Positions 1 through 64,000 of a DNA stretch of 64,000 nucleotides are shown here, piece by piece. The first letter of the stretch is position 1; each line of letters starts with the position of its first letter. This stretch comes from an uncultured Christensenella sp. Its GTDB lineage: Bacteria; Bacillota; Clostridia; Christensenellales; UBA1242. The stretch covers positions 1,734 through 65,733 of the forward strand of contig CAYVXW010000002.1 of NCBI GenBank assembly GCA_964455585.1. Direction: 5' to 3'. The notes beneath the pieces are model-generated. The model was not told the DNA's origin, did not search any database, and was given only the letters and a program-made list of their open reading frames with translations. Made by a program: the position numbers and the translations under genes.

Positions 1-3000
1 TAAAGCCGGTTATATCAGTCATTTGGAAACTAGCGGTAGCCGACACTTCACCGTCACCCGAGGTAACCTTTATGGTAACCACGTCGGACGAAGAAAGTGT
101 AAGCACACAAACCTTGCCCGAAACATTTAGGCTAGCCCCCTCTCCCGAAACAATCGTCCAAGTAGCCGATTGGTCGGAGACATTGTTGCTATCTAGTTTG
201 TAACCAAGTTCAATGGTAGAAGCAAAGGATGAAGAAATTCTACTCGATATAACCTTTTCATTAAGGGTTATGTCAATGCTCTCTGCCAATTGGATAACCG
301 AAACTTTCAAGGTGTATTTTCCACTGCCACTAACACCCACTTTTAGTTGTCCGTCGGTGGTTGCACTAAGACCAGTTAGGGTAAATCCTATTTGGTCAGT
401 AGCAGGTGTGCATCCAAATCCGCTATTGTTATTTTCAATATCTAATACTGCCGTCACATCGGTTGGCAATATATTTTTAATAGCAAACTTTATTGCGTTT
501 TTGTCTTTTGTTTTTAGCGTAATGCTTGCTTCGTTACTTATTTTTCCTTCCGTGCCGCCCGTTACCTTATATAGGTCAAACGAGGTTGCTTTTCCAAAAG
601 TACTTTCAATAACGAAGTCTACGCCCACTTCTTCTTTTCCACCATACACAACCGAAACACGCATTGTAGCCTTGCCCGCACCAGTGAATGTAACCTTTCC
701 ATCCGCCGAAACCGAAGCAAACGAGCCACCACTTGCAACCTTATACTCAATAGTTTTGTCCACCATTGAGCCGTCGCCATTGTTTACTATTACTATAGGT
801 GCCACATTCCACTCGGTCAAAGCGGTGTAGACATTGTTTTTGCCTTCCGCCAATTTAATTTGTGCTTCTTTCCAAACATAGAAGTTTAGCGTAAAGGTAT
901 CTTTTCCGCCATTAGGCTTGGTTGCGGTAACCAAAATTGTAACATATCCGCCCTTGCCCTTTAGTGTAATTTCACCCAACTCGTTTACCGAAAGTATATC
1001 GTTTTCGCTTACGCCTCTTAGTGCACTTGTTCTTTGTGTTGCACCTTTGGATGTACGCAAACTAGTTGTCGCAATTGCGTTAGCAGGGCTCTCTACCTCA
1101 AAGGCATATGAAGTGTAGTTGTCGTCACTCGAACTTGGATACAAGACATAATTACTCTTTCCAACCCTCAAGGTTTCCACCTTTTCTTCACTCGCCTCAC
1201 CACCCGAACTTGCACTTAGGTCTAGCGATACAATTTCGTAATCTTTGTTGTTTACAATTGTTATGGTGTCGGTGGCATCATACACGCCACTTTCGTTTTT
1301 CTCGCTTGCAACCTTTATGGTAATAACCACTTGACCATTTCCAACAAACGATACTTTTCCGTTGTCATCAACGGTTGCGACTTTTTCGTCGCTAGATGTA
1401 AATATTGCATTATATGGGCTTAGTGTAGCACCATTGTTTGCAACTGCCGTGTAGCCTAGTTGCAAACTTTCGTTTTCGCCATATTTTGTTACCATATAGT
1501 TGTTTCCTTTTCCGTCAACCGTAATGGTAACGCTTGTTGCCTTATTTAGCACATAAATATCTATGTCTTGAGTTTTTGTTTGGGTTTGGGATGTGGAATA
1601 TCCAAACCTTAGTTTTGCACTTCCGCCACCTACAAACCTAACCCCATTTTCTTTCCACTCAAACACACTCTCGTCGGTGGATATTATGCTTATTTTTGCC
1701 TTGTCCGACTTTAGGTCTATGTCGCTAGGCAAATATGTGTATTTGATAGTTGGGGTCTTTGGTGTAGTAGAATAATCAAAAACATAACTATCCTTTGTTT
1801 CTCCGTCAAACGAAACGCTTGCGGTAAGAGACTTATAATAACCCAATGTGCTTGTTATTTTTCTTGTAATACATTCGTACTCGCCATCCTCGTCGGTGGT
1901 TGAAATCTTGATTGTAATCGCACCTTGAGCGGTAAAGTATAGTACGCCGTTTTCAATAGAAGCAATATCGTTTCCGCCCAAGATTTCAAACTTGACCTCA
2001 AACGCCTTGCTTGAAAGGGCACTGCCCACATTCTCAAAAGTTCTAGCGGTAGTAGGCTTAATACTTGGCGCATAAACTTCTTTGAGGTCAATTCCCAAGC
2101 CGTCGGCTTTGCTACCCATTGCGGTAAGGTGGTTATCTTCCCAAGCACTATCGCCAAGAACGATACTCTTTACACTCTCGGTTGCAACATAATGTATGCC
2201 AATATCGCTTGCACCACTTGCCCCAAGGGTGATTGTGCCCTCGTCGCCGTGAGCCACTTTGAATACTCCAATTTGGTCAACCGACACTACATTATTATGA
2301 TCTATAATATTATATATATTAGTATTATATCTATCTTCAAATATATATTTTTGTCCCGAAACAAGTACGATATCCCTATTTGTTCCGCCACCCAAATCAA
2401 CAACATTTACATCGTCGCTAATCGTAATAACTTCTAGGCTAGCACTAGCCCCGCCGTCTTTGGCGTTTAGCGAAATGGAATATTTTTTGTTTCTTTCAAG
2501 ACCTTTAAGAGTTGCTACGCCGTCCTCAAGCGAAACATACCCGCTTGCACTTGCGTCCACTCCGTCTATCTTTAGCACCACATCCAAATCCAAAAGGGTT
2601 GGTGTAACTAAGTTATTGAACACATAATTAAATTTGTACGAACTATCTTTTGTAACCACTTGGCTTATGCCCTTATTTGTGGAGTTTTCCAAAATAGAAA
2701 TGCTATCTATATATTTGTCTATCTTTATGGATACTTCTTTTTGCATAGTGCCATATGTCACCATAACACTTGATGTGCCACTGCCAACAATATTTAGATT
2801 TGAGCCACTCCAACTTGCGCACGTGCCATTTACACTTACGCTAGGTGTGTCGCTTGAGACGCCATATGTTGGCGCCACACGAGCAATGTTTTTAAGCAGG
2901 TCTATACTCTTATTCTCCATTGTGTCATACAAATAGGTGTATGATAGCGTAACGCCATCAAAGCCCGTAACTCTTCCGTATGTGGAACTAACCACAAACG

Positions 3001-6000
3001 AGTACTCAAGCACTTTGGTTTCTAAAGTAGTCTCTTCCACTGCAACTGCACTTGCATTGTCCAAAGGCAAAATCTTGTATGTAATACTTGCGGTTATTGT
3101 AACACTTCCCGCCTTTTTAAATACAATTACGCCATTGTCAATGGTTGCAATATTTTCGTCGCTAGATTTAAAATTATATGCCAATCTTTCGCCGTCCGCA
3201 CCAAACTCATCAAGTTCCATAAACTTTAGTGTAATGCTACTTGATGCCGTAGAGTGTTCTTGTTTTGTGGATAATTCCACGCTTTCGCCATTTGGCTTTT
3301 GGTCAACTATTTTAATTTCGCCATCCAAAATGCTTTGTTTGTCGCTAACCGAAATTGCTCTTCTTTTAATTGTTTCTTCTTTTCCTTGCTCTTGTCCCGG
3401 CTCGGTGTCGTACTTAAACTTTATGTTTACATCTTTACTAAACGACTTTGTAAACTTATAGTAAACCGAACCCCTGTCGTCAATGCACTCTTCCACGCCG
3501 TCGACCGTGCCCGTAAACTCAATCTTGCTAGGGTCAAGTCTTCCGGTAGAAGAAATGAATGTAAATGGTTCGCCAACTGGCGCAATTATTGTTTGTGACT
3601 CGATATCAACTTCGTACATAACGTCGGTTGTCATATATGATACTACAAATGTTTTTCCACTCTCTAGAGTAAATGTTACTTCAATGCTTTCGCCCGCCTT
3701 GCTAAACACAATTCTATCGTTTGTGCTAGGCTTTTCGGCAACTGAGCCGTCGTCCTTGGTTATTTCCCAACTAATAATTCTTTTTTGGTTTGCATCTAGT
3801 GGCATTGCAATTGGATTTACATATATTGTTGCCCTATTGCCAACAACTTCATTTTTGCCACTTTCTTTTAGTTCAGTTCCGTCCAAACTTATGCCCGTGG
3901 CGATTCTGTTTACCGTAAACTTGATGATATCTAGACTAGTTCCAGTGGTTTTGTTTGTAACCTTTATTTCAAACTCTCCGCCCGCATTAAACTTTAGTTT
4001 TAACCCGTCAACGGTCACCATATTCTCACGCGACGCTTTTGTAACCTCTACTTGCACGCTTTCGTCCAACACAAATGGCTTTGGCGAAATGTTTAGATAG
4101 TCGTTTAGGTCAAAATAGTTAGTTAAAGAGTTTTCCTCGTCAAATACTTTTTCGGTGCTTACGCCCGACTTTTTGGTAATGTTTGCCACCCCATATGTCG
4201 TACGGATTGAAATGGCGCAAGACATTCCGTTAGACTCGCCACCAACAACGCTATTTGCGTACGCCAAAGTAAGTTTTGGACTATATGTGCCCGCGTGGTC
4301 AAAGATTACACAGTTGTCTTCAACCTTTACGCCCTCGCCATATGTAAGAGTTGCATAACCACTTGAAACGTATTCCGGTAGTTTGCCATCACCACCAACC
4401 AACACCTCTAGGTCTAGTTCGGTCTTGCCCGTTTCGTATACGCCACCAACAAGGGTGTAGTCGCCAGAGTTCTTTGGCATAAGTGAAATGGTATTTTGAC
4501 TTAGGCACACAAAGTTAAATTCTTCGTCGCCAAATGTAACTTTGCCCGAGCCGTTTACAGTAACCTTTGCACCTTGAAGTGCAATATCTTTTGTGCTTGA
4601 CACAAATTTTTGGTCGTATGAGGCACTAGATAGCGCCGTGCTACTAGGCTTTAGCATAACGGTTGTGCCTTTTATTATAACAATATCTTTGATGTCTAGT
4701 ACGGTGCTATTTCCCGTATACACCACGGTTATTTTTGCACCATCGCTTTGACCATTTAGCCTTGCCATAACAGTGCAACTGCCCGCTCCACTAAACGATA
4801 GTTTACTGCCATCTAGCGTGGCAACATTTCCGCCACTTATTATATTATAATATAGTTTTGAGTTTCCAGTTGCAGTGGATGGACTGAATGCAAATAGCGA
4901 GCCAAAATCAAACACATTGCTATCCGCAAAGAAATATTCTCCGCTTGTGGTAATTGTTGTTTTTGCACTTTCGCTAACACTTATGCTAATTTCGCCCAAA
5001 TATTTCTTTTGGGTGTCGCCCGTATCGGCATACACTTTTACTTTGCTTACTCCCCCGTGACGGGTGGAAACTATGTTATTTTGGATTGTAATGCTATTGC
5101 CCGTCACCTCAAAGGTGATGTATTCTTTGTTTACGCCGTCTAGCATTGATACATAGTTATACAAGTCGCAAGTGTCATTGTTGTCGTGCGACAAATGGAT
5201 TTCTTTTACATTTAGGCTTGTGGTGTCGTCTGGATGCAAGTATGTTGAATGAATTACAACCTTTCTGCAAATTCCGTCCACCTCAACCAAAATTGTAATA
5301 TCCCCAATGCCACTAAATGTAACCTTGTGCCCGTTAATCAAAGCAATGCCGTCCTCACTACAACTCTCAACCGAAAGGATTGCCGTCGTAGCAGTTGCAT
5401 TGTTTGGGGTTAGGGTATATAAAATTTCAAACTCTTTGGCGGTAGAATAAACCGAAGTTTGGTCGTTTGTTATATCAAAAGTTGTAGACTTATCCTCGCC
5501 CCAAGAGGCTTTTACTTTTAGATTGTCAATGCTTTCTACTAGTCTATTTATTACAACCGTAACCGTTTTGGTAGAGTCTACTTTTCCGTTCTTTAGATAA
5601 CTGACTGTAATTTGTGCCGTGCCCTTGTCTTTTAGGGTAAACACTGGGCTAGTTCCCATTTGCTCCAAACAAGTGCTACCTGATAGCACAAATTGCACAT
5701 CTTCAAAGTTTTCGACTTGCTCGTCGATTAGTGCAAATTTACGCACGCCCTCGCCCGACTTTCGCATATTCAAACAAATGGTGTCGGCATCATCTAGGTC
5801 TCTAGAAATGTCTATTTTTTCAAGGCTTTCGCCAATATACATCACAACAACCGAACTAGTAACACCTTTGTCGGTGCGAGCCGTAACAGTCACTTTTCCA
5901 TAGCCCGAAGCAATAATATTGTCTTTGAAAATTAGTTTTCCCGACTTGACCTCGGCAACGCTATCGTCCGATAGGCTATATGTAATTTCGTCGTTGGCGT

Positions 6001-7276
6001 CCTCTGGCAAACTGCTTGCGTCCAAGGTTATTCCATCACTTCCCGCATATGCAAATTTTGCACCGCCTTTAAAGTCGTTTCCCGTAAAGCCAATTATGGT
6101 AGCCGTACGGTTTACGGTAATGGTTGACGAATCCGAAATAACGCCGTCAACACCCCCGCCACTAATAGTAACCGTCGCCCTTCCGCCACGCTTTACTTTT
6201 AGTTTTCCGTTTTCGAGTTTTATAACTTCCGAAGACAAACCGCTCTCATCTGTGACCACAATATTTAGTTTGCTTGCATCCATATCAAGAGGTGCATAAG
6301 AATATTTTAGAACCAATTCTTCGTCGTTTTCATAATCGGCAAAATTGATATTGGTTGGACTGTCTATCGAAAAAGATATCGAACTAAACTTCCCAAATGT
6401 GGATGTATACTTTTTTGTAACCTCAATGTTGGTGCCCGCAATATATGCCGTAACATTAATTGTGCCCGCTTTACTAAAAGTTATGTTTCCGTTTTCGTCC
6501 ACAGTTGCAACATTTTGCCCCTCAACATCCGCTACTCTATATGATATTTTTTCGCTTGCACCACTTGGGGAGAGTTCGACATTTGGGAAGACAAAACTAG
6601 TTTTGGAAGAAAACTCGTCGCCGTCCTTTCCTTTTTCGATTTCCATACCCGACACATGTGGCTTTGCGCTAATTCTTAGCGACACACTTAGATTTGGATT
6701 GGAGTGCAAATATGCGGTAATGGTGGTTTCTCCTCCGCCTACAACTGTAACAACCCCGCTTTTTGCAACGGTGGCTACACTTGGGTCGGACGAAACATAA
6801 TCTAGTTCTACATCAATAGCGTCGCTAGGAACCCAAACGACATTTAGTTTGTATGTATCGCCCACATACATATTTTTTTGCGTTTCAGAAAGGCTTAGGC
6901 TATGAACCCTTGCGCTAGTAACCCTTACCTTGCAATACGCCGTTTTGGTGCCATTTTCTTTGGATTTTGCGTGGATATATGTTTCGCCAAAATCTACCCC
7001 CACAATCTTTCCCTTTGAATTGACCGTTACAATATTTTCGTTATCGCTCCAAAACTCAACTTCTTTGTTATTTGCAAGAAGAGGAAAAACATTTACTTTG
7101 ACTTCGCCCGAAACACTATCCGCGGTATCCTTTTGCAAGACGATTTCGTCTTCGACAAACTCAAGGTATTCAACATAAAGATAGGTGGACATATTAACAA
7201 TATTTCCACTAAGCAACAAAATGCCAAGCACAATAAGTGGCATTAGTATCAATGTAAATATCATTGTCTTTTTCAT
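1..7276 (-). CDS. Giant surface protein with tandem Ig-like (Big_2-type) domains. Only the 5' part is present (2,425 codons); the gene runs off the left edge.
   Basis: The ORF is absent from the supplied track because it has no stop inside the window. Hand translation of the minus strand from ATG 7276-7274 (AGGAGG at 7290-7285) gives MKKTMIFTLILMPLIVLGILLLSGN, a signal or anchor. Further on it reads NIVTVNSKGKIVGVDFGETYIHAKSKENGTKTAYCKVRV and DPSVATVAKSGVVTVVGGGETTITAY, which are Big_2-like repeats. The left edge in the same frame (codons 2-4, 5-7 ...) reads SSDVVTIKVTSGDGEVSATASFQMTDITGF. No minus-strand fragments of this frame appear in the track, as expected if the frame is open throughout. 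The + ORFs at 213-7178 are its antisense shadows. Confidence 0.85.
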   Translation of the reverse strand, partial: MKKTMIFTLILMPLIVLGILLLSGNIVNMSTYLYVEYLEFVEDEIVLQKDTADSVSGEVKVNVFPLLANNKEVEFWSDNENIVTVNSKGKIVGVDFGETYIHAKSKENGTKTAYCKVRVTSARVHSLSLSETQKNMYVGDTYKLNVVWVPSDAIDVELDYVSSDPSVATVAKSGVVTVVGGGETTITAYLHSNPNLSVSLRISAKPHVSGMEIEKGKDGDEFSSKTSFVFPNVELSPSGASEKISYRVADVEGQNVATVDENGNITFSKAGTINVTAYIAGTNIEVTKKYTSTFGKFSSISFSIDSPTNINFADYENDEELVLKYSYAPLDMDASKLNIVVTDESGLSSEVIKLENGKLKVKRGGRATVTISGGGVDGVISDSSTITVNRTATIIGFTGNDFKGGAKFAYAGSDGITLDASSLPEDANDEITYSLSDDSVAEVKSGKLIFKDNIIASGYGKVTVTARTDKGVTSSVVVMYIGESLEKIDISRDLDDADTICLNMRKSGEGVRKFALIDEQVENFEDVQFVLSGSTCLEQMGTSPVFTLKDKGTAQITVSYLKNGKVDSTKTVTVVINRLVESIDNLKVKASWGEDKSTTFDITNDQTSVYSTAKEFEILYTLTPNNATATTAILSVESCSEDGIALINGHKVTFSGIGDITILVEVDGICRKVVIHSTYLHPDDTTSLNVKEIHLSHDNNDTCDLYNYVSMLDGVNKEYITFEVTGNSITIQNNIVSTRHGGVSKVKVYADTGDTQKKYLGEISISVSESAKTTITTSGEYFFADSNVFDFGSLFAFSPSTATGNSKLYYNIISGGNVATLDGSKLSFSGAGSCTVMARLNGQSDGAKITVVYTGNSTVLDIKDIVIIKGTTVMLKPSSTALSSASYDQKFVSSTKDIALQGAKVTVNGSGKVTFGDEEFNFVCLSQNTISLMPKNSGDYTLVGGVYETGKTELDLEVLVGGDGKLPEYVSSGYATLTYGEGVKVEDNCVIFDHAGTYSPKLTLAYANSVVGGESNGMSCAISIRTTYGVANITKKSGVSTEKVFDEENSLTNYFDLNDYLNISPKPFVLDESVQVEVTKASRENMVTVDGLKLKFNAGGEFEIKVTNKTTGTSLDIIKFTVNRIATGISLDGTELKESGKNEVVGNRATIYVNPIAMPLDANQKRIISWEITKDDGSVAEKPSTNDRIVFSKAGESIEVTFTLESGKTFVVSYMTTDVMYEVDIESQTIIAPVGEPFTFISSTGRLDPSKIEFTGTVDGVEECIDDRGSVYYKFTKSFSKDVNIKFKYDTEPGQEQGKEETIKRRAISVSDKQSILDGEIKIVDQKPNGESVELSTKQEHSTASSSITLKFMELDEFGADGERLAYNFKSSDENIATIDNGVIVFKKAGSVTITASITYKILPLDNASAVAVEETTLETKVLEYSFVVSSTYGRVTGFDGVTLSYTYLYDTMENKSIDLLKNIARVAPTYGVSSDTPSVSVNGTCASWSGSNLNIVGSGTSSVMVTYGTMQKEVSIKIDKYIDSISILENSTNKGISQVVTKDSSYKFNYVFNNLVTPTLLDLDVVLKIDGVDASASGYVSLEDGVATLKGLERNKKYSISLNAKDGGASASLEVITISDDVNVVDLGGGTNRDIVLVSGQKYIFEDRYNTNIYNIIDHNNVVSVDQIGVFKVAHGDEGTITLGASGASDIGIHYVATESVKSIVLGDSAWEDNHLTAMGSKADGLGIDLKEVYAPSIKPTTARTFENVGSALSSKAFEVKFEILGGNDIASIENGVLYFTAQGAITIKISTTDEDGEYECITRKITSTLGYYKSLTASVSFDGETKDSYVFDYSTTPKTPTIKYTYLPSDIDLKSDKAKISIISTDESVFEWKENGVRFVGGGSAKLRFGYSTSQTQTKTQDIDIYVLNKATSVTITVDGKGNNYMVTKYGENESLQLGYTAVANNGATLSPYNAIFTSSDEKVATVDDNGKVSFVGNGQVVITIKVASEKNESGVYDATDTITIVNNKDYEIVSLDLSASSGGEASEEKVETLRVGKSNYVLYPSSSDDNYTSYAFEVESPANAIATTSLRTSKGATQRTSALRGVSENDILSVNELGEITLKGKGGYVTILVTATKPNGGKDTFTLNFYVWKEAQIKLAEGKNNVYTALTEWNVAPIVIVNNGDGSMVDKTIEYKVASGGSFASVSADGKVTFTGAGKATMRVSVVYGGKEEVGVDFVIESTFGKATSFDLYKVTGGTEGKISNEASITLKTKDKNAIKFAIKNILPTDVTAVLDIENNNSGFGCTPATDQIGFTLTGLSATTDGQLKVGVSGSGKYTLKVSVIQLAESIDITLNEKVISSRISSSFASTIELGYKLDSNNVSDQSATWTIVSGEGASLNVSGKVCVLTLSSSDVVTIKVTSGDGEVSATASFQMTDITGF

Positions 7277-7305
7277 ATTTTCCCCCTCCTATAAAATTTG
7301 GATTT

Positions 7306-8913
7306 TTATTGTTCTATTTTTAGATATCTTTTTTGTGTAAGAGTCGCAAATAGAATTGTGTTTATTGTGGCATATAGTAACGCTATGCCAAGCAAAATTA
7401 GATAGGTATAATCAACGCTTATAAAGAAACTTAGGAATATTCCTAGTATCCCCTCAATTGCGGTTACCAAAATTCCAATAAGCATTGCGGTTAGCGTGTT
7501 GGTTTGGCTCTCATCGCCCTCGCTTGACTTTATATTTGGTCTAGCGACATTTATATTAAAGCCATTAAAGATTATGCCTATAGTTAGTAACAACGCCGTT
7601 GCAAGCACCACAAGTCCTTCTACAATGGTTATAAACTTAAGCGCACATAGTACCACAAGCGATATTATAACCGCAAGCATCGACACAATAAAGTTTACAA
7701 GCCCCTTTGCAAGAAGTTGAACTCTAGCGTCAACGGGAGTAATTTTTGTAATATAAAATTGCTTCCCCTCTCTGCTAATTGCCGAGCCCGAAAACGAATT
7801 TATCATACTAACAAACGCAAGCACTACTAGTATCGACACGCCAAACGCTATGCTTCCGCCCATTTGAGCCTTTCCGACCTTTACTATTAGGTTGTTTGTA
7901 AGATAAACCATAATTGGAGTAACAATAGCAATTCCCAAATAGAAATACGAGTATCCCGAAGTTCTAATAATTTCTTTTATTTCTTTTTTGAATATCGCCA
8001 TAAATGGGCTATCGTTTGTAATCTTGCTTCCTTTAGAGAATATTTTTTTCTTGCCCTCAAGAGTTTGCAATCTAATTCTATCATAAATAGGAATAGCAAT
8101 GAGTATGCCTATGCCTAGTAGCACAATACTTGACGAAAGTATTATTCCCATCCCTGCCCAAAGCCCCTCGCCAAAAGCAATTGAGGCTAGATATCCAAAC
8201 AAGTTCCAACCATTGCCTAGCGACACAATTAGTGACACTAGTTTTGTTTGGGCTTCGGCATCAACTTTTTGGTGGATGTAGTATTCGGCAAGGAAATTTA
8301 GTAACATACTATATAGCACAAACACGCCCGCAATTACCACCAAAAACACAATAAGTTTTAGGATATTGCGATTTTGCAAACTAACGACTATATACATTGT
8401 TGGAACAACTAGCATTGTGGCAATCCCAAAAGGCACTAGAGGCGCAAAAATTGCCGACAAAAGCACTCTAAAGAAATATCCCACGCTAAGTATGCCCATC
8501 TTTAGTCCAAAAATGCACATAACTGACATTGTGGCAAATATGGATATAGCAAGCAAGTACACAAACACGATTATTAAGTGTGCCACAAATTGGCTAAGTG
8601 GCGACATTGGAAGGCGGGCTACAAGTTTTAGGTCTTTTGCATTTAGATAAAGTTTTAGTTCCATACTAATTCCAACTACTAGCAACACCACGCCTAGCAC
8701 TGTATAAAGAAGCCTAGAAAACTCTTTTGGGGTAATCTTGGACAAAAATTGACCGCTTATTACATCAAACATAAAGTAGCAAAGTGCTAGCCCTACGGCA
8801 ATAACAAGCACGCCCATAAGCGAGGTCATAACCCTACTTTTTTTGTCGACATTCTTGTCCGCCCTAAGGGAGAGTTTAAAGTGCATTCCTATGTACGAAC
8901 ATACTCTTTTCAT
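7306..8913 (-). CDS. ABC transporter permease (multi-pass membrane protein)
   Basis: The 535-aa ORF is almost entirely hydrophobic helices. Its ATG overlaps the stop of the upstream ATPase gene (ATGA at 8910-8913). A 29-nt gap separates it from the giant Ig-repeat gene. Confidence 0.75.
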   Translation of the reverse strand: MKRVCSYIGMHFKLSLRADKNVDKKSRVMTSLMGVLVIAVGLALCYFMFDVISGQFLSKITPKEFSRLLYTVLGVVLLVVGISMELKLYLNAKDLKLVARLPMSPLSQFVAHLIIVFVYLLAISIFATMSVMCIFGLKMGILSVGYFFRVLLSAIFAPLVPFGIATMLVVPTMYIVVSLQNRNILKLIVFLVVIAGVFVLYSMLLNFLAEYYIHQKVDAEAQTKLVSLIVSLGNGWNLFGYLASIAFGEGLWAGMGIILSSSIVLLGIGILIAIPIYDRIRLQTLEGKKKIFSKGSKITNDSPFMAIFKKEIKEIIRTSGYSYFYLGIAIVTPIMVYLTNNLIVKVGKAQMGGSIAFGVSILVVLAFVSMINSFSGSAISREGKQFYITKITPVDARVQLLAKGLVNFIVSMLAVIISLVVLCALKFITIVEGLVVLATALLLTIGIIFNGFNINVARPNIKSSEGDESQTNTLTAMLIGILVTAIEGILGIFLSFFISVDYTYLILLGIALLYATINTILFATLTQKRYLKIEQ

Positions 8914-9635
8914 AGGCCTGCCTCGGTTATTTCCTCAAATATTTTTTCTAGGTCAAAACTCTTATTTTTTCTTTCTTCTTCCAAATTGAAGTTTTCTACT
9001 AGTTTTCCTTCGTTTATTATTCCAACGTTATCACAAATCTTTTCGACTACATCAAGATTGTGGGAGGAGAATAGCACGCTATTGCCCTTGCCCGCATACT
9101 CTCTAATAACATTTTTTACTTGGTTCATAGTGGTGGGGTCAAGACCCATCATAGGCTCGTCTAGCACCCATAGTTTTGGCTCGTGAATAAGAGAGCCAAT
9201 AAGACAAATTTTTTGTTTCATTCCGTGGGAATAACTAAAAATTTGATTGTCCAAACTCTTTGTAATAGAAAAAAGTTTGGCATAGTGCTCTAGTCTTTTT
9301 GCCTTGGTTTCTTTGTCCACGCCATAAAGGCTACCCATATAGTTTACATACTCCCTGCCCGTCAATTTTTCATAAACCGAGTGGTCGTCGGGAACATAGC
9401 CAATAGTCTCTTTGGCTTTTGCGGAATCCTTGCTAATATCAAAGCCATTTACAATTATCTTTCCGCCATCAAAAGGAAGTATTCCAACAATACTTTTTAT
9501 AGTAGTAGACTTGCCCGCGCCATTGCAACCAACAAGCCCCATAACTGTGCCATCTTCTACAACAAAACTAATTCCCTTTGCCGAGTATTTTTTTGCACCT
9601 TTGTACTTTTTTGAAAAGTTATTTACCTCTAGCAT
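8910..9635 (-). CDS. ABC transporter ATP-binding protein
   Basis: Motifs present are Walker A GCNGAGKST, a signature-like SHGMKQK, Walker B LWVLDEP and H-loop SSHN. GGAGGGG lies upstream of the ATG. Confidence 0.9.
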   Translation of the reverse strand: MLEVNNFSKKYKGAKKYSAKGISFVVEDGTVMGLVGCNGAGKSTTIKSIVGILPFDGGKIIVNGFDISKDSAKAKETIGYVPDDHSVYEKLTGREYVNYMGSLYGVDKETKAKRLEHYAKLFSITKSLDNQIFSYSHGMKQKICLIGSLIHEPKLWVLDEPMMGLDPTTMNQVKNVIREYAGKGNSVLFSSHNLDVVEKICDNVGIINEGKLVENFNLEEERKNKSFDLEKIFEEITEAGL

Positions 9636-9864
9636 AACCCCTCCACATAAAATTATTTAATTAGCAATAAAAATCTAGCAACATTTGTCCCACTGGAATT
9701 GCGTTTTTCTATTATTATGCACAATTATACTACACAATTTTTGTATTTTTTGCAATGTTTTGGGGCGTTTAGCCCCAAAATTCAACATTTTGTAATAATT
9801 TGTCGATAATATGGGTCAAAATATAAGGGGTTTTCGCCCCTAATAATATATTATATTAATAACT

Positions 9865-9897
9865 ATTATATACCGCACCCCCCCCCCCTATTGTCAA
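9865..9897 (-). promoter_or_regulatory. Candidate sigma-A promoter with a G11 tract inside the spacer (predicted phase-variable)
   Basis: The minus strand reads TTGACA (9897-9892), then a 21-nt spacer a-ta-G11-tgcggta (9891-9871), then TATAAT (9870-9865). Both hexamers match consensus exactly. It lies about 230 nt upstream of the ABC ATPase start. Confidence 0.55.
9878..9888. repeat. C11/G11 homopolymer tract
   Basis: Direct count in ...taccgca-CCCCCCCCCCC-tattgtcaag... This is the longest G/C homopolymer I noticed in the window. Confidence 0.95.
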
Positions 9898-9942
9898 GTA
9901 CTTGTGGATAAGTTTATAAAAAATCCTTGGCTTTCATCCCAT

Positions 9943-9980
9943 TTTTGACACGATTTGCCCAATTTCGACAATTTTCGACA
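9943..9980 (+). promoter_or_regulatory. Helically phased direct repeats TTT(C)GACA, a candidate OmpR-family response-regulator operator
   Basis: The copies are ttttGACA (9943-9950), atttcGACA (9962-9970) and ttttcGACA (9972-9980). The GACA cores sit at 9947, 9967 and 9977, giving spacings of 20 and 10 bp. They lie upstream of the operon that encodes the regulator. Confidence 0.3.
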
Positions 9981-10080
9981 ATATTTTCTAAAGTTCCCTC
10001 TTCTCCAAAGTTGCAAAAGTTTACAAAACTTTTACATTTAAAATAGACTTTTTTTACATTTATTATGTTACAATAAGAAT

Positions 10081-11031
10081 ATGAAAGAAAAATTTAGGAA
10101 AATGTATGAGTTTTTGAAAAAGCCAACTTTGTGGTTTGAACTTATGTGCTATGGGGTATTTGTAGTTGCATCCGCCCTTTGCATACTTTTTCTATGTCTT
10201 GGTGGCTTTGAGGCAATTTTGCCAGTGACATATAGCATAATGGGTGTAACATTTTTCTATTGTACCTATCTATTTGTGCGTTATGACTATAAGGCAATAA
10301 AGTCGTATTTTAGGTCGCTTAAGGTGCGATTATCGCAAAAAAGTAAACTGCTAGATGGTCTATTTAATAACATCTACTTTAGAACCAACCTTGCCACCGC
10401 CTTTTCCCTTTTGCTAGGAATTGGGTTCGTTTGTTACAACGCCTATGCGGGGCTAAAGTTTCACTCGGTTTGGAACGGAAGTATTTCTATTTATTATAGC
10501 TTTCTTGTAGTCATTAGAGTGCTATTTTTGATTTACGAAATGGTGCTAATTAAGCATAACGAAATGGGAAATAGTCAAAAAGACCAATTGCGAGCAAAAA
10601 TGTTTAGGTTTGAGGGGATACTTCTAATACTTCTAAACATCGCACTTATAGCCCCCGTGACCATTCTTGCCCTTTCCAAAAAGCAAGTCAACCTGCCTAT
10701 GTGGGTGGCAATAGTCAATGCGTGCTATGCTTTTTATAAAATAATTGTTTGCGTATATTCATTTGTTAAAACTAGGAAAAACACTGCACTTTCCATAAAG
10801 GGCATAAAGAACCTAAACCTAACAAGTGCCATAATTACAATGCTATCGCTTGAAAACACTATGATACTAACATTTTCCGAAAGCCCTAGCGATATGCAAT
10901 TGCTTATGATTTTTAGTGCACTTGGCACGATGATAATAAACTTGGTCATTGCAATTAGAACATATCTTATTGGCAATGCCGAAGTCAAAAAACTTAAAGG
11001 AGAAAACTATGACGAAAATACTAATTGTTGA
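10081..11031 (+). CDS. Polytopic membrane protein of unknown function
   Basis: The 316-aa ORF has multiple hydrophobic helices. Its 3' end overlaps the response-regulator start by 23 nt. No clear SD precedes the ATG. Confidence 0.65.
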   Translation: MKEKFRKMYEFLKKPTLWFELMCYGVFVVASALCILFLCLGGFEAILPVTYSIMGVTFFYCTYLFVRYDYKAIKSYFRSLKVRLSQKSKLLDGLFNNIYFRTNLATAFSLLLGIGFVCYNAYAGLKFHSVWNGSISIYYSFLVVIRVLFLIYEMVLIKHNEMGNSQKDQLRAKMFRFEGILLILLNIALIAPVTILALSKKQVNLPMWVAIVNACYAFYKIIVCVYSFVKTRKNTALSIKGIKNLNLTSAIITMLSLENTMILTFSESPSDMQLLMIFSALGTMIINLVIAIRTYLIGNAEVKKLKGENYDENTNC

Positions 11032-11680
11032 GGACGACAAAGAACTAAATAGCACGGTGGGAGTATTCCTAAGTTCCGAGGGCTTTGAGGTGGAGCACGC
11101 ATATAACGGAATTGACGCCTTGACCCTACTAGGCACACAAGACTTTGACCTAATACTTACCGACATTATGATGCCTATGCTAGACGGCTTTGGGCTAGCC
11201 GAAAGGATTAGAGCAAAGGACAAAAAGACCCCTATTGTATTTATGACTGCAAGGGACGACAAACCCTCAAAACAACTAGGCTACAAACTAGAAATTGACG
11301 ACTACATCACCAAACCATTTGACCTAGACGAACTTGTGATGAGGATAAGGGCTTTGCTTAGACGAAGCAAAACTCAAGAAGAAAGCAAACTGGTAGTAGG
11401 CAACCTAACTATGGACAAAGATGAACACACGGCGTATGTGGACGGCACCGAAATTGGGCTAACCGTGCGTGAGTTTGATATCTTATTTAAACTACTAGAA
11501 AACCCAAAGAAAACCTTTACAAGAAGTGCACTTATGGACGAGTTTTGGGACTATGATAGCAGTGCTACTAGTAGAACCGTGGATGTGTATATGGCAAAAC
11601 TTAGAGAAAAAACATCCAAGTGTACGGGATTTGAAATTTTGACCGTTCACGGGCTTGGCTACAAGGTGGTGCTAAAATGA
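11009..11680 (+). CDS. OmpR/PhoB-family response regulator
   Basis: The receiver domain shows ILIVEDD...DLILTDIMMPMLDG...KPF. The winged-helix C-terminus shows LTVREFDILFKLL...RTVDVYMAKLR...GLGYK. I moved the start to MTKILIVEDD (ATG 11009, AAAGGAG 6 nt upstream) rather than the track start at 10949. Confidence 0.9.
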   Translation: MTKILIVEDDKELNSTVGVFLSSEGFEVEHAYNGIDALTLLGTQDFDLILTDIMMPMLDGFGLAERIRAKDKKTPIVFMTARDDKPSKQLGYKLEIDDYITKPFDLDELVMRIRALLRRSKTQEESKLVVGNLTMDKDEHTAYVDGTEIGLTVREFDILFKLLENPKKTFTRSALMDEFWDYDSSATSRTVDVYMAKLREKTSKCTGFEILTVHGLGYKVVLK

Positions 11681-12720
11681 AAAAGAACGGAAAAATTGGT
11701 TTTTCGCTACTAGGACTTTTTCTATTTTTCCTAACAATCGCGGGCACATCGTCGTCAGCAATTATGGTTTTTCAGGCGGTCAACAAAGCGTCGGGCGGAA
11801 ATGTAACTGCAATTGTGTTTGCCGTCCTTGGAAGCATTATGTTTGGAACCCTTATTTGCGTGAGCATTGACATTGTTAGGCGAAAGGTTATGGTGGACAA
11901 GCCCACAAAAATAATCTTGGACGCCACAAACGAAATTGCAAAAGGGAACTTTGATATATCTATCCCCATAAAGCACTCTCACAAAAAGTTTGACGAGTAC
12001 GACAAAATTATGGAAAACATAAACAAAATGGCGGAAGAATTAAGCAAAAACGAAGTATTAAAGTCCGACTTTATATCAAACGTTTCGCACGAAATAAAAA
12101 CTCCCCTTGCGGTTATAAAAAACTATGCCACGCTACTTAAACTAGACGGCATATCCAGTGACGACAAGAATAAATATCTAAACGAACTAGTCCTTGCAAC
12201 AAATAGGCTAAATAACCTAATTTCAAACATCCTAAAACTAAACAAACTAGAAAACCAAAAACTAGATTTTAGAGAAGAAAAGTTTAATTTGGGCGAAAGT
12301 GTTAGGCAAGTGGTTTTGGGGCTAGAAAACATTTTTGAAAAGAAAAATTTGGATGTGAAATGCAACATTGACGATATATATATTGAGTCATCAAAAGAAC
12401 TACTGGAAATTGTATGGAACAACCTACTTTCCAACGCCATAAAGTTTACAAACGAGGGCGGACGGATTGGCGTAAAAGTATTTGATGAAAAAGACTTTGT
12501 AACCGTGGAAATAAGCGACACGGGTGTGGGAATGGACGAGGCTATAGGAAAGCACATTTTTGACAAATTTTATCAAGGCGACACCTCGCACTCGGGCGAA
12601 GGCAACGGGCTTGGACTTGCCCTTGTAAAAAAGGTTATAACCATCCTTGGCGGTGAAATTTCGGTGGAAAGCAAGGTGGGCAAAGGAAGCACATTTAAAG
12701 TAAAATTGAGGAAGAAATAA
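11677..12720 (+). CDS. Sensor histidine kinase of the intramembrane-sensing type
   Basis: Motifs are H-box SHEIKTPL, N-box LLSNAIKFT, G1 DTGVGM and G2 GNGLGLALV. Two N-terminal TM helices are separated by only about 10 residues. The start overlaps the regulator's stop (ATGA). Confidence 0.9.
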   Translation: MKKNGKIGFSLLGLFLFFLTIAGTSSSAIMVFQAVNKASGGNVTAIVFAVLGSIMFGTLICVSIDIVRRKVMVDKPTKIILDATNEIAKGNFDISIPIKHSHKKFDEYDKIMENINKMAEELSKNEVLKSDFISNVSHEIKTPLAVIKNYATLLKLDGISSDDKNKYLNELVLATNRLNNLISNILKLNKLENQKLDFREEKFNLGESVRQVVLGLENIFEKKNLDVKCNIDDIYIESSKELLEIVWNNLLSNAIKFTNEGGRIGVKVFDEKDFVTVEISDTGVGMDEAIGKHIFDKFYQGDTSHSGEGNGLGLALVKKVITILGGEISVESKVGKGSTFKVKLRKK

Positions 12721-12721
12721 T

Positions 12722-13114
12722 ATGGACAAAAAAGACAACGAATTCAAATTCTCCTTTTCCGCTCCGACAAAAAACGAAAGGGAAGAAATTGAGGATATTA
12801 GAAAAAATTATTTGCCAATGTCATCTAGAAACAAAAAACTCGCTCGCCTAAAAGACCTAGATGCCAGAGTAAAAAACATCCCCACCATTTGGGGGCTTGT
12901 ACTAGGGGTTACTGGCATACTTACTTTTGGGCTAGGGCTAACCATAACCCTAGAGTGGTCAAAGTTTATTTTTGGGGCTTGTATATCGCTAGTAGGTGCC
13001 GTTCCAATGGCACTTGCCTACCCCGTTTACAAAAAATCAAAAGACAAACTTACAAACAAGTATAGAGAAGAAATTTTAAAACTAAGCGAAGAGTTATTGA
13101 ATGAAGAAAAGTGA
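12722..13114 (+). CDS. Small 2-TM membrane protein, paralog of 15451-15810
   Basis: The 130-aa ORF has a charged N-terminus, two TM helices and a C-terminal KY..IL.LS.ELL motif shared with 15451-15810. GAGGAAG lies upstream of the ATG. Confidence 0.65.
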   Translation: MDKKDNEFKFSFSAPTKNEREEIEDIRKNYLPMSSRNKKLARLKDLDARVKNIPTIWGLVLGVTGILTFGLGLTITLEWSKFIFGACISLVGAVPMALAYPVYKKSKDKLTNKYREEILKLSEELLNEEK

Positions 13115-13655
13115 TATTGACTACAAAAACTACGATAGACTAGACATCTATGCAAAAAAGGAAAAAGTGGACGGCATAACAAAGTGTTATGAGAGTTTTT
13201 CGTGGAAACTAGTAGAAACGGAGCAAAACAAAAAGTACGCCGACACGGTGGAACTAACATTTACTAGACCCCACAAAATCCCAAACAAAGACGACCTACT
13301 CTATAGCCAAATTGATATGGAAAACACCCTAAACGACCTAGGCAAACTAAAGCGTAACAAGCACGCTCGCTCCACTGCCTTGGGGCTATTTATGGGGATA
13401 CTTTCGGCAATTCTATTTGGTGTTGGGGTTAAGGCGTTTTTTGTAACCACTGGAACACTTTGGCTTATACTTTCGGGAATGCTAACGGGAGTAGGCACAA
13501 TTCTAGCAATAGTTACTGCAATTGTTTCTAGAAAAAAGTACAAAGGCGAAGAACTAAATTACGAAAGGAAAAGAACTGCACTAAACGAAAAACTAGAGGA
13601 CATTTGTAAAAACGCAAGAACTTTGGGCGGAGGCGACTATGCAAACAAAGATTAA
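13101..13655 (+). CDS. Membrane protein with the same topology class (soluble N-domain plus 2 TM)
   Basis: The 184-aa ORF overlaps both of its neighbours (14 nt and 17 nt). Confidence 0.6.
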   Translation: MKKSDIDYKNYDRLDIYAKKEKVDGITKCYESFSWKLVETEQNKKYADTVELTFTRPHKIPNKDDLLYSQIDMENTLNDLGKLKRNKHARSTALGLFMGILSAILFGVGVKAFFVTTGTLWLILSGMLTGVGTILAIVTAIVSRKKYKGEELNYERKRTALNEKLEDICKNARTLGGGDYANKD

Positions 13656-15210
13656 TTCAAAAATATCCAACAACCCCTCGTTTGAAATGGTAAAAATAAA
13701 GACCGAATCGAACCTTGGCGTACTAAAAACGCTAATTGTTGGGCTTGTGATTTTGCTTCAGTTTGGACTGCTTATATTTAGTTGGCTTTACCTTATGAAA
13801 TTGTTTCAGTGGTTAGTTATTTTTAGTGCCGTCGTAACAGTTACATTTTGTATAATTACGCTATCATCCAAACGCACCGGTCAAGTAAAAGCCACGTGGA
13901 TTTTGCTAATGCTACTTACCCCTACTTTTGGATGGGTCATATTCCTACTTTCCAACGAAAAACTTATGTTTGGGGGTACCAAGAAACGCTACAAAAAAAT
14001 CTATGATAAAACCAAATATTGGGATAGTAGCCCAAATCTAGACGGACTTACACCTAGCGTAAAAAACAATTGTAATTATCTTATGTCTAGTGGCAACTTT
14101 TTGGCTTATCCTAGCAACAACACAAAATATTACGAAAATGGGGCTACACTATTTGACGATATGCTAACCGACCTAGCAAAAGCCAAAAAGTTTATTCTAC
14201 TTGAGTTCTTTATTGTATCGGACGGAGTGCTACTTACACGCATACTAGACATTCTAAAAAAGAAAGCAAGTGAGGGGCTAGACGTTAGGCTAATTTATGA
14301 CGATATGGGTTCGCACGGAACTTTGCGACGCCATACAAAAAAAGAAATAAAAAAGTCGGGCATAAAACTTGTAACTTTTAATAAACTAGTTCCCCTATTC
14401 AACTTGGCTCTAAACATCCGTGACCACCGCAAAATTGTGGTTATTGATGGCGAAATTGGCTACACGGGTGGCACAAACCTCTCGGATGAGTATGTGGGCG
14501 AAAAGCGTACACACGGATATTGGAAAGACGAAGGTATTAGGATTTGTGGCGAGGCGGTAAACACATTTACCTTGGGTGTGCTTAGACAATGGGAATTTTT
14601 GACGGGCAAGGCACCCGACTATCAAAGTTTTCTAAATCACTCAAGTATAGCCCCACTAGATACTACTGGCACTAGCAATATAGTCGTGCCATATCTAACC
14701 GGTCCCGACTATCCGCACCCTATTGCAAGAGAACTATACGAAAATGTTATTTCTTCCGCACAAGAAAAACTATATATTATGACCCCATACTTTATTCCCG
14801 ACGAAAGCACACTTGCTCTAATCAAAACCAAAGCACAAAGTGGGGTGGATGTAAGGATTATCCTGCCCGAAATCCCCGACAAGTCATTTGTGTATCTTAT
14901 AAGCCTAGACGGTGCCGAAAAATTAATTGGTGCCGGAGCAAAAGTATACACTATGAAAAACTCCTTTGTGCATAGCAAACTAATGCTTAGCGAGCACGAT
15001 TGTGTGGTGGGCTCAATAAACTTAGACCAAAGGTCGTACTATCAACAATTTGAAAGTGCGGTGTACACAAACGACAAGGGCATTCTTAAAAGTCTTGGTG
15101 ACGACTTTGAAAAAACCATATCCCGCTCCAACTTGCACACTCCAAAAAAGATGGGGCTACTAAAGTGGACACTTATTCATATCCTAAGGCTAGTATCCCC
15201 TCTTATGTAA
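13639..15210 (+). CDS. cls: Cardiolipin synthase (two PLD/HKD domains)
   Basis: The two HKD motifs are HRKIVVIDGEIGYTGGTNLSDEY and HSKLMLSEHDCVVGSINLDQRS. N-terminal TM helices are present. GGAGG lies 5 nt upstream of the ATG. Confidence 0.9.
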   Translation: MQTKINSKISNNPSFEMVKIKTESNLGVLKTLIVGLVILLQFGLLIFSWLYLMKLFQWLVIFSAVVTVTFCIITLSSKRTGQVKATWILLMLLTPTFGWVIFLLSNEKLMFGGTKKRYKKIYDKTKYWDSSPNLDGLTPSVKNNCNYLMSSGNFLAYPSNNTKYYENGATLFDDMLTDLAKAKKFILLEFFIVSDGVLLTRILDILKKKASEGLDVRLIYDDMGSHGTLRRHTKKEIKKSGIKLVTFNKLVPLFNLALNIRDHRKIVVIDGEIGYTGGTNLSDEYVGEKRTHGYWKDEGIRICGEAVNTFTLGVLRQWEFLTGKAPDYQSFLNHSSIAPLDTTGTSNIVVPYLTGPDYPHPIARELYENVISSAQEKLYIMTPYFIPDESTLALIKTKAQSGVDVRIILPEIPDKSFVYLISLDGAEKLIGAGAKVYTMKNSFVHSKLMLSEHDCVVGSINLDQRSYYQQFESAVYTNDKGILKSLGDDFEKTISRSNLHTPKKMGLLKWTLIHILRLVSPLM

Positions 15211-15450
15211 TATCGGCAAAGACTTGCCGATATTTTTTTACACGCCCGCTATACGCTAGGGCTTTAAAATCACCACAACCCAGTCTCCGTACTACACAAA
15301 ACTACGCCGATATCAAATTTAAAACAACAAAAAGCGTATTTACAAAACTTTAACAAAAAGTTTACAGTAGATTTATATTAATTTAATTAAACGCAAACAC
15401 TAGTATCGTATAATGTAAGTACAAAATAAATGACGAAGGAGATAAAAATT

Positions 15451-15810
15451 ATGTCAGACAAAGAATTTGCAAAAAAGATTAAAGAAGAATATTCGCCAAA
15501 GGATACTAGGCTTACAAAACTAGACGAACTAAAAGCAATGGACAAAAAGGTTAAGAAGTTCCCTACAATATTTGCTTATATTTTTGGTAGTGTTTCGGCA
15601 CTTATATTCGGAACAGGAATGTGCCTTGGTATGAAGGTTATTGGTGGCACAACCGCTTGGATGATTGTTGGAATTATCGTTGGAGTAATTGGCTTGGGAC
15701 TAACTTCCGCCACATATGCAATCTACAACAAATTAATCGAGACTAGAAAGAAAAAATACTCAAAAGATATCCTTGCTCTATCCGACGAACTACTTGGCAG
15801 TGACGAGTAA
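15451..15810 (+). CDS. Small 2-TM membrane protein, paralog of 12722-13114
   Basis: The alignment shares Y.P......KL..LK..D..VK..PTI......G....L.FG.G and C-terminal KY...IL.LS.ELL. I placed the start at MSDKEF (AAGGAG 9 nt upstream) rather than 15430. Confidence 0.65.
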   Translation: MSDKEFAKKIKEEYSPKDTRLTKLDELKAMDKKVKKFPTIFAYIFGSVSALIFGTGMCLGMKVIGGTTAWMIVGIIVGVIGLGLTSATYAIYNKLIETRKKKYSKDILALSDELLGSDE

Positions 15811-15831
15811 TTTTAAAGTTAGAGGTTTATT

Positions 15832-16194
15832 ATGAAGGACAAAAATAAAAAGGAAGGATTCTTTAAGCGTGCATTTAGAAATATGATAGAAAGCGCTTAT
15901 GAACAACACGAAGTAGACAAAGCAAACTTTGAAGCAGTCAAAGCAGAAAGCAAAGCAAGATTGGAAGAAAATAGAGGCACAAATACCCTAAAACGAGCAA
16001 AAGAAACTGCAAAAGAAAATTGGGACTATGCTCACCTTAGTGCCAAAGGAAAAAGAGCAATTCAAAAAGAGCGTCAACAAAAAGAAATTGAAGACGCTAC
16101 CGCTAGGACAGCACTTGCAAACGAAAGAATAGAAAAAGCAAGACAAGAAAGAGCGGAAGAAAAAGCAAAAAAAGACGCAAAGAAAAACAACTAA
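15832..16194 (+). CDS. Lys/Glu-rich predicted coiled-coil protein, unknown function
   Basis: The 120-aa ORF is highly charged. AGAGG lies upstream of the ATG. Confidence 0.5.
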   Translation: MKDKNKKEGFFKRAFRNMIESAYEQHEVDKANFEAVKAESKARLEENRGTNTLKRAKETAKENWDYAHLSAKGKRAIQKERQQKEIEDATARTALANERIEKARQERAEEKAKKDAKKNN

Positions 16195-16367
16195 TATTTA
16201 CACACAAATCTTTCAAAATTTGGCACATTATTACGCAAAAAATCCACTTGGATTTCAAAAGTAATATGTGCTATTTTTGTCAATATGTAATAAGTTTTTG
16301 ACAATTGCACTTTACATATGGTCAGCAACTTGCCCATTTCCGATTTTCACAAAAGCATATTTACATC

Positions 16368-16400
16368 AAAAAAACTCAAAGGGAAATCCTTTGAGTTTTT
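16368..16400. terminator. Bidirectional intrinsic terminator between convergent genes
   Basis: The sequence is aaaaaaa-CTCAAAGG-gaaat-CCTTTGAG-ttttt: an 8-bp stem flanked by an A-run and a T-run. Confidence 0.65.
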
Positions 16401-16492
16401 GTATTTATTATATGTTTTATTGGATGTGTTTTATTGGATGTTTTATTATTATGTGTTTTATTTTATTTGCCTTATAGTGACCACTTTACGCA

Positions 16493-17815
16493 CTAAATCA
16501 TTTCGTCTTCAAGGTCGTCAATTTCCCTTTCTCTTAGGTTAATAGTTGGGATATTGCTACCCTTGTCAATTATTCTAGAGCCGTCCTCTTTGGAAGATTT
16601 TTCTTTGCCTTTCTTTGCTTCGATATACTCTTTTATTTTTTCGTTTTCGCTAGCGACCGACTTGTTGTTTGCCAAGATTTCTCTTATGCGTTTTCTGCCC
16701 TCAACTCTAGATGTGCCTATCTTATTTGAGTACTCGTCAACAAATTTTTGAACCATTCCGTCGGTTACACTTTCAATGGAATTTTCGATGCTTGCGGTAA
16801 GTTCGTCGGTGCCGTGCTTGGTTATTTGATGAGCAACATATTGGATAGGGTTTACTCTAACAAAATAGTCTGGGGTTCCTTTATCCAAATTTCTTTTTGC
16901 CTCTTCAACGGTTACCTTGTACCAAAAACTATTTGGAGGAAGTTCGCCGTCCTTTATGGAGTTATACTCAGCCCCTGCAGTCATAGCGCCCTTAAATGGT
17001 GTGTACGAGCCACCCGAAATTAGGTAAACGGGTTTTTTGATAATTTGACCGTCTTTGCTTTCGCTTGCCACCATTGGTTTAAAGTAGTTCATAGAAGTTC
17101 TTGCAACATAAATGTCCGCGCCCCCTCTTTTGGTCGCTCTCTCTTCCATCTTTCTTCCAATGTATGCACCTGTGCTAGCGGTTGTGTGCCAATTTATTGT
17201 TCTAATGCCCACATTCGCCTTGCCCACAATATCGTCCTCGATTTGGACATTGACAAGAGCATCGTTGCAAACCTTTTTGTCAAGCCCCAACGCCTCTTGC
17301 AAAATTCCAAGCATATCTACTTTGTGGTTCTTTAGTATTCTATGCTCGCTAGTTCCTCTAACCATTGCCACAATTTTCCCCTCGTCCGCAAGGTCTTTGA
17401 ATAGCGAATAGAAGTATGCAATTTGGTCTTGATAAGATAGCATCTTTCCCTTCATCGTCTTTGGAATGTACGAAAACAATCCGCCGTTTAGAAGCACGAT
17501 TGCATTTTCGCTATCTTTCATAAGCGAAGTGTTGTATTCAAGTTCTTTTAGATATGGGGTTCTTTTGCTAATATGCTCGCCCGCAAAGTCAACAGTGGTT
17601 CCCGCATAACCCATATCCACATTTGAAATTTCGTTTAGCCCAATGCTATCGTCTTTTAGTTCGTAACAATATACATTTGGTGCGGTTTTGGACAAGTCTA
17701 CTTGCGTTTCGTCCAAAATTCTTTTTCTTACATCCTCGGCGTTTCTTCTTATATCGTCAACACTAATAACACTAGGGTCAATGCCGTCTTTCATAAGTTC
17801 TACAATATCTGACAT
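16493..17815 (-). CDS. Metallophosphoesterase-like protein with degenerate metal-binding motifs
   Basis: It is collinear with the upstream paralog but substituted at the catalytic positions. The motifs read LLNGGLF (GD to GG), VRGTSEHR (GNHE to GTSEH) and YVARTSMNY (GHTH to ARTS). I placed the start at MSDIVEL (ATG 17815, GGGGGA 7 nt upstream), 1 nt after the upstream stop, rather than the track start at 17917. Confidence 0.6.
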   Translation of the reverse strand: MSDIVELMKDGIDPSVISVDDIRRNAEDVRKRILDETQVDLSKTAPNVYCYELKDDSIGLNEISNVDMGYAGTTVDFAGEHISKRTPYLKELEYNTSLMKDSENAIVLLNGGLFSYIPKTMKGKMLSYQDQIAYFYSLFKDLADEGKIVAMVRGTSEHRILKNHKVDMLGILQEALGLDKKVCNDALVNVQIEDDIVGKANVGIRTINWHTTASTGAYIGRKMEERATKRGGADIYVARTSMNYFKPMVASESKDGQIIKKPVYLISGGSYTPFKGAMTAGAEYNSIKDGELPPNSFWYKVTVEEAKRNLDKGTPDYFVRVNPIQYVAHQITKHGTDELTASIENSIESVTDGMVQKFVDEYSNKIGTSRVEGRKRIREILANNKSVASENEKIKEYIEAKKGKEKSSKEDGSRIIDKGSNIPTINLREREIDDLEDEMI

Positions 17816-17816
17816 A

Positions 17817-18989
17817 TTACATTCCCCCTTTTTCGTTTTCTTGTGAGTAGTCTTTTGGAGCCTTTCGTGGCTTTTCGGCAATAGAGGCTTGGACCTTGTC
17901 CCTAACATAAGATTCAAAATCTGAAATGGCGTCTACCGCCTCACTAATCTTTTCATAAACTTTTTGGGACTCTTCGTCCATTGCACTATTTATGGACCTT
18001 CTTGCATCCCTAAGCCTTTTTCTTTTTATATTTGTATCCATCTTTAAACTTGGCGAAAAGAACGCACAAGCAGGAACAATTTCGGGATAAGATATTCCCG
18101 TTGGAGAAACCTTTCCCGCATATGGGTTTGCTTGAGAACTAAGCACCATCCAAACCGCCGAACTCTTTGCGGTGTCTGGCAAAGCCATTCCCGCGCCATA
18201 AGTTCCGCCACCACTTGCAGGCAAGGTCAAGCACATTACATCGTGGTATTCTTGTTTTCCCTCGTCGTTTAGACGAATGGTTCTGTCCATCTTCATTGAT
18301 TGATTGTGAGTGTGTCCAATTACGCACATATCGGCATTGTCTACATTTCTAAGAAGCCTAAATAGCCCGTCAATGTTGCTAATTCCCGTGCCGTGGTGAG
18401 TGGCAATCCTCACGTGAAACTTTCCGTCTTTTGAAAGTGGTTGTCTCAAAACCAAATCGGTGCTAGCATAATATGGAGCAAAAGCGTCCCCTAGCCCCGC
18501 CACATCGGCAGCCATCTTTATGGAACTCACCCCTACACTCTTTCGCATTCTATCCTCGTGATTTCCGCTATGCAAAACCACAATTTTACCCGTGTCGTTT
18601 AGGTCTTTTAGTGCTTCGGCAACTTCGCTATTGCCCTTTGCAACCTTTAGCACGTCCGAAAAAACATCCAATTGTTGTTGTGGGTTTAATATATCCTCAT
18701 ATGGGTCGGACTTGCTTCCAACAATCGCCGTATTAAGCGCATCGCCAAGCATAAAAATAACGGCATTTTCTTGTGAGCGAGCGTATCTTAGGGTGTCTAG
18801 AAGCCCCTTGATATCAAAATCACACGAGCCTATGTGCATATCGCTTAAAAAGCACACTTGCAATGTGTCAAACTTGTCGGAATAATCCTTTGTAATATTT
18901 TTTATGGTTGCGTTATTGCTATTATAAGCCGTGTCACCAACCAAGCCTTTGTACTGCTTGTCCAAAATCTTTAGTACATCTTCCCTCAT
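17817..18989 (-). CDS. Calcineurin-like metallophosphoesterase
   Basis: The full motif set is present: FLSDMHIG (DxH), MLGDALN (GD), HSGNHEDR (GNHE), THHGTG and VIGHTHNQS (GHTH). The likely start is MREDVL (ATG 18989, GGGAGA 7 nt upstream). The track start at 19004 is also possible. Confidence 0.8.
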   Translation of the reverse strand: MREDVLKILDKQYKGLVGDTAYNSNNATIKNITKDYSDKFDTLQVCFLSDMHIGSCDFDIKGLLDTLRYARSQENAVIFMLGDALNTAIVGSKSDPYEDILNPQQQLDVFSDVLKVAKGNSEVAEALKDLNDTGKIVVLHSGNHEDRMRKSVGVSSIKMAADVAGLGDAFAPYYASTDLVLRQPLSKDGKFHVRIATHHGTGISNIDGLFRLLRNVDNADMCVIGHTHNQSMKMDRTIRLNDEGKQEYHDVMCLTLPASGGGTYGAGMALPDTAKSSAVWMVLSSQANPYAGKVSPTGISYPEIVPACAFFSPSLKMDTNIKRKRLRDARRSINSAMDEESQKVYEKISEAVDAISDFESYVRDKVQASIAEKPRKAPKDYSQENEKGGM

Positions 18990-19021
18990 TTTGTAATCTC
19001 CCATAAATTCTAACTATCCCC

Positions 19022-19049
19022 ATTATATCACCAATTTCCAAAATGTCAA
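19022..19049 (-). promoter_or_regulatory. Near-consensus sigma-A promoter for the metallophosphoesterase pair
   Basis: The minus strand reads TTGACA (19049-19044), a 16-nt spacer ending in TGa, then TATAAT (19027-19022). Confidence 0.6.
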
Positions 19050-19244
19050 TACCCAACCCTAAAATTTAACCCCTTAGCACACTTTCAAAACCTCTCGCAT
19101 TTTTGCATTTCAAACGCCTTAGAGCAAAGTTCTAATTACACCATAAAAGCCTTATTTTATACACAATCACACCCAAAGCCCACTGGCAAAACGAAAAAAA
19201 TTATTAAAAATGATAAAGCCCCAAAGTTTGGCTTATTTGGGTAC

Positions 19245-19273
19245 AAAAAAAAATACTTTGTATAAACAAAGTA
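19245..19273 (-). terminator. Intrinsic terminator ending the thyA-side operon
   Basis: The minus strand reads TACTTTGT-ttat-ACAAAGTA followed by T9. It begins 11 nt after the MazG-like stop. Confidence 0.6.
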
Positions 19274-19283
19274 CTTTTTCGTT

Positions 19284-19616
19284 TTAATCTTTTGGAATAA
19301 CTCTTTCCAAATAAATCCTATCATCAAAACCGCCACGCTTAGCACTTTTTCCGTTCGCAATTGAAACTATTTCATCAAGGCTTGAGCCCTCTAATTTTGC
19401 CATAGCCCTAATAATTTCCAAGACATCGGCAAGTTCTTCTAGCCTATCCGTCCTATTGTCCGCACCAACAACCTCTTTTGCCTCTTCAAAAAGTTTATTG
19501 TCTAATTCCCTCTTGTATTCCTCGTCACCCAACTTTCTTTCCACTGGCGTTTCGCCCTTAGACCTAATTATATTGGGAATGCCGTCTCTTACTAATTTGT
19601 TATATATTCTATCCAT
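19284..19616 (-). CDS. MazG-like all-alpha NTP pyrophosphohydrolase (small PRA-PH-like family)
   Basis: The protein reads MDRIYNKLVRDGIPNIIRSKGE...EE.KEV......RLEELADVLEII.A...LEG, which matches my memory of small MazG-superfamily house-cleaning enzymes. I placed the start at ATG 19616 (GGAG 6 nt upstream). Confidence 0.7.
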   Translation of the reverse strand: MDRIYNKLVRDGIPNIIRSKGETPVERKLGDEEYKRELDNKLFEEAKEVVGADNRTDRLEELADVLEIIRAMAKLEGSSLDEIVSIANGKSAKRGGFDDRIYLERVIPKD

Positions 19617-19629
19617 ACTTTTCTCCATT

Positions 19630-20007
19630 TTAATATATTCTTTTATTCGGAATAACGCCTCGGACACCACCCCTAGGATTATCCACGTCCCCATTATATC
19701 TTGGTATTAAATGCATATGCACATGCATAACGGTTTGCCCCGCCGAACTACCACAATTAAGCCCTACATTATACCCGTCTGGGCAATATTTTTTGTCTAC
19801 AATTTTTTTACATTCATTCAGCAACGCAATCATATCATTTTGCTCACGAGCCGACAAATCAAAAAAGGTTTTTGCGTGCCTCTTTGATATTATTAAAATA
19901 TGTCCATTACTTACAGGAAATCCATCGTAAAAAGCCACACACGACTCGTTCTCCGCAACACGCTCCTTTGTTTTCATAAAATTATCACAGAACACACAAT
20001 TTTCCAT
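19630..20007 (-). CDS. HIT-family nucleotide hydrolase/transferase
   Basis: The histidine triad is HVHMHLIPR, with an N-terminal CVFC. The start is MENCVFC (ATG 20007, AGAGGT 7 nt upstream), following a double stop of the upstream gene. Confidence 0.85.
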   Translation of the reverse strand: MENCVFCDNFMKTKERVAENESCVAFYDGFPVSNGHILIISKRHAKTFFDLSAREQNDMIALLNECKKIVDKKYCPDGYNVGLNCGSSAGQTVMHVHMHLIPRYNGDVDNPRGGVRGVIPNKRIY

Positions 20008-20023
20008 AACAAATACCTCTTTA

Positions 20024-20839
20024 TTACATAGTCCTTTCATCGGTCATGCCACGAACCGAATCGTTTAAAATGTCTCTTTTCCCCTGAGGGGTTTGAATAT
20101 CCCAAAACACCAATTTCCCATTGTTGTTCATCGACGCCGAAACAACATATTCTTTAGAAATTGTCCAATTTTTATCGATATTTTGGACATGTTCAATCAG
20201 TTTTTCAATTAACGCACAATCCATCGGTATAAATTTATGATCAAAAATTTCTTCTGTCACCGGAACACCCATTTTGTTTAATTTATTAATTCTTACAAGT
20301 TTATTGTTATCAAATTCAAACTGATTAACAATATTTAATTTTATATATCTCCACCACTCTTCTTGCCATCCGCGTCTTATTGGAAGATCAAAAGAAATTG
20401 TCTCTTGCGGAGAAATATCTCCCCTATTGATATCTGATACATCAAAGCCCTTTCCAACGCACTCCATAATTAAAATGCCCGCTTCTCTCTTTACATACAA
20501 ATTTATGCCATATATGTTTTTTGTACGATCTATAGGTTGAAGCAACCATAACTGTGTGCCATCAACCAATTTTTTTTCTAACTCATCAAGACTTAACTTC
20601 GCTTTGCTCCCGCCTCGAATAGGACTTGTGGTTGGATGCGTGTATTGGTATCTAACCGTACAGTAATCCGACTGAAGAACATCTTTAATTTGCTCAATTT
20701 TGCTATCGGTGATTTTTTCGTTCTCTTCAAATAACACACTATCCAAAACAGGACAATTAACTCCTGCCAAAAATTGATATGTTGATATTTTCTCATTTTT
20801 GCTATTCTTATAAGAGTTATTTGGCAAAATAATCATCAT
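20024..20839 (-). CDS. Uncharacterised 271-aa protein with no motif I can place
   Basis: The ORF shows good coding character. The start is ATGATG at 20839 with GAGGAGG upstream, overlapping the upstream gene by 23 nt. Confidence 0.7.
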   Translation of the reverse strand: MMIILPNNSYKNSKNEKISTYQFLAGVNCPVLDSVLFEENEKITDSKIEQIKDVLQSDYCTVRYQYTHPTTSPIRGGSKAKLSLDELEKKLVDGTQLWLLQPIDRTKNIYGINLYVKREAGILIMECVGKGFDVSDINRGDISPQETISFDLPIRRGWQEEWWRYIKLNIVNQFEFDNNKLVRINKLNKMGVPVTEEIFDHKFIPMDCALIEKLIEHVQNIDKNWTISKEYVVSASMNNNGKLVFWDIQTPQGKRDILNDSVRGMTDERTM

Positions 20840-21491
20840 TTTCCTCCTCAACATGTCCGTCAAATACTTGCGGATTGTTTTTATAAAACTGAATACTTTC
20901 TTCAATTTTATCAAGCATTGGAGAGTCTCTCCAATTCCAATTCAACATATCCAAACTCTCCGCCAAAACTTTTCGCAAAAATTGCGAAGGCAACCCCTGA
21001 TGTGTAATAATATAATTTGAGCCATCTATATCCCTATAATACAAGTATGTATCGTGCTCCTTACACACATTTCGCAAATCTGATATGTCATTGATTGGCA
21101 AAACATCAAACTTGTACTTTTCAATATCCCTCAAAAGAGAGCTATTGTGAGGAAAAGAGTGCAAATGTGCATGTACAATACTCTTCCCACTCTCATTGTG
21201 TGGGAAGAGTGCCCCATGTTCAAAAAATGCAGATTTTGAATTAAAATAATCGTTATTAATTTTTTCTTGCCAAGACACAATCTTTTCCAACTCGGAATAT
21301 TGCGCGTCAGTCAGTTCACCAAAACAATTGATATGTTTTTTAGGAACTATTAATTGATAATTGCTAACAAACCCTCCCGTGGTCGGAAAAACAACAAAAC
21401 TACTTGTTTGTCCAACAATTCGAGACTTCCCCACCACACTTTCCTTAGGATTTCGTAATTCCACGCAAAATGGACAATCCTTCTTTTCCAT
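20817..21491 (-). CDS. HIT-like protein with a C-terminal extension
   Basis: It has an N-terminal CPFC and the triad-like HAHLHSFP, followed by about 100 extra C-terminal residues. The ATG lies 2 nt after the upstream stop, with GAGGAGGTG inside the upstream gene's end. Confidence 0.7.
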   Translation of the reverse strand: MEKKDCPFCVELRNPKESVVGKSRIVGQTSSFVVFPTTGGFVSNYQLIVPKKHINCFGELTDAQYSELEKIVSWQEKINNDYFNSKSAFFEHGALFPHNESGKSIVHAHLHSFPHNSSLLRDIEKYKFDVLPINDISDLRNVCKEHDTYLYYRDIDGSNYIITHQGLPSQFLRKVLAESLDMLNWNWRDSPMLDKIEESIQFYKNNPQVFDGHVEEENDDYFAK

Positions 21492-21493
21492 AT

Positions 21494-22342
21494 CTACACC
21501 TCCTCGAAAACATCGTATATGTTAGATTCTAATTTCTTTGTATTAATCATTTTCAGTTTCCCATCTTGTTCCAATATTAGTATTTTGCCAACTATAAGCT
21601 TAATATTGCCACACAAACTATCAACATTATTTGTTATTTCAACTTGTGTCCCCTCGCTAACACAAACCTTTTCCAACAATGTGCGAAAACAGACATATTG
21701 TGGTTCTTTCAAAAAGTATTGCTTGTACTCTAAAATGTTGTCAACAAAGCCATTTAAACAATCTAGCAATTTGTGTTTTGCGGTCTCCTCATCTAACGGT
21801 ACAAAAAAATTCTTCATTTTGTATGAATTTATCACCATTCCCGCAACGCCACAATTCATAATCTGTTTTTCTATACTTCTTGCCATTTGACCTGATTGCA
21901 CCTTTGCAACCAAAAAAGCGATAAGCGCCCCTTGTTCCAAAAGCCGCTCTTTCCACCTCATTTCAGAAGCCGTACCAACCTTAATTTTGTCGCCGGCAAA
22001 ATAGGCCAAATACACATAATGAGGGGAATCACAATAGTCCAAGGAATATTTGTTATTGTTTTTACATGGCCGTTGTCCATGACAAGAAACACACTTATAA
22101 AACTCATATGCATATTTGCATCTATTGCATTGTGTATCTACGCCCGCCACCGTATTGTTACACCCGATATATTCCTGTGTTTTAGGGTTAATCGTTCCCA
22201 CACACATCCTTAGCCCAGTTTTTTTTATTTTGATGCTGCCCGGGACACTTATATATTCATCTTCATTTTTGTTTTGTATCTTAATGTGCATTAAAGGCTC
22301 ATTTTCTCCACGCCACACGACACCCAAAAAGGTCACTTTCAT
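21494..22342 (-). CDS. Cys-rich (zinc-ribbon-like) protein followed by a YVYLA...KIKVGTA...R...EQGA core
   Basis: The Cys cluster is C..C.......C..C...C........C. It is followed by HYVYLAYFAGDKIKVGTASEMRWKERLLEQGA. From memory this resembles DUF2797 or T5orf172/GIY-YIG-like cores; this is not verified. Confidence 0.65.
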   Translation of the reverse strand: MKVTFLGVVWRGENEPLMHIKIQNKNEDEYISVPGSIKIKKTGLRMCVGTINPKTQEYIGCNNTVAGVDTQCNRCKYAYEFYKCVSCHGQRPCKNNNKYSLDYCDSPHYVYLAYFAGDKIKVGTASEMRWKERLLEQGALIAFLVAKVQSGQMARSIEKQIMNCGVAGMVINSYKMKNFFVPLDEETAKHKLLDCLNGFVDNILEYKQYFLKEPQYVCFRTLLEKVCVSEGTQVEITNNVDSLCGNIKLIVGKILILEQDGKLKMINTKKLESNIYDVFEEV

Positions 22343-22368
22343 ATTTACACCAATTATTCATTTTTTAT

Positions 22369-22377
22369 ATTTTATCA
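22369..22377 (-). promoter_or_regulatory. Extended -10 box TGATAAAAT in the folA-downstream gap
   Basis: The minus strand reads TGaTAAAAT about 27 nt upstream of ATG 22342. No good -35 is present. Confidence 0.35.
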
Positions 22378-22401
22378 TATTGTTAAAAAAATTACAACTC
22401 T

Positions 22402-22905
22402 TTATAACCTCAAACAACCTCTATTTTCATACACATTAAACCTATAGCCTAGCCCGTTTTCGTGGGCTTTTTCACCCAAGGTCTTTAGCGTCCAATTTGG
22501 CATAGTTTTTATGTTGTTTATATATGTGTCGGCATCCGCCACCGACGCATCCACCTCGGTGATATAGGCATACTTGCAATATGGCATAAGTAGATTGTAT
22601 ACACTTCCGCCACCTATTACAAATATGTCGTCGGTATTATACTTTTTTAGTTTGTCTAATAGGTCGTCAAGACTTCTAGCAATTATAACGCCCTCGTCCA
22701 TAAAATTTGGGTCGCTACTAAGCACAATGTTTGTCCTATTTTTTAGTGGTCTAAATGGCAAAGAATGATAGGTCCTTTCGCCCATTACAACCACCTTGCC
22801 AGTCGTCTTTTCTTTAAAATATTTTAGGTCGCTTGGCAAATTGAAAAGTAGGTCGTTATCCTTTCCAATGGCAAATTCCTTTGATACCGCAACTATAAAG
22901 TTCAT
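22402..22905 (-). CDS. folA: Dihydrofolate reductase
   Basis: The N-terminus MNFIVAVSKEFAIGKDNDLLFNLPSDLKYFKEKTTGKVVVMGERTYHSLP follows the DHFR pattern. The protein is 167 aa, and its start abuts the thyA stop. Confidence 0.9.
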   Translation of the reverse strand: MNFIVAVSKEFAIGKDNDLLFNLPSDLKYFKEKTTGKVVVMGERTYHSLPFRPLKNRTNIVLSSDPNFMDEGVIIARSLDDLLDKLKKYNTDDIFVIGGGSVYNLLMPYCKYAYITEVDASVADADTYINNIKTMPNWTLKTLGEKAHENGLGYRFNVYENRGCLRL

Positions 22906-23736
22906 CTAGATTGCCACCTCAATTTTGTATTTTTTGTCGTTGTATTTATAGTTTTCAAACTCAAAACTATCTACTGTAAAGTCGTAGAAATCCTTGACAT
23001 TTTCGTCCATTTTAAAAGTTGGAGCGTCGTATTGTTCGTGCTCAATTATTTCCTTTATGATAGGAATATGTCTTTCGTAAATATGTGCGTCGGCAATTAC
23101 GTGAACAAGTTCGCCCACCTCGTATCCCGTTGCACGGGCAATCATATGCACAAGCACGGCATATTGACAAACGTTCCAGTTGTTTGCGGTAAGCATATCT
23201 TGGGAGCGTTGGTTGAGTATGGCGTTTAGTTTGTTGCCCGAAACATTGAATGTCATTGAATATGCACAAGGTGCAAGCCCCATTTCGTGTAAATCGTGGT
23301 GATTATATATATTTGTAAGTATTCGCCTACTAGTAGGGTTGTGCTTTAGGTCATAAATAACTCTATCCACTTGGTCAAACATCCCTTCCTTATATTTGTG
23401 CTTAACCCCCAGTTGATAGCCGTATGCCTTGCCTATACTTCCGTTTTCGTCCGCCCAACTATCCCAAATATGGCTATTTAGGTCGGCTATATTATTACTC
23501 TTTTTTTGCCAAATCCAAAGTAGTTCGTCTATGCAATTTTTGTAGTTGGTTTTTCTAATTGTTATAATTGGAAATTCTTTACTTAAGTCGTATCTATTTA
23601 CAATACAAAACTTTTTGATTGTATGGGCGGGAGTGCCGTCTAGCCACCTAGTCCTAACATCCATTCCCTTGTCCCAAACTCCATTTTCCAGTATGTCCTT
23701 TACATTTTGTACAAAAACTTTATCTGCGTAACTCAT
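22906..23736 (-). CDS. thyA: Thymidylate synthase (B. subtilis ThyA-like)
   Basis: Motifs include NPTSRR, the catalytic-Cys segment LAPCAYSMTF, RSQDM and IADAHIY. The start is MSYADK (ATG 23736, AAGGAG upstream) rather than the track start at 23778. Confidence 0.92.
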   Translation of the reverse strand: MSYADKVFVQNVKDILENGVWDKGMDVRTRWLDGTPAHTIKKFCIVNRYDLSKEFPIITIRKTNYKNCIDELLWIWQKKSNNIADLNSHIWDSWADENGSIGKAYGYQLGVKHKYKEGMFDQVDRVIYDLKHNPTSRRILTNIYNHHDLHEMGLAPCAYSMTFNVSGNKLNAILNQRSQDMLTANNWNVCQYAVLVHMIARATGYEVGELVHVIADAHIYERHIPIIKEIIEHEQYDAPTFKMDENVKDFYDFTVDSFEFENYKYNDKKYKIEVAI

Positions 23737-23782
23737 TTTTATGTTCTCCTTTTTTATAGCAAGTTTGCTTGAAACCAAAAAT

Positions 23783-23791
23783 ATTTTAGCA
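23783..23791 (-). promoter_or_regulatory. Extended -10 box TGCTAAAAT upstream of thyA
   Basis: The minus strand reads TGcTAAAAT, with TTGTTG 16 nt upstream. This would give a leader of about 40 nt. Confidence 0.4.
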
Positions 23792-24052
23792 TATTTATTT
23801 TGCCCAACAAAACACTTTTTGTGGAGTTACAAAAAAATGCAACTTATCCACAAAGTGGGGCTCTCGCTCTCCACATTCTAATATGCTTTTTGCATTTTCA
23901 AAACCCAATAGCCCATAAGTTTCATCCGCTTCACTCAAAACCAGGGGGTTACCGCTATGGTCAAACTTTGGTTGGCGAAAACCAAAATCAAAGTTATCCA
24001 CACACTTGACCCCATTGTGGATAAAATTGTTTTTAAAAATCGCCCAAACCCC

Positions 24053-24081
24053 TTGACAAAGGACACCACAACGGCTACAAT
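24053..24081 (+). promoter_or_regulatory. Sigma-A promoter of the metK leader
   Basis: The layout is TTGACA (24053-24058), N17, TACAAT (24076-24081). The predicted transcription start near 24088 coincides with the 5' end of the riboswitch. Confidence 0.6.
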
Positions 24082-24087
24082 ATACAT

Positions 24088-24216
24088 ATCCATAAAGAGT
24101 GTGCGAGGGACAGCCCCGATGACCACACAGCAACCTGCGTCCCCCCGCAAGGTGCTAAAGGCTGACCGATGGGACTCATAATATACCTCACCCCATCGGT
24201 TTCGATGGGATTTTTT
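24088..24216 (+). promoter_or_regulatory. SAM riboswitch (S-box/SAM-I-like core) with terminator/antiterminator platform
   Basis: The core reads AAAGAG-TGTG-c-GAGGGA-caGCCCCGATGA-c-CACA-GCAACC-[tgcg-tcccccc-cgca]-aGGTGCTAAAgg. The terminator is CCCATCG-gttt-CGATGGG followed by T6 (24192-24216). The alternative 9-bp helix pairs ACCGATGGG (24165-24173) with CCCATCGGT (24192-24200). Confidence 0.75.
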
Positions 24217-24256
24217 GTTACTTTTTATGGAAATACAAACAAAAAAGAGAGAACTT

Positions 24257-25378
24257 ATGAGAAATTTATTTAAAAAAACAAAAGAAAGATACATTATATC
24301 TAGCGAGTCGGTAAATATCGGTCACCCTGACAAAACTTGCGATGTGATTGCCGACAGTTTTTTGGACGAAGCATTGGCTCAAGACCCAATGTCTATGATG
24401 GCAGTGGAATGTGCAATTAAGGACAACACCCTATTTATCTATGGCGAAGCCACAACAAAAGCCAAAATTGACTATGAGGAAATTGCAAGAAAAAAACTAA
24501 AAGAAATTGGCTACGATTGCGAATTTAAAATTGTAAAAAAACTATCCAAACAAAGCGTTGAAATCGGAAACGCCGTGCTCCAAAGCGAAATAAGCGCCAA
24601 CGACCAAGGCATTATGTATGGCTATGCTAGCGACGAAACCGATGAGTATATGCCAATGCCAATAACTATTGCTCATAGCCTTATGAGGACATACGACGAA
24701 TATAGGAAGAAAAACAAAAAGTATTGTCCCGACGCAAAAGCCCAAGTGTCTATTGAGTACGAGGACGGAAACCCTAAGCATATCGAGACCATACTATTGT
24801 CGGTGTCGCACAAAGAGGGGCTCAAAAACTCGGCAATTGCAAAAACTATGAAGGAAGAGGTCATCGCCCCAACCCTTCAAAAATATATAGGGCTTGTGGA
24901 CGAGAACACAAAGTATATAATCAACCCTAGCGGAAGTTTTACTATTTGGGGAAGTTTTTCGGATAGCGGATGTGTTGGAAGAAAAATTGTTGTTGACACC
25001 TATGGCGGAGTGGGCAGAGTTGGCGGAGGTTGTTTCTCTTCCAAAAACCCAACCAAAGTAGATAGAAGTGGCGCGTACTACGCTAGATTTGTTGCCAAAA
25101 ACATTGTAGCAAACGGACTTGCCAAAAGATGCGAAATTCAAGTGGCTTATGGCATAGGGCTAAGCAAGCCTATTAGCATTTATATTGATACCTTTGGCAC
25201 CGAAAAAGTAAAACTGTCTAGGATTTATGATATTGTAAACACAAACTTCGACTTCTCGGTTGGCAAAATTATTGAAAGCCTAAACCTAACCCAACCAATC
25301 TACACCAAAACCGCTTGCTTTGGTCACTTTGGAAACCCCGAGTACCCTTGGGAAAAAATTATTGAACTAAAAAAGTAG
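24257..25378 (+). CDS. metK: S-adenosylmethionine synthetase
   Basis: Motifs are GHPDKTCD, NDQGIMYGYA, DAKAQVSIEY and GGGCFSSKNPTKVDRSGAYYAR. I placed the start at MRNLFKK (ATG 24257), downstream of the terminator. The track start at 24215 would lie inside the terminator. Confidence 0.92.
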   Translation: MRNLFKKTKERYIISSESVNIGHPDKTCDVIADSFLDEALAQDPMSMMAVECAIKDNTLFIYGEATTKAKIDYEEIARKKLKEIGYDCEFKIVKKLSKQSVEIGNAVLQSEISANDQGIMYGYASDETDEYMPMPITIAHSLMRTYDEYRKKNKKYCPDAKAQVSIEYEDGNPKHIETILLSVSHKEGLKNSAIAKTMKEEVIAPTLQKYIGLVDENTKYIINPSGSFTIWGSFSDSGCVGRKIVVDTYGGVGRVGGGCFSSKNPTKVDRSGAYYARFVAKNIVANGLAKRCEIQVAYGIGLSKPISIYIDTFGTEKVKLSRIYDIVNTNFDFSVGKIIESLNLTQPIYTKTACFGHFGNPEYPWEKIIELKK

Positions 25379-25448
25379 GCTTTTATCTTCGTGGTCAAAA
25401 CCACTAGGTGCCTAAAACTTTATCTAATAAGCATAGACCCCAAAACCA

Positions 25449-25484
25449 ATCTTGTACAAAGACAATTTGTGCAAGATTTTTTTA
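25449..25484 (+). terminator. Intrinsic terminator after metK
   Basis: The sequence is ATCTTGTACA-aagacaat-tTGTGCAAGAT followed by T7, with one mismatch in the stem. Confidence 0.55.
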
Positions 25485-25574
25485 TTTTTTTAGCCTAACA
25501 AAGCCCAAATTTATTGCTTAAATAAAAATAATGTAGTAATCTATTTTAATATAGATATTAAAAAAGGGGGACAT

Positions 25575-27398
25575 ATGGCACACACTAAAGAGAAAAAAAT
25601 TAAGGAGCCAAACAAGTTAAAAGATTATCCAGGGCTTAAAAAACTCATCCCCTACTACAAAAAATACTTGAAATTGTTTTTGCTAACAATGGGGCTAATG
25701 TTGCTATCCGCCATAGTTGGATTTTTGAACCCACTATTTTCGGCTCAAGCACTTGCACATCTTTCCGAAAAAAACTTTATGCCCGCCCTTTATTTTGCCC
25801 TTGCAACCTTGGGCGTAAGAGTGCTTATAAACATCATAAATTACTTTTATAACTATTGCTACATAAAGATGGATAGGCGGGTTGTGTATGACATAAAAAC
25901 CGCACTAATTAGTGCCATAACCTCGGTTACAATGTCAAAAAACGACCAAACCAACAACGGCATATATATTGAACGCTTGCACGAGGACACAGGAAGATGT
26001 TCGGATGTGCTACTAGACATTATGTCGGTTGCACTAGATATTATTAGCAATGTTGCTTTCCTATTCTACATAGCAGTCTTAAACATTTGGTTCTTTTTGA
26101 TGCTTCTAGTATATGTAATTGTGCTTTGGCTTTTTGACAACAAAAAAGAGTATGTTTGGTACAAGCAACGAAAGAGTTATAGGACAAAAAGAGAAATTGC
26201 AACGGGTGCATACAACGAACAAGTTAGAGGGCTTAGAGACCTAAAAAGTTTGAACATTAGACGCAAAACCATTGCCGACTCGGGCGAAAAATTCAAGGAC
26301 GCCGAAGCCGTTAGTCAAAAATCCAGATTTACAAGACGAAAGTTTATTATGGCAAGGGATATTGTTGGAGCAATATTCGAGGTGGGATTTTTCCTAGCGG
26401 GAATACTATTTATAAAGTCCAGTTGGATTAGTTTGTCGGGATTCCTAGTCATATATATGTATCACGGAAATGTAAAAGGGCTTTCGTCCTATGTGGCGTC
26501 TATTAAGCAATATGCAATTGAGGGCGAACTATCCGCTCAAAGAGTGTTTGAAATAATTGACGAGTATCCCAAAGAGAAATTTGGCGAAAGCGAAATAAAG
26601 ATAACAAACGGCATAGTTGAACTAAAAAATGTAAACTTTGGCTACTCAAAAGAAACCCCTATTCTCAAAAATCTAAGCCTAACATTTGAGCCAAACAAAA
26701 CCACCGCAATTGTTGGAAAAAGCGGAAGCGGAAAAAGCACTATACTATCACTACTAAATAAACTCTATGAGGTGGACAGTGGTCAAATCCTACTTGACGG
26801 CGTGGACATAAATTCTCTAAATGAAAGTTCGCTTAGGGACAACATTGGAGTTGTAACCCAATCGCCATATATCTTCAATAGAACCATACGCGAAAATTTG
26901 CTATTTGTAAAAGAAGATGCAACCGAGGAAGAAATGATTTCCGCACTAAAGCGAGCGTACATTTGGGACTTTGTAAAGAAGCAAAAATTAGGGCTAGATA
27001 GCACCGTTGGTGAAAATGGCGTAATGTTATCGGGCGGACAAAAACAAAGGCTTGCTATTGCAAGAATACTACTTAAAAATAGCCCAATTATTGTGCTAGA
27101 CGAGGCAACAAGTGCACTAGACAACGAAAGTCAAAGGCTAATTGTAAACGCCATAGACGACCTAAAAAAGGACCACACAATTATAATTGTTGCCCATAGG
27201 CTTTCTACCATTCTTGACGCCGACTGCATTATGGTGCTTGACGATGGAAGGGTTATTGACCAAGGCACACACAAAGAACTTTATCGCAGATGCAAAATGT
27301 ATAAAGAACTATACAAAACAGAAGAAACAACCGACCTACTTACCAAAACTTTGCAAGAAAACAACGCCCTTCCGGACGAACTTAAAAACGCACTTTAG
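25575..27398 (+). CDS. ABC exporter, fused permease/ATPase (MsbA/multidrug type)
   Basis: An N-terminal 6-TM domain is followed by Walker A GKSGSGKST, signature LSGGQKQR and Walker B IIVLDEATSALD. Confidence 0.9.
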   Translation: MAHTKEKKIKEPNKLKDYPGLKKLIPYYKKYLKLFLLTMGLMLLSAIVGFLNPLFSAQALAHLSEKNFMPALYFALATLGVRVLINIINYFYNYCYIKMDRRVVYDIKTALISAITSVTMSKNDQTNNGIYIERLHEDTGRCSDVLLDIMSVALDIISNVAFLFYIAVLNIWFFLMLLVYVIVLWLFDNKKEYVWYKQRKSYRTKREIATGAYNEQVRGLRDLKSLNIRRKTIADSGEKFKDAEAVSQKSRFTRRKFIMARDIVGAIFEVGFFLAGILFIKSSWISLSGFLVIYMYHGNVKGLSSYVASIKQYAIEGELSAQRVFEIIDEYPKEKFGESEIKITNGIVELKNVNFGYSKETPILKNLSLTFEPNKTTAIVGKSGSGKSTILSLLNKLYEVDSGQILLDGVDINSLNESSLRDNIGVVTQSPYIFNRTIRENLLFVKEDATEEEMISALKRAYIWDFVKKQKLGLDSTVGENGVMLSGGQKQRLAIARILLKNSPIIVLDEATSALDNESQRLIVNAIDDLKKDHTIIIVAHRLSTILDADCIMVLDDGRVIDQGTHKELYRRCKMYKELYKTEETTDLLTKTLQENNALPDELKNAL

Positions 27399-27422
27399 AA
27401 AAACAAAAAGGAGTAAAATATT

Positions 27423-28622
27423 ATGAACATATTCAAAAAAATGTACTGTAGAATTTATCAAGGAGCATTCAAAATTGCTTTGCCTATCCTTCCATATAGG
27501 GAGCCCGTCACATTAAACTCGGTGCTCGACATCAAGGATGTGCTAAAAAGCAACAACATATCCCGTGCCCTACTTGTTACCGACAAGGGACTTAGAGAAA
27601 GAGGGCTTACTACCTCGCTTGAGGAAGACCTAAACGCAAACGAAATTGCACTTAGTGTATATGACGGAACTGTTCCAAACCCAACTATTGATTGCATTGA
27701 AGAGGGGCTTGAGGTATACCTAAAGAACAATTGCGAATGCATTATTGCATTTGGCGGTGGAAGCGTGATGGACTGCGCCAAAATAATTGGTGCAAGAGTG
27801 GTTAAGCCAAATAAGCCCGTTGAAAAGATGAAAGGGCTACTAAAGATTAGAAAAACTTTGCCTTTGCTTATAGCCATCCCAACCACGGCGGGCACGGGAA
27901 GCGAAACCACTTTGGCTGCGGTTATTACCGATAGCAAAACCCACTTTAAGTATCCAATAAACGACTTTTGTCTAATTCCAAAGTATGCAGTCCTTGACCC
28001 AAGCCTTACTTACGCCCTTCCAAAGTCGCTAACCGCAACCACCGGAATGGACGCCCTAACCCACGCAATTGAAGCATACATTGGCAGGTCAACCACTAAA
28101 AAAACTAGAGAGGCTAGCCTAACCGCTTGCAAACTAATTTTTGAAAACATCCTAACCGCTTATACAAACGGAAAAAACAAACAGGCAAGGGAAAATATGC
28201 TAAAAGCGTCATACTTGGCAGGCGTTGCATTTACTAGGTCATATGTAGGCTATGTTCACGCCGTTGCACACTCTTTGGGCGGAAAATATGGCACCCCTCA
28301 CGGGCTAGCAAATGCCGTAATTTTGCCATACTTTTTAAACCACTATGGCAAGAGCGCTCACAAAAAACTAAAGCAAATTGCCGTATATTGCGGACTTGCA
28401 AACGAGAGTGATAGCCCTAAAGTTGCCTCGTCCAAGATTATAAACAAAATAACCGAACTAAACGCAAATATGGGCATTCCAAATAAGATTGAGGGCATAA
28501 AGGACAAAGATATCCCAGCACTTGCAGTGCTTGCCGAAAAAGAAGGCAACCCACTATATCCCGTTCCAAAACTTATGACCGCAAAAGAACTAGAGGAAAT
28601 ATACAGGATTATCCAAAAATAA
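27423..28622 (+). CDS. Iron-containing (group III) alcohol dehydrogenase
   Basis: Evidence is the GGGSVMDCAK motif and the His cluster HAIEAY...HAVAHSLGGKYGTPHG. AAGGAG lies upstream of the ATG. Confidence 0.85.
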   Translation: MNIFKKMYCRIYQGAFKIALPILPYREPVTLNSVLDIKDVLKSNNISRALLVTDKGLRERGLTTSLEEDLNANEIALSVYDGTVPNPTIDCIEEGLEVYLKNNCECIIAFGGGSVMDCAKIIGARVVKPNKPVEKMKGLLKIRKTLPLLIAIPTTAGTGSETTLAAVITDSKTHFKYPINDFCLIPKYAVLDPSLTYALPKSLTATTGMDALTHAIEAYIGRSTTKKTREASLTACKLIFENILTAYTNGKNKQARENMLKASYLAGVAFTRSYVGYVHAVAHSLGGKYGTPHGLANAVILPYFLNHYGKSAHKKLKQIAVYCGLANESDSPKVASSKIINKITELNANMGIPNKIEGIKDKDIPALAVLAEKEGNPLYPVPKLMTAKELEEIYRIIQK

Positions 28623-28702
28623 TCACAGACACCAAAACGTTCACCTTATAAAATAGTAACAAATAATTATAAACGTCACACACGAAAAAACATATAGAAA
28701 CA

Positions 28703-28731
28703 CAAAAAACTCCTAATTTTAGGAGTTTTTT
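28703..28731. terminator. Bidirectional terminator between the adh gene and gatB
   Basis: The sequence is aaaaaAACTCCTAA-tt-TTAGGAGTTtttt. Confidence 0.65.
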
Positions 28732-28835
28732 CTTTTCACAATCCGTTTTTACAACCGATTTTTATTAATTTTGTCCGATTATAGAACCAAAATTTGCTTA
28801 TTTTATCCGTTTATAGAACCCTGTGGCACACATAT

Positions 28836-30245
28836 TTACCTTTTCTTTAGCCTATTTTTAACCAACTCTTTTACTTTTTCGCCGTCGGCTTTGCCATAAG
28901 TTTCCTTCATAACTCCGCCCACGAAAAATTGAAGAACCTTGTCGGGATTATGTGCATAATCCGAAACAGCAACGGGGTTTAGGAAAATTAATTTGTCAAT
29001 GATTTTTTCTAGTTCCTTGTCGTCCGCAAGCGATGTTAGCCCAAGGGTTCCCATAAGAGAAAGAATGTCTTTTCCCGTCTCGATATGCACATCAAGCAAG
29101 TCCCTTGCACTAAGTCTTGTTATCTTTTTGTCAAGCACCATTTTAACAATTTCCACAAAGTCTTTTGGTGCAATTTTTATGCCGTCCGATAAGTCAAACT
29201 TTAATAGGTCGGACATTATCCAATTTGCAATTTCCTTATACTCAGGCAAAAGCGAAACACACTCGTCATAAAAGTCGGATAGTTCCCTTGTGGAAGTGAG
29301 TATTTCGGCGGTTGAGGCAGTCAAGCCGTGCTTGCCCACATATCGTTCCACCCTTTTGGCTTTAGGGCTTGGAAGACGCAATTTTAGGCGTTCTACCAAG
29401 TCTTTTTCTATTTTTATCGGCAAAATATCTGGGTCGGGGAAGTATCTATAGTCTTTGCTTTCGCTTTTTTCACGTAAGGCAAAGGTCATATTTTCGGTTT
29501 CGTCCCAACGCCTTGTTTCTTGCGTAACTGCACCACCCGACAAGATTAACTCAATTTGTCTATTTGCTTCAAACTCTATTGCTCTTGACACCGCCCTAAA
29601 AGAACTCAAGTTTTTAAGTTCGGTTCTAACACCTAATGTTTTGGCACCCCTTTCCTTGACCGAAATGTTTACGTCCACTCGCATTCCGCCCTCTTGCATT
29701 TTGCACTTTGACACCCCGCCAAAGGTAATGATGTCTCTAAATTTTTGCAAAAACTCCACCGTTTCTTCCTTGCTACTAAGGTCTGGACAAGTAACGCATT
29801 CTATAAGTGGCACACCGCCCCTATTGTAGTCAATTTTGCTAACATTTCCCTCGTGAACAAGTTTTCCGGCATCTTCCTCTAGGTGAATATTGTCTAGGCG
29901 TATAAACTTGCCCGAGTCCAAAGTTATTCCGCCACCTACGCATAGTGGGTGAGCAAATTGGCTAATTTGATAAGCCTTGCTCAAATCGGGATAAAAGTAG
30001 TTTTTTCTTTCAAATATTAGGGTGTCGGCAATCTTTGAGCCAAATAGCAAGCCCGACATAATGCCAAGTTCTATTGCTCTCTTGTTTGGCATTGGCAAAG
30101 CCCCCGGAAGCCCCAAGCATACGGGACAAACTAGGGTGTTTGGCTCTTCCCCAAACTTATTTTCGCACGAACAAAACATCTTTGTTTTGGTATCCAATTC
30201 ACAATGGATTTCAAGCCCTATTACAACATCAAATTCTTTATTCAT
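28836..30245 (-). CDS. gatB: Asp/Glu-tRNA amidotransferase subunit B
   Basis: The N-terminus VIGLEIHCELDTKTKMFCSC is typical of GatB, and the length is 469 aa. It overlaps the gatA stop by 8 nt. Confidence 0.95.
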   Translation of the reverse strand: MNKEFDVVIGLEIHCELDTKTKMFCSCENKFGEEPNTLVCPVCLGLPGALPMPNKRAIELGIMSGLLFGSKIADTLIFERKNYFYPDLSKAYQISQFAHPLCVGGGITLDSGKFIRLDNIHLEEDAGKLVHEGNVSKIDYNRGGVPLIECVTCPDLSSKEETVEFLQKFRDIITFGGVSKCKMQEGGMRVDVNISVKERGAKTLGVRTELKNLSSFRAVSRAIEFEANRQIELILSGGAVTQETRRWDETENMTFALREKSESKDYRYFPDPDILPIKIEKDLVERLKLRLPSPKAKRVERYVGKHGLTASTAEILTSTRELSDFYDECVSLLPEYKEIANWIMSDLLKFDLSDGIKIAPKDFVEIVKMVLDKKITRLSARDLLDVHIETGKDILSLMGTLGLTSLADDKELEKIIDKLIFLNPVAVSDYAHNPDKVLQFFVGGVMKETYGKADGEKVKELVKNRLKKR

Positions 30246-31695
30246 TGCTCCATCCTTTATAGTTTTTTTCTACAAACTCAGCCACGCCATACATCTTTGC
30301 CTCGTCCAACTTTTTGCCCAATATTTGAAGTCCAATAGGCATTCCGTGACTACCCTTTTCAAAAGGTACCGACATACTAGGAATACCCACCAAGTTGCTA
30401 GGAACGGTAAAGATATCTTCTAGATACATAGTAACTGGGTCGCTTGTTTTTTCACCCAAACCAAACGCCTCGCCATAAGCCACGGGCATAAGCAAAATAT
30501 CGCACTTTTCAAACGCTTCATCAAACTTGCGACCTAGGTACCTTTGAACCTTTTGTGCCTTTTGGTAGTAAGCATCATAAAAACCACTGCTCAAGACATA
30601 ATTGCCTAGCATTATTCTACGACTAACCTCTTTGCCCAAAAGTTTTGTCCTACTATTTACACAAATTTCTTTTGCATCGCCCGACTTGCACGCGTTTTTG
30701 CAATACTTAATTGCATCAAACCTAGCAAGGTTTGAAGTTGCTTCGGCGGGAGATAGGATATAATATACTGGCAACGCAAGGTCGATATTAGGAATGTTTA
30801 TTTCCACCACTTCGGCTCCGTTTTCTCCAAAAAACTTTAGTGCCCTTTTGAACTTGTCGCTCTCGCTACTCTTACTATACATATCTATAAGTTCTTTGCA
30901 ATATCCCACCTTTAGTTTGGACACATCCACTTTTTCCATTTCCTTCAAGTAGTCGTCCACAACTTCCTTTCTTGTGGTTCCGTCGTGAGCATCCTCACCT
31001 GCCAATATGGATAGTAAATACGCATTGTCCCTAACCGACTTGGTTATTGGACCCACTTGGTCAAGACTGCTAGCAAACGCCATTACTCCATATCTAGAAA
31101 CCCTGCCATAAGTTGGCTTCATTCCAACAACGCCATTAAACGAACTTGGTTGTCTAACCGAGCCACCAGTGTCCGTTCCCAAAGCGCAAGCACACATATT
31201 GCTTGCTACTGCCACGGCACTGCCACCCGAACTGCCACCCGAAACACGAGTGTCGTCGTGAGCATTTAAACAAGCCCCATAAGCCGACTTTTCGGTAGAA
31301 CCACCCATCGCAAACTCGTCCATATTGGCTCTACCCAATATAACCGCACCCTCGCTTAGCAACTTTTCGGTGACGGTTGCACTATATGGTGCCACAAAGC
31401 CTTCCATAAACTTGCTTGCCGATGTGGCACTTTTCCCCTTGTACAAAATGTTATCCTTAATAATAACTGGCACGCCCAAAAGTTTTCCAGACATATCACC
31501 ACTAGCAATCCTTTTGTCAATTGCCTTTGCTCTGTCTATGGCGTCATCAAAAACCTCCAAAACGGCATTTTTGTGCCTTAATTTTTTTATATTAGATAGA
31601 TACGCCCTCACGCACTCTTCACACGTAAAGTCGCCTTTTTTGAGCCCCTCAATGGTATCCAAAACCCCAAGGCTAGTAATCAATTCTTTTTTCAT
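30238..31695 (-). CDS. gatA: Asp/Glu-tRNA amidotransferase subunit A
   Basis: It carries the amidase signature GGSSGGSAVAVA and is 485 aa long. Confidence 0.95.
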   Translation of the reverse strand: MKKELITSLGVLDTIEGLKKGDFTCEECVRAYLSNIKKLRHKNAVLEVFDDAIDRAKAIDKRIASGDMSGKLLGVPVIIKDNILYKGKSATSASKFMEGFVAPYSATVTEKLLSEGAVILGRANMDEFAMGGSTEKSAYGACLNAHDDTRVSGGSSGGSAVAVASNMCACALGTDTGGSVRQPSSFNGVVGMKPTYGRVSRYGVMAFASSLDQVGPITKSVRDNAYLLSILAGEDAHDGTTRKEVVDDYLKEMEKVDVSKLKVGYCKELIDMYSKSSESDKFKRALKFFGENGAEVVEINIPNIDLALPVYYILSPAEATSNLARFDAIKYCKNACKSGDAKEICVNSRTKLLGKEVSRRIMLGNYVLSSGFYDAYYQKAQKVQRYLGRKFDEAFEKCDILLMPVAYGEAFGLGEKTSDPVTMYLEDIFTVPSNLVGIPSMSVPFEKGSHGMPIGLQILGKKLDEAKMYGVAEFVEKNYKGWSNE

Positions 31696-31980
31696 CTATT
31701 CCACCACCCTTGGCACAATAATTGCCGTGTCAGTATGTTTTGGTGCGTTGTATAGAACATCTTCCCTTGGCATAGATTTTTGTGGGATATCTTCTCTAAG
31801 ACTATCAAAGTTGACGCCCTCGCAATCGTCCCCTTCGTCCTCGATGTCGGCTTCGGCAAGTTTTTTTACAAAGCCCACAATTTGCCCCATATCTTTTTCT
31901 AGCCACTCATAGTCGCTATCGTCGCAAGCAAGCATAGATAGCCCTACCAATTTTTTTATTTCGTCTCTGCTAATTTCCAT
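31696..31980 (-). CDS. gatC: Asp/Glu-tRNA amidotransferase subunit C
   Basis: This small acidic protein directly abuts the gatA start. The start is MEISRDEIKKL (GGGAGA upstream); the track start at 31992 is also possible. Confidence 0.85.
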   Translation of the reverse strand: MEISRDEIKKLVGLSMLACDDSDYEWLEKDMGQIVGFVKKLAEADIEDEGDDCEGVNFDSLREDIPQKSMPREDVLYNAPKHTDTAIIVPRVVE

Positions 31981-32171
31981 TTCTTCTCCCATTTGTTTTG
32001 TTACTATTAGATTTTAACAAATAAAGCAATTAATATCAAACTAAAAATCCTCGCCCCAAAAAAATTGTGTTAATATTAGTCGCAACCCGTCTATAATTTT
32101 TATATATAGGTCGCACAAAAGTCATAAAGTGCAACAAAAAAGCGACCCTTATAGTCGCACTTTTTGCAAAA

Positions 32172-32573
32172 CTACAAAGGGTCGTCATTATGCTTTAGGG
32201 GAGATGCCAAATAGCACACCGAGCGTGGGTCACTAAAGATGTCGAATTTGCCTGACTTGTCATTTTGGAGAATCGAATAAAACAAATATGCTTCTAGCAA
32301 GTATTCATACAAATCAATATCCTGAAGAACCTTGCAATATTTATTTGTACGCGCCATATAATCGGCATTTTCATTTAGAAAATTTTTTATAATACTTTTT
32401 GCCTTATTCAAGTTTGCAAGTCTAGTGTTGTTGTTTAAATTTTTTTCATTTACATAAATTGGAATTGGCAAAATTTCGGACAACTCCACAAACAAATCGT
32501 TGCAAAAGAATTTGCCCGACTCGCCTGTAAGGTTATAGTACCCGATAAGTGCTTGTATTTGCTCCTTTGTCAC
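32172..32573 (-). CDS. Hypothetical protein (133 aa, GTG start)
   Basis: The evidence is the ORF plus GGTGGAG upstream. I recognise no motif. Confidence 0.45.
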   Translation of the reverse strand: MTKEQIQALIGYYNLTGESGKFFCNDLFVELSEILPIPIYVNEKNLNNNTRLANLNKAKSIIKNFLNENADYMARTNKYCKVLQDIDLYEYLLEAYLFYSILQNDKSGKFDIFSDPRSVCYLASPLKHNDDPL

Positions 32574-32774
32574 GCTCCACCTTCTCTTTTAAGATAAGCA
32601 ATGAAGAAAAAATATCTTAAAAGAATTTACACACTTAGTGTTACCAATTCAACTAGTCGTCTTAGTAACACATAAGTATTATAACTCATAATTTTCTAAA
32701 ATTAAAGTAAATTTGAGAGAGAAAAATGTGTTTTTTTGTCGAATTTTGTCGAAAAACACAAAAATGGGGAGATT

Positions 32775-33203
32775 ATGGAGAAGTTTGCCGAGATCTTGAA
32801 AGATTTAATTGATGAAAAAGGGCTTAGTCTAAGGGCACTTGAAAAGGAAAGTGGGGTGTCCGCCGTGCAATATGGAAGATATCTAAAGGGCACGTATCCC
32901 AAGGCACACATTGCCACAAAAATAGCCTTGTATTTTGATGTATCGCTAGACTATCTATTTGGAATAACCGACACCATCTCCACAAAACATTTTGGAAACG
33001 CCGACCTGTCTTTATTTTTGCCTAGATACTATGAGGCGCTAAAGCGAGCAAACATAACACATTGGAAACTTTCGCAAAAAACCGAACTTAGTGAGTCCGC
33101 TCTAAGGCACTGGAAAGCGGGCGACACGCCAAGTATGGAAAGCCTTGTAATAATCGCCACAAACCTTTCGTCCTCAATAGACTATTTGGTGGGTAGAGAA
33201 TAA
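32775..33203 (+). CDS. XRE-family regulator with two tandem HTH domains
   Basis: The first HTH reads GLSLRALEKESGVSAVQYGRYLKGTYP...LDYLFG. The second reads WKLSQKTELSESALRHWKAGDTP...IDYLVG. The start is MEKFAEIL (GGGGAGA upstream). Confidence 0.75.
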   Translation: MEKFAEILKDLIDEKGLSLRALEKESGVSAVQYGRYLKGTYPKAHIATKIALYFDVSLDYLFGITDTISTKHFGNADLSLFLPRYYEALKRANITHWKLSQKTELSESALRHWKAGDTPSMESLVIIATNLSSSIDYLVGRE

Positions 33204-33302
33204 GTTTGTAGCACACAAAAATATTAAAGCCACAAGGTGTAACGCATTTTTGTCCAAACAAAGAAACACCCCCTAACGCAACGGAATATATTTGAAGAAA
33301 AA

Positions 33303-33335
33303 ATAGGAAGAAAAATTTTCTTCCTATCCTTTTTA
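33303..33335. terminator. Bidirectional terminator (palindrome ATAGGAAGAAAA/TTTTCTTCCTAT)
   Basis: A near-perfect palindrome sits between the convergent XRE and PHP genes, flanked by an A-run and a T-run. Confidence 0.55.
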
Positions 33336-33354
33336 TTATAACCTTATTGAAATT

Positions 33355-35160
33355 CTACATTCCATCGCCATATCCGCCATCTACTGGAGATGCGAACTTT
33401 GAATGTGTGCTATCAAATAATCCGGCGTTTTCCAAAATTGAATCATCCTTTCCGCCCGTTCTAATAAACGTAGCAAGGGCGGAATACTCTTCGTGAGTAA
33501 ATAGTTTGAAATCAATTCCGTCAAGCCACTTAATCGTAACATTGTTGGCGTCTATTACAAGTGGGGTTTGCATTTTTTTAAGCCAAATTTTTACAAGGCG
33601 TGGAGGCATTGGTGGTCTAGGTTCTTCCACTATGCCATTTTTTGATTTTCCCTTTGTCTCAACTGGTTTTTCGCTAGTGGTATTATTTTGAAATATATTT
33701 CCGCAAGGCTCAAGCAAGTCGGCATCTTCCAAAATGCTTATATCCCTATTTTCGTCACTGAAAAACTCAACTAGCGTGTTGTATTCCTCGTCGGTAAACA
33801 TTTCTTTTGGAATCCTATTTAGCCAATCTAGCCCTACCTTCTTTGGATGAACCACAAAGGATTTGCCACTCTCTACATATATTTTAATCTTCTCGGCTTG
33901 AGACTTTGGTGTAGAGTTTAAGGCATTGATTTTTTCTTGCTCGGTTCTAATGTCCTTGCACTCTTCGCTTTTTCGTTTATAGTCTTTGTATATTTGTTCC
34001 GTTCTATTGAGTGGAACACTAGATTCAAAAGATTTTCCGCTTTCAATAAACTTTTGTCTTTCGTCCAAATATGCAACAAATAGTTCTTCCCCTGTGGTCA
34101 TATCGGCATAAGCGTCTGAACCATTAATTTTTCCAATATTTGCGTGTCCATCGGGTCCCTTTTGGTGAGTATCGGTGCCCACACTTTCAAGAAATTCTTT
34201 TGTGATTCCCAATTTGTTTTTTGCTCTTTCCATTAGTTCTACAAACCAACTGTTTCTGCCATACTTTGCCGTTTCAAAACCGTCAACACCTGCAAGCATA
34301 CATTCTTCCATTAGACGTTCTTGCTCAAATGTTCTTACAAAGTTTACTTTTGGGTGAGCAACCAATGCCACACCGCCACTTGCGTGAATTAGGTCGACAA
34401 CATCCGTTAGTTCCAAAACCAAACGGCTTGCGGTAGGTGCTTTTCTATAGAGTTTGTTTAATGCCCTATTCGATTTTGCCATTAGTCCCGCATCGTCTAG
34501 CGCAACATTAATTCTTTCTCTCAAAGCCAATGGCAAACCCAAATTTTTTAAAGTTTTGTCGTCAACTTTTCTGACCCAACCAAAGAACGCCATTGTGTCG
34601 TTTTTGTTAAGGGAGTTGTATCCGGGGTCATCAAGGCGTTTTTCGTTTATGTATTCTTTAATAAGCCTGTCGGGAATAACGCTATCTAGTTTCTTTTCTT
34701 TCAAGATATAGTCAAGTTTTCCAAGGTCAACAAGCCTATCGTTTTCGGCTTTTAGAGTGGCGAGTTTGGATATTGGACTATCCTCTGTCAAATCGCAACC
34801 GTATGCAAGCAAATGCAACTTTGTTGGATGGTTTGACTTGTTGTTTACCTTAGACACAACAACCGTAAACTCACACCCCGGAATAATAAACATACCCTTA
34901 TGATTAAAGTATGCCGTATTTAGGGGCTTGCCGTTGGCTTTCAAAACCTCACGACACCCCGCAAAAGTGTTGTGGTCGGTAATGCCCAAAGCACCACATC
35001 CGCTAGCCCACGCTTCTTCCACAAGTTCAAAAGGTGACATTGTTCCATCCGAACGCTTGGTGTGCGTGTGAAAATCCACCACAACCCTTTTCCCTTTTTT
35101 CTTGTAATCTTGAACCATTTCACGGATAGAATTCCATCCATTCTTTGCTTTCTTTGCCAT
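33355..35160 (-). CDS. PHP-domain phosphoesterase with a duplicated C-terminal module
   Basis: The PHP N-terminus reads VVDFHTHTKRSDG...GITDHNT. The C-terminus carries two homologous modules of about 65 aa, described in the findings. Confidence 0.8.
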   Translation of the reverse strand: MAKKAKNGWNSIREMVQDYKKKGKRVVVDFHTHTKRSDGTMSPFELVEEAWASGCGALGITDHNTFAGCREVLKANGKPLNTAYFNHKGMFIIPGCEFTVVVSKVNNKSNHPTKLHLLAYGCDLTEDSPISKLATLKAENDRLVDLGKLDYILKEKKLDSVIPDRLIKEYINEKRLDDPGYNSLNKNDTMAFFGWVRKVDDKTLKNLGLPLALRERINVALDDAGLMAKSNRALNKLYRKAPTASRLVLELTDVVDLIHASGGVALVAHPKVNFVRTFEQERLMEECMLAGVDGFETAKYGRNSWFVELMERAKNKLGITKEFLESVGTDTHQKGPDGHANIGKINGSDAYADMTTGEELFVAYLDERQKFIESGKSFESSVPLNRTEQIYKDYKRKSEECKDIRTEQEKINALNSTPKSQAEKIKIYVESGKSFVVHPKKVGLDWLNRIPKEMFTDEEYNTLVEFFSDENRDISILEDADLLEPCGNIFQNNTTSEKPVETKGKSKNGIVEEPRPPMPPRLVKIWLKKMQTPLVIDANNVTIKWLDGIDFKLFTHEEYSALATFIRTGGKDDSILENAGLFDSTHSKFASPVDGGYGDGM

Positions 35161-35219
35161 AACCTTTCTCCCATTTGATTATTTCTTGCTTTTTGGGTCA
35201 AGCAAAACCGTTTGTCAGT

Positions 35220-35897
35220 CTAGATATCTTTTAGCAAATATTCCACCATTGCCCTTTGTGTTGCGGTCAAGTTTGAATCTGCCAAAAGGCTTTTTAGTTC
35301 CCTTATGCCTTGAACCTTTTGAACACTTCCGCCGTCGCTACAAATGCCCGCGTGTAGTATTCTTGCATCTATATCGCTAGGGTTGGCATCAATATGCTCA
35401 CCCAAAACCTTTAGCCCTCTTGCAAATAGTTCTTCGGCGTATCCTTCAATTTCGATATAGTCGGGGTCGCCATCCAAATCTTCCTCGTCTAGGATGTACT
35501 CTTCCCAATACATAAGTTCGCCATATACCAAGTCGGCGGACTGGAATATACATTTTGCCTCGTTTAGTTTGTCGCCTACGCTTTCGTAATACTTTGCGCC
35601 ATATAGATAGTCGGCAACTTGATTTGGTCTAGCCTCTTGCAACTTTTCGATAATTTCAATGTCGTCAAGTTTGTAGTCGCTAGCATTTACGATTTTTTTG
35701 TTTTTGCAAGCACTAACGTCCGCACTTGCGTATCCACAATTGGGACATCTTTCAATAAAGAAGTGCCACAAGTCAAAGTAACCCTTTGCCCCAACATTTT
35801 TGTCCGATATAAATAGGTTTGTTCTAATTTCGTTGTCAAATGTGAATTTGTATCCACATATTGCACATTTTTTTGTTATCCTCATAGTCATTACCAT
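35220..35897 (-). CDS. Zinc-ribbon plus helical-repeat protein (DUF2225-like)
   Basis: The pattern is CAICGYKF...YFDLWHFFIERCPNCGYA followed by a helical region. It matches my memory of DUF2225. The start is ambiguous among three ATGs at 35897-35885. Confidence 0.6.
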   Translation of the reverse strand: MVMTMRITKKCAICGYKFTFDNEIRTNLFISDKNVGAKGYFDLWHFFIERCPNCGYASADVSACKNKKIVNASDYKLDDIEIIEKLQEARPNQVADYLYGAKYYESVGDKLNEAKCIFQSADLVYGELMYWEEYILDEEDLDGDPDYIEIEGYAEELFARGLKVLGEHIDANPSDIDARILHAGICSDGGSVQKVQGIRELKSLLADSNLTATQRAMVEYLLKDI

Positions 35898-35967
35898 CCT
35901 TCATTCAATTGGGATTTTGCCCCAAAATGCATTTTTTGAAAAGCAAAAAATACTTATTTGTAATTTT

Positions 35968-35996
35968 ATTATATCAAATAAAATACCAAATTTCAA
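35968..35996 (-). promoter_or_regulatory. Candidate promoter of the DUF2225-like/PHP operon
   Basis: The minus strand reads TTGAAA (35996-35991), N17, TATAAT (35973-35968). Confidence 0.5.
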
Positions 35997-36293
35997 TACT
36001 ATTTATAAAAAAACATTATGAATATATATCTTTATATTTCCTTGCTTTTAAATAAAATATTGTCAACTTTGTGCCCACTATTTTAATAAAAAACGCCAAC
36101 TGAGCCTCTATAGGTCAATGTTGGCGTAAATATATCAAAAACAGTATTTCTACTGAGTAGTATTTTAGTGAGAACAAACCACCACGTCTTGTCCTCACTT
36201 CATACTATTCAGATAGACACCAAAATGTTAAAGGTTTTAAAATAGTTCCATAGTTTTGTTTGTTATATCAATTGGAAACATAGAACAATTTGT

Positions 36294-36602
36294 TTATCTA
36301 TAATTTGCATAATTTTGGGCTATTTTTAGTAGTTCGTCAAAGTTGTCGTCGTCCGCCGATTTGTTTCTTTTTACTTCGCCACACTTCTTGCACTTATACG
36401 AAATTATGTAGCCCTTTTTGGCATTTGGCTCCACCATAAATGGCACCATTAGCCCGTGACAAGGATTTGCCCTATCCCCTGGGACAATGTCTATATGAAT
36501 GGAATGCAAACAGTATGGACAATGGTTTCGGCTTGTGTACTTTAGAGATGGCACCTCTTTCCCGCAATTTACACATACAAAGGAGTTATCATTTTTTATC
36601 AT
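36294..36602 (-). CDS. RNHCP-domain zinc-ribbon protein
   Basis: It carries a literal RNHCPYC motif plus CVNC and CKKC pairs. It overlaps the radC 3' end by 14 nt. Confidence 0.75.
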   Translation of the reverse strand: MIKNDNSFVCVNCGKEVPSLKYTSRNHCPYCLHSIHIDIVPGDRANPCHGLMVPFMVEPNAKKGYIISYKCKKCGEVKRNKSADDDNFDELLKIAQNYANYR

Positions 36603-37371
36603 AATTCACCTCGTATTTTGCCTCGGGTTGTGCCACCGATTGAGAGGAAACAAGCAAGTCGGCGACCTCTCGCTTATATTTGTCAATAAGCCCCGATTCC
36701 CTATAAGAATATCTTCCGTCTTCCGATATTATCATATGGTCAATTAGGTGGCAACCGTTTATTGTAAGAGTGGTAACGAGGGCTTTGGTAAACTTGTCAT
36801 CCTCTTTTGATGGTTCGCTTGAGCCGTTTGGATGATTGTGGGCAACAATAATATTGGCAACTTTTAGGCTTGACATAAGGTCGGTTATATCCCTTATTTG
36901 AACCCTTGCCTCATTGGCGGAGCCCGACGAAATACGCTTTGTCTTTACAATCTTTGACTTTGGCGTAAGTGCCACCAAATACAATTCCTCGCTTAGTTTG
37001 CCCTTGAAAATTCCACTGAAATATTCATATGTTTGAAGGGGTGTTGTGATTTCGGTTTTGGAAGCAAGTTTGCACCTTTCGTATCTATTGTATATCTTTA
37101 TAAAATCGGACAAGAATGTTGCCGACACCTCTCCCATCCCCTTAACAGTCATAAGTTCGGAAGTATTTGCCTCAAAAACTCCCGCAAGAGAGCCAAATTT
37201 GTCTATAAGTTCGTGGGCTAGGTCGTTTGTGTCTTTGTAGGGTATAACAAAAGAAAGTACATATTCTAGTACTTGATACTCGTGAAAGTTTTCTAACCCT
37301 TCCTTTGCTACTCGTTCTCTAAGTCTTGACCTGTGACCATAGTGGTTATGTTCCGCCACACTTCCCCTCAT
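36589..37371 (-). CDS. radC: RadC-family JAB/MPN domain protein
   Basis: The JAMM motif reads AHNHPNGSSEPSKED, and an N-terminal HhH-like region reads LAHELIDKFGSL. Confidence 0.9.
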   Translation of the reverse strand: MRGSVAEHNHYGHRSRLRERVAKEGLENFHEYQVLEYVLSFVIPYKDTNDLAHELIDKFGSLAGVFEANTSELMTVKGMGEVSATFLSDFIKIYNRYERCKLASKTEITTPLQTYEYFSGIFKGKLSEELYLVALTPKSKIVKTKRISSGSANEARVQIRDITDLMSSLKVANIIVAHNHPNGSSEPSKEDDKFTKALVTTLTINGCHLIDHMIISEDGRYSYRESGLIDKYKREVADLLVSSQSVAQPEAKYEVNYDKK

Positions 37372-37636
37372 TTATCTTGTTTTTCACACACGCTTTTTGA
37401 AATAATCTTCTTTGCGGCTGTGTCTAATCTAAATTAATTATGTTGATTTTTGATATATATTATATATCCAAATCCACATTACACAAAAATTTTGTTTACC
37501 TTTATAGTATAACATAACCCAAAAGTATTTTGCAAGCAAAGTTGTTTGTTTGGTTGACGATGGTTTTGATTTAAAGTATACTAATAGTGTAAAATGGGTG
37601 AGTTTTAGAAAGCGCACCAAAAATAGAGGTGAAAAA

Positions 37637-38482
37637 ATGTCATTTAGAATAACTTGTGATAGCAGTGCCGACCTAAATCCAGATATGTACAAAAAGTATG
37701 ATATCCCAGTTGTGCCTTTCCAAATTTTGGCGGGTGAAACTGAATACAAGGACTTTGATTTGTCAAACGAGGAACTATTTAAAATAGTAAACGCGACGGG
37801 CACCCTTCCAAAAACTTCGGCAATAAACGAAATTACTTTTGAGGAGTTTTTTAAAAAAGAGAACACGGCGGACGAGGGAATTATCCACTTTAGCATTAGT
37901 AGCAAAATTTCTAGTGCGTACAACAACGCCGTAACCGCATCACAAAAATTTAAAAATGTGTATGTAATAGATAGCCAATCTTTATCTTCGGGCGTGGGCT
38001 TGCAAGTGATGTATGCAATCAAACTTAGAGACCAAGGCGTACCTATTGAAGAAGCGGTAAAACTAATAAACGAAAGACGCTCGGCAGTACAAATTAGTTT
38101 TGTGGTTGACACGCTTAAATTTTTGCACAAAGGCGGAAGGTGCTCGGCACTTGCTTTGCTTGGTTCCAACCTGCTTAGCATAAAGCCAAGCATTTTGGTA
38201 AAAGACGGAAAAATGATTGTGGGCAAAAAGTATGTGGGAAAAATCCATAAGGCGTTAGACAAATACATATCCGACACCCTTGGCGACTTTGACACCCCCG
38301 ACACCGACCTATGCTTTATAACCTACAGTTCGGCTACAAGCGAAATGCTAGAGGTTACAAATAACGCTCTTAAAAAATTTGGCAAGTTTAAAAATATTAT
38401 AGAGACCACCGCAGGTTGCACGGTTGCAACACATTGTGGTCCAAACACTTTGGGAATAATCTATTATAACGACGGAAAATAA
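37637..38482 (+). CDS. degV: DegV-family fatty-acid-binding protein
   Basis: The N-terminus ITCDSSADL and the family-typical length of 281 aa support the call. The start is MSFRIT (AGAGGTGA upstream) rather than 37550. Confidence 0.88.
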   Translation: MSFRITCDSSADLNPDMYKKYDIPVVPFQILAGETEYKDFDLSNEELFKIVNATGTLPKTSAINEITFEEFFKKENTADEGIIHFSISSKISSAYNNAVTASQKFKNVYVIDSQSLSSGVGLQVMYAIKLRDQGVPIEEAVKLINERRSAVQISFVVDTLKFLHKGGRCSALALLGSNLLSIKPSILVKDGKMIVGKKYVGKIHKALDKYISDTLGDFDTPDTDLCFITYSSATSEMLEVTNNALKKFGKFKNIIETTAGCTVATHCGPNTLGIIYYNDGK

Positions 38483-38496
38483 AACGCAAATCGAAA

Positions 38497-38528
38497 ACAA
38501 AAAAGCAAGATATTATTCTTGCTTTTTT
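38497..38528. terminator. Bidirectional terminator after degV
   Basis: The sequence is aaaaaaa-AGCAAGA-tattat-TCTTGCT-ttttt. Confidence 0.6.
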
Positions 38529-38652
38529 AACCTGTTTTCGCTTTTTGTCTTTCTTTTTTTGGAGTTTTTATTTAGGGTTTTACCCGTTTTGGTTGTTATA
38601 CACAACTTGTCTTCCTTTGGTCGTTTTATGTAACCCCCGTTTTTTAAACACA

Positions 38653-39723
38653 CTACAACAATTGTTCGGGCTCGAATGAATCTTTTATTGACCTAAGTTC
38701 GTCCATAAGTTTTGTAAGTGGCATTCTGGGCTTGTAACATTCCGAGTGCAAATTATCTAGCCCGTGTTCCACAAGCCTACATAGTGCCCACGCCATCATT
38801 TGGGAACTAGCATCGGCATTCACCGACGCCACCTTTTCGCCCCTTGCATCGTCGCCCGATAGCGATTGTCCTAGGCGGTTTCTGGCAATGATATCCCACT
38901 TGTCGTTTCGCTTTAGATAGGATAGCAAGTGTTCATAGCAATTGTTTTCAAATGCGTTTAGATACTTTGCCGAATATACGCCCACGCTTTCGGCAAGCCC
39001 GTCGTCCGACTTATCCCAAAACTTGCCCTTTGGAAAATATCTAAGTTCTATCCCCTCATATGGTTTAAACATTCCCTCGTGCTTTAGAAGTTCGTTTTTG
39101 TAGTTATTGGTAGTTGGGTCATATTTTGTATTAAAGTTTATTGTTGGAATGGCGCTTGCTCCGCCATACTCGGGTGCAAACGACACTTGACCCGTGGCGT
39201 TCATAATTTCGCTCACTTCCGCATAACTATACCCCTTTTCTTCCAACAATTCTCTTAGGGCAAAAAGGATTTTGTCTAGTTCGACCGCACCGTGACAATA
39301 GGTAAAAAACACGGTTTTGCTCATTTGCTTGCAGGCGTCATCTAGGCTTAGCCTATTGCCGTCGCCGTCTAGACACCTAGCACACAATAACTTTTCGGCA
39401 ATGGCGTATGTGGTGTCCCTTGTAAACCTACCCGTGTCGCCATTTGCAAGTTGCCCATAAACAAACGGCAAAATGTGGATTTCTTCCCTTAGGGACTTGC
39501 CGTCTTTTGTATCAACATTTTCATAAAGCAACTTCAAAAAGTTTTCTAGTATTCCACCCAAATTTTCGGCTTCTTTTTCGCTTAGAGTCATATTCCCACC
39601 AAGCAACAATACATTTATTCCGTCCTTAGGATAGTCGCTTGGGTTTAGGGTCTTAAAACTAGACTTTCCGTCCGCCAATACCATTTCACCAAAACTTGGA
39701 TATATGTAATATTTGTTATTCAT
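38653..39723 (-). CDS. Putative alpha/beta-hydrolase-like protein with a Cys in the nucleophile-elbow position (paralog 1)
   Basis: The 356-aa protein is collinear with the N-terminal ~330 aa of the upstream gene. Shared segments are VLLLGGN/LCLFGNA, KTVFFTYCHGA/KVMFFSYCQGQ, VSFAP, EHL and NADASSQMMAWAL/NADCVSQIMAYAL. Confidence 0.7.
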   Translation of the reverse strand: MNNKYYIYPSFGEMVLADGKSSFKTLNPSDYPKDGINVLLLGGNMTLSEKEAENLGGILENFLKLLYENVDTKDGKSLREEIHILPFVYGQLANGDTGRFTRDTTYAIAEKLLCARCLDGDGNRLSLDDACKQMSKTVFFTYCHGAVELDKILFALRELLEEKGYSYAEVSEIMNATGQVSFAPEYGGASAIPTINFNTKYDPTTNNYKNELLKHEGMFKPYEGIELRYFPKGKFWDKSDDGLAESVGVYSAKYLNAFENNCYEHLLSYLKRNDKWDIIARNRLGQSLSGDDARGEKVASVNADASSQMMAWALCRLVEHGLDNLHSECYKPRMPLTKLMDELRSIKDSFEPEQLL

Positions 39724-39741
39724 CTTCTACCTCGAATGTTT

Positions 39742-41718
39742 TTAGTCTTCATATATTTCCCTTTCCATTTGTGGCTCGACCATACCTAGTATTTGGGATT
39801 TTTCGCTATCGTTTAGAACCAATACTTCTGGCAAAACATATTTTGCACCACAAAAACCGTATTTTGCATACTTATCAACAATTTCCTCAAAACTCTCGGC
39901 ATTGTTTAAAGTATTGATTAAGTCCTCAAATTCGGGCATTTCTAGGTGTTTTTCTCTACGCTCAAGCCCGTCTTTTTTGGCACTTGCCATTGTGTGAAGA
40001 GCGTTACACTCCTCCCTACTAAGCCTATCCGACACACTAAACACCAAATCGTATGCACCAAAATAGTCGTAGTTTTCAAAAATGTTTGCAACCGCATTTA
40101 GCGCGTTTTCGTTTTTGTCTATTTCGCTTAGTTCGTTTGAAATATTCACATAGGCTTTTTCTTTTCTTGCCGTCTTGGACATTAGGTATTCGTCCTTTAG
40201 TGGTGCCAATATTCTATTGCACTCCACAAATGTCAAGTCATATCTTTTGCCACCCATTTCCATAAATTTTTTAAGCAAAAGATTTGCGTTTACATAGTCA
40301 AAATTGCAAATAATATCGTGTATTTCGCTCAAATTTTTTGCTTTTTTCAAAGCCTCTAGAATTATGGTATTAGGCTCACTTAGCCACTTTCTTTTTTCCT
40401 TATCCACTGCCCTATGCGTTGCACCAATCCTAAGAAGGGTTAGTTCGCTTGGGTTTAGTTTTATGTTAATTGCACCCAAAAGGTCTTCAAAATTTGCGTA
40501 GTTGTTTTCCTCAAATATGGTTGCAACTTCCTTAAAAGATTTTGCTTGGGACAAAGCCGAATACATAACGCTTTGAGGGCTAGAATACTCAAGAAGATTT
40601 TTGGACATTTGCTTTAGTTTTTCCCACCTATCGCTATTGTAGCCTATGCGTCTATCCTGCCTTCGCTTATCCTCGTTCAAACGCAAGTCTCGCTTGTCAA
40701 AGCCGTCAATTATTGACCTAATTTCAGTTGGCAATGTGGTTTCAAAATTGTTTGGGATGTATCTATTGCTAGCCATATTTTTTTCGGCATTCTCGATTGC
40801 AAGCCCCAAAGCGTACGCCATAATTTGCGACACACAATCGGCATTCTCCGACACAACCTTAACGCCATTACGGTTTGTGTATTCCTTTATGTCCCAATCG
40901 TTAGTCCTAGACAAAATATCTATTAGATGTTCGTCCATTTCTTTTCCCGTTTTGTTTAGAAGTTCGGACGAAACAATATTTATACTGCCCGCCAAAGCGT
41001 CTCTTCGTCTTTCGCCATAAATTTCGCCCACGCCGTCCACTTTTACATCTATGCCGTCTAGTTCGATATATTCGCTTGGGCTATACATATACTTTATATC
41101 CGAACCCACTCTTTCGTCTTTTGAACTGAGCACCCTAATGGATGGCATATAGTTGCGTTTGCTATCAAGAGGAGCAAACGACACATTGATTGTGGCATTA
41201 TTAATCCTTTCAATTTCGTCTTTTGAGTATCCCAACTTTTCCAAATTCCAGTCAAGAGCGTCCATAATTTTGTTGGCTTCCACCTGCCCTTGACAATACG
41301 AAAAGAACATTACTTTTGACATATTTTTAAGTGCGGTATCAAGAGGCAAACGCATATACTTTTCGTCTCTAAATAAAGGGGTGAGAACCTTATTTACAAA
41401 GTCATCAATAAAGCCCAAACTTAGTGAACCCACTTCGCTCCATTGGCTATCTTTTGAGTACTTAAACCCAAGCAAATCTACTCTGTCTAGGATATTTTCG
41501 TCCCCTCTTTTAATAAGTCCTAGCAAATTTTCCACAAACTTACATCCACCATTTGCCTCGGCAAGAGTGGTGGTAGCATTTCCAAAAAGACATAGGACAG
41601 TAGGCTTGGTTATATTATAATCGGACGGAAAAAGTTGTTCCCAGTGATGCTCACCACTTGGAACTCGCCTACCAAACTCATCGTTGCAATAGTATCTTGC
41701 GTCTTTTTCGCCTATCAT
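39742..41718 (-). CDS. Paralog 2: the same N-terminal domain plus four C-terminal helical repeats
   Basis: The protein is 658 aa. The C-terminal ~300 aa contain four modules of about 60-70 aa, beginning AKSFKEVATIFEENNYANFEDLL, AKNLSEIHDIICNFDYVNANLL, ENALNAVANIFENYDYFGAYDLV and AESFEEIVDKYAKYGFCGAKYVL. Confidence 0.7.
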   Translation of the reverse strand: MIGEKDARYYCNDEFGRRVPSGEHHWEQLFPSDYNITKPTVLCLFGNATTTLAEANGGCKFVENLLGLIKRGDENILDRVDLLGFKYSKDSQWSEVGSLSLGFIDDFVNKVLTPLFRDEKYMRLPLDTALKNMSKVMFFSYCQGQVEANKIMDALDWNLEKLGYSKDEIERINNATINVSFAPLDSKRNYMPSIRVLSSKDERVGSDIKYMYSPSEYIELDGIDVKVDGVGEIYGERRRDALAGSINIVSSELLNKTGKEMDEHLIDILSRTNDWDIKEYTNRNGVKVVSENADCVSQIMAYALGLAIENAEKNMASNRYIPNNFETTLPTEIRSIIDGFDKRDLRLNEDKRRQDRRIGYNSDRWEKLKQMSKNLLEYSSPQSVMYSALSQAKSFKEVATIFEENNYANFEDLLGAINIKLNPSELTLLRIGATHRAVDKEKRKWLSEPNTIILEALKKAKNLSEIHDIICNFDYVNANLLLKKFMEMGGKRYDLTFVECNRILAPLKDEYLMSKTARKEKAYVNISNELSEIDKNENALNAVANIFENYDYFGAYDLVFSVSDRLSREECNALHTMASAKKDGLERREKHLEMPEFEDLINTLNNAESFEEIVDKYAKYGFCGAKYVLPEVLVLNDSEKSQILGMVEPQMEREIYED

Positions 41719-41918
41719 TTTACTCCTCTTATCGTGCCAACTTTCGCCCTAAAGACACCATCATTTGCACATATTGTTTATTATATTATATCATAAGTAC
41801 AACGCCATTTCAAGAGGCATTGGAGAAATTTTATATACTAGCAAAAACATCATAATTTTATATTTATTTGACATAATATTGTTGCGTTTTTCAGTTTAAA
41901 ACTGTAAAATTCAAGTAT

Positions 41919-42164
41919 ATGGAAAAAGATTTACAAAAATTAATTTATGATAACTCAATCGCATTTGCAAAAAACTTAAAGTTAGAGCGTGAAGCAAGCG
42001 GACTAAGCAAGAGGGAAATGGCAAAACTTATGGGCATTGCTATGCAAAGTTATTGGGCTTATGAAAATGGACTTTCTTTGCCCACGACCGAAAATCTTCT
42101 TAAACTATGCCACATTTTGGACATATCGCTAGACGACCTATTTGAAATAACGCCCAAAAAATAG
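41919..42164 (+). CDS. XRE-family HTH regulator (81 aa), divergent from the paralog pair
   Basis: The HTH reads GLSKREMAKLMGIAMQSYWAYENGLSLP...LDDLF. TGTAAAAT lies 11 nt upstream of the ATG, so the mRNA may be nearly leaderless. Confidence 0.8.
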   Translation: MEKDLQKLIYDNSIAFAKNLKLEREASGLSKREMAKLMGIAMQSYWAYENGLSLPTTENLLKLCHILDISLDDLFEITPKK

Positions 42165-42210
42165 GTGGTCTTGTTTGCAACTTAAATCAAAACCCACTAC
42201 TTCAACAAAA

Positions 42211-42251
42211 AAACCGACCGAGGTTTTGCCTCTTTAGTCGGTTTGTTTTTT
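42211..42251 (+). terminator. Intrinsic terminator after the XRE gene
   Basis: The sequence is AAACCGAC-...-GTCGGTTT followed by gTTTTTT. Confidence 0.55.
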
Positions 42252-42399
42252 ATCCCCAATAGTGTCAATAGGGTATTAATTTTATTTTGGCACTAAACTA
42301 AGTTTGGACTATAAAATCAAATTGTCCATACCCAAAAGTGTTCCACAATACTTGATATCCGCCATTGTTATACGCTACAACTAAATGATTGACGGCAAT

Positions 42400-42431
42400 A
42401 AAAAATGTTCACGATATTTGTGAACATTTTT
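42400..42431. terminator. Bidirectional terminator downstream of secA
   Basis: The sequence is aaaaAATGTTCAC-gatattt-GTGAACATTttt. Confidence 0.55.
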
Positions 42432-42517
42432 GTGATTTGATTTTTTGACTAAACCCGCTTAGGGTGGTCAAGGTCTTAAAGTTTTGTTTTAAAAAAGTGA
42501 CGGAATATGGGGAAATT

Positions 42518-45331
42518 TTAGTTTTTTCCACAACAGTCCTTGTACTTCTTGCCCGAGCCACAAGGGCAGACGGAATTTCTGCCTACCACCTTGCCTTTGG
42601 TTTTGGCTTGGGAGGTTTCGGTTTTGTTGGTAATCATTTCTACTGCGGGTTTTTCCTTTAATAAATCCTCGGCAGTTTTTCCATTTGGAGCAGGTGCTCT
42701 TCCCGTCAATTCGGCTTTCATTTTTTCCGCCAACTTTTTCTTAAATATTTCTCTTTGTTCTGGAGTTAGTTTGCTCAAATCCGCATTGATAGGAATACGC
42801 CTTTCAATTTGAACCTTGAAGTTGATTAGGAACATTGCGGTCTCTTCCCTAACCTTGTTTATCATTTTTTCGTAAGCAACGCTACTTTCTTCCTTGTAGG
42901 CAATGATTGGGTCGTGGTTTCCGTACGCTCTAAGCCCAATTTCGCCTCTTAGGATTTCCATAAAGTCGATATGGTCACGCCACAAACTATCTACAACTCT
43001 AAGCAAAATTTCTCTTTCGATTCTTTGGTAATCTAGTTTTAGTTCGCTTAGGGCTTTGCACTTTGCCTCGTACATTTCAACGGCTTTTTCGGCAACCTTG
43101 TCGGCTAGTTCCTCAGGCTCCAACCCCTCAACAACATCTTCGGTTACATAGTTAAACTCGGCAGGGAAAACCCTATTGTTTAGAAGACCATTGATTTTTT
43201 CCAAATCCCATTCTTCAAAAGTTTTTTCCTCGTCAATCCCCTCGTATGCCGTGTTGGTTGCAAATTCCCTAATCATATCCACAACTTCGTCGTGAACATC
43301 GGCACCATCAAGAACCCTGTTTCTTTCTTTGTAAATTTCTTTTCTTTGTTGGTTGTTTACGTCGTCAAACTTAAGAACTGTGTGACGAGCGGAGAAGTGG
43401 AAGCCCTCAATTTTTCTTTGGGCGTTTTCAATTTGTTTGGAAAGTAGTCCTAGCGAGAACGATGTGTCGTCGCTCATTTTGAAGAACCTAACAACGCTTT
43501 GGAGTTTGTCTCCGCCAAAAATACGCATTAGGTCGTCTTCCATACTAACATAGAACACACTGCTTCCTGGGTCGCCTTGTCTGCCCGCTCTACCCCTTAA
43601 TTGGTTGTCAATTCTTCGGCTTTCGTGCCTTTCGGTACCAACGATATGAAGACCGCCAAGTTGAATAACTTTTTGTTTTTCGTCCTCAGTTACTTGAGAC
43701 ACCTCGTCATAATATTGTTGATATTTCTTTCTTGCGCGCTCCAAGTCTTGGTTGTCGCTAGGAAGATAGGATGTGGCAAAGTCGATTTGCTCGTCGGTAA
43801 AGCCTAGTTCCTTCATCTTCTCTTTTGCAAGGGCTTCGGGGTTTCCGCCAAGCATAATATCCGTACCACGACCCGCCATATTGGTGGCTATGGTTACTTG
43901 ACCAAGTCTTCCCGCTTGGGCGATAATGGCACTTTCTAGTTGGTGATTTTTGGCATTAAGCACTTTGTGTCTAATTTTTGCCTTGTTTAATTCTTTTGAA
44001 ATAAGTTCACTTTTTTCGATAGTTATTGTACCAACAAGGATTGGTCTACCCTCGGCGTGAACCTTTTTTACCTCTTCAACGATGGCGTTGATTTTTGCTT
44101 TTTCGGTAGGGTAAATTACATCCGGCCAGTCTATACGCCTAACAGGCTTGTTGGTTGGAATTTGCACTACGTCAAGGTTATATATCTTATTAAACTCGGT
44201 TTCCTCGGTTTTTGCCGTACCGGTCATACCACTAATTTTGTCATAAACCCTAAAGAAGTTTTGGAAAGTAATGGTTGCCAAAGTTTTGTTTTCGTCTCTA
44301 ACCTCAAGCCCCTCTTTTGCTTCAATTGCTTGGTGCAAACCGTTGCTATACTTTCTTCCTTCCATTATTCTTCCCGTAAACTCGTCGACAATCAATACCT
44401 CGCCGTCTTTTACGATATAGTTTTGGTCTTTCATCATAATAAACTCTGCCTTAAGGGCGTTGTTTATATAGTGGTTAAGTTCGATGTTTTGGATGTCGCT
44501 TAGGTTTTCTACGCCAAACATTTTTTCGGCTTTTGCAATACCTTTTTCGTTTAGTCTAACCGCTTTTTCTTTTTCGTCAATCTCGTAATCGGTGGACTTT
44601 AGGGACTTTGCAAACTTTGACGCCTTTTTGTAATCATCGCTACTCTTTGTGCCCTTTCCCGATATGATAAGTGGAGTTCTTGCCTCGTCAATAAGAATAC
44701 TATCCACCTCGTCAATAATAGCAAAGTGATAGCCTCTAGCAACCCTATCCTCGGCACGCATAACCATATTGTCTCTAAGATAGTCAAAGCCAAGTTCGTT
44801 GTTGGTGCTATAAGTAATATCGCAAGCATATGCTTCCTTTTTTTGCTCAGGGGTCATATCGTGGTTGGATATGCCAACTGTTAGCCCCAAAAACTTGAAT
44901 ATTTTTCCCATCCACTCGCTATCACGACCGGACAAGTATTCGTTGACTGTAACAATATGCACACCCTTGCCCTCAAGCGCAACAAGGTAAGCAGGTAAAG
45001 TTTCGACCAAAGTTTTACCTTCACCTGTTTTCATTTCGGCAATTCTACCTTGGAACAAAGCAATTCCGCCCAAAATTTGAACGTGGTAGTGCCTTTTGCC
45101 AATAACTCTTTCGCTCGCTTCTCTTACGCACGCATAAGCGTCCGGCAAAATATCAATGGTTTTTTCACCATTTTTTAGTCTATCTTTTAGTACATTGGTT
45201 GTATTTTTAAGTTCGTCGTCGGTCATAGCCTTGTACTTGTCCGAAAGTGCCTCAACCTTAACGGCAATTTTTTCTAGTTTTTCTACATTTCTTGTGTTAT
45301 CAGATTTAAAAATCTTTCCCCAAAACCCCAT
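42518..45331 (-). CDS. secA: Preprotein translocase ATPase SecA
   Basis: The 937-aa protein has motor motifs MKTGEGKTL and IDEVDSILIDEARTPLIISG. It ends in the zinc-binding tail CPCGSGKKYKDCCG. Confidence 0.97.
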   Translation of the reverse strand: MGFWGKIFKSDNTRNVEKLEKIAVKVEALSDKYKAMTDDELKNTTNVLKDRLKNGEKTIDILPDAYACVREASERVIGKRHYHVQILGGIALFQGRIAEMKTGEGKTLVETLPAYLVALEGKGVHIVTVNEYLSGRDSEWMGKIFKFLGLTVGISNHDMTPEQKKEAYACDITYSTNNELGFDYLRDNMVMRAEDRVARGYHFAIIDEVDSILIDEARTPLIISGKGTKSSDDYKKASKFAKSLKSTDYEIDEKEKAVRLNEKGIAKAEKMFGVENLSDIQNIELNHYINNALKAEFIMMKDQNYIVKDGEVLIVDEFTGRIMEGRKYSNGLHQAIEAKEGLEVRDENKTLATITFQNFFRVYDKISGMTGTAKTEETEFNKIYNLDVVQIPTNKPVRRIDWPDVIYPTEKAKINAIVEEVKKVHAEGRPILVGTITIEKSELISKELNKAKIRHKVLNAKNHQLESAIIAQAGRLGQVTIATNMAGRGTDIMLGGNPEALAKEKMKELGFTDEQIDFATSYLPSDNQDLERARKKYQQYYDEVSQVTEDEKQKVIQLGGLHIVGTERHESRRIDNQLRGRAGRQGDPGSSVFYVSMEDDLMRIFGGDKLQSVVRFFKMSDDTSFSLGLLSKQIENAQRKIEGFHFSARHTVLKFDDVNNQQRKEIYKERNRVLDGADVHDEVVDMIREFATNTAYEGIDEEKTFEEWDLEKINGLLNNRVFPAEFNYVTEDVVEGLEPEELADKVAEKAVEMYEAKCKALSELKLDYQRIEREILLRVVDSLWRDHIDFMEILRGEIGLRAYGNHDPIIAYKEESSVAYEKMINKVREETAMFLINFKVQIERRIPINADLSKLTPEQREIFKKKLAEKMKAELTGRAPAPNGKTAEDLLKEKPAVEMITNKTETSQAKTKGKVVGRNSVCPCGSGKKYKDCCGKN

Positions 45332-45456
45332 ATTTTCTCCTAACTTTTTAATTGTTGGGGCATATCACCATTCGCGTTTTTTGCAATACATTTTTTATAA
45401 TGTATCCTTGAATGTTTCTTTTGCCCACAACTCTCTATTTTAATAAATATACTAGT

Positions 45457-45465
45457 ATTTTAGCA
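45457..45465 (-). promoter_or_regulatory. Extended -10 box TGCTAAAAT upstream of secA
   Basis: The minus strand reads TGcTAAAAT about 125 nt upstream of the secA ATG. Confidence 0.35.
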
Positions 45466-45617
45466 TTAAAGCCATAAAATTCAAAACAATTTGATATTAA
45501 TTCTATCCCATATATTATATAATTATCCTTTTTTCGCCTCTTTTTTGGTTGCAAGTGGGCAAATAAAAAACGAACCCGCCATCTTTTGGATAAGCCCAGT
45601 TCGCTTTTGATACTTAA

Positions 45618-48086
45618 TTACTTTTCGCTAACAACAATTTGGAACAGACAACATTTGTTGCCATCTATAAGCAAATTTGCATTGCCTTCCTCTATGCTAA
45701 ACTCGATTTGGATATTCTTGCCTTCCAAGTATGGCTCAAATACTGCTTTTACCAAATCCAAAGCATTGCCACCAATTACTCCATTAAGCAAAATGGAGTT
45801 GTATACATAAAGATTGAACGTGCCACAAATATGCAAGGAATTAAAGGAATTAACCAAGTGCTCCACCTCGCCATCGGCGTCTATGAGCAAGTTTTGGGAC
45901 AGAATGCAAATTACGCCAATTGAGCCGGAGTTGTTGTAAACCATAAACGAAGTAGCGTATTGCAAAGTCAAATATTGTTCTTGGAATTTTTGTCCCCTTA
46001 GATATTCCACAAACGTATTTAGAAGCCTTTGGAATCCGCTATCCGACACCACGTTATAGGTTGTGTTATTTTCGGTATTGTACACTTGAACCATATAGTC
46101 ATAGTCAAACATAACTTCCAAGTAGTCGATGTTTTCGTAGAGCATATAATAAAACAATGCAAGAGCGTCGCCGTCACTATCAACCACAAAGTCGTACTCG
46201 CTGTTGGCATATTCAAACACACGGCTATTGTAATAGTCATAGCATTCATTTGCCGGCATAAACTTAAACTTGTCTCTATACTCATATGGGAAGTGGGTTT
46301 CTTCCACCATTTCGTCATCCACAAGGAAATAGGTGTGTGCCAAAACCTCGGTGGAGTTGCCAGAAATTTCCGTCCACGTAATATCCACTAGATAGTACTT
46401 GGCAGGGATGTCGTCGTCGGGGTCGTCGTCAAGTAGAACTTTGTTCCAAGCGTGACCGCCAATTGAACCACCACTTGATGCCGTTCCAACCACTCTAACT
46501 GCATCTATGTCTAGCATATTGCACATCAAACTAAACGCCTTTGAAAATCCGTCACAAACGGCAGTGCCGTTTATAAACACCCCCTCAAGATAGTAGCAAG
46601 GGCACTCGGGTGGATACTTTCCGCTCACATAGTTTCCGTCGCTATCGTATTCGGTGTATTCGGAATAGTCATATACGGTGTTTATACATATCCAATCGAA
46701 TATGGAAAGCACCTTTTCAAAGTCGGTCATTTCGTTAGATACAATTTCACCCAAAACCGTTTTTGCTTTGTTATAAATTTCTTCGGCGGAACTATTTTTT
46801 TCTACAATTGGTGTAACACCATTTTCCACCGCCCAATAAAGTTCTTCGGATGTGTCGACCTCGGTGGACAAAAACCTATGGTCGCTAGCAAACTCGTAGC
46901 CGTTTTCAATATCGACCGATAGCATTGTATAGTCGTCTTTTACAACGTCATAATATCCTAGCGAACTTTCTTGCGTTTTTGTGTTGGTGGCAACAATGTT
47001 TGTGTCACACTCGCCAACTAGGTAGTCAATCTTTATATTATATGTTCTATTTTTGCTTGAAATTTCCCTTGCAAAGTGCTTTTCGGTTCCAACCTTGTTG
47101 CCCGTTTGGAAAACAATGGTTTCTATAAACGAATTTAGCCCATAGTTATATACAAGTTCGTCTAGCCTATCAATAAATCTAAGCCCCGAGCAAGCGTTTG
47201 CAAGGTTATAAACCTCTTCCGAAAGCCTAATGTCAAGGTCGGCAATAACCCCGTCCGAGGTCTTTTCTCTATATATAAACGAACGATACATAAGCGTTTG
47301 GAGTTCGTCTAGAGTATTGATATAGTAGTCATAAATTTTCCCGTCAAAAATGTATATTTTGTCGTCATCGGTGTAGCCCGAAAAGTTGTCGGGATTAAAA
47401 TAGAATACGTCGCTTATTGCGTATTTTTGGTTGTCAATAATTGCAAGTATCCTCATAGCCGAAATTTCGGTTTTTGGAATGCTTGTAAAGTCGGAAAGGT
47501 CTATATAGTACTCTTGGGTTGAGTGCGTACTAGTAGTGTTTGGCTCAAAGTAGTATTCCTTATATCCCAAACTATTTGACTCAAGCCCCAAAGCAAAATT
47601 GCACGAAACGCTAGGAACATCAAAGTAAATTCTACTATCCGAAATGTAGGCGTCCACATAGTATTCTTCCTTTTCCTCAACTACTCCTGCATCCACTTTG
47701 TCGACAACGGCGGTACTTAGAGTATACGAGCCCGAATATGTGGTTGATTTTGAGACCCCCACACCACTTGACACGCTTTTTACCTTAAAGTCGTATGTTT
47801 TTGCTTCATCCAAAAGCCAACTAAACTTGTAGATATTTATGCCCTCATCGACACTATCCACCTTTTCGCCGTCAAGATAGATATCATAGCCGAGTGCTCC
47901 GCTAACCTCTTTCCACGACATTGCTTGGCTATTTTCGTAAATGACAAGGTCGCCACCCGTGTCCCCACCAAAACAACTAAGGTCCGTATCTAATAGCCCG
48001 CACCCCGATATTATTGGACAAAAAACCAATATCAGTATTAAAATTGGAAACAAATATTTTTTTACTTTTTTCATTTTTACCGCCAT
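45618..48086 (-). CDS. Lipoprotein with an Fn3-like N-terminal module and a transglutaminase-like Cys-His-Asp core
   Basis: The signal peptide ends in lipobox IISGC. An Fn3-like strand reads AMSWKEVSGALGYDIYLDG. The transglutaminase-like core reads CDGFSKAFSLMCN...GGHAWNKVLLDDD...YYLVDITW. The start is either 48086 or 48074. Confidence 0.8.
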   Translation of the reverse strand: MAVKMKKVKKYLFPILILILVFCPIISGCGLLDTDLSCFGGDTGGDLVIYENSQAMSWKEVSGALGYDIYLDGEKVDSVDEGINIYKFSWLLDEAKTYDFKVKSVSSGVGVSKSTTYSGSYTLSTAVVDKVDAGVVEEKEEYYVDAYISDSRIYFDVPSVSCNFALGLESNSLGYKEYYFEPNTTSTHSTQEYYIDLSDFTSIPKTEISAMRILAIIDNQKYAISDVFYFNPDNFSGYTDDDKIYIFDGKIYDYYINTLDELQTLMYRSFIYREKTSDGVIADLDIRLSEEVYNLANACSGLRFIDRLDELVYNYGLNSFIETIVFQTGNKVGTEKHFAREISSKNRTYNIKIDYLVGECDTNIVATNTKTQESSLGYYDVVKDDYTMLSVDIENGYEFASDHRFLSTEVDTSEELYWAVENGVTPIVEKNSSAEEIYNKAKTVLGEIVSNEMTDFEKVLSIFDWICINTVYDYSEYTEYDSDGNYVSGKYPPECPCYYLEGVFINGTAVCDGFSKAFSLMCNMLDIDAVRVVGTASSGGSIGGHAWNKVLLDDDPDDDIPAKYYLVDITWTEISGNSTEVLAHTYFLVDDEMVEETHFPYEYRDKFKFMPANECYDYYNSRVFEYANSEYDFVVDSDGDALALFYYMLYENIDYLEVMFDYDYMVQVYNTENNTTYNVVSDSGFQRLLNTFVEYLRGQKFQEQYLTLQYATSFMVYNNSGSIGVICILSQNLLIDADGEVEHLVNSFNSLHICGTFNLYVYNSILLNGVIGGNALDLVKAVFEPYLEGKNIQIEFSIEEGNANLLIDGNKCCLFQIVVSEK

Positions 48087-48134
48087 TTAATTGCAATAAA
48101 TAATTGTAATTTACCTAATATATTATGCGTTTGA

Positions 48135-49073
48135 TTACACATTCAAAACCCAATGTCTTGGAGCAGTAGACCAAACACGCCCGTCAATCAAGTTTTCTTG
48201 AACGGCTTCAACCGCCTCGACTATTACTTGGATTTGACCATACTTTCCGCCATCGTCACAAGTAAAGTTTTTGCCAACAAGTTCTATTTCGGTAAAGAGT
48301 TCCACCCTTCCGTTGAAGCCCAACACACCATTGTAATAGTAGTAGCCGTCGTCTTCCGTAACGCCTCCACCCATAATGTCCTCCTCGTCCTCGGCATTGT
48401 ATCTATACCACATAGAGCCCACATTTGGACTGAGCAAGTCGTAGCGTTCCTCATAGCCCAATATTAGCACAACTTTGAACCTTACATATACGCTAGTTGG
48501 AGTGGAAGAGTTGTTTGAAAGCACATCACCACGATAGTCGTCGGAATTCCTAGCATAGGCTCTTAGTTGGATTATGTCCCCAGGGTTAAGTTCTCTTAAA
48601 ACTTCTTCGCCCGTTTCGGTAACCATACTAAGCGACGATTTGTTTTCTATCTTTAGGCTAACCCTAATATCCGAGAACCCCTCGTCCACGGCACCATTTC
48701 GCCCAATAAATATTACAAACACTATAAGAATGGCAATTACTACAAGCACAAGCAAAAGTGCTATTGCCACCTTCATATTTTTCTTAAATTCGCCACGAGA
48801 ACTAGGCTTTTTTGCTTTGGCAACAGTGCCAGCACCACCAGTGCTCTTTGGCGTATACGACCTGCCCGTTGCCCTATTTCTAAGCCTTTCTAGAGCCTCT
48901 CTTTCCAAGTCTCTTTCGGTTGGTTCGGGAGCGTCGTCAACTATTGCCGGACGGCGGTCTTTGTACGTCCCCGTCCTAGGCTTTGTTACGTCAATTCTCT
49001 TGTCGTTAGAGGTCGAAAAAGACGAACCATTTTCGTTTGGATTATTTGGGTTTTTGTTTTTGTTTTCGTCCAT
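48135..49073 (-). CDS. Membrane-anchored TasA-like protein with a ~100-aa disordered cytoplasmic N-terminus
   Basis: A Pro/Asn/Arg-rich N-terminus is followed by one TM helix (VAIALLLVLVVIAILIVFVIFI). The ectodomain carries NPGDIIQL, VYVRFK and VEAVEAVQ, motifs shared with the three downstream-family paralogs. AAAGGAG lies upstream of the ATG. Confidence 0.6.
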   Translation of the reverse strand: MDENKNKNPNNPNENGSSFSTSNDKRIDVTKPRTGTYKDRRPAIVDDAPEPTERDLEREALERLRNRATGRSYTPKSTGGAGTVAKAKKPSSRGEFKKNMKVAIALLLVLVVIAILIVFVIFIGRNGAVDEGFSDIRVSLKIENKSSLSMVTETGEEVLRELNPGDIIQLRAYARNSDDYRGDVLSNNSSTPTSVYVRFKVVLILGYEERYDLLSPNVGSMWYRYNAEDEEDIMGGGVTEDDGYYYYNGVLGFNGRVELFTEIELVGKNFTCDDGGKYGQIQVIVEAVEAVQENLIDGRVWSTAPRHWVLNV

Positions 49074-49160
49074 TTCCGAACTCCTTTTATCTATTTTTTT
49101 AGTTTAAACCAGTATTTTTGTATTTAATACAATAATCACCCTCTCATCACTTGGCGGTGT

Positions 49161-49513
49161 TGGTTTGCTTTTGGAAATAGCAACCCACCCCAAGTTTTTG
49201 TGCCGTCACAAGTATACACTATATAATGTGTCCTAATGTCTGACGACTATCCTCTTTTTTGCCGAATACGGTATGACACATTAGTTGATTATGTGTGTCA
49301 TATCGACTGGAGCAAGTGTAAACTTGCGGAACGGAGTATATCTATAAGGTTGACCACATAGATACACTCGGTTCGCTTACGCTCTCTCGGTATAACACAC
49401 GCAAGGCATAGCCTTGCAAAGTAATAAGTAAAAGCGAAGGGTAAATAGGTACAAATGGATAATCACATTGACACACTCAGTTGGAGCCAAAGTGCCTCTC
49501 TCGGTATAACACA
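49161..49513. repeat. Repeat-rich intergenic region A (modular, hairpin-forming)
   Basis: It shares at least three modules with 63144-63660; alignments are in the findings. Internal repeats are cggtatRacaca (49268, 49388, 49501) and a long hairpin at 49329-49374. Confidence 0.8.
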
Positions 49514-49548
49514 AATAGTGTGAGTGTTGTCACTATGCAACAGGTAGA

Positions 49549-50298
49549 CTAATCAACATCCCAATAAATGTCCTCATTTTCCCACCAAGGGCCTTTGCCC
49601 TTTTCGACAAGTGGGTCGGGTACGTTTTTGGTTTGGATTGCTTCTACTATATAATTTATATGAATTTTGCAATTTGCTTGTTTGTTGGTTATGGTTAGTT
49701 TATTAAGAACGATATATCCGTCAATAAAATCTAGTTTTTCGCCGTCATATGCAATCCTTGATTTCAAATTTCCCTCGGCGTCAACCATTCTTAGGACATA
49801 CCAATAATCCACCGGTTTTTTGTCGGGGTCACCTTCCCACTCCACAAACTCATAGAAGTCAACCTTTTCCCAAACATCTGGGTCGGGAGCATCAAGATAT
49901 TCTATTTGACCCAAATTTTTTAGGTCCTCGAGGGTAGAAATTTCCTTTGTTTCGATGTTTTCGTATTCAATTTGAAGTTTTACTCTAACATACGCAGGTG
50001 AGGATTCTACTTCGCCGTCGCCAAGTTGGGCACCAAGTTTTAACTTAATCCTATCCCCCGGATAAATACGGGTTTGGTAGTCTTTTAAAATATCCGTCGT
50101 TATTTTGCTATCCTCGGTAATAAAGATATTGACTGGATGCGACAAAATGATGTCGGCGGTGTCCGACCTTGTTCGTATATACCACGCAGCGGTGGACGAA
50201 ACCACAACCATCACAACTATTAATATAGATAGTGCAAGTATCACCAAATTTTGCGTTTGTATTCGTTTTTTATAATCTTTAAAACTTCTTTTTGGCAT
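49549..50298 (-). CDS. TasA/camelysin-like secreted protein (SipW-type signal), paralog 3
   Basis: The N-terminal anchor ends in SSTAAWYIR. Shared motifs are PGDRIKL, AYVRVK and YIVEAIQ. Confidence 0.7.
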   Translation of the reverse strand: MPKRSFKDYKKRIQTQNLVILALSILIVVMVVVSSTAAWYIRTRSDTADIILSHPVNIFITEDSKITTDILKDYQTRIYPGDRIKLKLGAQLGDGEVESSPAYVRVKLQIEYENIETKEISTLEDLKNLGQIEYLDAPDPDVWEKVDFYEFVEWEGDPDKKPVDYWYVLRMVDAEGNLKSRIAYDGEKLDFIDGYIVLNKLTITNKQANCKIHINYIVEAIQTKNVPDPLVEKGKGPWWENEDIYWDVD

Positions 50299-50332
50299 AA
50301 TTTTTCCTTTTCTATTCCATTTTATTTAGGGT

Positions 50333-51040
50333 TTAAAAATAGTCATTGCTATCGTGCTTTTTGTTCTCATCGGAGGACACAAAACTTTTGAATATTTCGG
50401 GCGACGATGTCCACTCGGCACTTGAAGCGCCATATTGCCTTTGAATTGCCTCAATTGTAATTCTAATGCTAACGGGTGAGCCCTTGACCGAATTATTTAG
50501 AGTATTGTCCACATAATATCCGTCATTAAATTGAGTTCCATTGTCGTCAAGATAGCCGATATAATAGTAATATCCGTCACTACCCAAAACCCACTTGTTT
50601 TGGTAGGTAGAAGAATATGTGCTTGGTGGGGACGACACTAGCCTACCGCTTGCAAAATGCAAACTAACTTCGGGCCTCTCAATTACATTGCCGTTTCCAT
50701 CCTTTCCGCCATCAATTTCGCACTTTATCCTAACATACGCACCATCTATATTGTGCTTTTCGCTAGTTTTTAGATATGTTTCAAACTTGTTGCCCGCTCT
50801 ATCCTCAATGTATGCAGTATCGGGAGCAAGGGCAAGATTTCTAAAACCAAAGTTATAGGTTACATCTAGGTCGATTGTTCCTACAACCATAACGGAAGAG
50901 TCGGGAGAAGATGTTGAACTTTTGTCTTCAAACCACGAAAGCGTTACGCCTGCGACACAGTACACAAAAGCCACAAGCAAAATAATTATAAGCGCCGTGA
51001 AATAAGCATAATTTAGTTTTGGCTTTTTTCTATACTCCAT
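50333..51040 (-). CDS. TasA/camelysin-like secreted protein (SipW-type signal), paralog 2
   Basis: The signal segment reads VAGVTLSWFEDKSS followed by VGTIDLDV; compare TasA GGGTWAAFND...SGTLDL. Other shared motifs are AYVRIK and ITIEAIQ. Confidence 0.75.
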   Translation of the reverse strand: MEYRKKPKLNYAYFTALIIILLVAFVYCVAGVTLSWFEDKSSTSSPDSSVMVVGTIDLDVTYNFGFRNLALAPDTAYIEDRAGNKFETYLKTSEKHNIDGAYVRIKCEIDGGKDGNGNVIERPEVSLHFASGRLVSSPPSTYSSTYQNKWVLGSDGYYYYIGYLDDNGTQFNDGYYVDNTLNNSVKGSPVSIRITIEAIQRQYGASSAEWTSSPEIFKSFVSSDENKKHDSNDYF

Positions 51041-51085
51041 TTTCTTCTCCCATTTTACTCACAAATTTTATAGTTTTGTGGATAA

Positions 51086-51964
51086 CTAATTTTTTAAATA
51101 ATTACTAGGTTGTTTCCACGCAAGCCATCCGCTATTTGGGTTTGCGGTCAAATCGCAAGGGATTGTAGCCCCAAACGGGAATGCATTTACGGGGATTTGG
51201 CTATCGCCACTAAACCCATCGGGCACTGTAAACTGTGACCAATTGACACTAAGAAGTGGGTTTGTGGATGGCACAGTTGTAATATAAGTAGAACCCGAGT
51301 GCGAGTTTTGATATTCATAAATCTTTTTGTAAATATTACCCGAATGGGAAATTGCGTCCACTGTAACCGCCACAAATATATTGTCACCTCGACATTCGCT
51401 AGGCACAGTTATTTTGGATATAATATCCACTTGCCCATCCGCATTGGTCTTGCCGTCAACAGTGTATGGCTCTAGCACTTTGTTTAGATACATTTCACCA
51501 CTGGCAACAACACCAAAATTCCTAAACCAACCAGCGGTGTCAAGATTAATACTTACTGCACCGGAGGTGGAATCTTTTTGAGGGGTGGTGTCAGTTACTA
51601 GATAGTTTATGTTCTCGGACTTATATACCCTAATTGAAACTCGAATTAGTGCATCAATGTCGCCTGTGTTTCTAACTTTTAGATTAAGTGAGCGAGTAGT
51701 ACCGCCCTTTGGAACCGAGTATGTGTGCTCGCACTTCCACACTCCATTTTGACTGTGCGATGTGGTGTGTGACACACTATTTCCATCCGCCACAATTGCC
51801 ACCGCAACCGTGCCCAGTTTTGTTCCCTCACTCTCGTACGGGTCGTCATTTCGCCACTTTAGCCACGCCAAAACCGTGCCGACAAGGGCGCAAGAAACAA
51901 GCACTACTATTGCTAGCATTGCCACAAAAGATATTATGTACTTATTTCTTTTTTTGCCTACCAT
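51086..51964 (-). CDS. TasA/camelysin-like secreted protein (SipW-type signal), paralog 1
   Basis: The signal segment reads LVGTVLAWLKW followed by LGTVAVAI. Other shared motifs are ALIRVSIRV and VTVDAIS. The ATG lies 6 nt after the signal-peptidase stop. Confidence 0.7.
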   Translation of the reverse strand: MVGKKRNKYIISFVAMLAIVVLVSCALVGTVLAWLKWRNDDPYESEGTKLGTVAVAIVADGNSVSHTTSHSQNGVWKCEHTYSVPKGGTTRSLNLKVRNTGDIDALIRVSIRVYKSENINYLVTDTTPQKDSTSGAVSINLDTAGWFRNFGVVASGEMYLNKVLEPYTVDGKTNADGQVDIISKITVPSECRGDNIFVAVTVDAISHSGNIYKKIYEYQNSHSGSTYITTVPSTNPLLSVNWSQFTVPDGFSGDSQIPVNAFPFGATIPCDLTANPNSGWLAWKQPSNYLKN

Positions 51965-51970
51965 ATCTTT

Positions 51971-52564
51971 CTATTCCTCGTCGTCGTTTTCGTAACACTC
52001 AATGTCGTCAACATACATTTTGTCTCTTATCCAGAACACTCCCCAAATAAAGATAACTAGTATTATTGCGTATGCAATAAGCATTGTTGTATTGCCCTTT
52101 ATGTACATTACAATATCGCCCATCCACGCAAAGCAGTGAGACTCATATACCACGCCCACAAGTTCTTCTTCGTAGAATGCGCCGTCTTTGGTGTCGGAGT
52201 TGTCGCCCTTGGTGTACCAATAGCCGTTCTCCCACTTATCCTCATCAAAACCCTCTTCACCGGGGTTTGGGATTATTGTGTTGTCATATACTTTTCCCTC
52301 AATTCTGTGGGTCAAATATATTCCGCCTTTGTTCATAGTAACAATATCGCCAAGTTCCAAATCTTCATAGTCCCTTGGTGTTACTATTATAAGACTTCCA
52401 ACCGGAAGCCTTGGTTCCATAGAACCCGAGGATACTATCATAAACTTATAGCCGATGACATATGCAAAAATTACCGTAATAACAAGTGCTATGCCAAACG
52501 CTCTAAGAAGTTTTCCTAGTAGCCCCTTGAAAAAGTTGTCTTTTTCTAATCTATAAAATCTCAT
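51971..52564 (-). CDS. sipW: Signal peptidase I of the SipW/archaeal-ER type
   Basis: Motifs are SSGSMEP (Ser nucleophile box), LTHRI (the His box of the Ser-His type) and TKGDNS, plus N- and C-terminal TM helices. Confidence 0.85.
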   Translation of the reverse strand: MRFYRLEKDNFFKGLLGKLLRAFGIALVITVIFAYVIGYKFMIVSSGSMEPRLPVGSLIIVTPRDYEDLELGDIVTMNKGGIYLTHRIEGKVYDNTIIPNPGEEGFDEDKWENGYWYTKGDNSDTKDGAFYEEELVGVVYESHCFAWMGDIVMYIKGNTTMLIAYAIILVIFIWGVFWIRDKMYVDDIECYENDDEE

Positions 52565-52625
52565 TACATTTCCTTTATCTATTATCTTGTTAGTTTTAAG
52601 TAGTAAACATATTAAAATTTGAGCC

Positions 52626-52648
52626 TCAAGGGAGAAAGTCTCCCTTGA
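52626..52648 (-). other. Stable 9-bp hairpin between the giant gene and sipW, with no clean U-tract
   Basis: The sequence is TCAAGGGAG-(5 nt)-CTCCCTTGA, 16 nt after the giant gene's stop. On the minus strand it is followed by ggctcaaatttt. Confidence 0.4.
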
Positions 52649-52663
52649 TACTCGTGTTTTGTT

Positions 52664-55600
52664 TTATTTGTGTCTTGGGTATGTGCCCGAAACATCATAT
52701 CCGCCATTTTCTTCCTTTTCCATAGTCGATTTTAGGTTGTCAAGTGCGGTATTTGTATTTCCGCCCGCCGAACTACCCTCAACAAGGGTACCAAATTCGC
52801 CCGATGCTAAGTTAAACGAATCTCCATTGAAGATGTAGTACGAGTTTGTAACTGTTGCAATACGAGAAATTGCATTAATGTCAAGTTGTTGGTGTACGGT
52901 GAATGTGTAATTTAGAACCACATAGCATTTTTCTACTGTTGCACTTCCGCCCGAACTTGCGGAAACTATTCCCGCAACGATAATGGAACTTGCATTCTCG
53001 CCCGAATTAGAAGTTGTGTGCTCAACCACAACTTTTGCAAGGGAATAGCAAGTAGAAATTGTTACATTTGTACCCGAGCCAACTTCGCACATAATTGCAC
53101 CAAGAACGCCCGACCTACTTTCAGTACTATCTTCTATTCCATCGTCGGTTACAGTAAGAACAACATTTTCGTCAACATAACATTTAGAAATTGTTATGTT
53201 GCTATTGGTGCCACCAACTACTTCCTCGGACATAACCACAATTCCGGCTACATAGTTTGCATAAATTTTGCCAACATAAAGTTCGCCCGTCGTATCAACA
53301 ATTGCACCAAAACTACAATTTTCGATTACCGAACCGCCACTTGTTTTGCCTACAATTCCGCCTGCTTTGGAGGTCTTGTTGGTCAAGGCTTCGATATTTA
53401 GTTTTGCTACAGAATTTTTGATTGTACCCATATTGGAAGCAACCACGCCACCAACCAAGATAGCAATTTGAGTTTTTACCTCAAGTACAATTTGGGCTTT
53501 CATACTCTTTGAGTAGTCGATATTGCTTGCACCCTCGTCTACCCTATTGCCGTTTTTGTCGGTTAGATATGGAAGAACATTTACGCTATCAAGTGTGCCA
53601 TAGTTTCTAATAGCAACGCCCGATACCATATATTCCGAAACATCACTACTGTTGGTGTAGTCGATATTTACTTGGAAGTTGGTGTTCCTAATTGTTCCAT
53701 AGTTGTCAAGAATGAATGACATATATGAAGTCTTGTCGTTCTCCTCCTTAACAGATGGGGTGATGTTGTAAATATAGTGATTGTCACCATCAATTACACC
53801 CGAGAAACTATCTATCATTGTCCAATTTGGATTGTAATTGGTTTGACCCATAGAAGAAGACTCAATCTTTATATCTTTTTCTAGTTTGTAATCGCTAGTT
53901 GGGTAAATTCTAATGTTATTTAGATTAGCGTAAGTAGCAATTGCATATGGAATGTATTCCGTGCCATTTCCGGATGCAAATAGCGTCATACTAACATCCG
54001 TCAAGTTTGGACGATAAGTGCCCGACTTGTATGCGCCCTTGTCGCTAGAAGCCGTGTCGTAAGCGGTAGTTGTAAGACCAAATGTATACTCGCTTGCAAC
54101 CGCCCTTAGTTGATAACTTGTTGGGGTTGGTTCGCCCTCGCCCGATTTTAGGATAATCAAATCTTTTACATAAATAGTAAATGTTTCGCCTTGGGTATAG
54201 TCGTAACTAATTCTTCTTTCCTCAACAGTATTGTCATCTAGATACTTGCTATCAAAATTACTATTTTTTGTAGTATTTTGGTCAAAGTCTGGAGTTGTGC
54301 CATTAAGTGGAGAAGTGATGTGTGCCGATTTTAACCAAGCGTTTAGAGCCTCGGCATCTAGGTTTTCTACCTTGTAGGTAGTTTCCAAAATGATATTGTA
54401 ACCGGTAGAAATATGGTCTTTGTTGGATAGCGTCCAAGAAAGTGTTCCAGTTGCACTATCATATTTTGCATCCACTGGTGCGGATGGAATAGATATGTCT
54501 AGTTTTGCGCTATAACTACTGCTTACAAATGCTCTATTGGTGCTAGTCTCGCCCAAGCCGTCGGTAGTTTCAATTGTTCCAATTGCTTGCACAAATGCAC
54601 AAATTTCGGAACCGCTTGAACTTAGTTTGCCAATAAGGTTGTTCATCTTGAATATCATTTCGTTATCATTTACTTCGGTAAACTCGTTGCTTGCCCAAGT
54701 CAAGCCTTCTTTAGTTTCAACATCCGACCTTTCTGGATATTTGATTTCTACAGTTGCCGTGCCATTTACGCCTTTGTAGATTGTGTAAATGTATTCAGAA
54801 TATGTGCCGTCGGAATTCTTTACATAGAACTTGACTCTATATCCCGAAGCGTTAGTTTGAAGTGGCCAATAAATTCTACTTTCTTGCGAAGCGGAAGTGT
54901 TTGCCACGTTCTTGAGTTCTGGAGTTTGCAACTTGGTGATATAGAACTCTTTGTTGCTACTTGCTAGATAGAACCTATCGCCATCCTTAATGCTATCGGT
55001 CGAGCCCTCAGTTCCACTATACTTAATAACAATATCGTGGTTGCCCGCGCCAAATGTTACGGTGTCGGCAGATGAATTGTAAGTTTGGAAGTTGTCCACA
55101 GTTAGTTCGGTAAAGTACTTGTACGAAAGAGTTGATGTGCTATCAATCGTTACACTGTTTCCGTCTATCTTTAGTTCAGGAAGAGTAACGGATTGACCTG
55201 CCGTCTTGTCCGCCTCGGTTCCCCAACCGAATACACCATCCTCAACTGTTGGCTCAGGGTCGGCAATTCTTGTAACTTCAAGACTTGCGGAGTACGAACT
55301 ATTTAGATATCCGGCATCAAATTTTGCAATAGCCTTTACTCTAATATTGGTTGTACCCAAAATGCCGTCATAAATCTTTGTTGTTGCAGTTGTGCTAGTA
55401 TCAATTTCTTTTTCTTTTGTGCCCCATTGATACGAAATGGCATATTTGCTTACATTGCCAGTGGTGTCGTTGGATTTTCCGTTCCACCATAGGTTGCCTT
55501 CTTTGTCAACTCCTAGCCCAGTAGGAATTGCAAGACGCAAGTAACTACCCGACCAAATCTTATTCTCCTCGTCCTCAACCTTGTGGGTCTTAACGGTGTC

Positions 55601-58600
55601 GGAATTAAAGTAATTCTTTGAGGTTACATATGTAGTTGCCCCGCCGTCTGCCGAAGGAACTTCGTCTAGCCTTGTTGCTATAATTTCTATGCTATACATA
55701 AAGCCACTTTCGTTTAGTGATGGGTCGTCTGGCATATCAAAATAGGTTTGGTTATAAACAATTGTTGATGTGTTGCACATTTCAGGGTTTGCATTGGCAT
55801 CGGCTCCTACGGCAATCTTTTTGATTGTGACAATGTATGCATTTGCAAATGGAACGGCGTTCCACTCAAACATACCCGCAGTGGCATCCGTCTTACCCAA
55901 CCAGTATGGCAAGCCGTCTTGTGTGGATTTTGCACTAGTTGTGCCAAGTTTGTAGGCGTATACAACTTCGGATATAGGGCTATCAACAACACCTCTGCCG
56001 TTTCCTATTTCTTGTTCGTAAATTGCATATCCGCCCTCGGTGAAGTTTAGGTTGTCCGAAAGGGTTATTTCGCCCGTTCTTTCGTCGTCCACTCCCGAGT
56101 TGATTTCTTTAACCATTCCCAAAAGGGCAGTTGCGTTATTCTTTACATAAGACTTAACTTCCGCTAGCCTATCCTCTTCAAACTCAAATTCATCAAATAC
56201 GCTATCGTCTTTTTGGTCGCTTTCGGCAAATTTAATTTCGGCAAGCAATAGTTTAGTAGCATCTAGTTCCGTCCAATTTTTGTTTGCGTTCTCTAGGCTT
56301 TCGGCTTTGTAAAGTGGTCCATAAACCTTGATAAGCGAACTAACCGAATTATCGTTTGGAGTCCACTTGAATGCACTTTCTTCCACGCTTGTTTCGCAAG
56401 TATGAAGGATTGTCATTGTGTCGCTAAACATATATGAGTTGCTATTTAGCAAGTAAACTGTATCGCTTCCGTCGGTTGCAGGTGTACTATCCTTTGTTCC
56501 CATTGCTAGGATGAATAGTCTATAGATTTTGTCAAGGTCAACCTTGGTTGTTTCGTTATAGAACATTTCCTTTACATCTTTTGAATACTTGTAGCCGTCG
56601 CCCACATTAGGGTCTTTGCTTTCGCCGTCTAGGTCACCAACCGTCACTTCGGCATAAGCCACGCTTTCGCTTCCGGCAGTGATAGCCGACAAATAGTAGT
56701 CTTTGTGATAAGTGAATGGGTCTTCGTCCCCAGTTGCACCTTGATTTGCAATAATGGATAGTTCCCATAATGCTTTGCCTTTACTAATATCGTTTACGGT
56801 GTATTTAGGTGCACTTGGGTCGCCACTAGTTGGATTGTCCTCACCATCTAGTTCGTCGTCCAAAGTCATAATTTCTTCGTTTTCATCGTCACCAGTGTTA
56901 TCCTCTTCCACTAGAACTTTGTCATACCAACTCTTTGGAGTGGTTAGTTTGTAGGTTTTTAATGTTCCCGACTCAATGCCGTTTAGGACATTGTCGCCAC
57001 CAACTGCACTAATGCTAATGTCATAGTAGCCGGCGGTATACTGAATGCCCGCAGAGTTGGTTACCGTATTCGACACATCGTCACTATCGACATCGTAAGT
57101 GGTAGAAACCGAAACATCGTACAAGAACTCAAATTTGGCAACCGAACTACCACTTTCTACAACCTCTCCTTGTGAGTTAAGAAGCCTTACTTCGCTAGGA
57201 GTATCTATTGTTTCAACGCCATTGATGTTTAGTCTAATTTTGTAGAAGTGTTCGGTAAAGATACCGTCAAATGTAGAGTTATCTGACTCGCCATTGAGTG
57301 CCATATCTTTTATGTAGTCATAGAAAGTAGTATAATCTATAGTGCCCTTTTGGCTACCCGCAATTTCGGTAACCACTTGGACTCTAGCCTCTTCGCCGGC
57401 GTCCTCGCCTCCGCCCTCGCTAAACTCTACACCGTCTAGATATTTAAGCATTTCGGTGGTTGAAATTGTCCACGAAAGTTTTCCTTCTTTTACCTTGTAG
57501 GTGCCTAGCATACTAGGTCTATATGCTTTTGTAGAAGAATCGCTTTGAGCCAAAGACGATATCATTGCAAGTTTTGGATTGGTAATTGCGGTAACCGAAA
57601 TATCCCAATATCCGCCATTCAAAGTGCCAATTTTGCTAGCATACTCCGAAGCATTAAAGTTTATATCCGAACCATTTTTATAGATTATTACGATATTCTT
57701 CCCATCGGTAATTGCAATTTTGTAAGTCACTGCCGATGGCAATGCACTCCAAGCAAGTTTTCCGTTGGAAACCGATGGTGTGGTGCTATTTGCAATATAT
57801 TCCACTTTACAATCGTTGGTCACAAGTGAATAGTCGCTATATAGCAATCCAAATGATTGGCTTTCATTTCCCATAGCCATCATTCTTATGTCGTACTTTC
57901 CAACCTCTACATCGTTTGTTAGTTCGTAGTATTGCTTATTGTCGGTGCTTGATAGTTTTGCTTCTTTGATTTCTTTGCCACTTTGGTCAAAGAACACAAG
58001 TTTTAATTCATATCCCGTTTTGTCTTTGTTTGGGTTGTCCCAATTTAATATAGGCTTTCCAACACCGTTTCCGCTTTCGTCATATAGTTGCATATTAAGA
58101 GCGGTAGGAGCCATAAGTTTTTTGAACCTAAACTCGCTAGATAGTTCGCTACATAGCATACCCGTTTTTTGAGTGATGATGCTAATCTTGTAGGTCTCGC
58201 CCGCAACATATGCAAATGTAGTTTCGCCCGTTTCGGACTCATCGTCCCCACTTGCAAAAACTTTTACATCGCTAATGCCGTCGCCCTCGGAAATAACCGC
58301 AGGCAAGGTGATGTCGCCGTCGCCCGAGTAATTGAACGACACAACCAATTGATTTAGATTGTTTCTAATTTGAACAAAGTAACTTCCGCCCTCAACTGCA
58401 GATGCCCATACAAGGCTTCCGTCTTTTGATTGGATAGACAATACTTTTTCGGATTTTGCAAATGTATATACGGTTGACTCTTCCGAACTTAGAACCTTTC
58501 CGCCATTTCCAATAAACATAATTGTGGTGCCATAGGTGCCATTTTCGTCGTAGCCCTCTAGCCCCCTTATGTCAATTTCGTATACTCCGCCGTCAATTGT

Positions 58601-61600
58601 TGCAAATGCACTATACTCGCCAAATGGAATTTCTTTAACAATGGCCTCTACCGAAGTGTCGATTTCGATTGTTGGGTCGCCCTCCTCGCCTTCAACACTG
58701 GTTACGGTCTTGTATTTGTTGATTGTAATCCTTACGCTTGTTGGCTCAAAGCCTTCAAATGTTTCGTAGTAGCCATATGCAAACTTTCCACTATTCGACA
58801 CTGTTACTAGGTCGGTAGACGCAGTTGCAAGTTTGACAACTTGTACACTAGCACTATTGCCATCTAGATATGGGTCGCTAGATGTGAGTGTTTTTATTTT
58901 GAATGTATGCCTGCCTGCATCCAATGCGTCTATCGCATAAACAAATTTGTTTATTGAACTATCGTAAACAAAATCGGTAGATTGAGTATATGTGCCCTCG
59001 CCATCCACATCTTTATAGATTGAACAAGTATAATCGTTGCCACTCTTTTCTACTTTTAGTTTTGTTGTGGTGGATTCGTCAAGCACAATTTCAAACATTG
59101 AAACCCCACTAACATATGCCCATTGCAACTTTTCGTTTACCATAGTTATGTCGCTAGCCTCACCAACCTTGGTAAGCCTCTTTACTCCCGACATACTGCT
59201 TGAAATGCATCCATCAAGCACTGCCCTTATGGTTAGGTCAAAGTCGCCTGCAGGTAGCCCATAGAAATCAACGCCATAATCAAATGCAACGTTATCTATT
59301 TCGTAGTTGTTTCCAATGCTGGAAATTAGGTTTCCGTCCTTATATAGTTTGAATGTCAAGCCTTGGTTAGGGCTTGTGTCGTCCTCGCTTGCTTTGTATT
59401 CAAAGGTTGCTCTTCCGTTTTGGGCTTTAATTTCTCCAACGGTAGGAAGTTTTGTAATTGATACTTCTTTTTCGTTTTCTGCTAGCCAAATTCCAGTAGA
59501 AACAAAGTCAACCGAAGTTTGGATTTTTATATCATAAACACCGGCGTCCATTTCGGCAAACGACAAATATTTTTCGCCCGACAAGGTTTGGATATCCTCG
59601 TCCGAAACGGCACTGCCGTATTCGCCATTCGATGTTAGTTTATAATAAATTGCGTATGTAATTCCGTCGTCATAAGTCCACACAACACCCTCGGCGTCAC
59701 TGCTTACTCTAGCACCCACACGCCCGTCTCTTACTTTGATTTCGATAGATGGGTTATTTGTGCCCGTAGCAACCGACGAACTATCCAAAATGTATGGATT
59801 TTCGCTACTAACGCCACTGGTTTGACTATTTTCGCCACCAGCCACAATTGTTATTGTATAATCGCCAACTTCTAGTCCGCTAGGCAACTCATACTCGGTG
59901 CCATCAACTGTTTTTGGGGTCTCGCCGTCAAATATTGCCTCAGAGCAAATAAGGGTGTATTCGGAGCACTTATTTACACTTGACCAAGTAATCTTTGGTG
60001 TGGTTCCGCTTGCGTTTCTTGAAACGTTTACGGTTGTCAAGACTGTGGCATATATTTTGTCGCTAGCCGTGCTTGCAAAGTAATTTGGATGAGTTTCCCA
60101 AATTTCCATTGCAACCGTCTTTCCCTCATAGTCGCTCAAAACGCTTCTAATATTTAGTTTGTAGCCCCTGCCGTCTTCATTTGTGGTGCCACTTGAATAT
60201 GCTACCGATTTTTGTGCAACCCTAGTGCTATCAACATAGAAGTTTATAACATAGGTAATTCCGCTAACGGTTGAGGTTGACGACCAAGATAGTTCGCCCG
60301 AAGGGCTCATTTTAAGCCCCGTTGCCACTCCCGAGCGATTGAACGAACTGCTAACTTTTACTGAGTCAATAATTCCCGCAACGCCCGAACTTGATGGACT
60401 GCCTATTACATAAGCCTCAATGTTTATTTGTTCGCCACTAATGTAGTCGATTAGTTTGTTGGTGCTATCTTTGCAATTTAGTTGGGTTAAGTCAATTGTA
60501 ACCTTTCCGCCACTAACCGAGCCTCTTGTCTCTTCCGAAACAACATCGCCACTAGGGGTCTTTAGGATAACAACATATGTTTCGCCAACTTTGTTAAATA
60601 CAAGTTTTGTCGAATCCTCAAGGGTCATATTGGTAATTGAACTTCTTCTATTGAAGTTTACATTGCTTGAGCCCGATGAGGAAATAATTGCATTTGAACC
60701 CGACAATGATGTATTGTCATTTTTGTCGGTAATGATAGAGTAGTAGAATACATCACCCGCACTCAAATATCCATCTATTTCTTCCGTCTCAATGCCCACG
60801 ATTTCTTTTGACGCTTGTCTAGATAATAAAACTCTGACAACATCAAACAAACTAAAGGTGTATTTGCCACTTACTTTGGTTAGCGGAACAACCCCGTCCT
60901 CTAGGTCGCCACCGTCTTTTAGGCTAACCTCTTGGGCGTTTCCGTTTTTGGAAAGTCTAATGGTGTAGTTCTTTATTTCCTCGGCACTACCACCATTTTG
61001 ATATGACACAGGCGCAAACGAAATTGTGCCGTTTGAAGAAATTTGAGTAGCCGTTGTGTCTTTTAGGACTTGGCAAGTATAAACTGGATTTTTGGAAACC
61101 TCGGTTGCCGTCAATGTGTTTGCACTTTCTCCAAAGTCACCCACCATTTTTGCATAAATTTGATAGTTGCCCGCACTTAGCCCTGCTTTGCTAATATCGC
61201 ACGATGCGGTCTCGCTAAATACATATTTTGAAAGGTCCAAGTTCTCGGTGTTGACAAAGAAGAACTCAATACCCTTTATTCCATTTGCTCCGCCAACAGT
61301 TATTATGTTGTTGCTAATGCTATGCGAAACAACTGGGTTGTCGCCAGGGATTTCGCCCGAGGCGTTGTCGGCGTTATAGATTTTTCCTAGTCTAGTATAG
61401 AAAAGGTTTTCCCATTCGCCTGCAATTGTTCTTTCGCTATTTCCTACAAGCCTTACATAAACAATTTTTCCCGCCGTAATATCTACTTCCGGCTCGCTTG
61501 TAATAAACACGGTGATAGTGGTTGTTTTGTCGCCAAGAACCAATTGTCCAGTTTTACTTGGAGAAATTTCCTTTAGCCTATCGGAAGAAAGTTCGTTTGA

Positions 61601-62920
61601 CGCAACAAAGTATTGATATCTAACCTCGTCTGACTTGGTCACTCCAACATCGTTGCCCTCAAGTTTTAGAACGGTCTTTAGGTTTACGTCCTCAAACTTC
61701 TTTCCGCCTATGATAAACGAACCAGTCTTGTTTTCAAGTGAAATGGTTGGTTTGCCCAATTTTTTAAACGATGCAACCCCGCTTCTTTCGGATGGATAGA
61801 ACCTAACGCCGTCTTCGGTGGAGTAGCCCGTCGCATTATCAAAACCTCTTGGCTTTGCAACAACGCTCACATTATATTCGTCTAGGTTCTCAAGATTGCT
61901 ATACTTAATTGCACTATCGCCACGATATTCATAATTACCCATTTCGGTAATTAGTCCGCTATTAGAACTTGTTTTTGTAACGGTTTTGTTTCCGCCATAA
62001 GTTATTTCGGATGTTACCGAATACTTAGGGGATGTAAATGAAATTTCGCCGTTGCTTACGCTTAGGTCTTTTACGGCTTCAAGTTGGCAAAACATAAATT
62101 CTTTGCTATCCGCACTTGTAAATACGTCTTCGTCGTTTCCTAGTGCCTTGACTTTTAGTTTGTATATCTTGCCCGCTTCAAAGCCTGCCTCTTCGGCGGT
62201 AATTTTGTTTGTAGAAACGCTTACGGTCTTTTTGGAGTTCTCAACCTCGCCTAGAACCGCTTTTCTATCGCCTTGCTCTGTTACAACGCTATATTCCATT
62301 TCCCAAACGGAAACGCTATATCCCGTAAGCCCCTTTGCAACCTTGTCCGCTCCACTGCCAACTGTTGGGTTTGCGTCTTGAAGAGTGTTTGATTGCCAAA
62401 CTTTGGTTACATTGTTCCAACTAACCTCTTTGCTATCTGTGCTATACTCAAATAGTGATGGTGCATCAAGGGTAGGGATTTTTGCTTTTTCCTTTTTTAC
62501 CTTAACATTTGCTTTTGCAATTTTGCCAGTAGTCTTGGTCGTGAAAGTAATAACGGTTGAACCAACATTCTTGGCGGTAAAACTAACCGTCTCTACCGCA
62601 CCCTTTGAATATGAGAATGTAGATGTGGAAAGAACGCCACTGTTGTCCGAGAATTCCCAGTCGACTTGTGTGGTAGTTACGTTGGACGGGGTGAGCGTGT
62701 ACTCCAAACTAAACCTATCCCCTTTGTAACACTCAATGGTTAGGTAGCCACTATTTTCGTCCTTTTCGTATTTTATGTTTTCGCTTGGGTTTACGCATCT
62801 AATGCTAATCCCCGTCTCTGCCACGGGCGAAAATTCTCCGCTCGAGCACGAACACGCCGACATAAATGCCGAAGCAAGTACCATAATAATTCCCGTTATA
62901 AACATTTTAGCCTTTTTCAT
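52664..62920 (-). CDS. Giant surface lipoprotein (3,418 aa) with many Fn3/Ig-like modules and a C-terminal GLUG-like beta-helix
   Basis: The start is MKKAKMF (ATG 62920, AAAGGTG upstream) and the lipobox is AFMSAC. More than 12 modules begin with x-L-x-W and end ...Y-x-[IV], for example GELSWSS..ITYVINF, KITWSSV..EYTLI, KLQWAYV..MFEIV and GKLAWSAL..VTYKIAI. The last ~430 aa carry repeated GG[IV][VA]G ... [IV]xNC units. Confidence 0.9.
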   Translation of the reverse strand: MKKAKMFITGIIMVLASAFMSACSCSSGEFSPVAETGISIRCVNPSENIKYEKDENSGYLTIECYKGDRFSLEYTLTPSNVTTTQVDWEFSDNSGVLSTSTFSYSKGAVETVSFTAKNVGSTVITFTTKTTGKIAKANVKVKKEKAKIPTLDAPSLFEYSTDSKEVSWNNVTKVWQSNTLQDANPTVGSGADKVAKGLTGYSVSVWEMEYSVVTEQGDRKAVLGEVENSKKTVSVSTNKITAEEAGFEAGKIYKLKVKALGNDEDVFTSADSKEFMFCQLEAVKDLSVSNGEISFTSPKYSVTSEITYGGNKTVTKTSSNSGLITEMGNYEYRGDSAIKYSNLENLDEYNVSVVAKPRGFDNATGYSTEDGVRFYPSERSGVASFKKLGKPTISLENKTGSFIIGGKKFEDVNLKTVLKLEGNDVGVTKSDEVRYQYFVASNELSSDRLKEISPSKTGQLVLGDKTTTITVFITSEPEVDITAGKIVYVRLVGNSERTIAGEWENLFYTRLGKIYNADNASGEIPGDNPVVSHSISNNIITVGGANGIKGIEFFFVNTENLDLSKYVFSETASCDISKAGLSAGNYQIYAKMVGDFGESANTLTATEVSKNPVYTCQVLKDTTATQISSNGTISFAPVSYQNGGSAEEIKNYTIRLSKNGNAQEVSLKDGGDLEDGVVPLTKVSGKYTFSLFDVVRVLLSRQASKEIVGIETEEIDGYLSAGDVFYYSIITDKNDNTSLSGSNAIISSSGSSNVNFNRRSSITNMTLEDSTKLVFNKVGETYVVILKTPSGDVVSEETRGSVSGGKVTIDLTQLNCKDSTNKLIDYISGEQINIEAYVIGSPSSSGVAGIIDSVKVSSSFNRSGVATGLKMSPSGELSWSSTSTVSGITYVINFYVDSTRVAQKSVAYSSGTTNEDGRGYKLNIRSVLSDYEGKTVAMEIWETHPNYFASTASDKIYATVLTTVNVSRNASGTTPKITWSSVNKCSEYTLICSEAIFDGETPKTVDGTEYELPSGLEVGDYTITIVAGGENSQTSGVSSENPYILDSSSVATGTNNPSIEIKVRDGRVGARVSSDAEGVVWTYDDGITYAIYYKLTSNGEYGSAVSDEDIQTLSGEKYLSFAEMDAGVYDIKIQTSVDFVSTGIWLAENEKEVSITKLPTVGEIKAQNGRATFEYKASEDDTSPNQGLTFKLYKDGNLISSIGNNYEIDNVAFDYGVDFYGLPAGDFDLTIRAVLDGCISSSMSGVKRLTKVGEASDITMVNEKLQWAYVSGVSMFEIVLDESTTTKLKVEKSGNDYTCSIYKDVDGEGTYTQSTDFVYDSSINKFVYAIDALDAGRHTFKIKTLTSSDPYLDGNSASVQVVKLATASTDLVTVSNSGKFAYGYYETFEGFEPTSVRITINKYKTVTSVEGEEGDPTIEIDTSVEAIVKEIPFGEYSAFATIDGGVYEIDIRGLEGYDENGTYGTTIMFIGNGGKVLSSEESTVYTFAKSEKVLSIQSKDGSLVWASAVEGGSYFVQIRNNLNQLVVSFNYSGDGDITLPAVISEGDGISDVKVFASGDDESETGETTFAYVAGETYKISIITQKTGMLCSELSSEFRFKKLMAPTALNMQLYDESGNGVGKPILNWDNPNKDKTGYELKLVFFDQSGKEIKEAKLSSTDNKQYYELTNDVEVGKYDIRMMAMGNESQSFGLLYSDYSLVTNDCKVEYIANSTTPSVSNGKLAWSALPSAVTYKIAITDGKNIVIIYKNGSDINFNASEYASKIGTLNGGYWDISVTAITNPKLAMISSLAQSDSSTKAYRPSMLGTYKVKEGKLSWTISTTEMLKYLDGVEFSEGGGEDAGEEARVQVVTEIAGSQKGTIDYTTFYDYIKDMALNGESDNSTFDGIFTEHFYKIRLNINGVETIDTPSEVRLLNSQGEVVESGSSVAKFEFLYDVSVSTTYDVDSDDVSNTVTNSAGIQYTAGYYDISISAVGGDNVLNGIESGTLKTYKLTTPKSWYDKVLVEEDNTGDDENEEIMTLDDELDGEDNPTSGDPSAPKYTVNDISKGKALWELSIIANQGATGDEDPFTYHKDYYLSAITAGSESVAYAEVTVGDLDGESKDPNVGDGYKYSKDVKEMFYNETTKVDLDKIYRLFILAMGTKDSTPATDGSDTVYLLNSNSYMFSDTMTILHTCETSVEESAFKWTPNDNSVSSLIKVYGPLYKAESLENANKNWTELDATKLLLAEIKFAESDQKDDSVFDEFEFEEDRLAEVKSYVKNNATALLGMVKEINSGVDDERTGEITLSDNLNFTEGGYAIYEQEIGNGRGVVDSPISEVVYAYKLGTTSAKSTQDGLPYWLGKTDATAGMFEWNAVPFANAYIVTIKKIAVGADANANPEMCNTSTIVYNQTYFDMPDDPSLNESGFMYSIEIIATRLDEVPSADGGATTYVTSKNYFNSDTVKTHKVEDEENKIWSGSYLRLAIPTGLGVDKEGNLWWNGKSNDTTGNVSKYAISYQWGTKEKEIDTSTTATTKIYDGILGTTNIRVKAIAKFDAGYLNSSYSASLEVTRIADPEPTVEDGVFGWGTEADKTAGQSVTLPELKIDGNSVTIDSTSTLSYKYFTELTVDNFQTYNSSADTVTFGAGNHDIVIKYSGTEGSTDSIKDGDRFYLASSNKEFYITKLQTPELKNVANTSASQESRIYWPLQTNASGYRVKFYVKNSDGTYSEYIYTIYKGVNGTATVEIKYPERSDVETKEGLTWASNEFTEVNDNEMIFKMNNLIGKLSSSGSEICAFVQAIGTIETTDGLGETSTNRAFVSSSYSAKLDISIPSAPVDAKYDSATGTLSWTLSNKDHISTGYNIILETTYKVENLDAEALNAWLKSAHITSPLNGTTPDFDQNTTKNSNFDSKYLDDNTVEERRISYDYTQGETFTIYVKDLIILKSGEGEPTPTSYQLRAVASEYTFGLTTTAYDTASSDKGAYKSGTYRPNLTDVSMTLFASGNGTEYIPYAIATYANLNNIRIYPTSDYKLEKDIKIESSSMGQTNYNPNWTMIDSFSGVIDGDNHYIYNITPSVKEENDKTSYMSFILDNYGTIRNTNFQVNIDYTNSSDVSEYMVSGVAIRNYGTLDSVNVLPYLTDKNGNRVDEGASNIDYSKSMKAQIVLEVKTQIAILVGGVVASNMGTIKNSVAKLNIEALTNKTSKAGGIVGKTSGGSVIENCSFGAIVDTTGELYVGKIYANYVAGIVVMSEEVVGGTNSNITISKCYVDENVVLTVTDDGIEDSTESRSGVLGAIMCEVGSGTNVTISTCYSLAKVVVEHTTSNSGENASSIIVAGIVSASSGGSATVEKCYVVLNYTFTVHQQLDINAISRIATVTNSYYIFNGDSFNLASGEFGTLVEGSSAGGNTNTALDNLKSTMEKEENGGYDVSGTYPRHK

Positions 62921-62985
62921 TTCTACACCTTTAGTCATTTTATTTAAAGTCTTTGTGGGGAGTCGCCCCACCTTTCTCTTGAGTT

Positions 62986-62994
62986 ATTTTAGCA
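62986..62994 (-). promoter_or_regulatory. Extended -10 box TGCTAAAAT upstream of the giant lipoprotein gene
   Basis: The minus strand reads TGcTAAAAT about 65 nt upstream of ATG 62920. The leader contains the hairpin GTGGGG-cgact-CCCCAC. Confidence 0.35.
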
Positions 62995-63143
62995 CATTTT
63001 GTCGCAAACTTAAAAACGATTTTGCTATGTATTTATATTTTTAACAAAAAATATATTATTTATTATTATCTTCTTTGTACCCGCTTTTCGCTCAATATTC
63101 TTCCGCTTTCGCGTTTAGAATGACAAATAAGGATGATTGAAAG

Positions 63144-63660
63144 TAGATACACTCCGCTCGTGCTATCGCACTCGGTCGGTATGACACACGCAAGACATAG
63201 CCTTGCAAGTGAAGAGGTGAAGAGTAAATAGTGAAGAGGTGCAAGTGGATGAATTTTAGTCTATGTCATTCTGAGCGGGCTTTAGCCCCGAAGAATCTAA
63301 AACGTGGAGCGAGGCAATTCGTGTCATATCGACCGAACTGGTGCCAACCAGTGAGCGGAGCATATCTATACAAATCTAACCGCTTGTCCACCTCTCCACT
63401 ATTCACTCTTCACTATCACCTGTGGCAACTTTTTCGCCACCCGTGTCATATCGTATTCGACCGCAAGGGAGAATCGCCGTCACCCACTAGGACACATTAT
63501 GTAGTGTACACTTGTGACGGCACAAAGACTTGGTAGTTTGCTATTCCATAAAACAAACAGCCACTGATAAGTGTCGAACGGAGCATATCTATAAAGATAA
63601 CTCGCCTGTTTGCTTCCTTGCTTTTGGGTAGCAAACTTCTTGCTATGGGTAGTTTCCCCC
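63144..63660. repeat. Repeat-rich intergenic region B (modular, homologous to region A)
   Basis: It shares modules with 49161-49513 in both direct and inverted orientation. It also holds internal inverted repeats (63144-63159 vs 63353-63368; 63531-63560 vs 63606-63640) and a GC hairpin gtcattctgagcGGGCTttaGCCCcgaagaatc. Confidence 0.8.
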
Positions 63661-63700
63661 TGTCACTATGGCGGATTTTCGTCGTTTTACACTTTCACAA

Positions 63701-63729
63701 TTGACAACATACAAAAAAACGGATATACT
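63701..63729 (+). promoter_or_regulatory. Candidate sigma-A promoter for the right-edge gene
   Basis: The layout is TTGACA (63701-63706), N17, TATACT (63724-63729). Confidence 0.5.
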
Positions 63730-63752
63730 TTTTTTAATTAAAGGAGAGAAAA

Positions 63753-64000
63753 ATGTCGAAAAAGAAAAAAATAATAATTTCAAGCATTGTGGCGTTTGTG
63801 TTGCTAGCGGGGATTGTAACCACCCTAGTGCTAGTTTTTGTAAAGCGATTTAGTAACTACACCGACGCCAAAATAGACTACAACACCCATACCGAAATGA
63901 CCTATACCGACTATGAGACCACCTACAAAGAACACTCAGCGGTCACCTATTCAAACGGCACACAAATAATAAAGAACAACTCAAACGAATTTGGCATATA
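63753..64000 (+). CDS. N-terminally anchored protein; only the 5' fragment is present because it runs off the right edge
   Basis: The ORF is not in the track. AAGGAGAG lies 5 nt upstream of ATG 63753. Hand translation gives MSKKKKIIISSIVAFVLLAGIVTTLVLVFVKRFSNYTDAKIDYNTHTEMTYTDYETTYKEH..., with no stop to the window end. Confidence 0.6.
   Translation, partial: MSKKKKIIISSIVAFVLLAGIVTTLVLVFVKRFSNYTDAKIDYNTHTEMTYTDYETTYKEHSAVTYSNGTQIIKNNSNEFGI

Follow-up and report, generated by a model that had tools for sequence, protein, structure and literature searches.

An uninterrupted run of 11 G residues separates two perfect promoter hexamers upstream of an operon for an ABC transporter and a giant protein in an uncultured Christensenella sp. 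(contig CAYVXW010000002.1). The whole stretch of 64,000 nt that was analyzed is referred to here as the window. The locus raises the question of whether the operon is phase variable, that is, whether slippage in the G run changes the distance between the hexamers and with it the transcription of the operon, as was proposed in a sequence-only reading of the window. We consider a promoter whose activity depends on tract length to be the best interpretation of the locus, and give it a probability of about 0.75. The architecture of the promoter, its conservation, the length polymorphism of the tract and the contrast with tract-free relatives were all observed directly; the dependence of transcription on tract length, the ON length and the start site are what we infer from them.

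Promoter Architecture and the Downstream Operon

On the minus strand, the promoter consists of tac, TTGACA, ata, G11, tgcggta, TATAAT and agtt, in this order (Table 1), and the interval 9900–9861 reads tacTTGACAataGGGGGGGGGGGtgcggtaTATAATagtt. The spacer of 21 nt with a G11 tract between two consensus hexamers, as given in the sequence-only reading, was thus borne out letter by letter. The same reading called the run the longest G/C homopolymer that it had noticed, and indeed it is the sole G/C run of at least 7 nt in 64 kb, the next one being a C6 at position 24141. Because its spacer is 21 nt, the promoter is absent from a standard promoter scan with spacers of 16–18 nt. Perfect TTGACA-N13-23-TATAAT pairs occur twice in the 64 kb, both strands included, against 0.28 expected from shuffled sequences. 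The promoter feature is real and not a product of chance. The second perfect pair is located at 19022–19049 on the minus strand, just 5' of an ORF at 17817–19004, and has a spacer of 16 nt.

Table 1. Position of the promoter elements, leader structures and operon genes in the window
Feature	Position	Strand	Remarks
Conserved block TCCACAAGTAC	9898..9908	-	Immediately 5' of the -35; possible regulator or UP-type contact
-35 hexamer TTGACA	9892..9897	-	6/6 matches; invariant in the window, L001, L004-L010 and L116-L118
Promoter spacer, 21 nt (ata + G11 + tgcggta)	9871..9891	-	Flanks conserved clade-wide
G11 homopolymer (C11 on the plus strand)	9878..9888	-	Hypermutable element in the spacer; 9-12 in the clade
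Overlapping alternative -10, TATATA	9867..9872	-	Counterpart of TATATT in L012 and L004
-10 hexamer TATAAT	9865..9870	-	6/6 matches
Predicted 5' leader, ~223 nt	9636..9858	-	Start placed ~7 nt downstream of the -10
Terminator-like hairpin GGGGcgaaaaCCCC then TTATATTTT	9826..9841	-	~17 nt after the predicted start
Second leader hairpin GGGGC-N5-GCCCC	9762..9776	-	Disrupted in L001 (GAGGC), weak in L116 and L004
Proximal pair TTGCAA (9755-9750), 20 nt, TATAAT (9729-9724)	9724..9755	-	Alternatively 17 nt to TAGTAT
ABC transporter ATP-binding protein, 241 aa	8910..9635	-	DrrA/ABC-2 type; first operon gene
Polytopic permease-like protein, 535 aa	7306..8913	-	Overlaps the ATPase gene by 4 nt
Giant protein, >2425 aa, Big_2 Ig-like domains	2..7276	-	Last operon gene; extends past the window start

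Other readings of the same sequence were examined and rejected. The window promoter contains no extended -10 (TGn). No alternative -35 lies at 17–18 nt from TATAAT, where the hexamers CAATAG and ACAATA have 0–1 of 6 matches. Promoters of the MerR type have a spacer of 19–20 bp with a dyad-symmetric operator and a merR-family gene next door; this class was ruled out, since the spacer of the window promoter is a G run without a dyad and no merR-family gene is adjacent.

The placement of the promoter upstream of the ABC/giant-protein operon also proved right: it lies approximately 230 nt 5' of the ABC ATPase gene. The permease-like protein has no Pfam match, and some of its homologues carry PF09847 (12TM_1). 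The gene for the giant Big_2 protein, which has a hydrophobic segment at its N-terminus, follows the permease gene after a gap of 29 nt, in which no terminator was predicted. The order ATPase, permease, giant Big_2 protein is retained in every relative with a long enough contig. The giant protein is predicted to be surface exposed and to be a product of the contingency type. Divergent genes on the plus strand encode a 316-aa protein, an OmpR-type response regulator and a histidine kinase. It should be mentioned that the window contains a second giant ORF (3435 aa, 52664–62971, minus strand), which has no G/C tract of at least 7 nt anywhere near it.

We compared the intergenic region with that of relatives whose permeases are 75–84% identical to that of the window. 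Most of the region is unalignable; a block of roughly 45 nt, TCCACAAGTAC-TTGACA-nnA-G(n)-TGnGG-TATAtaAT, is almost invariant in those same relatives. The flanks of the G run within the spacer are kept across the clade, with ATA, GTA or GCA on one side and TGCGG(TA) on the other. The block TCCACAAGTAC is invariant in all clade relatives and partly retained in L018 as TCCACAAATGCTTGAC; together with the TTG of the -35 it forms a 10-bp palindrome, CAAGTACTTG, at 9895–9904. A search of genome contigs for the flank pattern with a free gap gave no matches. In the metagenome contig L002 (1035–1079), both flanks of 12–13 nt were found exactly, around an unrelated AT-rich spacer of 20 nt and in unrelated surroundings, and this was set aside as a chance match between strong promoters.

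According to the mechanism that we propose, this sigma-A-type promoter would be the main promoter of the operon for the ABC ATPase, the permease and the giant Ig-like protein, and a slippage-prone G tract would make up most of its spacer. Replication slippage would add or remove Gs, and each change in their number would shift both the distance and the rotational phase between the hexamers, altering the usability of the promoter for RNA polymerase. A clonal population would in this way come to contain cells with differing expression of the operon: ON, weak or OFF. For the allele of the window, in which the spacer is 21 nt to TATAAT or 19 nt to an overlapping hexamer, TATATA, the mechanism predicts an OFF or very weak state.

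Variation of the Tract Among Close Relatives

Relatives were gathered by exact-protein look-ups and by a search for permease homologues, and are represented by independent assemblies at several distances. The exact look-up of the window ATPase protein returned one other contig, L001, and that of the window permease (P0001) returned no exact record. The ATPase protein of L001 is identical to that of the window; its tract is G10 against G11. Across 14 assemblies of the clade of the window, the tract varied from G9 to G12, these lengths being the consensus of short-read assemblies, which are error-prone in homopolymers and give one length each. G9 was found in L117, G10 in L001, L005, L007 and L008, G11 in the window and in L006, L009, L010, L116, L118 and L119, and G12 in L004. 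The sequence-only reading had named a constant tract length across strains as an observation that would speak against a switch; the comparison was made, and the tract is not invariant.

Variation was also seen at a much shorter distance, in strain groups made up of contigs with an identical permease from different sequencing runs. The P0004 group (7,606 aligned columns, 18 SNP columns) contained one indel column, located in the tract, which was G10 in three contigs and G11 in three others. The P0032 group (5,604 columns, one SNP column) contained two indel columns, both in the tract, with G8, G9 and G10, and the P0050 group (3,788 columns, no SNPs) a single one, again in the tract, with C8 and C9. 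Thus, in these three near-identical groups indels were confined to the tract over 3.8–7.6 kb each. Lengths of G9 and G10 were found in the P0012 group, and of G11, G9, G11 and G11 in the P0067 group. In total, the tract was polymorphic in six of seven strain groups, the two-member P0007 group being without a difference. No other site of the locus changes nearly as much as the tract. Three contigs (L014, L102 and L119) start exactly at the tract, as is expected if the reads are heterogeneous there.

A different kind of variant was found in L100 and L101 of the P0012 group. In bases 1–28 of these contigs, tttatacgacttgattatataaaacttac replaces the G-tract promoter, and the shared sequence resumes just past the -10. 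Either the promoter has been replaced in these two contigs, or the sequence reflects an assembly join.

Recurrence of the Tract in Uncultured Clostridia

A scan based on the permease alignment, with one genome per species, yielded 80 loci, all from metagenome-assembled genomes of uncultured Clostridia, with permeases of 34–74% identity to the query. For 73 of them the position of the ATPase gene could be established, and these formed the species-level comparison set. A G/C run of at least 7 nt was present within 450 nt 5' of the ATPase gene in 33 of the 73 loci. In 21 of the 73, a run of 7–15 nt lay inside a -35/-10 pair with at least 10 of 12 consensus matches; the hexamers flanking the tracts were picked by our own scoring rule, so that the statistics are indicative only, and the lineages are related, so that the counts are of non-independent events. 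The -35 of these 21 species-level relatives is TTGACA-like. The same layout of -35, tract and -10 was found in seven further strain groups.

Examples of this layout are TTGACA-tcttaaat-G9-TATAAT in L054 (17 nt), TTGACG-ttgtc-G13-TATAAT in L017 (18 nt), TTGACA-aat-C9-gcaact-TATAAT in L040 (18 nt) and TTGACA-aaaatc-G15-TATAAT in L076 (21 nt). Six lineages have a poly-C run on the sense strand. The position of the run is conserved and its strand is not, which argues for a role in spacing or mutability and against a strand-specific RNA or protein signal. Runs of at least 8 nt are 89-fold denser in the 300 nt 5' of the ATPase gene (31 in 21.6 kb) than elsewhere in these loci (8 in 494 kb).

It may be asked whether the tract is merely a fixed neutral or structural run, the length differences being homopolymer errors of short-read sequencing. 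This view is favored by the origin of all comparison sequences from short-read metagenome assemblies, by the errors that Illumina instruments tend to make in G runs of at least 9 nt, by contigs that break off at the tract, and by L074, which shows an implausible G34 and a G16 at a contig end. The consensus, however, represents the majority length, and yet it differs by up to 2 nt between runs in otherwise identical sequence. A neutral run would moreover gain point mutations, whereas at least 21 diverged lineages retain an uninterrupted run, on one strand or the other, in the same functional place, and interrupted ones occur only in promoters fixed at 17 nt. Nor can an 89-fold local enrichment be an artefact. 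We therefore regard this explanation as very unlikely.

In the L074 contig just mentioned, G34, G7, C7 and G16 follow one another in bases 1–80, 5' of the ATPase gene; these runs are either a poly-G artefact of two-color chemistry or an extreme tract. For the internal tracts, such an assembly artefact was ruled out by their unique flanks in more than 30 independent assemblies.

Besides the tracts within spacers, we found a second form of the locus, in which the tract lies 20–30 nt 5' of a normally spaced promoter (L105-L108, L027, L065, L082 and L093). The tract of this form is still polymorphic in L105-L108 (C8 vs. C9). In this form, it could act only via upstream contacts.

Some loci carry tracts at other sites: a G9 that precedes the TTG start codon of the ATPase gene by about 9 nt in L063 (~2272), a G10 inside the permease ORF in L094 (~3744), and G8–G9 runs further downstream, about the giant-gene region, in L043 (~5725), L086 (~7187) and L092 (~6512). 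These tracts may serve as translational or frameshift switches.

Spacer Lengths and the State of the G11 Allele

Functional -35/-10 spacers are 17 ± 1 nt long. In the tract-bearing promoters (n = 29, extra strain groups counted), spacers ranged from 13 to 21 nt with a mode at 17–18 nt: one of 13 nt, three of 15, two of 16, five of 17, seven of 18, three of 19, three of 20 and five of 21. The tract-free strong promoters (n = 15) comprised two of 16 nt, eight of 17, three of 18, one of 21 and one of 23. A spacer of 16–18 nt was therefore found in 14 of 29 tract-bearing vs. 13 of 15 tract-free promoters (Fisher p = 0.02, with related lineages in the sample). In three lineages the G run is interrupted and the spacer is exactly 17 nt, namely L033, L045 and L068 (cgggggagggtagtctt, caggggggtaggattga and gacgggagggggcataa, respectively). 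They look like decayed tracts locked ON.

When tract lengths were shuffled among the flanks, the total spacer length varied somewhat more than in the real promoters (permutation P ~0.04), and a weak signal of compensation was seen in the correlation of flank length with tract length (Pearson r = -0.35, p = 0.07). As an indication, such a pattern would be expected of a hypermutable spacer in which selection keeps the total near 17–18 nt.

The clade of the window itself departs from this optimum. Its spacers to TATAAT are 19–22 nt (G9–G12, 14 assemblies); spacers of 17–18 nt were never seen, and neither G7 nor G8 was observed among these 14 assemblies. Spacings of 20–21 nt were found in the L018 and P0012 lineages. 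By the rule of 17 ± 1 nt, on which the sequence-only reading also relied, an OFF or weak promoter is the likeliest state of the G11 allele as assembled, an assignment that we hold with somewhat better than even confidence. The loss of 3–4 G, which that reading proposed as the way back to 17–18 nt, is one conceivable means of turning it ON. That the canonical ON length is unseen in the clade fits poorly with a simple one-step switch, and may point to an additional factor or to the use of another -10.

A candidate for the latter is contained in TATATAAT, where a second hexamer, TATATA, overlaps TATAAT; it had been missed in the sequence-only reading. The spacer to TATATA is 17 nt at G9, 18 nt at G10 and 19 nt at G11, and both G9 and G10 were observed in the clade. 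In the sister lineage L012, a TATATT lies exactly 17 nt from TTGACA. TATATA should be weak, since its last position is not the T of the consensus.

An extra factor would be provided by an activator: a protein bound at TCCACAAGTACTTGACA, which holds the palindrome described above, would aid the polymerase at the -10, and the tract would set the phase between this protein and the -10, as reported for the poly-C tract at Bordetella fim promoters, so that 19–22 nt may include an active state. Several observations agree with this. The 11 nt 5' of the -35 are invariant clade-wide amid a diverged region, the clade spacers gather at 19–22 nt with none at 17–18 nt, the palindrome would be centered at about -41.5 at G11 if transcription starts 7 nt past the -10, and lineages of the second form have a tract 20–30 nt upstream, which is polymorphic in L105-L108 (C8 vs. 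C9). The perfect TTGACA at the -35, however, is usually missing from activator-dependent promoters, and the Bordetella fim type is defined by having no functional -35, whereas that of the window matches in 6 of 6 positions. The palindrome is not retained outside the clade, being absent in L012 and having two mismatches in L018; no candidate activator was found; and most lineages with the tract in the spacer are at 16–19 nt, which matches plain spacing. On balance, activator phasing appears unlikely, and direct dependence of the promoter on spacer length is preferred.

Leader Structures and the Proximal Promoter Candidate

The predicted leader has a fold z-score of -2.2. An Rfam scan of 9550–10150 revealed no family; its single match, at chance level (E = 0.79), lies outside the leader. 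Two GC hairpins had been described in the leader by the sequence-only reading. That of the form GGGG-N6-CCCC was found where it had been placed, at 9827–9840, and the GGGGC-N5-GCCCC hairpin exists as well, but had been placed 8 nt off, at 9770–9784 (correct position in Table 1). The first of them is the core of the terminator-like hairpin, which has 5 pairs, -8.7 kcal/mol and a broken T run. Its stem is retained in L001 and L116-L119 and missing in L004, L005 and L012; possibly it acts as a leader attenuator in the closest clade only. As conserved RNA structures, both leader hairpins were rejected: their stems are either invariant or broken, show no compensatory change, and are absent beyond the closest clade.

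The leader also contains a pair of hexamers nearer to the start codon, with a perfect TATAAT, and it is conceivable that this proximal site drives the operon, the distal G-tract promoter being inactive or producing a short RNA that ends at the terminator-like hairpin, which with TTATATTTT lies close past the predicted distal start. Conservation, however, favors the distal promoter. L116 and L117, the nearest relatives, have ACGATT in place of the proximal -10, and the entire proximal pair is missing in L005-L010, whereas the distal block is invariant. Nor is the proximal spacer of standard length, being 20 nt to TATAAT, and the hairpin is short, confined to the clade and followed by the broken T run. 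We find it hardly probable that the distal promoter is a decoy, and of the explanations considered here this is the one to which we give the least weight; transcription from the G-tract promoter remains the preferred reading.

Comparison With Known Phase-Variable Systems

Promoters with a slippage-prone spacer have been reported from several bacteria. In Neisseria meningitidis, the poly-G tract of porA and the poly-C tract of opc are said to be G/C homopolymers of about 9–13 nt between the -35 and -10, with strain-variable lengths, in which slippage changes the spacing and thereby the transcription of a surface protein; the window promoter shares this design. The Neisseria tracts belong to single genes of Gram-negative pathogens and reportedly have lengths that straddle the optimum, whereas here the host group is uncultured Clostridia, the target is a three-gene operon, the design is found in dozens of species, and the clade of the window lies 2–5 nt above the optimum. 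In the vlp genes of Mycoplasma hyorhinis, a homopolymer in the -35/-10 spacer likewise reportedly controls surface proteins, in a lineage related to Firmicutes, and the ON state is said to be at 17 nt; the vlp tracts, however, are poly-A and serve a lipoprotein gene family of a wall-less pathogen.

The promoter of hifA/hifB in Haemophilus influenzae reportedly has a TA repeat in the spacer of an adhesin promoter, also in a divergent intergenic region, and hif expression is said to be graded by repeat number. Its dinucleotide repeat is common to two overlapping divergent promoters, whereas in the window a single promoter holds the tract, and a region of its own serves the divergent two-component operon. 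The poly-C tract of Bordetella pertussis fim2/fim3 is said to set the distance from an upstream protein contact to the -10, and is therefore the closest model for activator phasing and for the lineages with an upstream tract; it reportedly requires BvgA and has no consensus -35, whereas the window promoter has a perfect -35 and no activator was identified for it. Poly-G tracts of variable length, about 7–12 nt, are also reported near the promoters of the tpr surface-protein genes of the spirochaete Treponema pallidum, where long tracts are said to lower transcription; they lie near the transcription start and not between consensus hexamers.

Phase variation in gut commensals has been mapped mostly as invertible promoters and methylation switches, and most known switches based on repeat slippage are those of Gram-negative pathogens and mycoplasmas. 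The closest parallel from a gut commensal in the literature searched is that of Bifidobacterium breve, in which slippage in a G tract controls a large surface structure, the pilus, with tract lengths that are heterogeneous in the population and with equivalents across the genus (PMC9187656). That tract is intragenic and acts by frameshift (PMC9187656), in contrast to the tract of the window, which lies in a promoter and would act on transcription. Our full-text searches revealed no description of the operon or of promoter tracts in these taxa.

The window promoter agrees with the class represented by porA, opc and vlp in its architecture, in an uninterrupted tract of at least 7 nt, in polymorphism between strains and in the type of its target, the surface location of which is predicted. 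Very probably, then, it is a slippage-driven expression switch of this known type, and the core of the sequence-only reading is upheld to the extent that sequences can show it. The kind of switch is established; the novelty lies in the host group, in the operon under its control, and in how widely and persistently the design occurs among species. A broader proposal would be that a selectively maintained 'contingency promoter' follows the operon through dozens of species of gut Clostridia in at least two positional forms, and that the 19–22 nt spacers of the clade may mean a long-spacer promoter assisted by a factor; for this proposal we hold the chances to be evenly balanced.

If this broader proposal is true, phase variation of a giant surface protein by slippage would be common among gut Firmicutes, a trait not described in them to date. 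In many uncultured Clostridia, the giant Ig-like surface protein and the ABC transporter that accompanies it would be expressed to a stochastically varying degree, which would bear on colonization, on evasion of immunity and phages, and on strain-level heterogeneity. About 30 natural promoters with G/C tracts of 7–15 nt and spacers of 13–22 nt, together with matched tract-free relatives, form a ready test set. A practical consequence concerns metagenome-assembled genomes, where the tract breaks short-read contigs and may be mis-called.

Other Conserved Elements Near the Promoter

A 20-nt block at approximately 10016–10035, reading AAATGTAAAAGTTTTGTAAA on the minus strand and two TTTACA repeats on the plus strand, adjoins the start of the divergent 316-aa gene. 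It is kept in all relatives that have the two-component system, despite diverged flanks, and is probably a promoter or operator of the divergent operon.

Two direct TTGTCGA boxes, 10 nt apart, are located at 9965–9981 on the minus strand, about 70 nt upstream of the -35, and similar boxes were also found in L004, L005 and L012. An inverted copy lies in the operon leader (9800–9806, match on the plus strand), and in L116 it forms a perfect palindrome, TTGTCGACAA. The same tandem pair occurs elsewhere in the window, at 32736–32752 on the plus strand, directly 5' of an ORF for an XRE-like HTH protein (ATG at 32776, end at 33203). The TTGTCGA boxes look like candidate operators of a shared regulator, possibly the adjacent OmpR-type regulator or the HTH protein.

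Follow-up and report, generated by a model that had tools for sequence, protein, structure and literature searches.

Five genes on the minus strand of the window (the whole stretch of 64,000 nucleotides that was analysed) form one operon. It is a variant, lacking gene X, of an accessory cassette that is modular and has been shuffled horizontally. The conserved core of this cassette consists of a long HIT protein (gene B), a predicted ATP-grasp enzyme (gene C) and a nucleoside triphosphate (NTP) pyrophosphatase, and not of the five genes as a unit. We tentatively propose, with a probability of roughly 40%, that it is an accessory pathway that makes or turns over a modified pyrimidine nucleotide, probably for use in microbial or phage conflict.

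Operon layout and gene products

The tight packing described in the sequence-only reading was confirmed by the ORF calls, and its spacings proved exact: gaps of 2 nt between A and B and of 13 nt between D and E, an overlap of 23 nt between B and C, and a gap of 16 nt before D that follows the double stop (TAA TAA) of C. The protein sequences of A to E are identical to public records that all come from a single NCBI contig of 84 kb, where C is called from one codon further in and has 270 rather than 271 residues.

Table 1. Features of the five-gene block A–E (19284–22342) and its flanks
Feature	Position	Strand	Size or description	Basis
Gene A, DUF2797	21494..22342	-	282 aa	Pfam PF10977
Gene B, long HIT protein	20817..21491	-	224 aa	Pfam DcpS_C
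Gene C, predicted compact stand-alone ATP-grasp enzyme	20024..20839	-	271 aa	predicted fold
Gene D, canonical HIT protein	19630..20007	-	125 aa	Pfam HIT
Gene E, small all-alpha MazG/HisE-like NTP pyrophosphohydrolase	19284..19616	-	110 aa	sub-threshold Pfam
Intrinsic terminator	19245..19280	-	AU-rich 15-bp hairpin, then U9	fold energy
Promoter-like site TTGTAA-17-TGaTAAAAT	22369..22397	-	in the 59 nt that separate the stop of folA from the start of A	

Each gene had been said to have its Shine–Dalgarno sequence inside the preceding one. This is true of B (GAGGAGGTG) and C (GAGGAGG), but the sites of D (AAGAGG) and E (GGAG) lie within the short spacers, and A has only a weak GGTG. The terminator reported at the end of the block is a stable hairpin, GAAAAAGUACUUUG-UUUA-UACAAAGUAUUUUU plus the U-run, at -14 kcal/mol (z = -4.57 against shuffles); a consensus terminator scan did not detect it because its stem has fewer than three G-C pairs. 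As for the extended -10 box after folA, the sequence is present, with TG ahead of the -10, but the site matches the consensus at only 9 of 12 positions. The AT-rich region holds 27 such sites, where 19.6 +/- 4.1 are expected by chance, and the site is therefore not distinguishable from chance.

Gene B carries the motifs CxFC, EHG and HAHxH, the last of which is invariant (conservation, 35/35 sequences), and a conserved C-terminal extension of about 100 aa (Y149, Q170, R173, W187), just as its description as an extended HIT-like protein had implied. Its sole Pfam family above cut-off is DcpS_C (25.4 bits, cut-off 24); HIT itself scores 18 bits, under the cut-off of 21.5, and CwfJ_C_1 is also among the matches listed. 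It matches phrog_23000 over its full length (4e-15) and shows weak similarity to GalT.

Gene C, in which the sequence-only reading could place no motif, indeed has no Pfam family, but its fold can be assigned. The predicted structure (AF2, pLDDT 92.7) matches ATP-grasp enzymes of the PDB (Foldseek, E 7e-5, probability 1.0), so of the families suggested earlier for the unplaced proteins, ATP-grasp is the right one for C at the level of the model. The top fold matches are ligases (MdnC, the best, and SucC, Ddl and PurK), not dikinases; there is no Pfam PPDK_N match, and the protein in the window has no swivel domain. Its motifs include RYQY, VGKGFDVSDLNRG, EWWK and FWDIQTP.

Genes D and E are what they had been taken for. 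Gene D, with the motif HVHMHLIPR, is a canonical HIT protein (Pfam HIT, 88.1 bits) of the Hint/Fhit/Ap4A-phosphorylase type, with sequence matches in the PDB down to 1.5e-16. Gene E scores slightly under the Pfam cut-offs for PRA-PH (18.6 bits) and MazG (13.9 bits), has the motifs KLVRDGIP... and EEAKE...EELAD, and has a homologue on the Streptomyces plasmid pSMg1-2 that is annotated as a nucleoside triphosphate pyrophosphohydrolase.

Gene A belongs to DUF2797, as had been suspected (64.3 bits). Beta domains lie at both of its ends, and between them come a Cys-rich cluster (C72, C75, C84, C87, C93, C104, H108) and an alpha/beta core with the motif YVYLAYF..KVGTA..R..RLLEQGA..AR.IE; conservation was read from an alignment. 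The predicted structure (AF2, pLDDT 92.9) has no match in the PDB, and its weak matches in BFVD are enriched in GIY-YIG/T5orf172 proteins and include homing endonucleases; the modelled core is possibly GIY-YIG/T5orf172-like, which is as far as the fold carries the earlier suggestion. No other cassette gene diverges as fast: its identity to relatives is 37-41%, versus 54-75% for B to E.

A modular accessory cassette

Dozens of contigs show this gene order again, a co-conservation beyond chance, and together with the operon layout this supports a co-transcribed block of nucleotide-handling genes that is kept elsewhere too, though its core is smaller than the five genes first proposed. Counts were made on 17 non-redundant loci, each with at least 3 kb of flank. 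B occurs with C in 15/17; A is found in 11 (two of them X::A fusions), X in nine, and D and E in seven each. The cassette varies between strains, and its carriers, many of them uncultured gut bacteria, are patchily distributed across Bacillota, Bacteroidota, Pseudomonadota and one actinomycetotal plasmid (Streptomyces).

Gene X, the sixth cassette gene, encodes 295 aa with no Pfam family and is usually present; elsewhere it stands alone, adjoining restriction-like and BREX-like genes in defence-like islands. Fusions join X to A (592-616 aa; L017, L046, L047), the MazG-like E to C (P0406, P0423), and distant relatives of C to a PEP-utilizer phosphohistidine swivel (P0416, P0466, P0502; PEP synthase at 3.6e-25, Pfam PF00391 on record). 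Gene B lies next to C in both of the latter fusions, with E and with the swivel.

Three different folds supply the recurring NTP pyrophosphatase: MazG-like (the type 1 loci, L065, L066 and pSMg1-2), DCD/dUTPase-like (at least 11 loci) and Nudix (homologous genes in two very divergent versions). Other genes swapped into divergent versions are of the dCMP-deaminase family (L005, L047), thymidylate kinase (L004, L005), pyruvate kinase (L005), methyltransferase, TruD-like, PHP and radical-SAM types. The TruD-like, methyltransferase and PHP genes occur together in L051-55, L004 has a U32 gene, and radical-SAM/SPASM, B12-radical-SAM, ACP and ketosynthase-like genes are also found. The commonest partners are the nucleotidyl-transferase-type B and methyltransferases. 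At eight loci a RumA-like uracil-5-methyltransferase lies immediately upstream, and WYL regulators, recombinases and toxin-antitoxin genes occur nearby. These partners, with thyA-folA here included, appear to share a pyrimidine theme.

Against the proposed nucleotide pathway, members of the TruD, RumA, U32 and TadA-like deaminase families normally have RNA and not free nucleotides as substrate. Synteny may be all that lies behind the adjacencies of RumA and thyA-folA.

In the window the cassette lies directly downstream of thyA-folA, where thyA serves as the housekeeping gene. In related contigs thyA-folA and the downstream genes F-G are retained, but A-D are absent and folA is fused to E. Because these syntenic contigs do without A-D, the cassette is accessory and the adjacency lineage-specific; among the carriers compared only this lineage has it, the flanks of the others being unrelated and variable. 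The functional tie to thyA-folA that had been drawn from their proximity thus finds no support. It is highly improbable that the genes perform housekeeping sanitation of the dNTP pool, with the HIT and MazG-like enzymes cleaning aberrant nucleotides around thymidylate synthesis. House-cleaning enzymes do occur in the HIT and MazG families, and E remains beside folA, even fused to it, but the family is rare (372 representative clusters among 1.84 billion proteins), and cleaning pools needs no ATP-grasp enzyme, DUF2797 or X. Plain sanitation would also leave the conserved ATP-grasp enzyme and the methyltransferase, TruD-like, radical-SAM and kinase partners unexplained.

Proposed function and its competitors

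The comparative data agree best with one of the four roles put forward by the sequence-only reading, the synthesis or turnover of an unusual nucleotide. The pathway that we infer, in its catalytic steps, pyrimidine specificity and conflict role alike, would begin with E, which would produce a monophosphate from its (deoxy)nucleoside triphosphate (dCTP, dUTP or dTTP are the probable substrates); this activity completes the proposed core and would elsewhere fall to the dUTPase/dCTP-deaminase-like or Nudix enzymes. C and B would then activate the monophosphate and derivatise or re-nucleotidylate it, C by ATP-driven activation (either acyl-phosphate ligation or a phosphoryl transfer like that of PEP synthase and rifampin phosphotransferase) and B through a covalent nucleotidyl-histidine intermediate, with subsequent transfer or hydrolysis of the nucleoside monophosphate group. 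D would remove a phosphoramidate or polyphosphate side product or, alternatively, shield the producer. A may be a zinc-binding, fast-evolving auxiliary subunit, possibly GIY-YIG/T5orf172-like, that gives target or substrate specificity. The predicted product is a non-canonical pyrimidine nucleotide or nucleotide-activated compound, with a role probably in inter-microbial or anti-phage conflict and not in housekeeping. The version in the window is possibly incomplete or dependent on host enzymes, because it has neither X nor any kinase.

Partner genes dedicated to free nucleotides also bear on a second, unlikely reading, in which the cassette processes the ends or bases of RNA or DNA: B, aprataxin- or DcpS-like, would act on caps or 5' ends, from which it removes or at which it transfers a nucleotidyl group, C would phosphorylate or ligate, A (GIY-YIG-like with a zinc ribbon) would bind or cut nucleic acid, and D and E would clear nucleotide by-products. 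The DcpS_C and CwfJ_C_1 matches of B, the nuclease-like weak fold matches and conserved Cys cluster of A, the RNA-modifying relatives of the TruD-like, RumA/TrmA-like, U32 and dCMP_cyt_deam_1 partners, and X beside restriction-like and BREX-like genes are all consistent with it. The recurrent MazG-like, dUTPase/DCD-like, Nudix, thymidylate kinase and pyruvate kinase partners, which act on free nucleotides only, and the E::C fusions argue instead for small-molecule chemistry, and the loci examined showed no classical repair partner such as a helicase or ligase.

No published description of the cassette was found in the libraries and literature searched, in keeping with the earlier remark that no operon of this composition was known. 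The pre-replicative pyrimidine modification of T-even and related phages, such as the 5-hydroxycytosine pathway (PMC13326640), employs a dCTPase, a ThyA-like dCMP/dUMP modifier and then a dNMP kinase. There too an all-alpha MazG-type dNTP pyrophosphatase supplies the monophosphate to a modifying enzyme, and thymidylate-kinase-like and deaminase genes share the clusters. However, our cassette is cellular, searches of GenBank phages and of IMG/VR gave no hit, and it would use ATP-grasp and HIT modifiers instead of a ThyA homologue, the thyA of the locus being a housekeeping gene.

PEP synthase, pyruvate phosphate dikinase, rifampin phosphotransferase and the Campylobacter L-glutamine kinase Cj1418 combine an ATP-grasp module with a phosphohistidine swivel, and the steps after Cj1418 in the O-methyl-phosphoramidate pathway belong to a nucleotidyl transferase and methyltransferases. 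The distant relatives of C that carry the swivel directly after the ATP-grasp module, and the two commonest cassette partners, may parallel this arrangement, whereas C in the window has neither swivel nor PPDK_N match and folds most like ligases, and the candidate nucleotidyl transferase is a HIT protein, not a Rossmann-type cytidylyltransferase.

It is very unlikely that the cassette is a second-messenger defence system, in which B, C and possibly D (Ap4A-phosphorylase-like) make or convert a signalling nucleotide upon infection, A, with X where present, acts as nuclease-like effector, and E and D reset the signal. D does resemble Ap4A phosphorylase and ATP adenylyltransferase and matches the PADLOC accessory HIT model ThsC (4e-14; B weakly), the only model matched, with none for A, C, E or X. 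The adjacent WYL regulators, the rapid divergence of A and the solitary X in defence-like islands also agree with it, but many versions lack A and X and carry non-effector methyltransferase, DCD-like, TruD-like and PHP genes, and no signal synthase of a known kind (cyclase, TIR or SMODS-type) is present. Antiviral nucleotide analogues are made by prokaryotic viperins that have nucleotide kinases beside them. Like them, the cassette is accessory, and some divergent versions hold radical-SAM and thymidylate-kinase-like genes; the window, however, has no viperin-family enzyme, the radical-SAM enzymes among the partners belong to the SPASM and B12 types, and the core enzymes are different.

It is quite unlikely, too, that the genes are a cluster that builds a secreted natural product (a nucleoside, peptidyl-nucleotide or phosphoramidate), with C as ligase or kinase, B as nucleotidyl transferase and D (with E) cleaving the toxic nucleotide so that the producer is immune. 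An immunity function of HIT hydrolases is documented for peptide-nucleotide (microcin C-like) antibiotics (PMC7157772), and a Hint-type HIT protein inside a nucleotide-related accessory cluster recalls those with MccH. The predicted fold of C comes closest to MdnC, a RiPP macrocyclase, a Streptomyces plasmid carries one version, and the radical-SAM, methyltransferase, TruD-like, ACP and ketosynthase-like genes of divergent versions would suit such a cluster. Five small genes are all that the cassette has in the window, however; no conserved small precursor ORF was found downstream of E, no exporter, ThiF-like adenylyltransferase or peptidase is conserved, and the MccB-like adenylyltransferase, precursor peptide, exporter and MccF/MccE of microcin C-type clusters are missing. 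Pseudouridimycin-type C-nucleoside biosynthesis employs the TruD-like PumJ and ATP-grasp amide ligases. The window has no TruD-like gene, but in the divergent version at L051-L055, and only there, TruD-like and ATP-grasp genes share a cluster, a likeness by gene type.

Operon structure and neighbouring features

The sequence-only reading had described five packed minus-strand genes, here A to E in transcription order, and both the ORF table and a direct reading of the junctions bear this out. The noted spacings are exact: a 2-nt gap, a 23-nt overlap, a double stop (TAA TAA) with a 16-nt gap, and a 13-nt gap. A-E are one operon, and identical A-E protein sequences are recorded from a single 84-kb NCBI contig, apart from the start of C. 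Every start had been credited with a strong Shine–Dalgarno (SD) sequence inside the preceding gene; this holds for B (GAGGAGGTG) and C (GAGGAGG), but the SDs of D (AAGAGG) and E (GGAG) sit in short intergenic spacers, and gene A is preceded by GGTG alone.

The proposed terminator after E stands as a 15-bp AU-rich hairpin with U9 (-14 kcal/mol, z = -4.6 against shuffled sequences), which a consensus scan passed over for having under three G-C pairs. The extended -10 box after the DHFR gene folA does match at 9 of 12 positions, but such matches are barely above chance in this region (27 promoter-like matches found, 19.6 +/- 4.1 expected). No Rfam family was found within the A-E block. In the separate unit downstream of E, the stop TAA of F and the ATG of G are one nucleotide apart (TAAtATG), and related contigs (L073-75) keep this unit in the same synteny.

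Features of the window and their coordinates
Feature	Coordinates	Strand	Details
Gene A	21494-22342	-	282 aa; ORF table, junctions
Gene B	20817-21491	-	224 aa; ORF table, junctions
Gene C	20024-20839	-	271 aa; public record one codon shorter
Gene D	19630-20007	-	125 aa; ORF table, junctions
Gene E	19284-19616	-	110 aa; ORF table, junctions
F-G promoter	19049-19022	-	perfect TTGACA-16-TGnTATAAT
Unit F-G	16493-19049	-	separate two-gene unit downstream of E
Gene F	17817-18989	-	390-aa metallophosphoesterase
Gene G	16493-17815	-	440 aa; no Pfam or PDB match
Promoter match	24053-24081		11/12; precedes the SAM-I riboswitch
SAM-I riboswitch	24087-24209	+	RF00162, 52.9 bits; terminator hairpin 24192-24209
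metK	24215-25378		riboswitch directly upstream
Giant ORF	52664-62971	-	3435 aa

Protein families of the cassette

Two HIT enzymes had been recognized by their motifs. D is a canonical HIT protein of the Hint/Fhit/Ap4A-phosphorylase type (PF01230, 88.1 bits; HVHMHLI). B is HIT-like: its histidine triad (H107-A-H109-L-H111) is invariant in 35 of 35 sequences, as are CxFC and EHG, and its C-terminal extension of ~100 residues has conserved residues of its own (Y149, Q170, R173, and W187). For B, DcpS_C alone exceeds its Pfam cut-off (25.4 bits; cut-off 24) and PF01230 falls short (18 bits; <21.5); therefore, B is a divergent HIT member. A transferase-like mechanism is possible, and a faint likeness to GalT can be seen (TIGR00209, 19.4 bits vs a cut-off of 102). 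Membership of B among the GalT-type nucleotidyl transferases is not supported, given its HxHxH rather than HxHxQ, its single HIT domain, and a TIGR00209 score so far below the cut-off.

Protein C, in which no motif could at first be placed, was tested as an ATP-grasp enzyme, and Foldseek found that fold among PDB structures. Searches with its AF2 model (pLDDT 92.7) gave 53 matches at E <= 0.001, the best 50 of 53 all being ATP-grasp enzymes (probability 0.98-1.0, TM about 0.4); MdnC, succinyl-CoA synthetase beta, Ddl, and PurK are among the matches. Pfam ATP-grasp HMMs do not match C. By the fold of its model, C belongs to the ATP-grasp superfamily. Candidate Mg/ATP-binding residues that are invariant or nearly so in the alignment are D247-I-Q249 (in FWDIQTP), E126, R63, and K17. 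Homologues fall into just ~100 clusters at 90% identity, and a set of 1.84 billion proteins contains 372 representative clusters of the family. We also considered, and rejected, a PEP-utilising dikinase (PpsA/PPDK/RPH), as the window protein stops after the ATP-grasp module without the PF00391 swivel (phosphohistidine domain). That domain follows the module only in distant relatives of C (3/144 representatives; PEP synthase match at E = 3.6e-25).

The description of E as a small MazG-like pyrophosphohydrolase is favoured by legible ExxE...ExxD metal-binding motifs (EEAKE and EELAD) and by a Streptomyces plasmid homologue (2.5e-25 to the E profile) annotated as nucleoside triphosphate pyrophosphohydrolase, but the HMM scores lie just under the Pfam thresholds (PRA-PH 18.6 bits, cut-off 21.3; MazG 13.9 bits, cut-off 22). 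In sequence E resembles MazG/HisE proteins, and it matched none of the PDB sequences.

For protein A, both DUF2797 and T5orf172/GIY-YIG had been suggested. The former is correct (PF10977, 64.3 bits, cut-off 25, residues 37-273), and all homologues of A carry this domain too. An alignment of 56 relatives reveals a conserved Cys/His cluster (C72, C75, C84, C87, C93, C104, and H108) and an invariant core (YVYLAYF..K-V-G-T-A..R..RLLEQGA..AR.IE), with the positions of a GIY-YIG-type pattern invariant (Y111, K121-V-G-T124, R133, E136, and E158). Pfam gives no match for GIY-YIG/T5orf172 even at E = 10, and no solved structure in the PDB matches the confident AlphaFold (AF2) model (pLDDT 92.9). Among viral models (BFVD), GIY-YIG/T5orf172 proteins are matched weakly (E 0.006-0.9), and GIY-YIG, T5orf172, and homing endonucleases are over-represented among the weak matches (E >= 0.006). 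Because these matches are weak though enriched, and none is found in the PDB, a core of the GIY-YIG/T5orf172 type is plausible but not established. Beside these matches may be set a different reading of the cassette, as a polynucleotide-end or base processing system, which we consider unlikely. A always diverges fastest of the cassette genes (37-41% identity vs 54-75% for B-E), and full-text searches returned only passing mentions of DUF2797.

X, the usual sixth cassette gene elsewhere, is absent from the window. This family (~295 aa, >1000 members) is without a Pfam family, and its invariant residues are H42-x-E44, E102-x-H104, E140, D179, H217, H232, and E269. An Endo IV/xylose-isomerase-like TIM barrel was considered and found no support: there was no Pfam match (even at E = 10) and no PDB profile match, and hhalign against an AP_endonuc_2 protein gave a probability of 0.3. 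Solitary X genes occur as well (L007 7803-8690; L068-70 7001-7891; L080 5998-6924). X stands alone next to BREX-like genes (DUF1156/DUF499/DUF3780), next to an AP_endonuc_2 gene with BrnTA (L071), and, on the Thermococcus barophilus plasmid pTBMP1 (archaeal), next to a DUF2357 protein.

Conservation and dispensability

We collected 68 loci, the window included, from genomes and metagenomes, and assigned their ORFs to the window families by iterative profile search. The gene combinations of A-E recur across these loci. Most carriers among gut Bacilli/Clostridia (e.g., Clostridium sp. CAG:762 and CAG:302) have the order A-B-C-X-D-E, and the A-B-C-D-E order of the window recurs independently (L014, L025-L027, and L044). 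Of the 17 non-redundant loci whose flanking DNA was long enough, 15 have B alongside C, 11 carry A (in two of them as a fusion), nine carry X, seven carry D, and seven carry E.

Divergent versions of the cassette among the collected loci
Genes	Loci	Remarks
WYL regulator, B, C, X::A fusion	L017, L046, L047	extra dCMP-deaminase-family gene in L047
C-X-A-B-thymidylate kinase	L004	behind ACP, ketosynthase-like, U32, and GT2 genes
C-X-pyruvate kinase-dCMP deaminase-thymidylate kinase	L005	
C, DCD/dUTPase-like, B, methyltransferase	L015, L048-50	
C-B-methyltransferase-TruD-like-DCD-like-PHP	L051-55	
B-methyltransferase-C(-DCD-like)	L019, L057, L062	
B12-radical-SAM, B, A, distant C homologue	L020-22	with a Nudix gene
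Nudix, 318-aa uncharacterised protein, B, C::swivel	L077/78	
DCD-like, B, C	Streptomyces sp. Mg1 plasmid pSMg1-2	E homologue 3 kb away

Besides the X::A fusion proteins of divergent versions, E::C fusions were seen in 2/144 representatives. The divergent versions and fusions indicate that the conserved engine consists of B and C with a nucleoside-triphosphate pyrophosphatase, the last being supplied by three unrelated folds (MazG-like, dUTPase/dCTP-deaminase (DCD)-like, and Nudix). The B12-binding radical-SAM gene heads its version at 5007-6263 of L020/L021, and the L020 protein is hit at 5.5e-18 by PDC-M51A, a candidate model of PADLOC.

The position beside thyA-folA had been taken as a sign of function, and this is not supported: the adjacency is lineage-specific, the flanks of other carriers are unrelated, and syntenic contigs exist without A-D. 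These contigs, at 81-88% nucleotide identity, keep Fe-ADH, metK, thyA, folA, F, G, cls, and the two-component system, and are missing what corresponds to 19637-22421 of the window, that is, the end of folA, the whole of A-C, and almost the whole of D. Here, folA runs in frame into E, with folA codon ~161 joined at a GAAAATA microhomology to the last bases of D and an intact E, giving a 278-aa DHFR plus MazG-like ORF. This ORF (L073 4044-4880, also in L074 and L075; compared with 19284-22905 of the window) may be a natural DHFR and NTP-pyrophosphatase fusion or a decaying remnant. Deletion of A-D in the related contigs is favoured over insertion, being simpler because 29 other loci show E linked to D. 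By either route A-D are dispensable, and the cassette is accessory. Housekeeping sanitation of the nucleotide pool, a rival reading, seems to us most improbable.

Pyrimidine enzymes do recur beside unrelated versions (DCD-like, dCMP deaminase, thymidylate kinase, TruD-like, and U32), and a RumA-like uracil-5-methyltransferase lies directly upstream of the cassette in eight loci. In view of these recurrent neighbours, a pyrimidine substrate is a reasonable, if unproven, expectation. We rejected thyA as a hydroxymethylase: the gene passes TIGR03284, has DHFR as its partner, and is retained in the related contigs without A-D.

Proposed role and known systems

We propose, with a probability of roughly 0.4, that the cassette is an accessory pathway making or turning over a modified pyrimidine nucleotide, probably for microbial or phage conflict. 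A conflict role is pointed to by the patchy spread over four phyla, the presence/absence polymorphism, and the WYL regulators, recombinases, and toxin-antitoxin genes found near the cassette in its carriers. In such a pathway, E or its analogues would convert a (deoxy)NTP to the monophosphate, as MazG-type dCTPases of T-even phages do ahead of base modification (PMC13326640). C would then provide ATP-driven activation; the distant swivel fusions suggest phosphoryl transfer like that of PEP synthase/rifampin phosphotransferase, and the fold matches of the model suggest chemistry of the ligase type. B would form a nucleotidyl-histidine intermediate, followed by nucleotide transfer or cleavage, and A could confer specificity. 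D might clear a phosphoramidate/polyphosphate by-product or shield the producer.

HIT hydrolases are known to protect producers of peptide-nucleotide antibiotics (PMC7157772), and the cassette could likewise make a nucleoside or peptidyl-nucleotide for secretion, with immunity provided by HIT. The window differs from microcin C-like clusters in having neither their MccB-type adenylyltransferase nor their short precursor peptide gene, and no conserved small ORF of a RiPP-type precursor was found downstream of E in 28 loci; we think this reading distinctly unlikely. PADLOC-DB v2 HMMs did not match A, C, E, or X, and D (4e-14) and B (0.009) match the HIT accessory ThsC alone. By these HMMs the cassette does not belong to the anti-phage systems of that database, and a signalling-nucleotide defence system is, in our estimation, quite improbable.

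A further, more novel reading is improbable but does have a real chance of being right. It is a distinct, undescribed conflict system (anti-phage or antibiotic) that would make a non-canonical pyrimidine nucleotide with a dikinase-like stand-alone ATP-grasp enzyme and a HIT nucleotidyl-histidine enzyme, with A (X elsewhere) as specificity or effector component and D and E protecting the producer. A phage origin was rejected: a 12 kb megablast against GenBank phages, tblastn of A, B, C, and X, and two IMG/VR scans were all empty, and the window is bacterial chromosome with gatAB, metK, a two-component system, and cls.

The enzyme superfamilies are familiar, and nucleotide-analogue cassettes are known from phage hypermodification, nucleoside antibiotic clusters, and viperins accompanied by kinases. 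None of these combines a long HIT protein, a stand-alone ATP-grasp enzyme, DUF2797, and X, and their defining features are absent here; full-text searches found no description of it. If the proposal is true, DUF2797, the C family (~370 representative clusters), and the X family (>1000 proteins, without Pfam or PDB match) would gain a function, and a new way of obtaining a modified nucleotide would be defined in gut bacteria. This would bear on phage defence, on nucleoside-analogue discovery, and on the pairing of HIT with ATP-grasp enzymes.

For experiments, the plasmid version provides a starting sequence from a named strain, Streptomyces sp. Mg1 (L079; pSMg1-2, NZ_CP011666.1, record 85571-91883). 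Its genes encode homologues of E, B (3e-37), and C (2e-25), together with a methyltransferase, a LysR regulator, a 181-aa DCD/dUTPase-like protein, and a cysteine desulfurase; the DCD-like, B, and C genes lie at about 88.6-90.7 kb, and the remaining genes are annotated as hypothetical.

Follow-up and report, generated by a model that had tools for sequence, protein, structure and literature searches.

Alpha/beta-hydrolases with a cysteine nucleophile are rare; a survey of the superfamily gives only three such clusters, dienelactone hydrolase (DLH), PhaZ and PHA synthase (PMC11878206). The best structural match of the proteins described here, the C-terminal domain of Obc1 from Burkholderia oxalate biosynthesis (PF21498 Obc1_C; 5iky/5ikz), is fused to an ObcA-like domain in a protein of approximately 1100 residues (PMC5028181). 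Here we describe a pair of genes in a 64,000-nucleotide window of DNA from an uncultured Christensenella sp., which encode proteins of the same fold class with a cysteine on the nucleophile elbow. The pair belongs to a new family within the known alpha/beta-hydrolase superfamily. We propose, with a probability of about 0.72, that the locus is an operon of two cytoplasmic Cys-His-Asp enzymes of this undescribed family, which would act through a thioester acyl-enzyme as hydrolases or acyltransferases.

Results

Two paralogous genes are arranged as an operon

The long and short proteins encoded by the pair (Table 1) are 33% identical over about 355 residues (BLASTP E=7e-42) and share a domain of about 345 residues. 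They are thus paralogs, as the preliminary description had concluded from five shared motif blocks, all five of which are present in both proteins. The two genes form a two-gene operon. The long gene has a Shine-Dalgarno sequence (AAGAGGAG) 5 nt before its ATG, and the promoter-like site upstream of it has 11 of 12 consensus matches in a pattern scan; the same TTGAAATG...TGATA(C/T)AAT element is found upstream of the ortholog at locus L025. At the other end of the operon, a terminator-like hairpin follows the short gene and separates it from a convergent DegV gene. Both paralogs are under purifying selection, with dN/dS values against their orthologs of 0.11-0.14 for the long paralog and 0.05-0.14 for the short paralog. 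These ratios, together with the promoter-like site, the ribosome-binding site and the terminator, indicate that the paralogs are real, expressed-looking genes. Neither protein has a transmembrane segment or a signal peptide, in agreement with the first reading of the sequence (the maximum 19-residue Kyte-Doolittle mean is 1.17 and the N-termini are hydrophilic), and we therefore take both to be cytoplasmic.

Table 1. Features of the gene pair and its flanks, in coordinates of the window.
Feature	Position	Strand	Remarks
Long paralog, 658 aa	39742..41718	-	ORF; N-terminal alpha/beta-hydrolase domain, basic disordered linker, four helical repeats
Short paralog, 356 aa	38653..39723	-	ORF; alpha/beta-hydrolase domain alone
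Alpha/beta-hydrolase domain of long paralog	40684..41718	-	Residues 1-345; secondary-structure order from AF2 model
Long paralog, putative triad	C142 41293-41295; D201 41116-41118; H264 40927-40929	-	Codons verified
Long paralog, G46-N47 loop after beta3	41578-41583	-	Putative oxyanion region
Short paralog, putative triad	C143 39295-39297; D202 39118-39120; H265 38929-38931	-	
Basic linker	40585..40683	-	Residues 346-378, pI ~10; predicted disordered, pLDDT <50 at 354-377
Four helical repeats	39763..40584	-	Core motif L..A.sF.Ei..I...(D/N)Y..A..lL
Repeat R1	40381-40584	-	Residues 379-446
Repeat R2	40144-40380	-	Residues 447-525
Repeat R3	39925-40143	-	Residues 526-598
Repeat R4	39763-39924	-	Residues 599-652
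XRE/HTH_3 regulator, 81 aa	41919..42164	+	Divergent; Pfam HTH_3 E=3e-13
Imperfect inverted repeat at XRE gene start	41876-41920		Perfect core CAGTTT-T-AAACTG
Promoter-like site of two-gene operon	41785..41813	-	TTGAAA-17-TATAAT, extended -10 TG; consensus match only
Intrinsic-terminator-like hairpin, bidirectional	38498..38529		Pattern scan, found on both strands

The proteins have an alpha/beta-hydrolase fold with a putative Cys-His-Asp triad

The alpha/beta-hydrolase fold, which had been suggested from the spacing of an elbow-like motif, is borne out by AF2 models and Foldseek searches, in which all of the ranked named PDB and BFVD matches are alpha/beta-hydrolases. The model of the short paralog (pLDDT 81.5, pTM 0.86) has Obc1 (5iky) as its best PDB match (E=1.4e-6, TMq 0.47, probability 1.00), and its other ranked named matches are esterases, lipases and other alpha/beta-hydrolases; the model of the long paralog (pLDDT 78) also matches Obc1 (E=3.5e-4, probability 1.00). 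Matches among the viral predicted structures of BFVD are esterases and one Tupanvirus ORFan. No TM-score to a known structure exceeds 0.53, which is a modest value. The models consist of a mostly parallel central beta-sheet flanked by helices, in the order beta3-alphaA-beta4-alphaB-beta5-alphaC-beta6-beta7-beta8-alphaF, with the usual beta6-beta7 helix absent. In the short paralog, DSSP assigns a strand at residues 137-142, followed by C143 and a helix at residues 145-162; a strand at residues 194-199 precedes D202, and a strand at residues 246-251 precedes H265. No model in Pfam, NCBIfam, PADLOC or PHROGs reaches its cut-off for either paralog, and searches of PDB sequences with the single proteins and with a 105-member profile returned nothing meaningful.

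Consideration of 105 diverse family members, which average 16% column identity, supports the proposed cysteine nucleophile and its histidine partner. The cysteine lies on the elbow in a strand-Cys-helix arrangement after beta5, within the motif [ST]-[HYF]-C-x-G; it is present in 101 of the members (102 if one misaligned sequence is counted), and serine, found in three, is the only residue that replaces it, so that C or S occupies the nucleophile position in 104/105. The elbow glycine is likewise present in 104/105. The histidine of the EHL block, which had been put forward as a possible partner, is found after beta8 in the motif D-E-H in 104 members and, misaligned, in one more. An aspartate after beta7 (104/105) would, by its topological position in the alignment and the models, be the third member of the putative triad. 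All three columns, as well as those of G46-N47 of the long paralog, are invariant in an alignment of 19 close sequences. Conservation across the family extends to G43-N44, Y89, R272, W276 and S307 (short-paralog numbering).

The long paralog carries four helical repeats

The four repeats that the preliminary description placed at the C-terminus of the long paralog are real. In an hhalign self-comparison the C-terminal alignment matches itself at a shift of about 68 residues (E=1.4e-10, 193 columns), with a second off-diagonal match at a shift of about 145 residues (E=2.5e-6). All close orthologs have four units by a repeat HMM. The units are of approximately 55-80 residues each and are all-helical in the AF2 model, with a pLDDT of about 80-92. 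They have no known family, as had been anticipated, with no Pfam match and no meaningful PDB sequence match. The designed helical-repeat proteins among the PDB matches align to a single amphipathic helix (profile positions 146-176), and we discount these matches as compositional. We note that R4 (NNAESFEEIV..YGFCGAKYVL) is superficially like ComEA-type HhH motifs. A helix-hairpin-helix reading of the repeats was rejected on three counts: the spacing differs, the other repeats have no Gly hairpin, and there is no Pfam HHH match. The four repeats, placed behind the basic linker, are most likely a binding or scaffolding module.

The long and short genes are an ancient, co-inherited pair

An exhaustive HMMER search recovered 666 family clusters at 50% identity; a word-indexed homolog search, which gives 7-10 matches, badly under-reports the family. 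All of the members checked are unnamed or "hypothetical" and derive from metagenomes or from metagenome-assembled genomes of uncultured gut/rumen Clostridia. Names were looked up for 20 members and gave nothing beyond "hypothetical protein", and the curated libraries hold no model, which is consistent with the initial impression of an uncharacterised family. A sequence search of the PDB detected no solved structure of any member, and Pfam scans of the longer members (510-625 aa) found no informative fused domains. A scan of metagenome contigs with the alignment of closer members yielded two short loci only.

Many family members are single genes (loci L003-L012). The long and short genes are found in tandem in seven independent lineages, and the long and short clades have mirrored tree topologies; the pair is ancient and co-inherited. 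The two paralogs have been passed down as neighbours ever since they duplicated long ago, which suggests that they probably have distinct, cooperating roles and, on the ground of this co-inheritance, may form a hetero-oligomer.

Discussion

In the mechanism that we propose, the His/Asp pair would activate the cysteine thiol for attack on an ester, thioester or amide carbonyl, and this attack would give a covalent thioester acyl-enzyme. Stabilisation of the acyl-enzyme could come from the G-G-N loop that follows beta3 and from the residue after the cysteine, in each case through backbone amides; by analogy with Obc1, the conserved Arg272 may also contribute. The acyl group would then be released by water, in the case of a hydrolase, or by another acceptor, in the case of an acyltransferase. 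Arg272 and the further conserved polar residues Tyr89, Ser199 and Ser307 point to a substrate that is small and either polar or anionic, with CoA thioesters and carboxylate esters as candidate examples. A more far-reaching proposal, which we regard as rather doubtful, is that the pair represents a fourth independent Cys-Asp-His lineage of the alpha/beta fold, confined to uncultured gut/rumen Clostridia, that it functions as an obligate hetero-oligomer, and that the long subunit uses its unique array of four repeats to recruit a macromolecule or polymer, which would then undergo acyl transfer or cleavage by way of a thioester. If true, such an enzymatic activity would be new to the physiology of gut anaerobes.

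The same Cys-His-Asp scaffold could also serve thioester-forming transferases or polymerases that resemble PHA synthase, or C-C lyases that resemble Obc1_C. Class III and IV PHA synthases are two-subunit enzymes of a size similar to that of the long and short paralogs, and acyl transfer is favoured by cysteine nucleophiles. The known Cys-type enzymes of the alpha/beta fold include PHA synthase and PhaZ (PMC11878206), and Obc1_C, the closest structure, acts on an acyl-CoA adduct to free oxalate, acetoacetate and CoA (PMC5028181). However, the PhaC, PhaZ and Abhydrolase models of Pfam are unmatched at E<=1 by either paralog and are unmatched across the 105 members; no pha, CoA-ligase or citrate-synthase-like partner gene lies nearby, and pha genes are absent from all loci examined. 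Obc1 itself uses a serine, and the likeness to it is at the level of the fold only. We consider a transferase or lyase of this kind unlikely. The putative binding-repeat array of the long form would also be in keeping with dead scaffold or binding proteins that retain the alpha/beta-hydrolase fold, and receptor-type alpha/beta-hydrolases such as D14 are known (PMC3436726). That the pair are pseudoenzymes is nevertheless very improbable, given that the putative triad residues and the elbow glycine are near-invariant in so divergent a set of members, that serine alone substitutes for the nucleophile, and that purifying selection acts on both genes.

The genomic neighbourhood bears on a further alternative, in which the XRE protein represses the pair and the whole moves horizontally as an accessory module, be it a toxin-antitoxin system, a defence system or other cargo. 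The preliminary description had read the divergent layout as typical of such cargo. The 81-residue neighbour is indeed a bona fide HTH_3/XRE regulator, and, of the ortholog loci long enough to include this position, the closest, L025, keeps both the gene and the same upstream inverted repeat, with a HipA_C-like gene beyond it; the XRE DNA is conserved at 92.7%, against about 80% for the pair. However, among the other loci the regulator adjoins the pair only in L025 and is absent beside it in the pair-bearing lineages L001, L002, L014 and L016, and in L025 an insertion of about 240 nt with a 60-aa ORF lies between the XRE gene and the pair's own promoter. The hydrolase proteins have no PADLOC match and no significant PHROGs match, and tblastn against 72,556 plasmids and 50,697 phage records gave no homolog, so that the mobile-cargo idea is not supported. 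The pair is flanked by housekeeping genes (RadC, SecA, RecD2, rpsF-ssb-rpsR, gerA, cmk and DegV) whose synteny is conserved in part, no GC anomaly was found at the locus, and the clade topologies indicate vertical co-inheritance. An XRE-controlled mobile module is thus very unlikely; mobility of the pair is largely refuted, and a link between the regulator and the hydrolase pair is uncertain. Across 26 loci no conserved functional partner gene was found, and the context gives no clue to the substrate.

Taken together, our data favour the reading of the pair as cysteine-dependent acyl-enzyme hydrolases or acyltransferases. A family of at least 666 clusters that is covered by no curated model represents testable enzymatic "dark matter" of the gut microbiome, and biochemical work has concrete points of entry in the conserved operon of two paralogs and in the new helical repeats.

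Comparison with known enzymes

Obc1_C is the only Pfam model with recurrent sub-threshold matches to the family, and these are centred on the nucleophile-elbow region. The long paralog scores 15.1 bits (E=0.011), against a gathering threshold of 27 bits, and the short paralog is unmatched; sub-threshold matches are seen in 7 of the 105 members, the best with E=6e-5. Obc1 was not recovered by the family-profile search of PDB sequences. Obc1 is a serine hydrolase according to the literature; in the family of the pair, about 97% of the members have a cysteine as the nucleophile. The conserved arginine near the putative active site may, by analogy, parallel the arginine oxyanion hole of Obc1 (PMC6972931). 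Unlike in Obc1, an ObcA-like domain is neither fused nor adjacent here, and the domain occurs alone or with helical repeats.

The likeness to DLH drawn in the preliminary description holds as a mechanistic analogy: DLH is an alpha/beta-hydrolase with an elbow Cys-His-Asp triad like the putative one of the pair, for which the same thioester chemistry is proposed (PMC11878206). It does not hold as a family assignment, as the DLH Pfam model is unmatched by both paralogs at E<=1 and by the 105 members at E<=0.01, and the closest structure is Obc1_C. The Foldseek matches to DLH structures are weak (9bld, E~2e-2). The elbow motif is [ST]-[HYF]-C-x-G in the family of the pair and of the G-x-C-x-G type in DLH, and the domain of the pair is longer by about 100 residues and has a beta-hairpin at its N-terminus and helices at its C-terminus, so that the relation is at the level of the fold only.

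Of the viral predicted structures, the one that matches best is the Tupanvirus "putative ORFan" A0A6N1NN29 (BFVD, 661 aa; E=4.6e-8, TMq 0.53); it is close in length to the long paralog but is 10% identical and uncharacterised. PhaC functions as a two-subunit enzyme in some of its classes; the pair described here differs in that both subunits are catalytic-type paralogs. What PhaC and PhaZ share with this pair is a cysteine at the nucleophile position of an alpha/beta-hydrolase fold (PMC11878206).

Organization of the gene pair

The locus holds the three ORFs of the preliminary description: a long and a short paralog and, divergent from them, a gene that clearly encodes an HTH_3/XRE protein. 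The paralogs are 33% identical across ~355 residues (BLASTP, E=7e-42) and contain all five shared motif blocks quoted in that description; neither has a signal peptide or hydrophobic segment (maximum KD19 1.17). The long and short genes are laid out as an operon, with an 18-nt gap between them, a Shine-Dalgarno sequence ahead of each (AAGAGGAG and GAGGTAG), and promoter- and terminator-like elements on either side. The promoter element is recognizable upstream of the ortholog (76% identical) in L025, the closest ortholog locus that extends as far as the XRE gene.

Features of the locus and neighboring ORFs (window positions unless residues are stated)
Feature	Position	Strand	Remarks
Short paralog ORF, 356 aa	38653-39723	-	
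Long paralog ORF, 658 aa	39742-41718	-	
XRE ORF, 81 aa	41919-42164	+	Pfam HTH_3 E=3e-13
Sigma-70-like site, strong	41813-41785	-	Upstream of long gene; TTGAAA-17-TATAAT, extended -10 TG, 11/12 matches; consensus match
Bidirectional terminator-like hairpin	38498-38529	both	3' of short gene; consensus match
Four repeat units of long paralog	residues 379-446, 447-525, 526-598, 599-652		hhalign self-comparison
225-aa ORF	35220-35897	-	No Pfam match
822-aa ORF	45618-48086	-	Sole match transglutaminase core, residues 444-554, E=1e-9
312-aa ORF	48135-49073	-	After 822-aa gene; no Pfam match
Three ORFs	50333-52564	-	Directly downstream of 3435-aa ORF; no Pfam match
3435-aa ORF	52664-62971	-	No Pfam match at E<=1e-5

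Predicted fold and structural relatives

Pfam, NCBIfam, PADLOC and PHROGs assign no family to either paralog, and PDB sequence searches with both were empty. AlphaFold2, given a 19-sequence alignment, models the short paralog confidently (pLDDT 81.5, pTM 0.86); in the long paralog the N-terminal domain and C-terminal helices are well predicted and the linker (residues 354-377) is disordered. In Foldseek searches of the PDB the ranked named matches of the short paralog are all α/β-hydrolases, headed by Obc1 (5iky; E=1.4e-6, probability 1.00, TMq 0.47), which is also the sole significant match of the long paralog. Independently of Foldseek, weak matches to the family recur with a single Pfam model, Obc1_C, and these fall on the nucleophile-elbow region (long paralog, E=0.011; 7 of 105 diverse members, best 6e-5; longer family member P0137). 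Models and structural matches support the fold proposed earlier, and both proteins, as modeled, have the α/β-hydrolase fold.

The viral structure library BFVD places a giant-virus ORFan first for the short paralog (A0A6N1NN29, Tupanvirus deep ocean; E=4.6e-8, TMq 0.53), with esterases next in rank. The ORFan protein outscores every PDB match of the short paralog and, at 661 residues, is about as long as the long paralog.

Conservation of the putative catalytic residues

The Cys (C142 in the long paralog, C143 in the short), Asp (D201/202), His (H264/265) and elbow Gly are invariant in 19/19 close sequences. When 105 diverse members are aligned (16% mean column identity), the nucleophile position is Cys in 101 and Ser in three, and the elbow Gly, Asp and His are each present in 104; the sequence without Cys and His is the long paralog, misaligned here by MAFFT and correctly placed among the 19. 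All three Ser-bearing members retain Asp and His, the pattern expected of a nucleophile position. Further conserved residues are G43 (104 of 105), N44 (86), Y89 (101), S199 (95), R272 (90), W276 (93) and S307 (98).

In the short-paralog model, Cys143 lies between strand 137-142 and helix 145-162, Asp202 follows strand 194-199 and His265 follows strand 246-251. By strand order, the putative Cys, Asp and His triad occupies the canonical β5, β7 and β8 positions of the model. The putative Cys nucleophile and the His suggested in the preliminary description are largely borne out, and the Cys is conserved among homologs.

A helical repeat module in the long paralog

When the C-terminal alignment was compared with itself in hhalign, off-diagonal matches appeared at two shifts, one of ~68 residues (E=1.4e-10 over 193 columns) and one of ~145 residues (E=2.5e-6); they define four units, as had been proposed. 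Each is modeled as two to three short helices and then a longer helix, a pattern less clear in the fourth unit (R4), with pLDDT of ~80-92. No relative of the repeats was found in Pfam or by searching PDB sequences with a profile. Matches to a repeat HMM are confined to the long branch, in ~15 clusters beyond the orthologs that built it, with 1, 3 or 4 recognizable copies; the unit is missing from other extended family members. The linker is basic (pI ~10) and the array acidic overall. In the long subunit the array is probably a module for binding or scaffolding, and the two proteins might form a heteromer.

Family distribution and evolution

A word-indexed search recovered just 7-10 relatives. 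Almost all came from Logan assemblies; one was present in NCBI as well and one in ENA. An exhaustive HMMER profile search returned 666 clusters (50% identity) at E<=1e-3, of which 380 remain at <=1e-10 and 144 at <=1e-30; single-domain proteins of ~340 residues make up the majority. The family was rightly suspected to be uncharacterized. Curated libraries make no assignment, and of the 20 members looked up none has a name more informative than "hypothetical protein [Clostridia bacterium]". Of the loci found among GTDB species representatives, all 13 lie in MAGs assigned to uncultured Clostridia, Clostridiales or Christensenella; their sources include human gut, deer and buffalo rumen.

Seven independent lineages carry the long-then-short tandem; long-protein identity is 37% to 76% (99% if P0008, a near-identical Logan copy, is included). 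In a neighbor-joining tree the partner-short and four-repeat long clades are each monophyletic with mirrored branching, which indicates that a single old duplication produced two copies that have since been inherited together. Purifying selection acts on both genes (dN/dS 0.05-0.14).

Multi-copy arrangements of other kinds occur in further lineages. Two short-type genes stand in tandem at another locus (L013, 150-2356), and one MAG contig (JAZSRL010000009.1; loci L004/L006) encodes a three-repeat form of 590 aa and, ~15 kb away, a form of 387 aa. Repeated duplication seems to be a feature of the family.

Genomic context

The layout of the pair with the divergent XRE gene was previously called typical of accessory or mobile cargo. 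Among the relatives the XRE gene adjoins the pair only in L025, and there an insertion of ~240 nt lies between that gene and the pair's promoter; in the other lineages it is missing beside the pair. Housekeeping genes flank the pair in the window (SecA, DegV, RadC, an RNHCP protein, a PHP-domain protein, GatCA) and elsewhere (rpsF-ssb-rpsR, gerA, cmk, recD2, Ham1), with flanking synteny partly conserved; no homologs of the pair were found in 72,556 plasmids and 50,697 phage records, and the locus has no GC anomaly. These observations do not support an XRE-controlled mobile module, which we regard as improbable.

The XRE gene, together with the palindrome upstream of it (41876-42164 against L025 1997-2284), is 92.7% identical in nucleotides (dS 0.19), including an identical stretch of ~50 nt; the adjacent hydrolase pair is clearly less conserved (~80%, dS ~1.0-1.2). 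Local recombination is one possible cause, strong constraint on the regulator another. Past the XRE gene the two genomes diverge: the window has SecA there, and L025 has a HipA_C-like gene and a 258-aa ORF. The 822-aa and 312-aa ORFs are directly beside SecA, and synteny of the 225-aa ORF with the PHP-domain and RNHCP genes is kept in three loci (L022, L023, L025). The 3435-aa ORF, with an N-terminus resembling a lipoprotein signal (…IIMVLASAFMSAC…) and an S-, T-, G- and V-rich composition, probably encodes a giant lipoprotein of surface or adhesin-like type whose domains are uncurated.

Discussion

We consider it likely (probability about 0.7) that the pair are cytoplasmic Cys-His-Asp enzymes of α/β fold acting through a thioester acyl-enzyme. 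The thioester would form on the Cys; an ester, thioester or amide could be the substrate, and the enzymes could be either hydrolases or acyltransferases. The analysis shows the fold, the conservation, the topology, the operon layout and the co-inheritance; the chemistry, the class of substrate, what the repeats do and any heteromer are our inferences. The same scaffold could carry a transferase, polymerase or lyase, which we think unlikely. In Pfam scans the pair and the 105 members failed tests for membership in DLH, Obc1_C, PhaC and PhaZ. A pair of pseudoenzymes, set against the near-invariant triad, is very improbable. Of the preliminary description, the fold, Cys nucleophile, His, novel repeats and uncharacterized family largely stand, and the mobile/XRE inference was wrong.

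The Cys-type enzymes proposed here would be a rare catalytic variant, in a sizeable dark-matter family of gut Clostridia and with a novel repeat module; their significance is limited by an absent functional context and a mechanism that holds no surprise. In a 2024 superfamily survey (PMC11878206), DLH, PhaZ and PHA synthase are the only clusters given with the C-D-H triad, and the family would therefore be a further, uncurated Cys-type lineage. Obc1_C is its closest structural relative, and the Cys-His-Asp α/β-hydrolase mechanism proposed for the family is like that of dienelactone hydrolase. The novelty is that of a new family or variant within a very well-known superfamily, and not of a new kind of system.

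Follow-up and report, generated by a model that had tools for sequence, protein, structure and literature searches.

Extragenic hairpin repeats in two spacers of a fibre locus from an uncultured Christensenella sp.

Two repeat-bearing spacers of the fibre locus

The window analysed here, a 64-kb stretch of DNA from an uncultured Christensenella sp., carries a fibre locus in which two spacers, designated A and B, contain related repeats (Table 1). Translation of the giant adhesin, a protein without a Pfam match, most probably begins with the ATG at 62920, which has AAAGGTG as its ribosome-binding site, and spacer B would accordingly run from 62921 to 63752. The initial annotation had described it as a homologous region of ~780 bp; its homology stands, its limits have moved and the repeats themselves are confined to 63142-63593, the rest of the spacer consisting of an AT-rich part on the adhesin side and, for the plus-strand gene, a strong promoter. 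The promoter-like site lies outside the repeats and forms their right-hand bound.

Table 1. Features of the two spacers and adjoining genes (window coordinates; R1, unit model built from metagenome copies, see text)
Feature	Position	Strand	Evidence or remark
312-aa gene	48135-49073	-	downstream of spacer A
Spacer A	49074-49548		475 nt, intergenic
Long composite unit, copy A	49161-49279	-	inverted match to 63443-63558; L-motif pattern match
L end of copy A, GTGTCATACCGTA	49279-49267	-	
Hairpin unit U1	49295-49346	+	pattern matches; R1 49298-49343, 16.6 bits; predicted fold
Hairpin unit U2	49357-49398	-	R1 49360-49397, 26.2 bits, E 0.004
Extension module M1-A	49399-49462	none	within direct 107-nt match
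Degenerate unit U3	49470-49512	-	exact 18-nt repeat of 49382-49399; L motif
249-aa gene	49549-50298	-	upstream of spacer A
Giant surface protein (adhesin) gene	52664-62920	-	3419 aa; downstream of spacer B
Hairpin unit U4	63142-63187	-	R1 63145-63186, 34.5 bits, E 1e-4, best in window
Extension module M1-B	63188-63256	none	direct match to 49399-49460
Variant unit V1	63264-63298	+	R1 13.9 bits; generalised scan
Hairpin unit U5	63321-63370	+	R1 63322-63367, 29.1 bits, E 0.001; predicted fold
Inverted copy of M1-B purine-rich part	63372-63413	none	blastn
Long composite unit, copy B	63443-63593	+	blastn; L/R pattern matches
Promoter-like site	63701-63729	+	TTGACA-17-TATACT, 11/12 matches; gene start 63753

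That the spacers are homologous, modular and hairpin-rich, as had been proposed, is borne out by two significant matches when each is compared with the whole window by blastn. The first is inverted (49163-49279 against 63558-63443, 79.7% over 118 nt, E 6e-23; 65 nt at 86% in a repeat search), and is longer than the ~75 nt at ~85% estimated earlier by eye; the second, the direct module 1 of the initial annotation, is placed at 49359-49460 and 63144-63250 (75.7% over 107 nt, E 1e-13). Pattern matches likewise establish the second direct module, which corresponds to U1 and U5, along with its partial copies at 63443 and 63579-63593, and the inverted hairpin pairs are confirmed by blastn and a motif check at 49329-49350/49353-49374 in spacer A and 63144-63187/63321-63368 in spacer B. 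Overall, the sharing regions extend over 49139-49548 and 63142-63593, and no further copy of the shared modules was found in the 64 kb by blastn, repeat search or the unit model R1.

Within spacer A, the interior of composite copy A is hairpin-rich (CGTCAC...GTGACGG) and its R end degenerate. U1, laid out as GTGTCATATCGAC-[GCAAGT gtaa ACTTGC]-CGGAGTATATCTA, and U2, which has blastn matches to units in other loci (L091, L066 and L059), are opposed, with their R ends facing 10 nt apart. M1-A holds a hairpin, GCAAGGC-ata-GCCTTGC, at 49401-49417, which on the minus strand (49418-49400) draws a weak terminator-like flag with a poor T run in a terminator scan; by blastn the module is common to spacer B only, the other fetched loci being without a match. 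The degenerate U3 keeps an intact L end, GTGTTATACCGAG, its R end having decayed to GAGTGTGTCAA, and is not detected by R1 at E up to 10.

In spacer B, U4 combines two tandem G.A motifs with a bulged C, and has blastn matches to units in L014, L016, L009 and L013. M1-B consists of the hairpin GCAAGAC-ata-GCCTTGC and a purine-rich part with GTGAAGAGGTG twice, of which 63217-63256 is an inverted match to 63413-63372 (81% over 42 nt, blastn). V1 (TGTCATTCTGAGCGGGC ttta GCCCCGAAGAATCT, outer stem ATTCT/AGAAT) belongs to a variant type also seen beside GIY-YIG genes in L163 and L173-L177, and U5 is laid out as GTGTCATATCGAC-CGA-[ACTGGT gcca ACCAGT]-GAGCGGAGCATATCTA; V1 and U5 are both opposed to U4. 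Composite copy B has its L end (63443-63455) and R end (63579-63593) set around ~125 nt of other hairpins, among them GCCGTCAC...GTGACGGC at 63476-63521, and still obeys the pairing rule of L ATAT with R ATAT; nested composites in other loci, with a unit inside a loop, provide a precedent.

The hairpin unit and its fold

The basic unit is a strand-specific hairpin of 28-57 nt, which starts 5'-TGTCAT and ends ATCT-3'. Its outer stem of 4-5 bp covaries (ATAC/GTAT and ATAT/ATAT; elsewhere ATTCT/AGAAT, ATCCT/AGGAT and ATTGC/GCAAT), and encloses a C-G pair with a 1-nt bulge opposite, followed by an invariant 5'-GA/3'-AG tandem mismatch. The inner stem is variable, often with a second tandem G.A, and the cap is mostly a GNA triloop: 70 of 86 loops are triloops, 54 of them GNA, with a C-G closing pair in 64 of the 86. 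A reading of the C-GA/GA-G loop as a K-turn was rejected, the bulge being of 1 nt and not 3.

Of the cells in 32 metagenome units of 34 nt, 86.9% are paired, against 68.5% in shuffles; seven of ten pairs have changed on both sides, and the covariation score of 0.387 (0.106 in shuffles) was matched by none of 500 shuffles. A larger set of 106 distinct sequences gives 91.6% against 75.6%. At the one position where the search pattern left a pyrimidine in the L end and a purine in the R end free to vary, C-G occurs 130 times, T-A 12 times, T-G twice and C-A once. Single-sequence folds are not significantly stabler than shuffles (z -0.3 to -1.9); the structure of the unit is carried by covariation and not by stability.

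Model R1 was built from metagenome copies only and contains no sequence from the window. Run unfiltered on both strands, it places five units above noise (U1, U2, U4, V1 and U5), all in the two spacers, the next best scores in the 64 kb being 9.5 and 9.0 bits. Both clusters in the window belong to one locus, that of the fibre genes; such a coincidence could be meaningful, the argument being a post hoc one. Outside the two spacers, neither the 118-nt inverted module nor the 65-nt extension of module 1 was found in the window or the fetched loci, and part of the likeness between the spacers therefore reflects a private duplication as opposed to family membership; we take local copying between spacers A and B to be real for these two long modules, which might conceivably also act as recombination substrates.

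Dispersal of the units and the genes beside them

The short units are widely dispersed. They occur in nine loci from metagenome-assembled genomes (MAGs) of Clostridia among 11 genome matches, three of these loci being different contigs of one Pumilibacteraceae MAG, and on at least 120 gut and rumen metagenome contigs, R1 giving 153 matches in 674 kb. Genome matches in Shewanella (L007) and Geobacter (L010) lack the central hairpin and were set aside as chance, and a phage or plasmid origin was rejected, since phage and plasmid collections and viral contigs contained neither spacer B, the unit pattern nor the long module. The loci in other Clostridia are many and unrelated, the gyrB/gyrA, PEPCK/flavodoxin and MBOAT/PMT neighbourhoods being examples. 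Units lie mostly outside genes and are depleted in long ORFs: 48% fall within long six-frame ORFs, though such ORFs cover 92% of bases. Neighbours up to 150 nt apart are opposed in 30 of 34 cases, and nested 82-nt composites, in which the loop of one unit contains a second, were found at six loci. Among the fetched loci there was no clean single-unit insertion, nor an empty- and filled-site pair with an identifiable target or footprint; indels between samples are copy-number changes within arrays, such as slippage or recombination could also yield.

Relatives in which the order of the genes is conserved differ in their repeats at the fibre locus itself. The position of spacer A holds no unit in L005 (63 nt, against 475 nt in the window), one unit in the opposite orientation in L138-L141 (266 nt), or four to five units, and gene orientation is the same in the three lineages. 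Alignment with L005 (58% amino acid identity in the C-terminus) indicates that the adhesin is fast-evolving, and its N-terminal 600 residues, used as a query, returned one unrelated match at 28%. In one relative the contig breaks off 49 nt short of the adhesin gene.

Small genes for stand-alone GIY-YIG nucleases of ~95 aa (PF01541, E 1.7e-15) lie beside units. The harvested loci, about 1 Mb, contain six such ORFs, five with adjoining units: four are bordered on each side by units no more than 80 nt away (placement P 1e-4 to 0.011), and the fifth (L041) has a pattern unit downstream only (P 0.05) together with an R1 match just upstream, at 1809-1842; the sixth (L120) has no unit close by. In a reciprocal test, homologues were picked by protein alone and their loci then scanned, and units were present at all four, at one of them weakly. 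In P0159, units overlie the stop codon and precede the ATG by 21 nt (33-35 bits); P0232 has units 16 nt upstream and two more downstream, P0155 an inverted variant pair and P0190 variant arrays downstream. The 64-kb window itself contains no GIY-YIG gene. Many GIY-YIG homologues sit on contigs of 0.5-1.5 kb.

Origin and meaning of the repeats

Synthesising these findings, we consider it probable that both spacers are mosaics of one short, extragenic and selfish REP-like family of hairpin repeats, which has piled up here with some local copying. The units would be DNA of a selfish or neutral kind, folding on one of the single strands. Their purine mismatches and GNA triloops are characteristic of hairpins that are stable as DNA, and it is from the loop and mismatch types only that we infer folding as DNA rather than RNA. 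We suggest that a GIY-YIG nuclease, its gene lying at another site in the genome, may multiply the units in trans, either through a nick at the hairpin and repair-mediated copying or through insertion beside or into existing units; multiplication at or near units would account for clusters, alternating orientations and nested forms alike. The fibre-locus spacers, one after a stop codon and the other between divergent promoters, could have become sinks because they tolerate extra DNA, and lineage-specific composite modules would then have been copied from one to the other. REPs act as partial terminators or RNA stabilisers, and any effect on the fibre genes may be a by-product of this kind, arising from hairpins in the operon transcript.

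More tentatively, and with the odds somewhat against it, we speculate that the TGTCAT...ATCT units make up, together with the stand-alone GIY-YIG genes of ~95 aa flanked by them, a nuclease-plus-miniature-repeat system that has converged on REP-RAYT. A structure-specific nuclease would here recognise the single-stranded DNA hairpin, with its tandem G.A loop and GNA triloop, and multiply it in Clostridial genomes; mobilisation of the units by these enzymes is something that we infer. Alternatively, a free-standing, homing-type GIY-YIG gene might insert into pre-existing host repeats that have a host function, in which case the association would be uninformative on how the units spread. Each protein was indeed seen at one conserved site per lineage, between complete units, and units far outnumber the genes; on the other side, unit number and orientation vary among close relatives, position and strand indicate no host function, and the subtype is equal on both sides of each gene and differs among gene lineages, as expected of a coupled pair. 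We regard insertion into host repeats as unlikely.

Slightly less probable is a shared structured RNA, in which case the modules would be small RNAs or cis-regulatory leaders through which the 312-aa gene and the adhesin are regulated together. Both spacers do lie 5' of minus-strand genes of one locus, and covarying hairpins are a property of RNA elements too. However, units occur on both strands in each spacer, the long module runs in the direction of the downstream genes in one spacer and against it in the other, and units are missing or inverted in relatives that have the fibre genes. The loops are mostly GNA triloops and not RNA-type tetraloops, and the fold energies given above point the same way. 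The Rfam comparison suggested in the initial annotation left the spacers without a match to Rfam 15 at the gathering score, and with nothing but noise at E up to 10. The suggestion of regulatory DNA or RNA dedicated to the fibre locus is not supported: members of the unit family occur, as short modules, beside unrelated genes in other Clostridia. A SAM riboswitch at 24087 is the sole match in the window above the Rfam gathering score.

We also think it very unlikely that U4 and U5 are the inverted repeats of an invertible 133-bp segment, flipped by a recombinase to turn the fibre operon on and off. Switches of this type are often found ahead of surface protein genes in gut Firmicutes and Bacteroidetes, and the arrangement resembles them in having an inverted pair around 100-200 bp 5' of a surface protein gene. 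The arms, however, come from a dispersed family that alternates everywhere, also beside unrelated genes; they differ in their inner stems, share about 75% identity and have exact runs of no more than 8 nt, and a promoter scan finds no promoter-like site on either strand of 63188-63320. No recombinase is among the 25 Pfam families listed, of 33, for the 43 ORFs at 213-41718, nor was one seen in a direct scan of the genes at 42.5-52.6 kb, though inverton recombinases are often encoded far from their switch; the constant gene orientation in three lineages is a further point against inversion.

The least probable reading is that the inverted ~118-nt copies mark the termini of a 14-kb block (adhesin, SipW and three TasA-like genes) that is mobile, invertible or a duplicate, as the initial annotation had allowed for 49.5-63.0 kb: such copies do flank 49.3-63.4 kb, with no others in the window or fetched loci, and relatives whose SecA is 93-94% identical have no fibre region beside secA, but the variable block exceeds the bracket in also including the 312-aa and transglutaminase genes, L005 has the gene block with no repeat at the position of spacer A, copies of 80% identity with indels are poorly suited to homologous recombination, the GC content stays level throughout the block, and no integrase or transposase was seen among the same listed families or in the genes at 42.5-52.6 kb. 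The best reading is that the bracketing of the fibre block is incidental, the repeats being neither cassette ends nor a dedicated switch; the short modules are scattered at many unrelated loci, a circumstance that the initial annotation had itself named as making the flanking arrangement coincidental. In all likelihood the symmetric layout about the fibre genes is repeat clutter, and only evidence from reads would justify annotating it as a switch or as cassette ends.

The closest parallel to the mosaic of selfish repeats favoured here is found in the REP, BIME and REPIN elements of Proteobacteria and their RAYT transposases (Y1, IS200/IS605-like; PMC2817692, PMC3116915, PMC3733652). Both families consist of short (REP 20-50 nt), imperfect extragenic palindromes in many copies, strand-specific with a conserved unpaired head and clustered as mosaics of alternating orientation, and both include a small nuclease-type gene flanked by inverted copies, usually at one site per genome. 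The units differ in that the head is TGTCAT throughout, not the GTAG or CGTC of REPs (PMC3733652), in that inner stems are highly divergent between copies and mismatch loops invariant, and in that the flanked gene encodes a GIY-YIG (PF01541) protein and not a Y1 transposase; the hosts are Clostridia, and mobility is here putative.

The comparison with BOX-type elements made initially is apt in kind. BOX elements of Streptococcus pneumoniae are built from boxA, boxB and boxC blocks of 45-59 nt in a fixed A-Bn-C order. Shared features are a Gram-positive host and modular intergenic repeats with variable module order or number and predicted stem-loops; the basic unit here is a single hairpin with covarying stems, and the likeness is one of modularity only. 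We know of no nuclease gene associated with BOX, nor of any sequence relation to the units.

The flanked genes resemble stand-alone prokaryotic GIY-YIG proteins of the Slx1 lineage, or UPF0213 (PMC1564403; PDB 1YWL, 1ZG2), in comprising a minimal ~95-aa domain with no DNA-binding extension, their similarity to the solved UPF0213 proteins being weak (E 0.06-0.13). Neither a function nor a repeat association is described for UPF0213-type proteins in PMC1564403. Eukaryotic Slx1 is a structure-dependent nuclease that cleaves branched and hairpin-like DNA (PMC6902002), and a hairpin substrate here would be in keeping with that.

In summary, gut and rumen Clostridia abound in a family of hairpin repeats, defined by these units, for which Rfam 15 has no entry. 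The family probably breaks short-read assemblies, as the short contigs of many GIY-YIG homologues and the contig that stops short of the adhesin gene suggest; full-text literature searches, with unit sequences and with GIY-YIG and repeat subjects, found no description of it. That small GIY-YIG genes are consistently found between inverted units suggests that the REP-RAYT lifestyle has been arrived at a second time, independently, and proposes a function that can be tested for a large, uncharacterised family of minimal GIY-YIG proteins. If true, this would give a function to the widespread bacterial Slx1-like or UPF0213-type GIY-YIG proteins, and would add a new enzyme class to those involved in the mobility of hairpin repeats.

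Two spacers and their repeat units

Spacer A (49074-49548), bounded by a 249-aa gene (49549-50298, minus strand) and a 312-aa gene (48135-49073, minus strand), and spacer B (62921-63752), bounded by the giant surface protein gene (52664-62920, minus strand) and a plus-strand gene starting at 63753, were each compared by blastn with the whole window. Two significant cross-matches, one inverted (49163-49279 versus 63558-63443; 79.7% over 118 nt, E 6e-23) and one direct (49359-49460 versus 63144-63250; 75.7% over 107 nt, E 1e-13), were accompanied by several shorter ones; no further match to either spacer was found within the 64 kb, by blastn or by a repeat search. The module coordinates of the initial annotation were right to within a few bases, and its inverted module is real, although longer than had been proposed.

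The short modules of both spacers reduce to a single strand-specific ‘unit’, in which GTGTCATAYCGA(C/G) as L end and (C/G)GAGYRTATCTA as R end enclose a variable stem-loop. Among the window's five short units every inner stem is different (GCAAGT/ACTTGC, ACTGGT/ACCAGT, GTGC/GCAC, GC/GC), whereas the ends are conserved. R1, a covariance model built from metagenome units only and run unfiltered over both strands of the window, scored U4 at 34.5 bits, U5 at 29.1, U2 at 26.2, U1 at 16.6 and V1 at 13.9, with the next best scores in the 64 kb being 9.5 and 9.0 bits; these modules are therefore members of the wider family, and within the 64 kb units are confined to the two spacers. Two parts are private to the window's spacers, with zero matches in any fetched locus: the long unit's interior and a 65-nt stretch that extends the direct module (49399-49462 / 63188-63253).

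A purine-rich stretch carrying GTGAAGAGGTG twice (63217-63256) and an inverted copy of it (63372-63413) flank V1 and U5; the spacer A counterpart (49420-49460) has lost the GTGAAGAGGTG repeat, and we suggest no function for it. A 101-aa ORF with a GTG start (63231-63536, plus strand) lies wholly inside the repeat mosaic of spacer B and is most likely spurious.

Repeat units of the window, and nested composites in other loci
Feature	Position	Strand	Remarks
U1	49295-49346	+	
U2	49357-49398	-	
U3	49470-49512	-	R end decayed
U4	63142-63187	-	
U5	63321-63370	+	
V1	63264-63298	+	variant unit, TGTCATTCTGAGCG...CGAAGAATCT
Long unit A	49279-49161	-	partner of long unit B
Long unit B	63443-63593	+	~125 nt of other hairpins between its L and R ends
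82-nt composite	L083:3544-3625		
82-nt composite	L092:5774-5855		
82-nt composite	L107:2530-2611		
82-nt composite	L071:1741-1822		
82-nt composite	L044:1192-1273		
82-nt composite	L067:11883-11964		

A conserved hairpin and its distribution

The unit is a conserved hairpin. When the structure ....(((((..(((((...)))))..).)))).. was tested on 34-nt metagenome units (32 of them), 86.9% of cells were paired against 68.5% in shuffles, seven of the ten pairs showed changes on both sides, and the covariation score of 0.387 (0.106 in shuffles) was reached by 0/500 shuffles, with slid controls all falling far below it; an alignment of 106 distinct sequences to the model agrees (91.6% versus 75.6%). 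Across the 145 distinct units gathered from other genomes, the L-end Y and R-end R, both left free in the search patterns, occur as C-G (130), T-A (12), T-G (2) and C-A (1), and double changes appear among variants with one mismatch (ATTC with GAAT, ATGC with GCAT).

Between the stems, the two positions on each side are an invariant G-A, forming a tandem G.A/A.G mismatch, with a second tandem G.A motif further in for about one fifth of units, as also in U2, U4 and U5 of the window. Of the 86 units whose inner stem is clean, 70 have a triloop (GNA in 54 of the 70), and C-G closes the loop in 64 of the 86. DNA hairpins of great stability typically show C-GNA-G triloops and tandem sheared G.A pairs, whereas GNRA or UNCG tetraloops are preferred in structured RNAs; from these loop and mismatch types we therefore infer that the units fold as single-stranded DNA. 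Given this asymmetry, one strand is the meaningful one, because its complement would carry C/T mismatches.

By its SecA homologues, whose source names include Clostridiales and Christensenellales MAGs, the window belongs to uncultured Clostridia. A pattern scan of species-representative genomes returned 11 loci, nine of them in Clostridia MAGs that include a Pumilibacteraceae MAG (three contigs), Candidatus Scatosoma, a roe-deer caecum MAG and a Hadza gut MAG; matches in Shewanella and Geobacter lack the central hairpin and look like chance. One well-formed unit lies on a contig binned as Prevotellaceae (L017, an uncultured MAG): either the contig is mis-binned or the family is not limited to Clostridia. 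At least 120 metagenome contigs carry the unit pattern; zero units were found in 2.9 million viral contigs, and zero matches to spacer B in phages and plasmids.

In 674 kb of harvested loci R1 gave 153 matches at E < 0.01. Of 34 neighbouring pairs no more than 150 nt apart, 30 are oppositely oriented, and 48% of units fall inside long six-frame ORFs, which cover 92% of bases. In six loci a 34-nt unit occupies, in inverted orientation, exactly the apical loop of a larger unit, forming an 82-nt composite whose outer stem covaries, as does an additional GCA...TGC stem that lies outside TGTCAT/ATCTA; such nesting is a precedent for the long unit of the window.

GIY-YIG nuclease genes flanked by units

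In one harvested locus (L016), a 94-aa GIY-YIG ORF (PF01541, E 1.7e-15) sits between two identical unit pairs. Six GIY-YIG ORFs occur in the ~1 Mb of harvested loci, and in four of these loci (L016, L009, L021 and L060) units lie within 80 nt of the ORF on both sides, random placement being as close with P of 1e-4 to 0.011. The ORF of L041 has a pattern-matched unit only downstream (P 0.05), along with an R1 match just upstream (1809-1842), and that of L120 has no unit nearby. Because these loci had been chosen for having units, a reciprocal test was made in which homologues were found by protein search only, and four were looked up in their own contigs. P0159, between an HTH and a flavodoxin gene, has a unit 21 nt before its ATG and an inverted unit over its stop codon (33-35 bits); P0232, between MBOAT and PMT-type genes, has TGTCATTCTGAGCGTAGCGAAGAATCT 16 nt before its ATG and, after the stop, an inverted ATCCT variant and two further units. 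P0155, between gyrB and gyrA, has an inverted pair of ATTCC/ATTGC variants, one each side (R1 only 13.4 bits), and ten contigs from different samples (L143-L152) carry a 95-aa GIY-YIG gene between gyrB and gyrA with inverted units on both sides (L143: 1501-1788). P0190, which follows an SDF-family transporter gene, has arrays of ATTCT/ATCCT variants downstream, with a copy number that varies between samples. In L173-L178, the arrays downstream of the GIY-YIG gene consist of 23-55-nt variant units (GTCATTCTGAGC..., GTCATCCTGAGCGG...), whose copy number differs between samples with an identical GIY-YIG protein, as do the downstream neighbour genes.

The recurring order is unit, gene, inverted unit; any one gene has units of a single subtype on its two sides, and the subtype differs between gene lineages. 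Most close homologues (P0123-P0241) are on contigs of only 0.5-1.5 kb, as repeat-flanked genes would be, which suggests that short-read assemblies regularly break at the repeats beside them. In a phylogenomic survey that does not mention repeats, minimal GIY-YIG proteins of prokaryotes that stand alone are placed with the Slx1 lineage (PMC1564403); Slx1 is described as a structure-selective nuclease (PMC6902002). The closest solved structures are uncharacterised UPF0213 proteins, with weak E-values.

The flanking pattern would be most economically accounted for by a trans-acting GIY-YIG nuclease that spreads the units; a live sub-alternative is that the units do not travel with a homing GIY-YIG gene but serve as its targets. 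No insertion event or target site was seen in the fetched loci, and the window has no GIY-YIG ORF in its 64 kb. The system resembles REP/BIME-RAYT but departs from it in two defining features: its units lack the GTAG/CGTC head, and the genes they flank encode GIY-YIG proteins, not a Y1 transposase. The family is absent from Rfam 15, searched with the window spacers, and the open full-text literature, searched for unit sequences as well, gave no description of it or of its association with GIY-YIG genes.

The fibre locus in relatives and the origin of the spacers

L005 shares the gene order of the window (SecA 96% aa, secA DNA 85.6%, fibre genes about 79%), and in it the 248-aa and 312-aa genes are 63 nt apart with no unit between them. 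Four further loci (L138-L141, SecA 96%) have 266 nt at the spacer A position and one decayed unit, opposite to U2 in orientation relative to the genes, against 475 nt and four to five units in the window. By computation, the L138 contig breaks off in the upstream flank of the adhesin gene, 49 nt from its start; such a break would fit a repeat in the place of spacer B, but proves nothing.

The block from 45618 to 63752, comprising an 822-aa transglutaminase-like gene, the 312-aa gene, three TasA-like genes, SipW and the giant adhesin, is present in the relatives with SecA 96% (L005, L138-L141) and wholly absent beside secA in L001 and L142 (SecA 93-94%) and L002-L004 (89%): it is a surface-structure island that varies between strains or species, and over its fibre block GC content is flat. 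TIGR02228 (56 bits, over its cut-off) identifies the 197-aa protein as a SipW-type signal peptidase, and the label of the three TasA-like neighbours is a weak hint only (TIGR04090, E 1e-3). Elsewhere in the window, a second giant ORF (2-7288, minus strand) of at least 2425 aa, with a signal-peptide-like N-terminus (MKKTMIFTLILMPLIVLG...) and internal repeats (D7, 1351-1402 / 3121-3172), runs off the left end and has no hairpin units upstream; a SAM riboswitch (24087-24175, plus strand; RF00162, 52.9 bits) lies directly upstream of an S-adenosylmethionine synthetase gene (24215-25378).

Synthesising these findings, we conclude that both spacers are BIME-like mosaics of one hairpin-repeat family, with some private composite modules copied between them. 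Units would settle where extra DNA is tolerated: those of spacer A run from directly after a stop codon to before an AT-rich 65 nt that corresponds to the entire L005 spacer, and those of spacer B lie between AT-rich DNA on the adhesin side and the divergent gene's strong promoter. Biologically, the most attractive alternative is an inverton upstream of the adhesin, which we disfavour: units alternate in orientation family-wide, the arms share poor identity, there is no internal promoter, and no recombinase is among the 25 Pfam families (out of 33 found) listed for ORFs at 213-41718 or turned up by scans of genes at 42.5-52.6 kb. The suggestion that the repeats are a dedicated, shared regulatory RNA is also disfavoured, given units on mixed strands, a long module inverted between the spacers, the absence of units in relatives, and the loop types. 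Nor are the inverted copies likely to be the ends of a 49.5-63.0 kb cassette, as the variable island exceeds the bracketed 14 kb, its ends differ from those of the bracket, and the spacer A content of relatives does not fit.

By analogy with REPs, the units may affect the operon, for instance by partly terminating its transcription or stabilising its RNA. The instance in the window is, in itself, most likely ordinary repeat clutter; the interest sits in the hairpin family and its association with a GIY-YIG nuclease.
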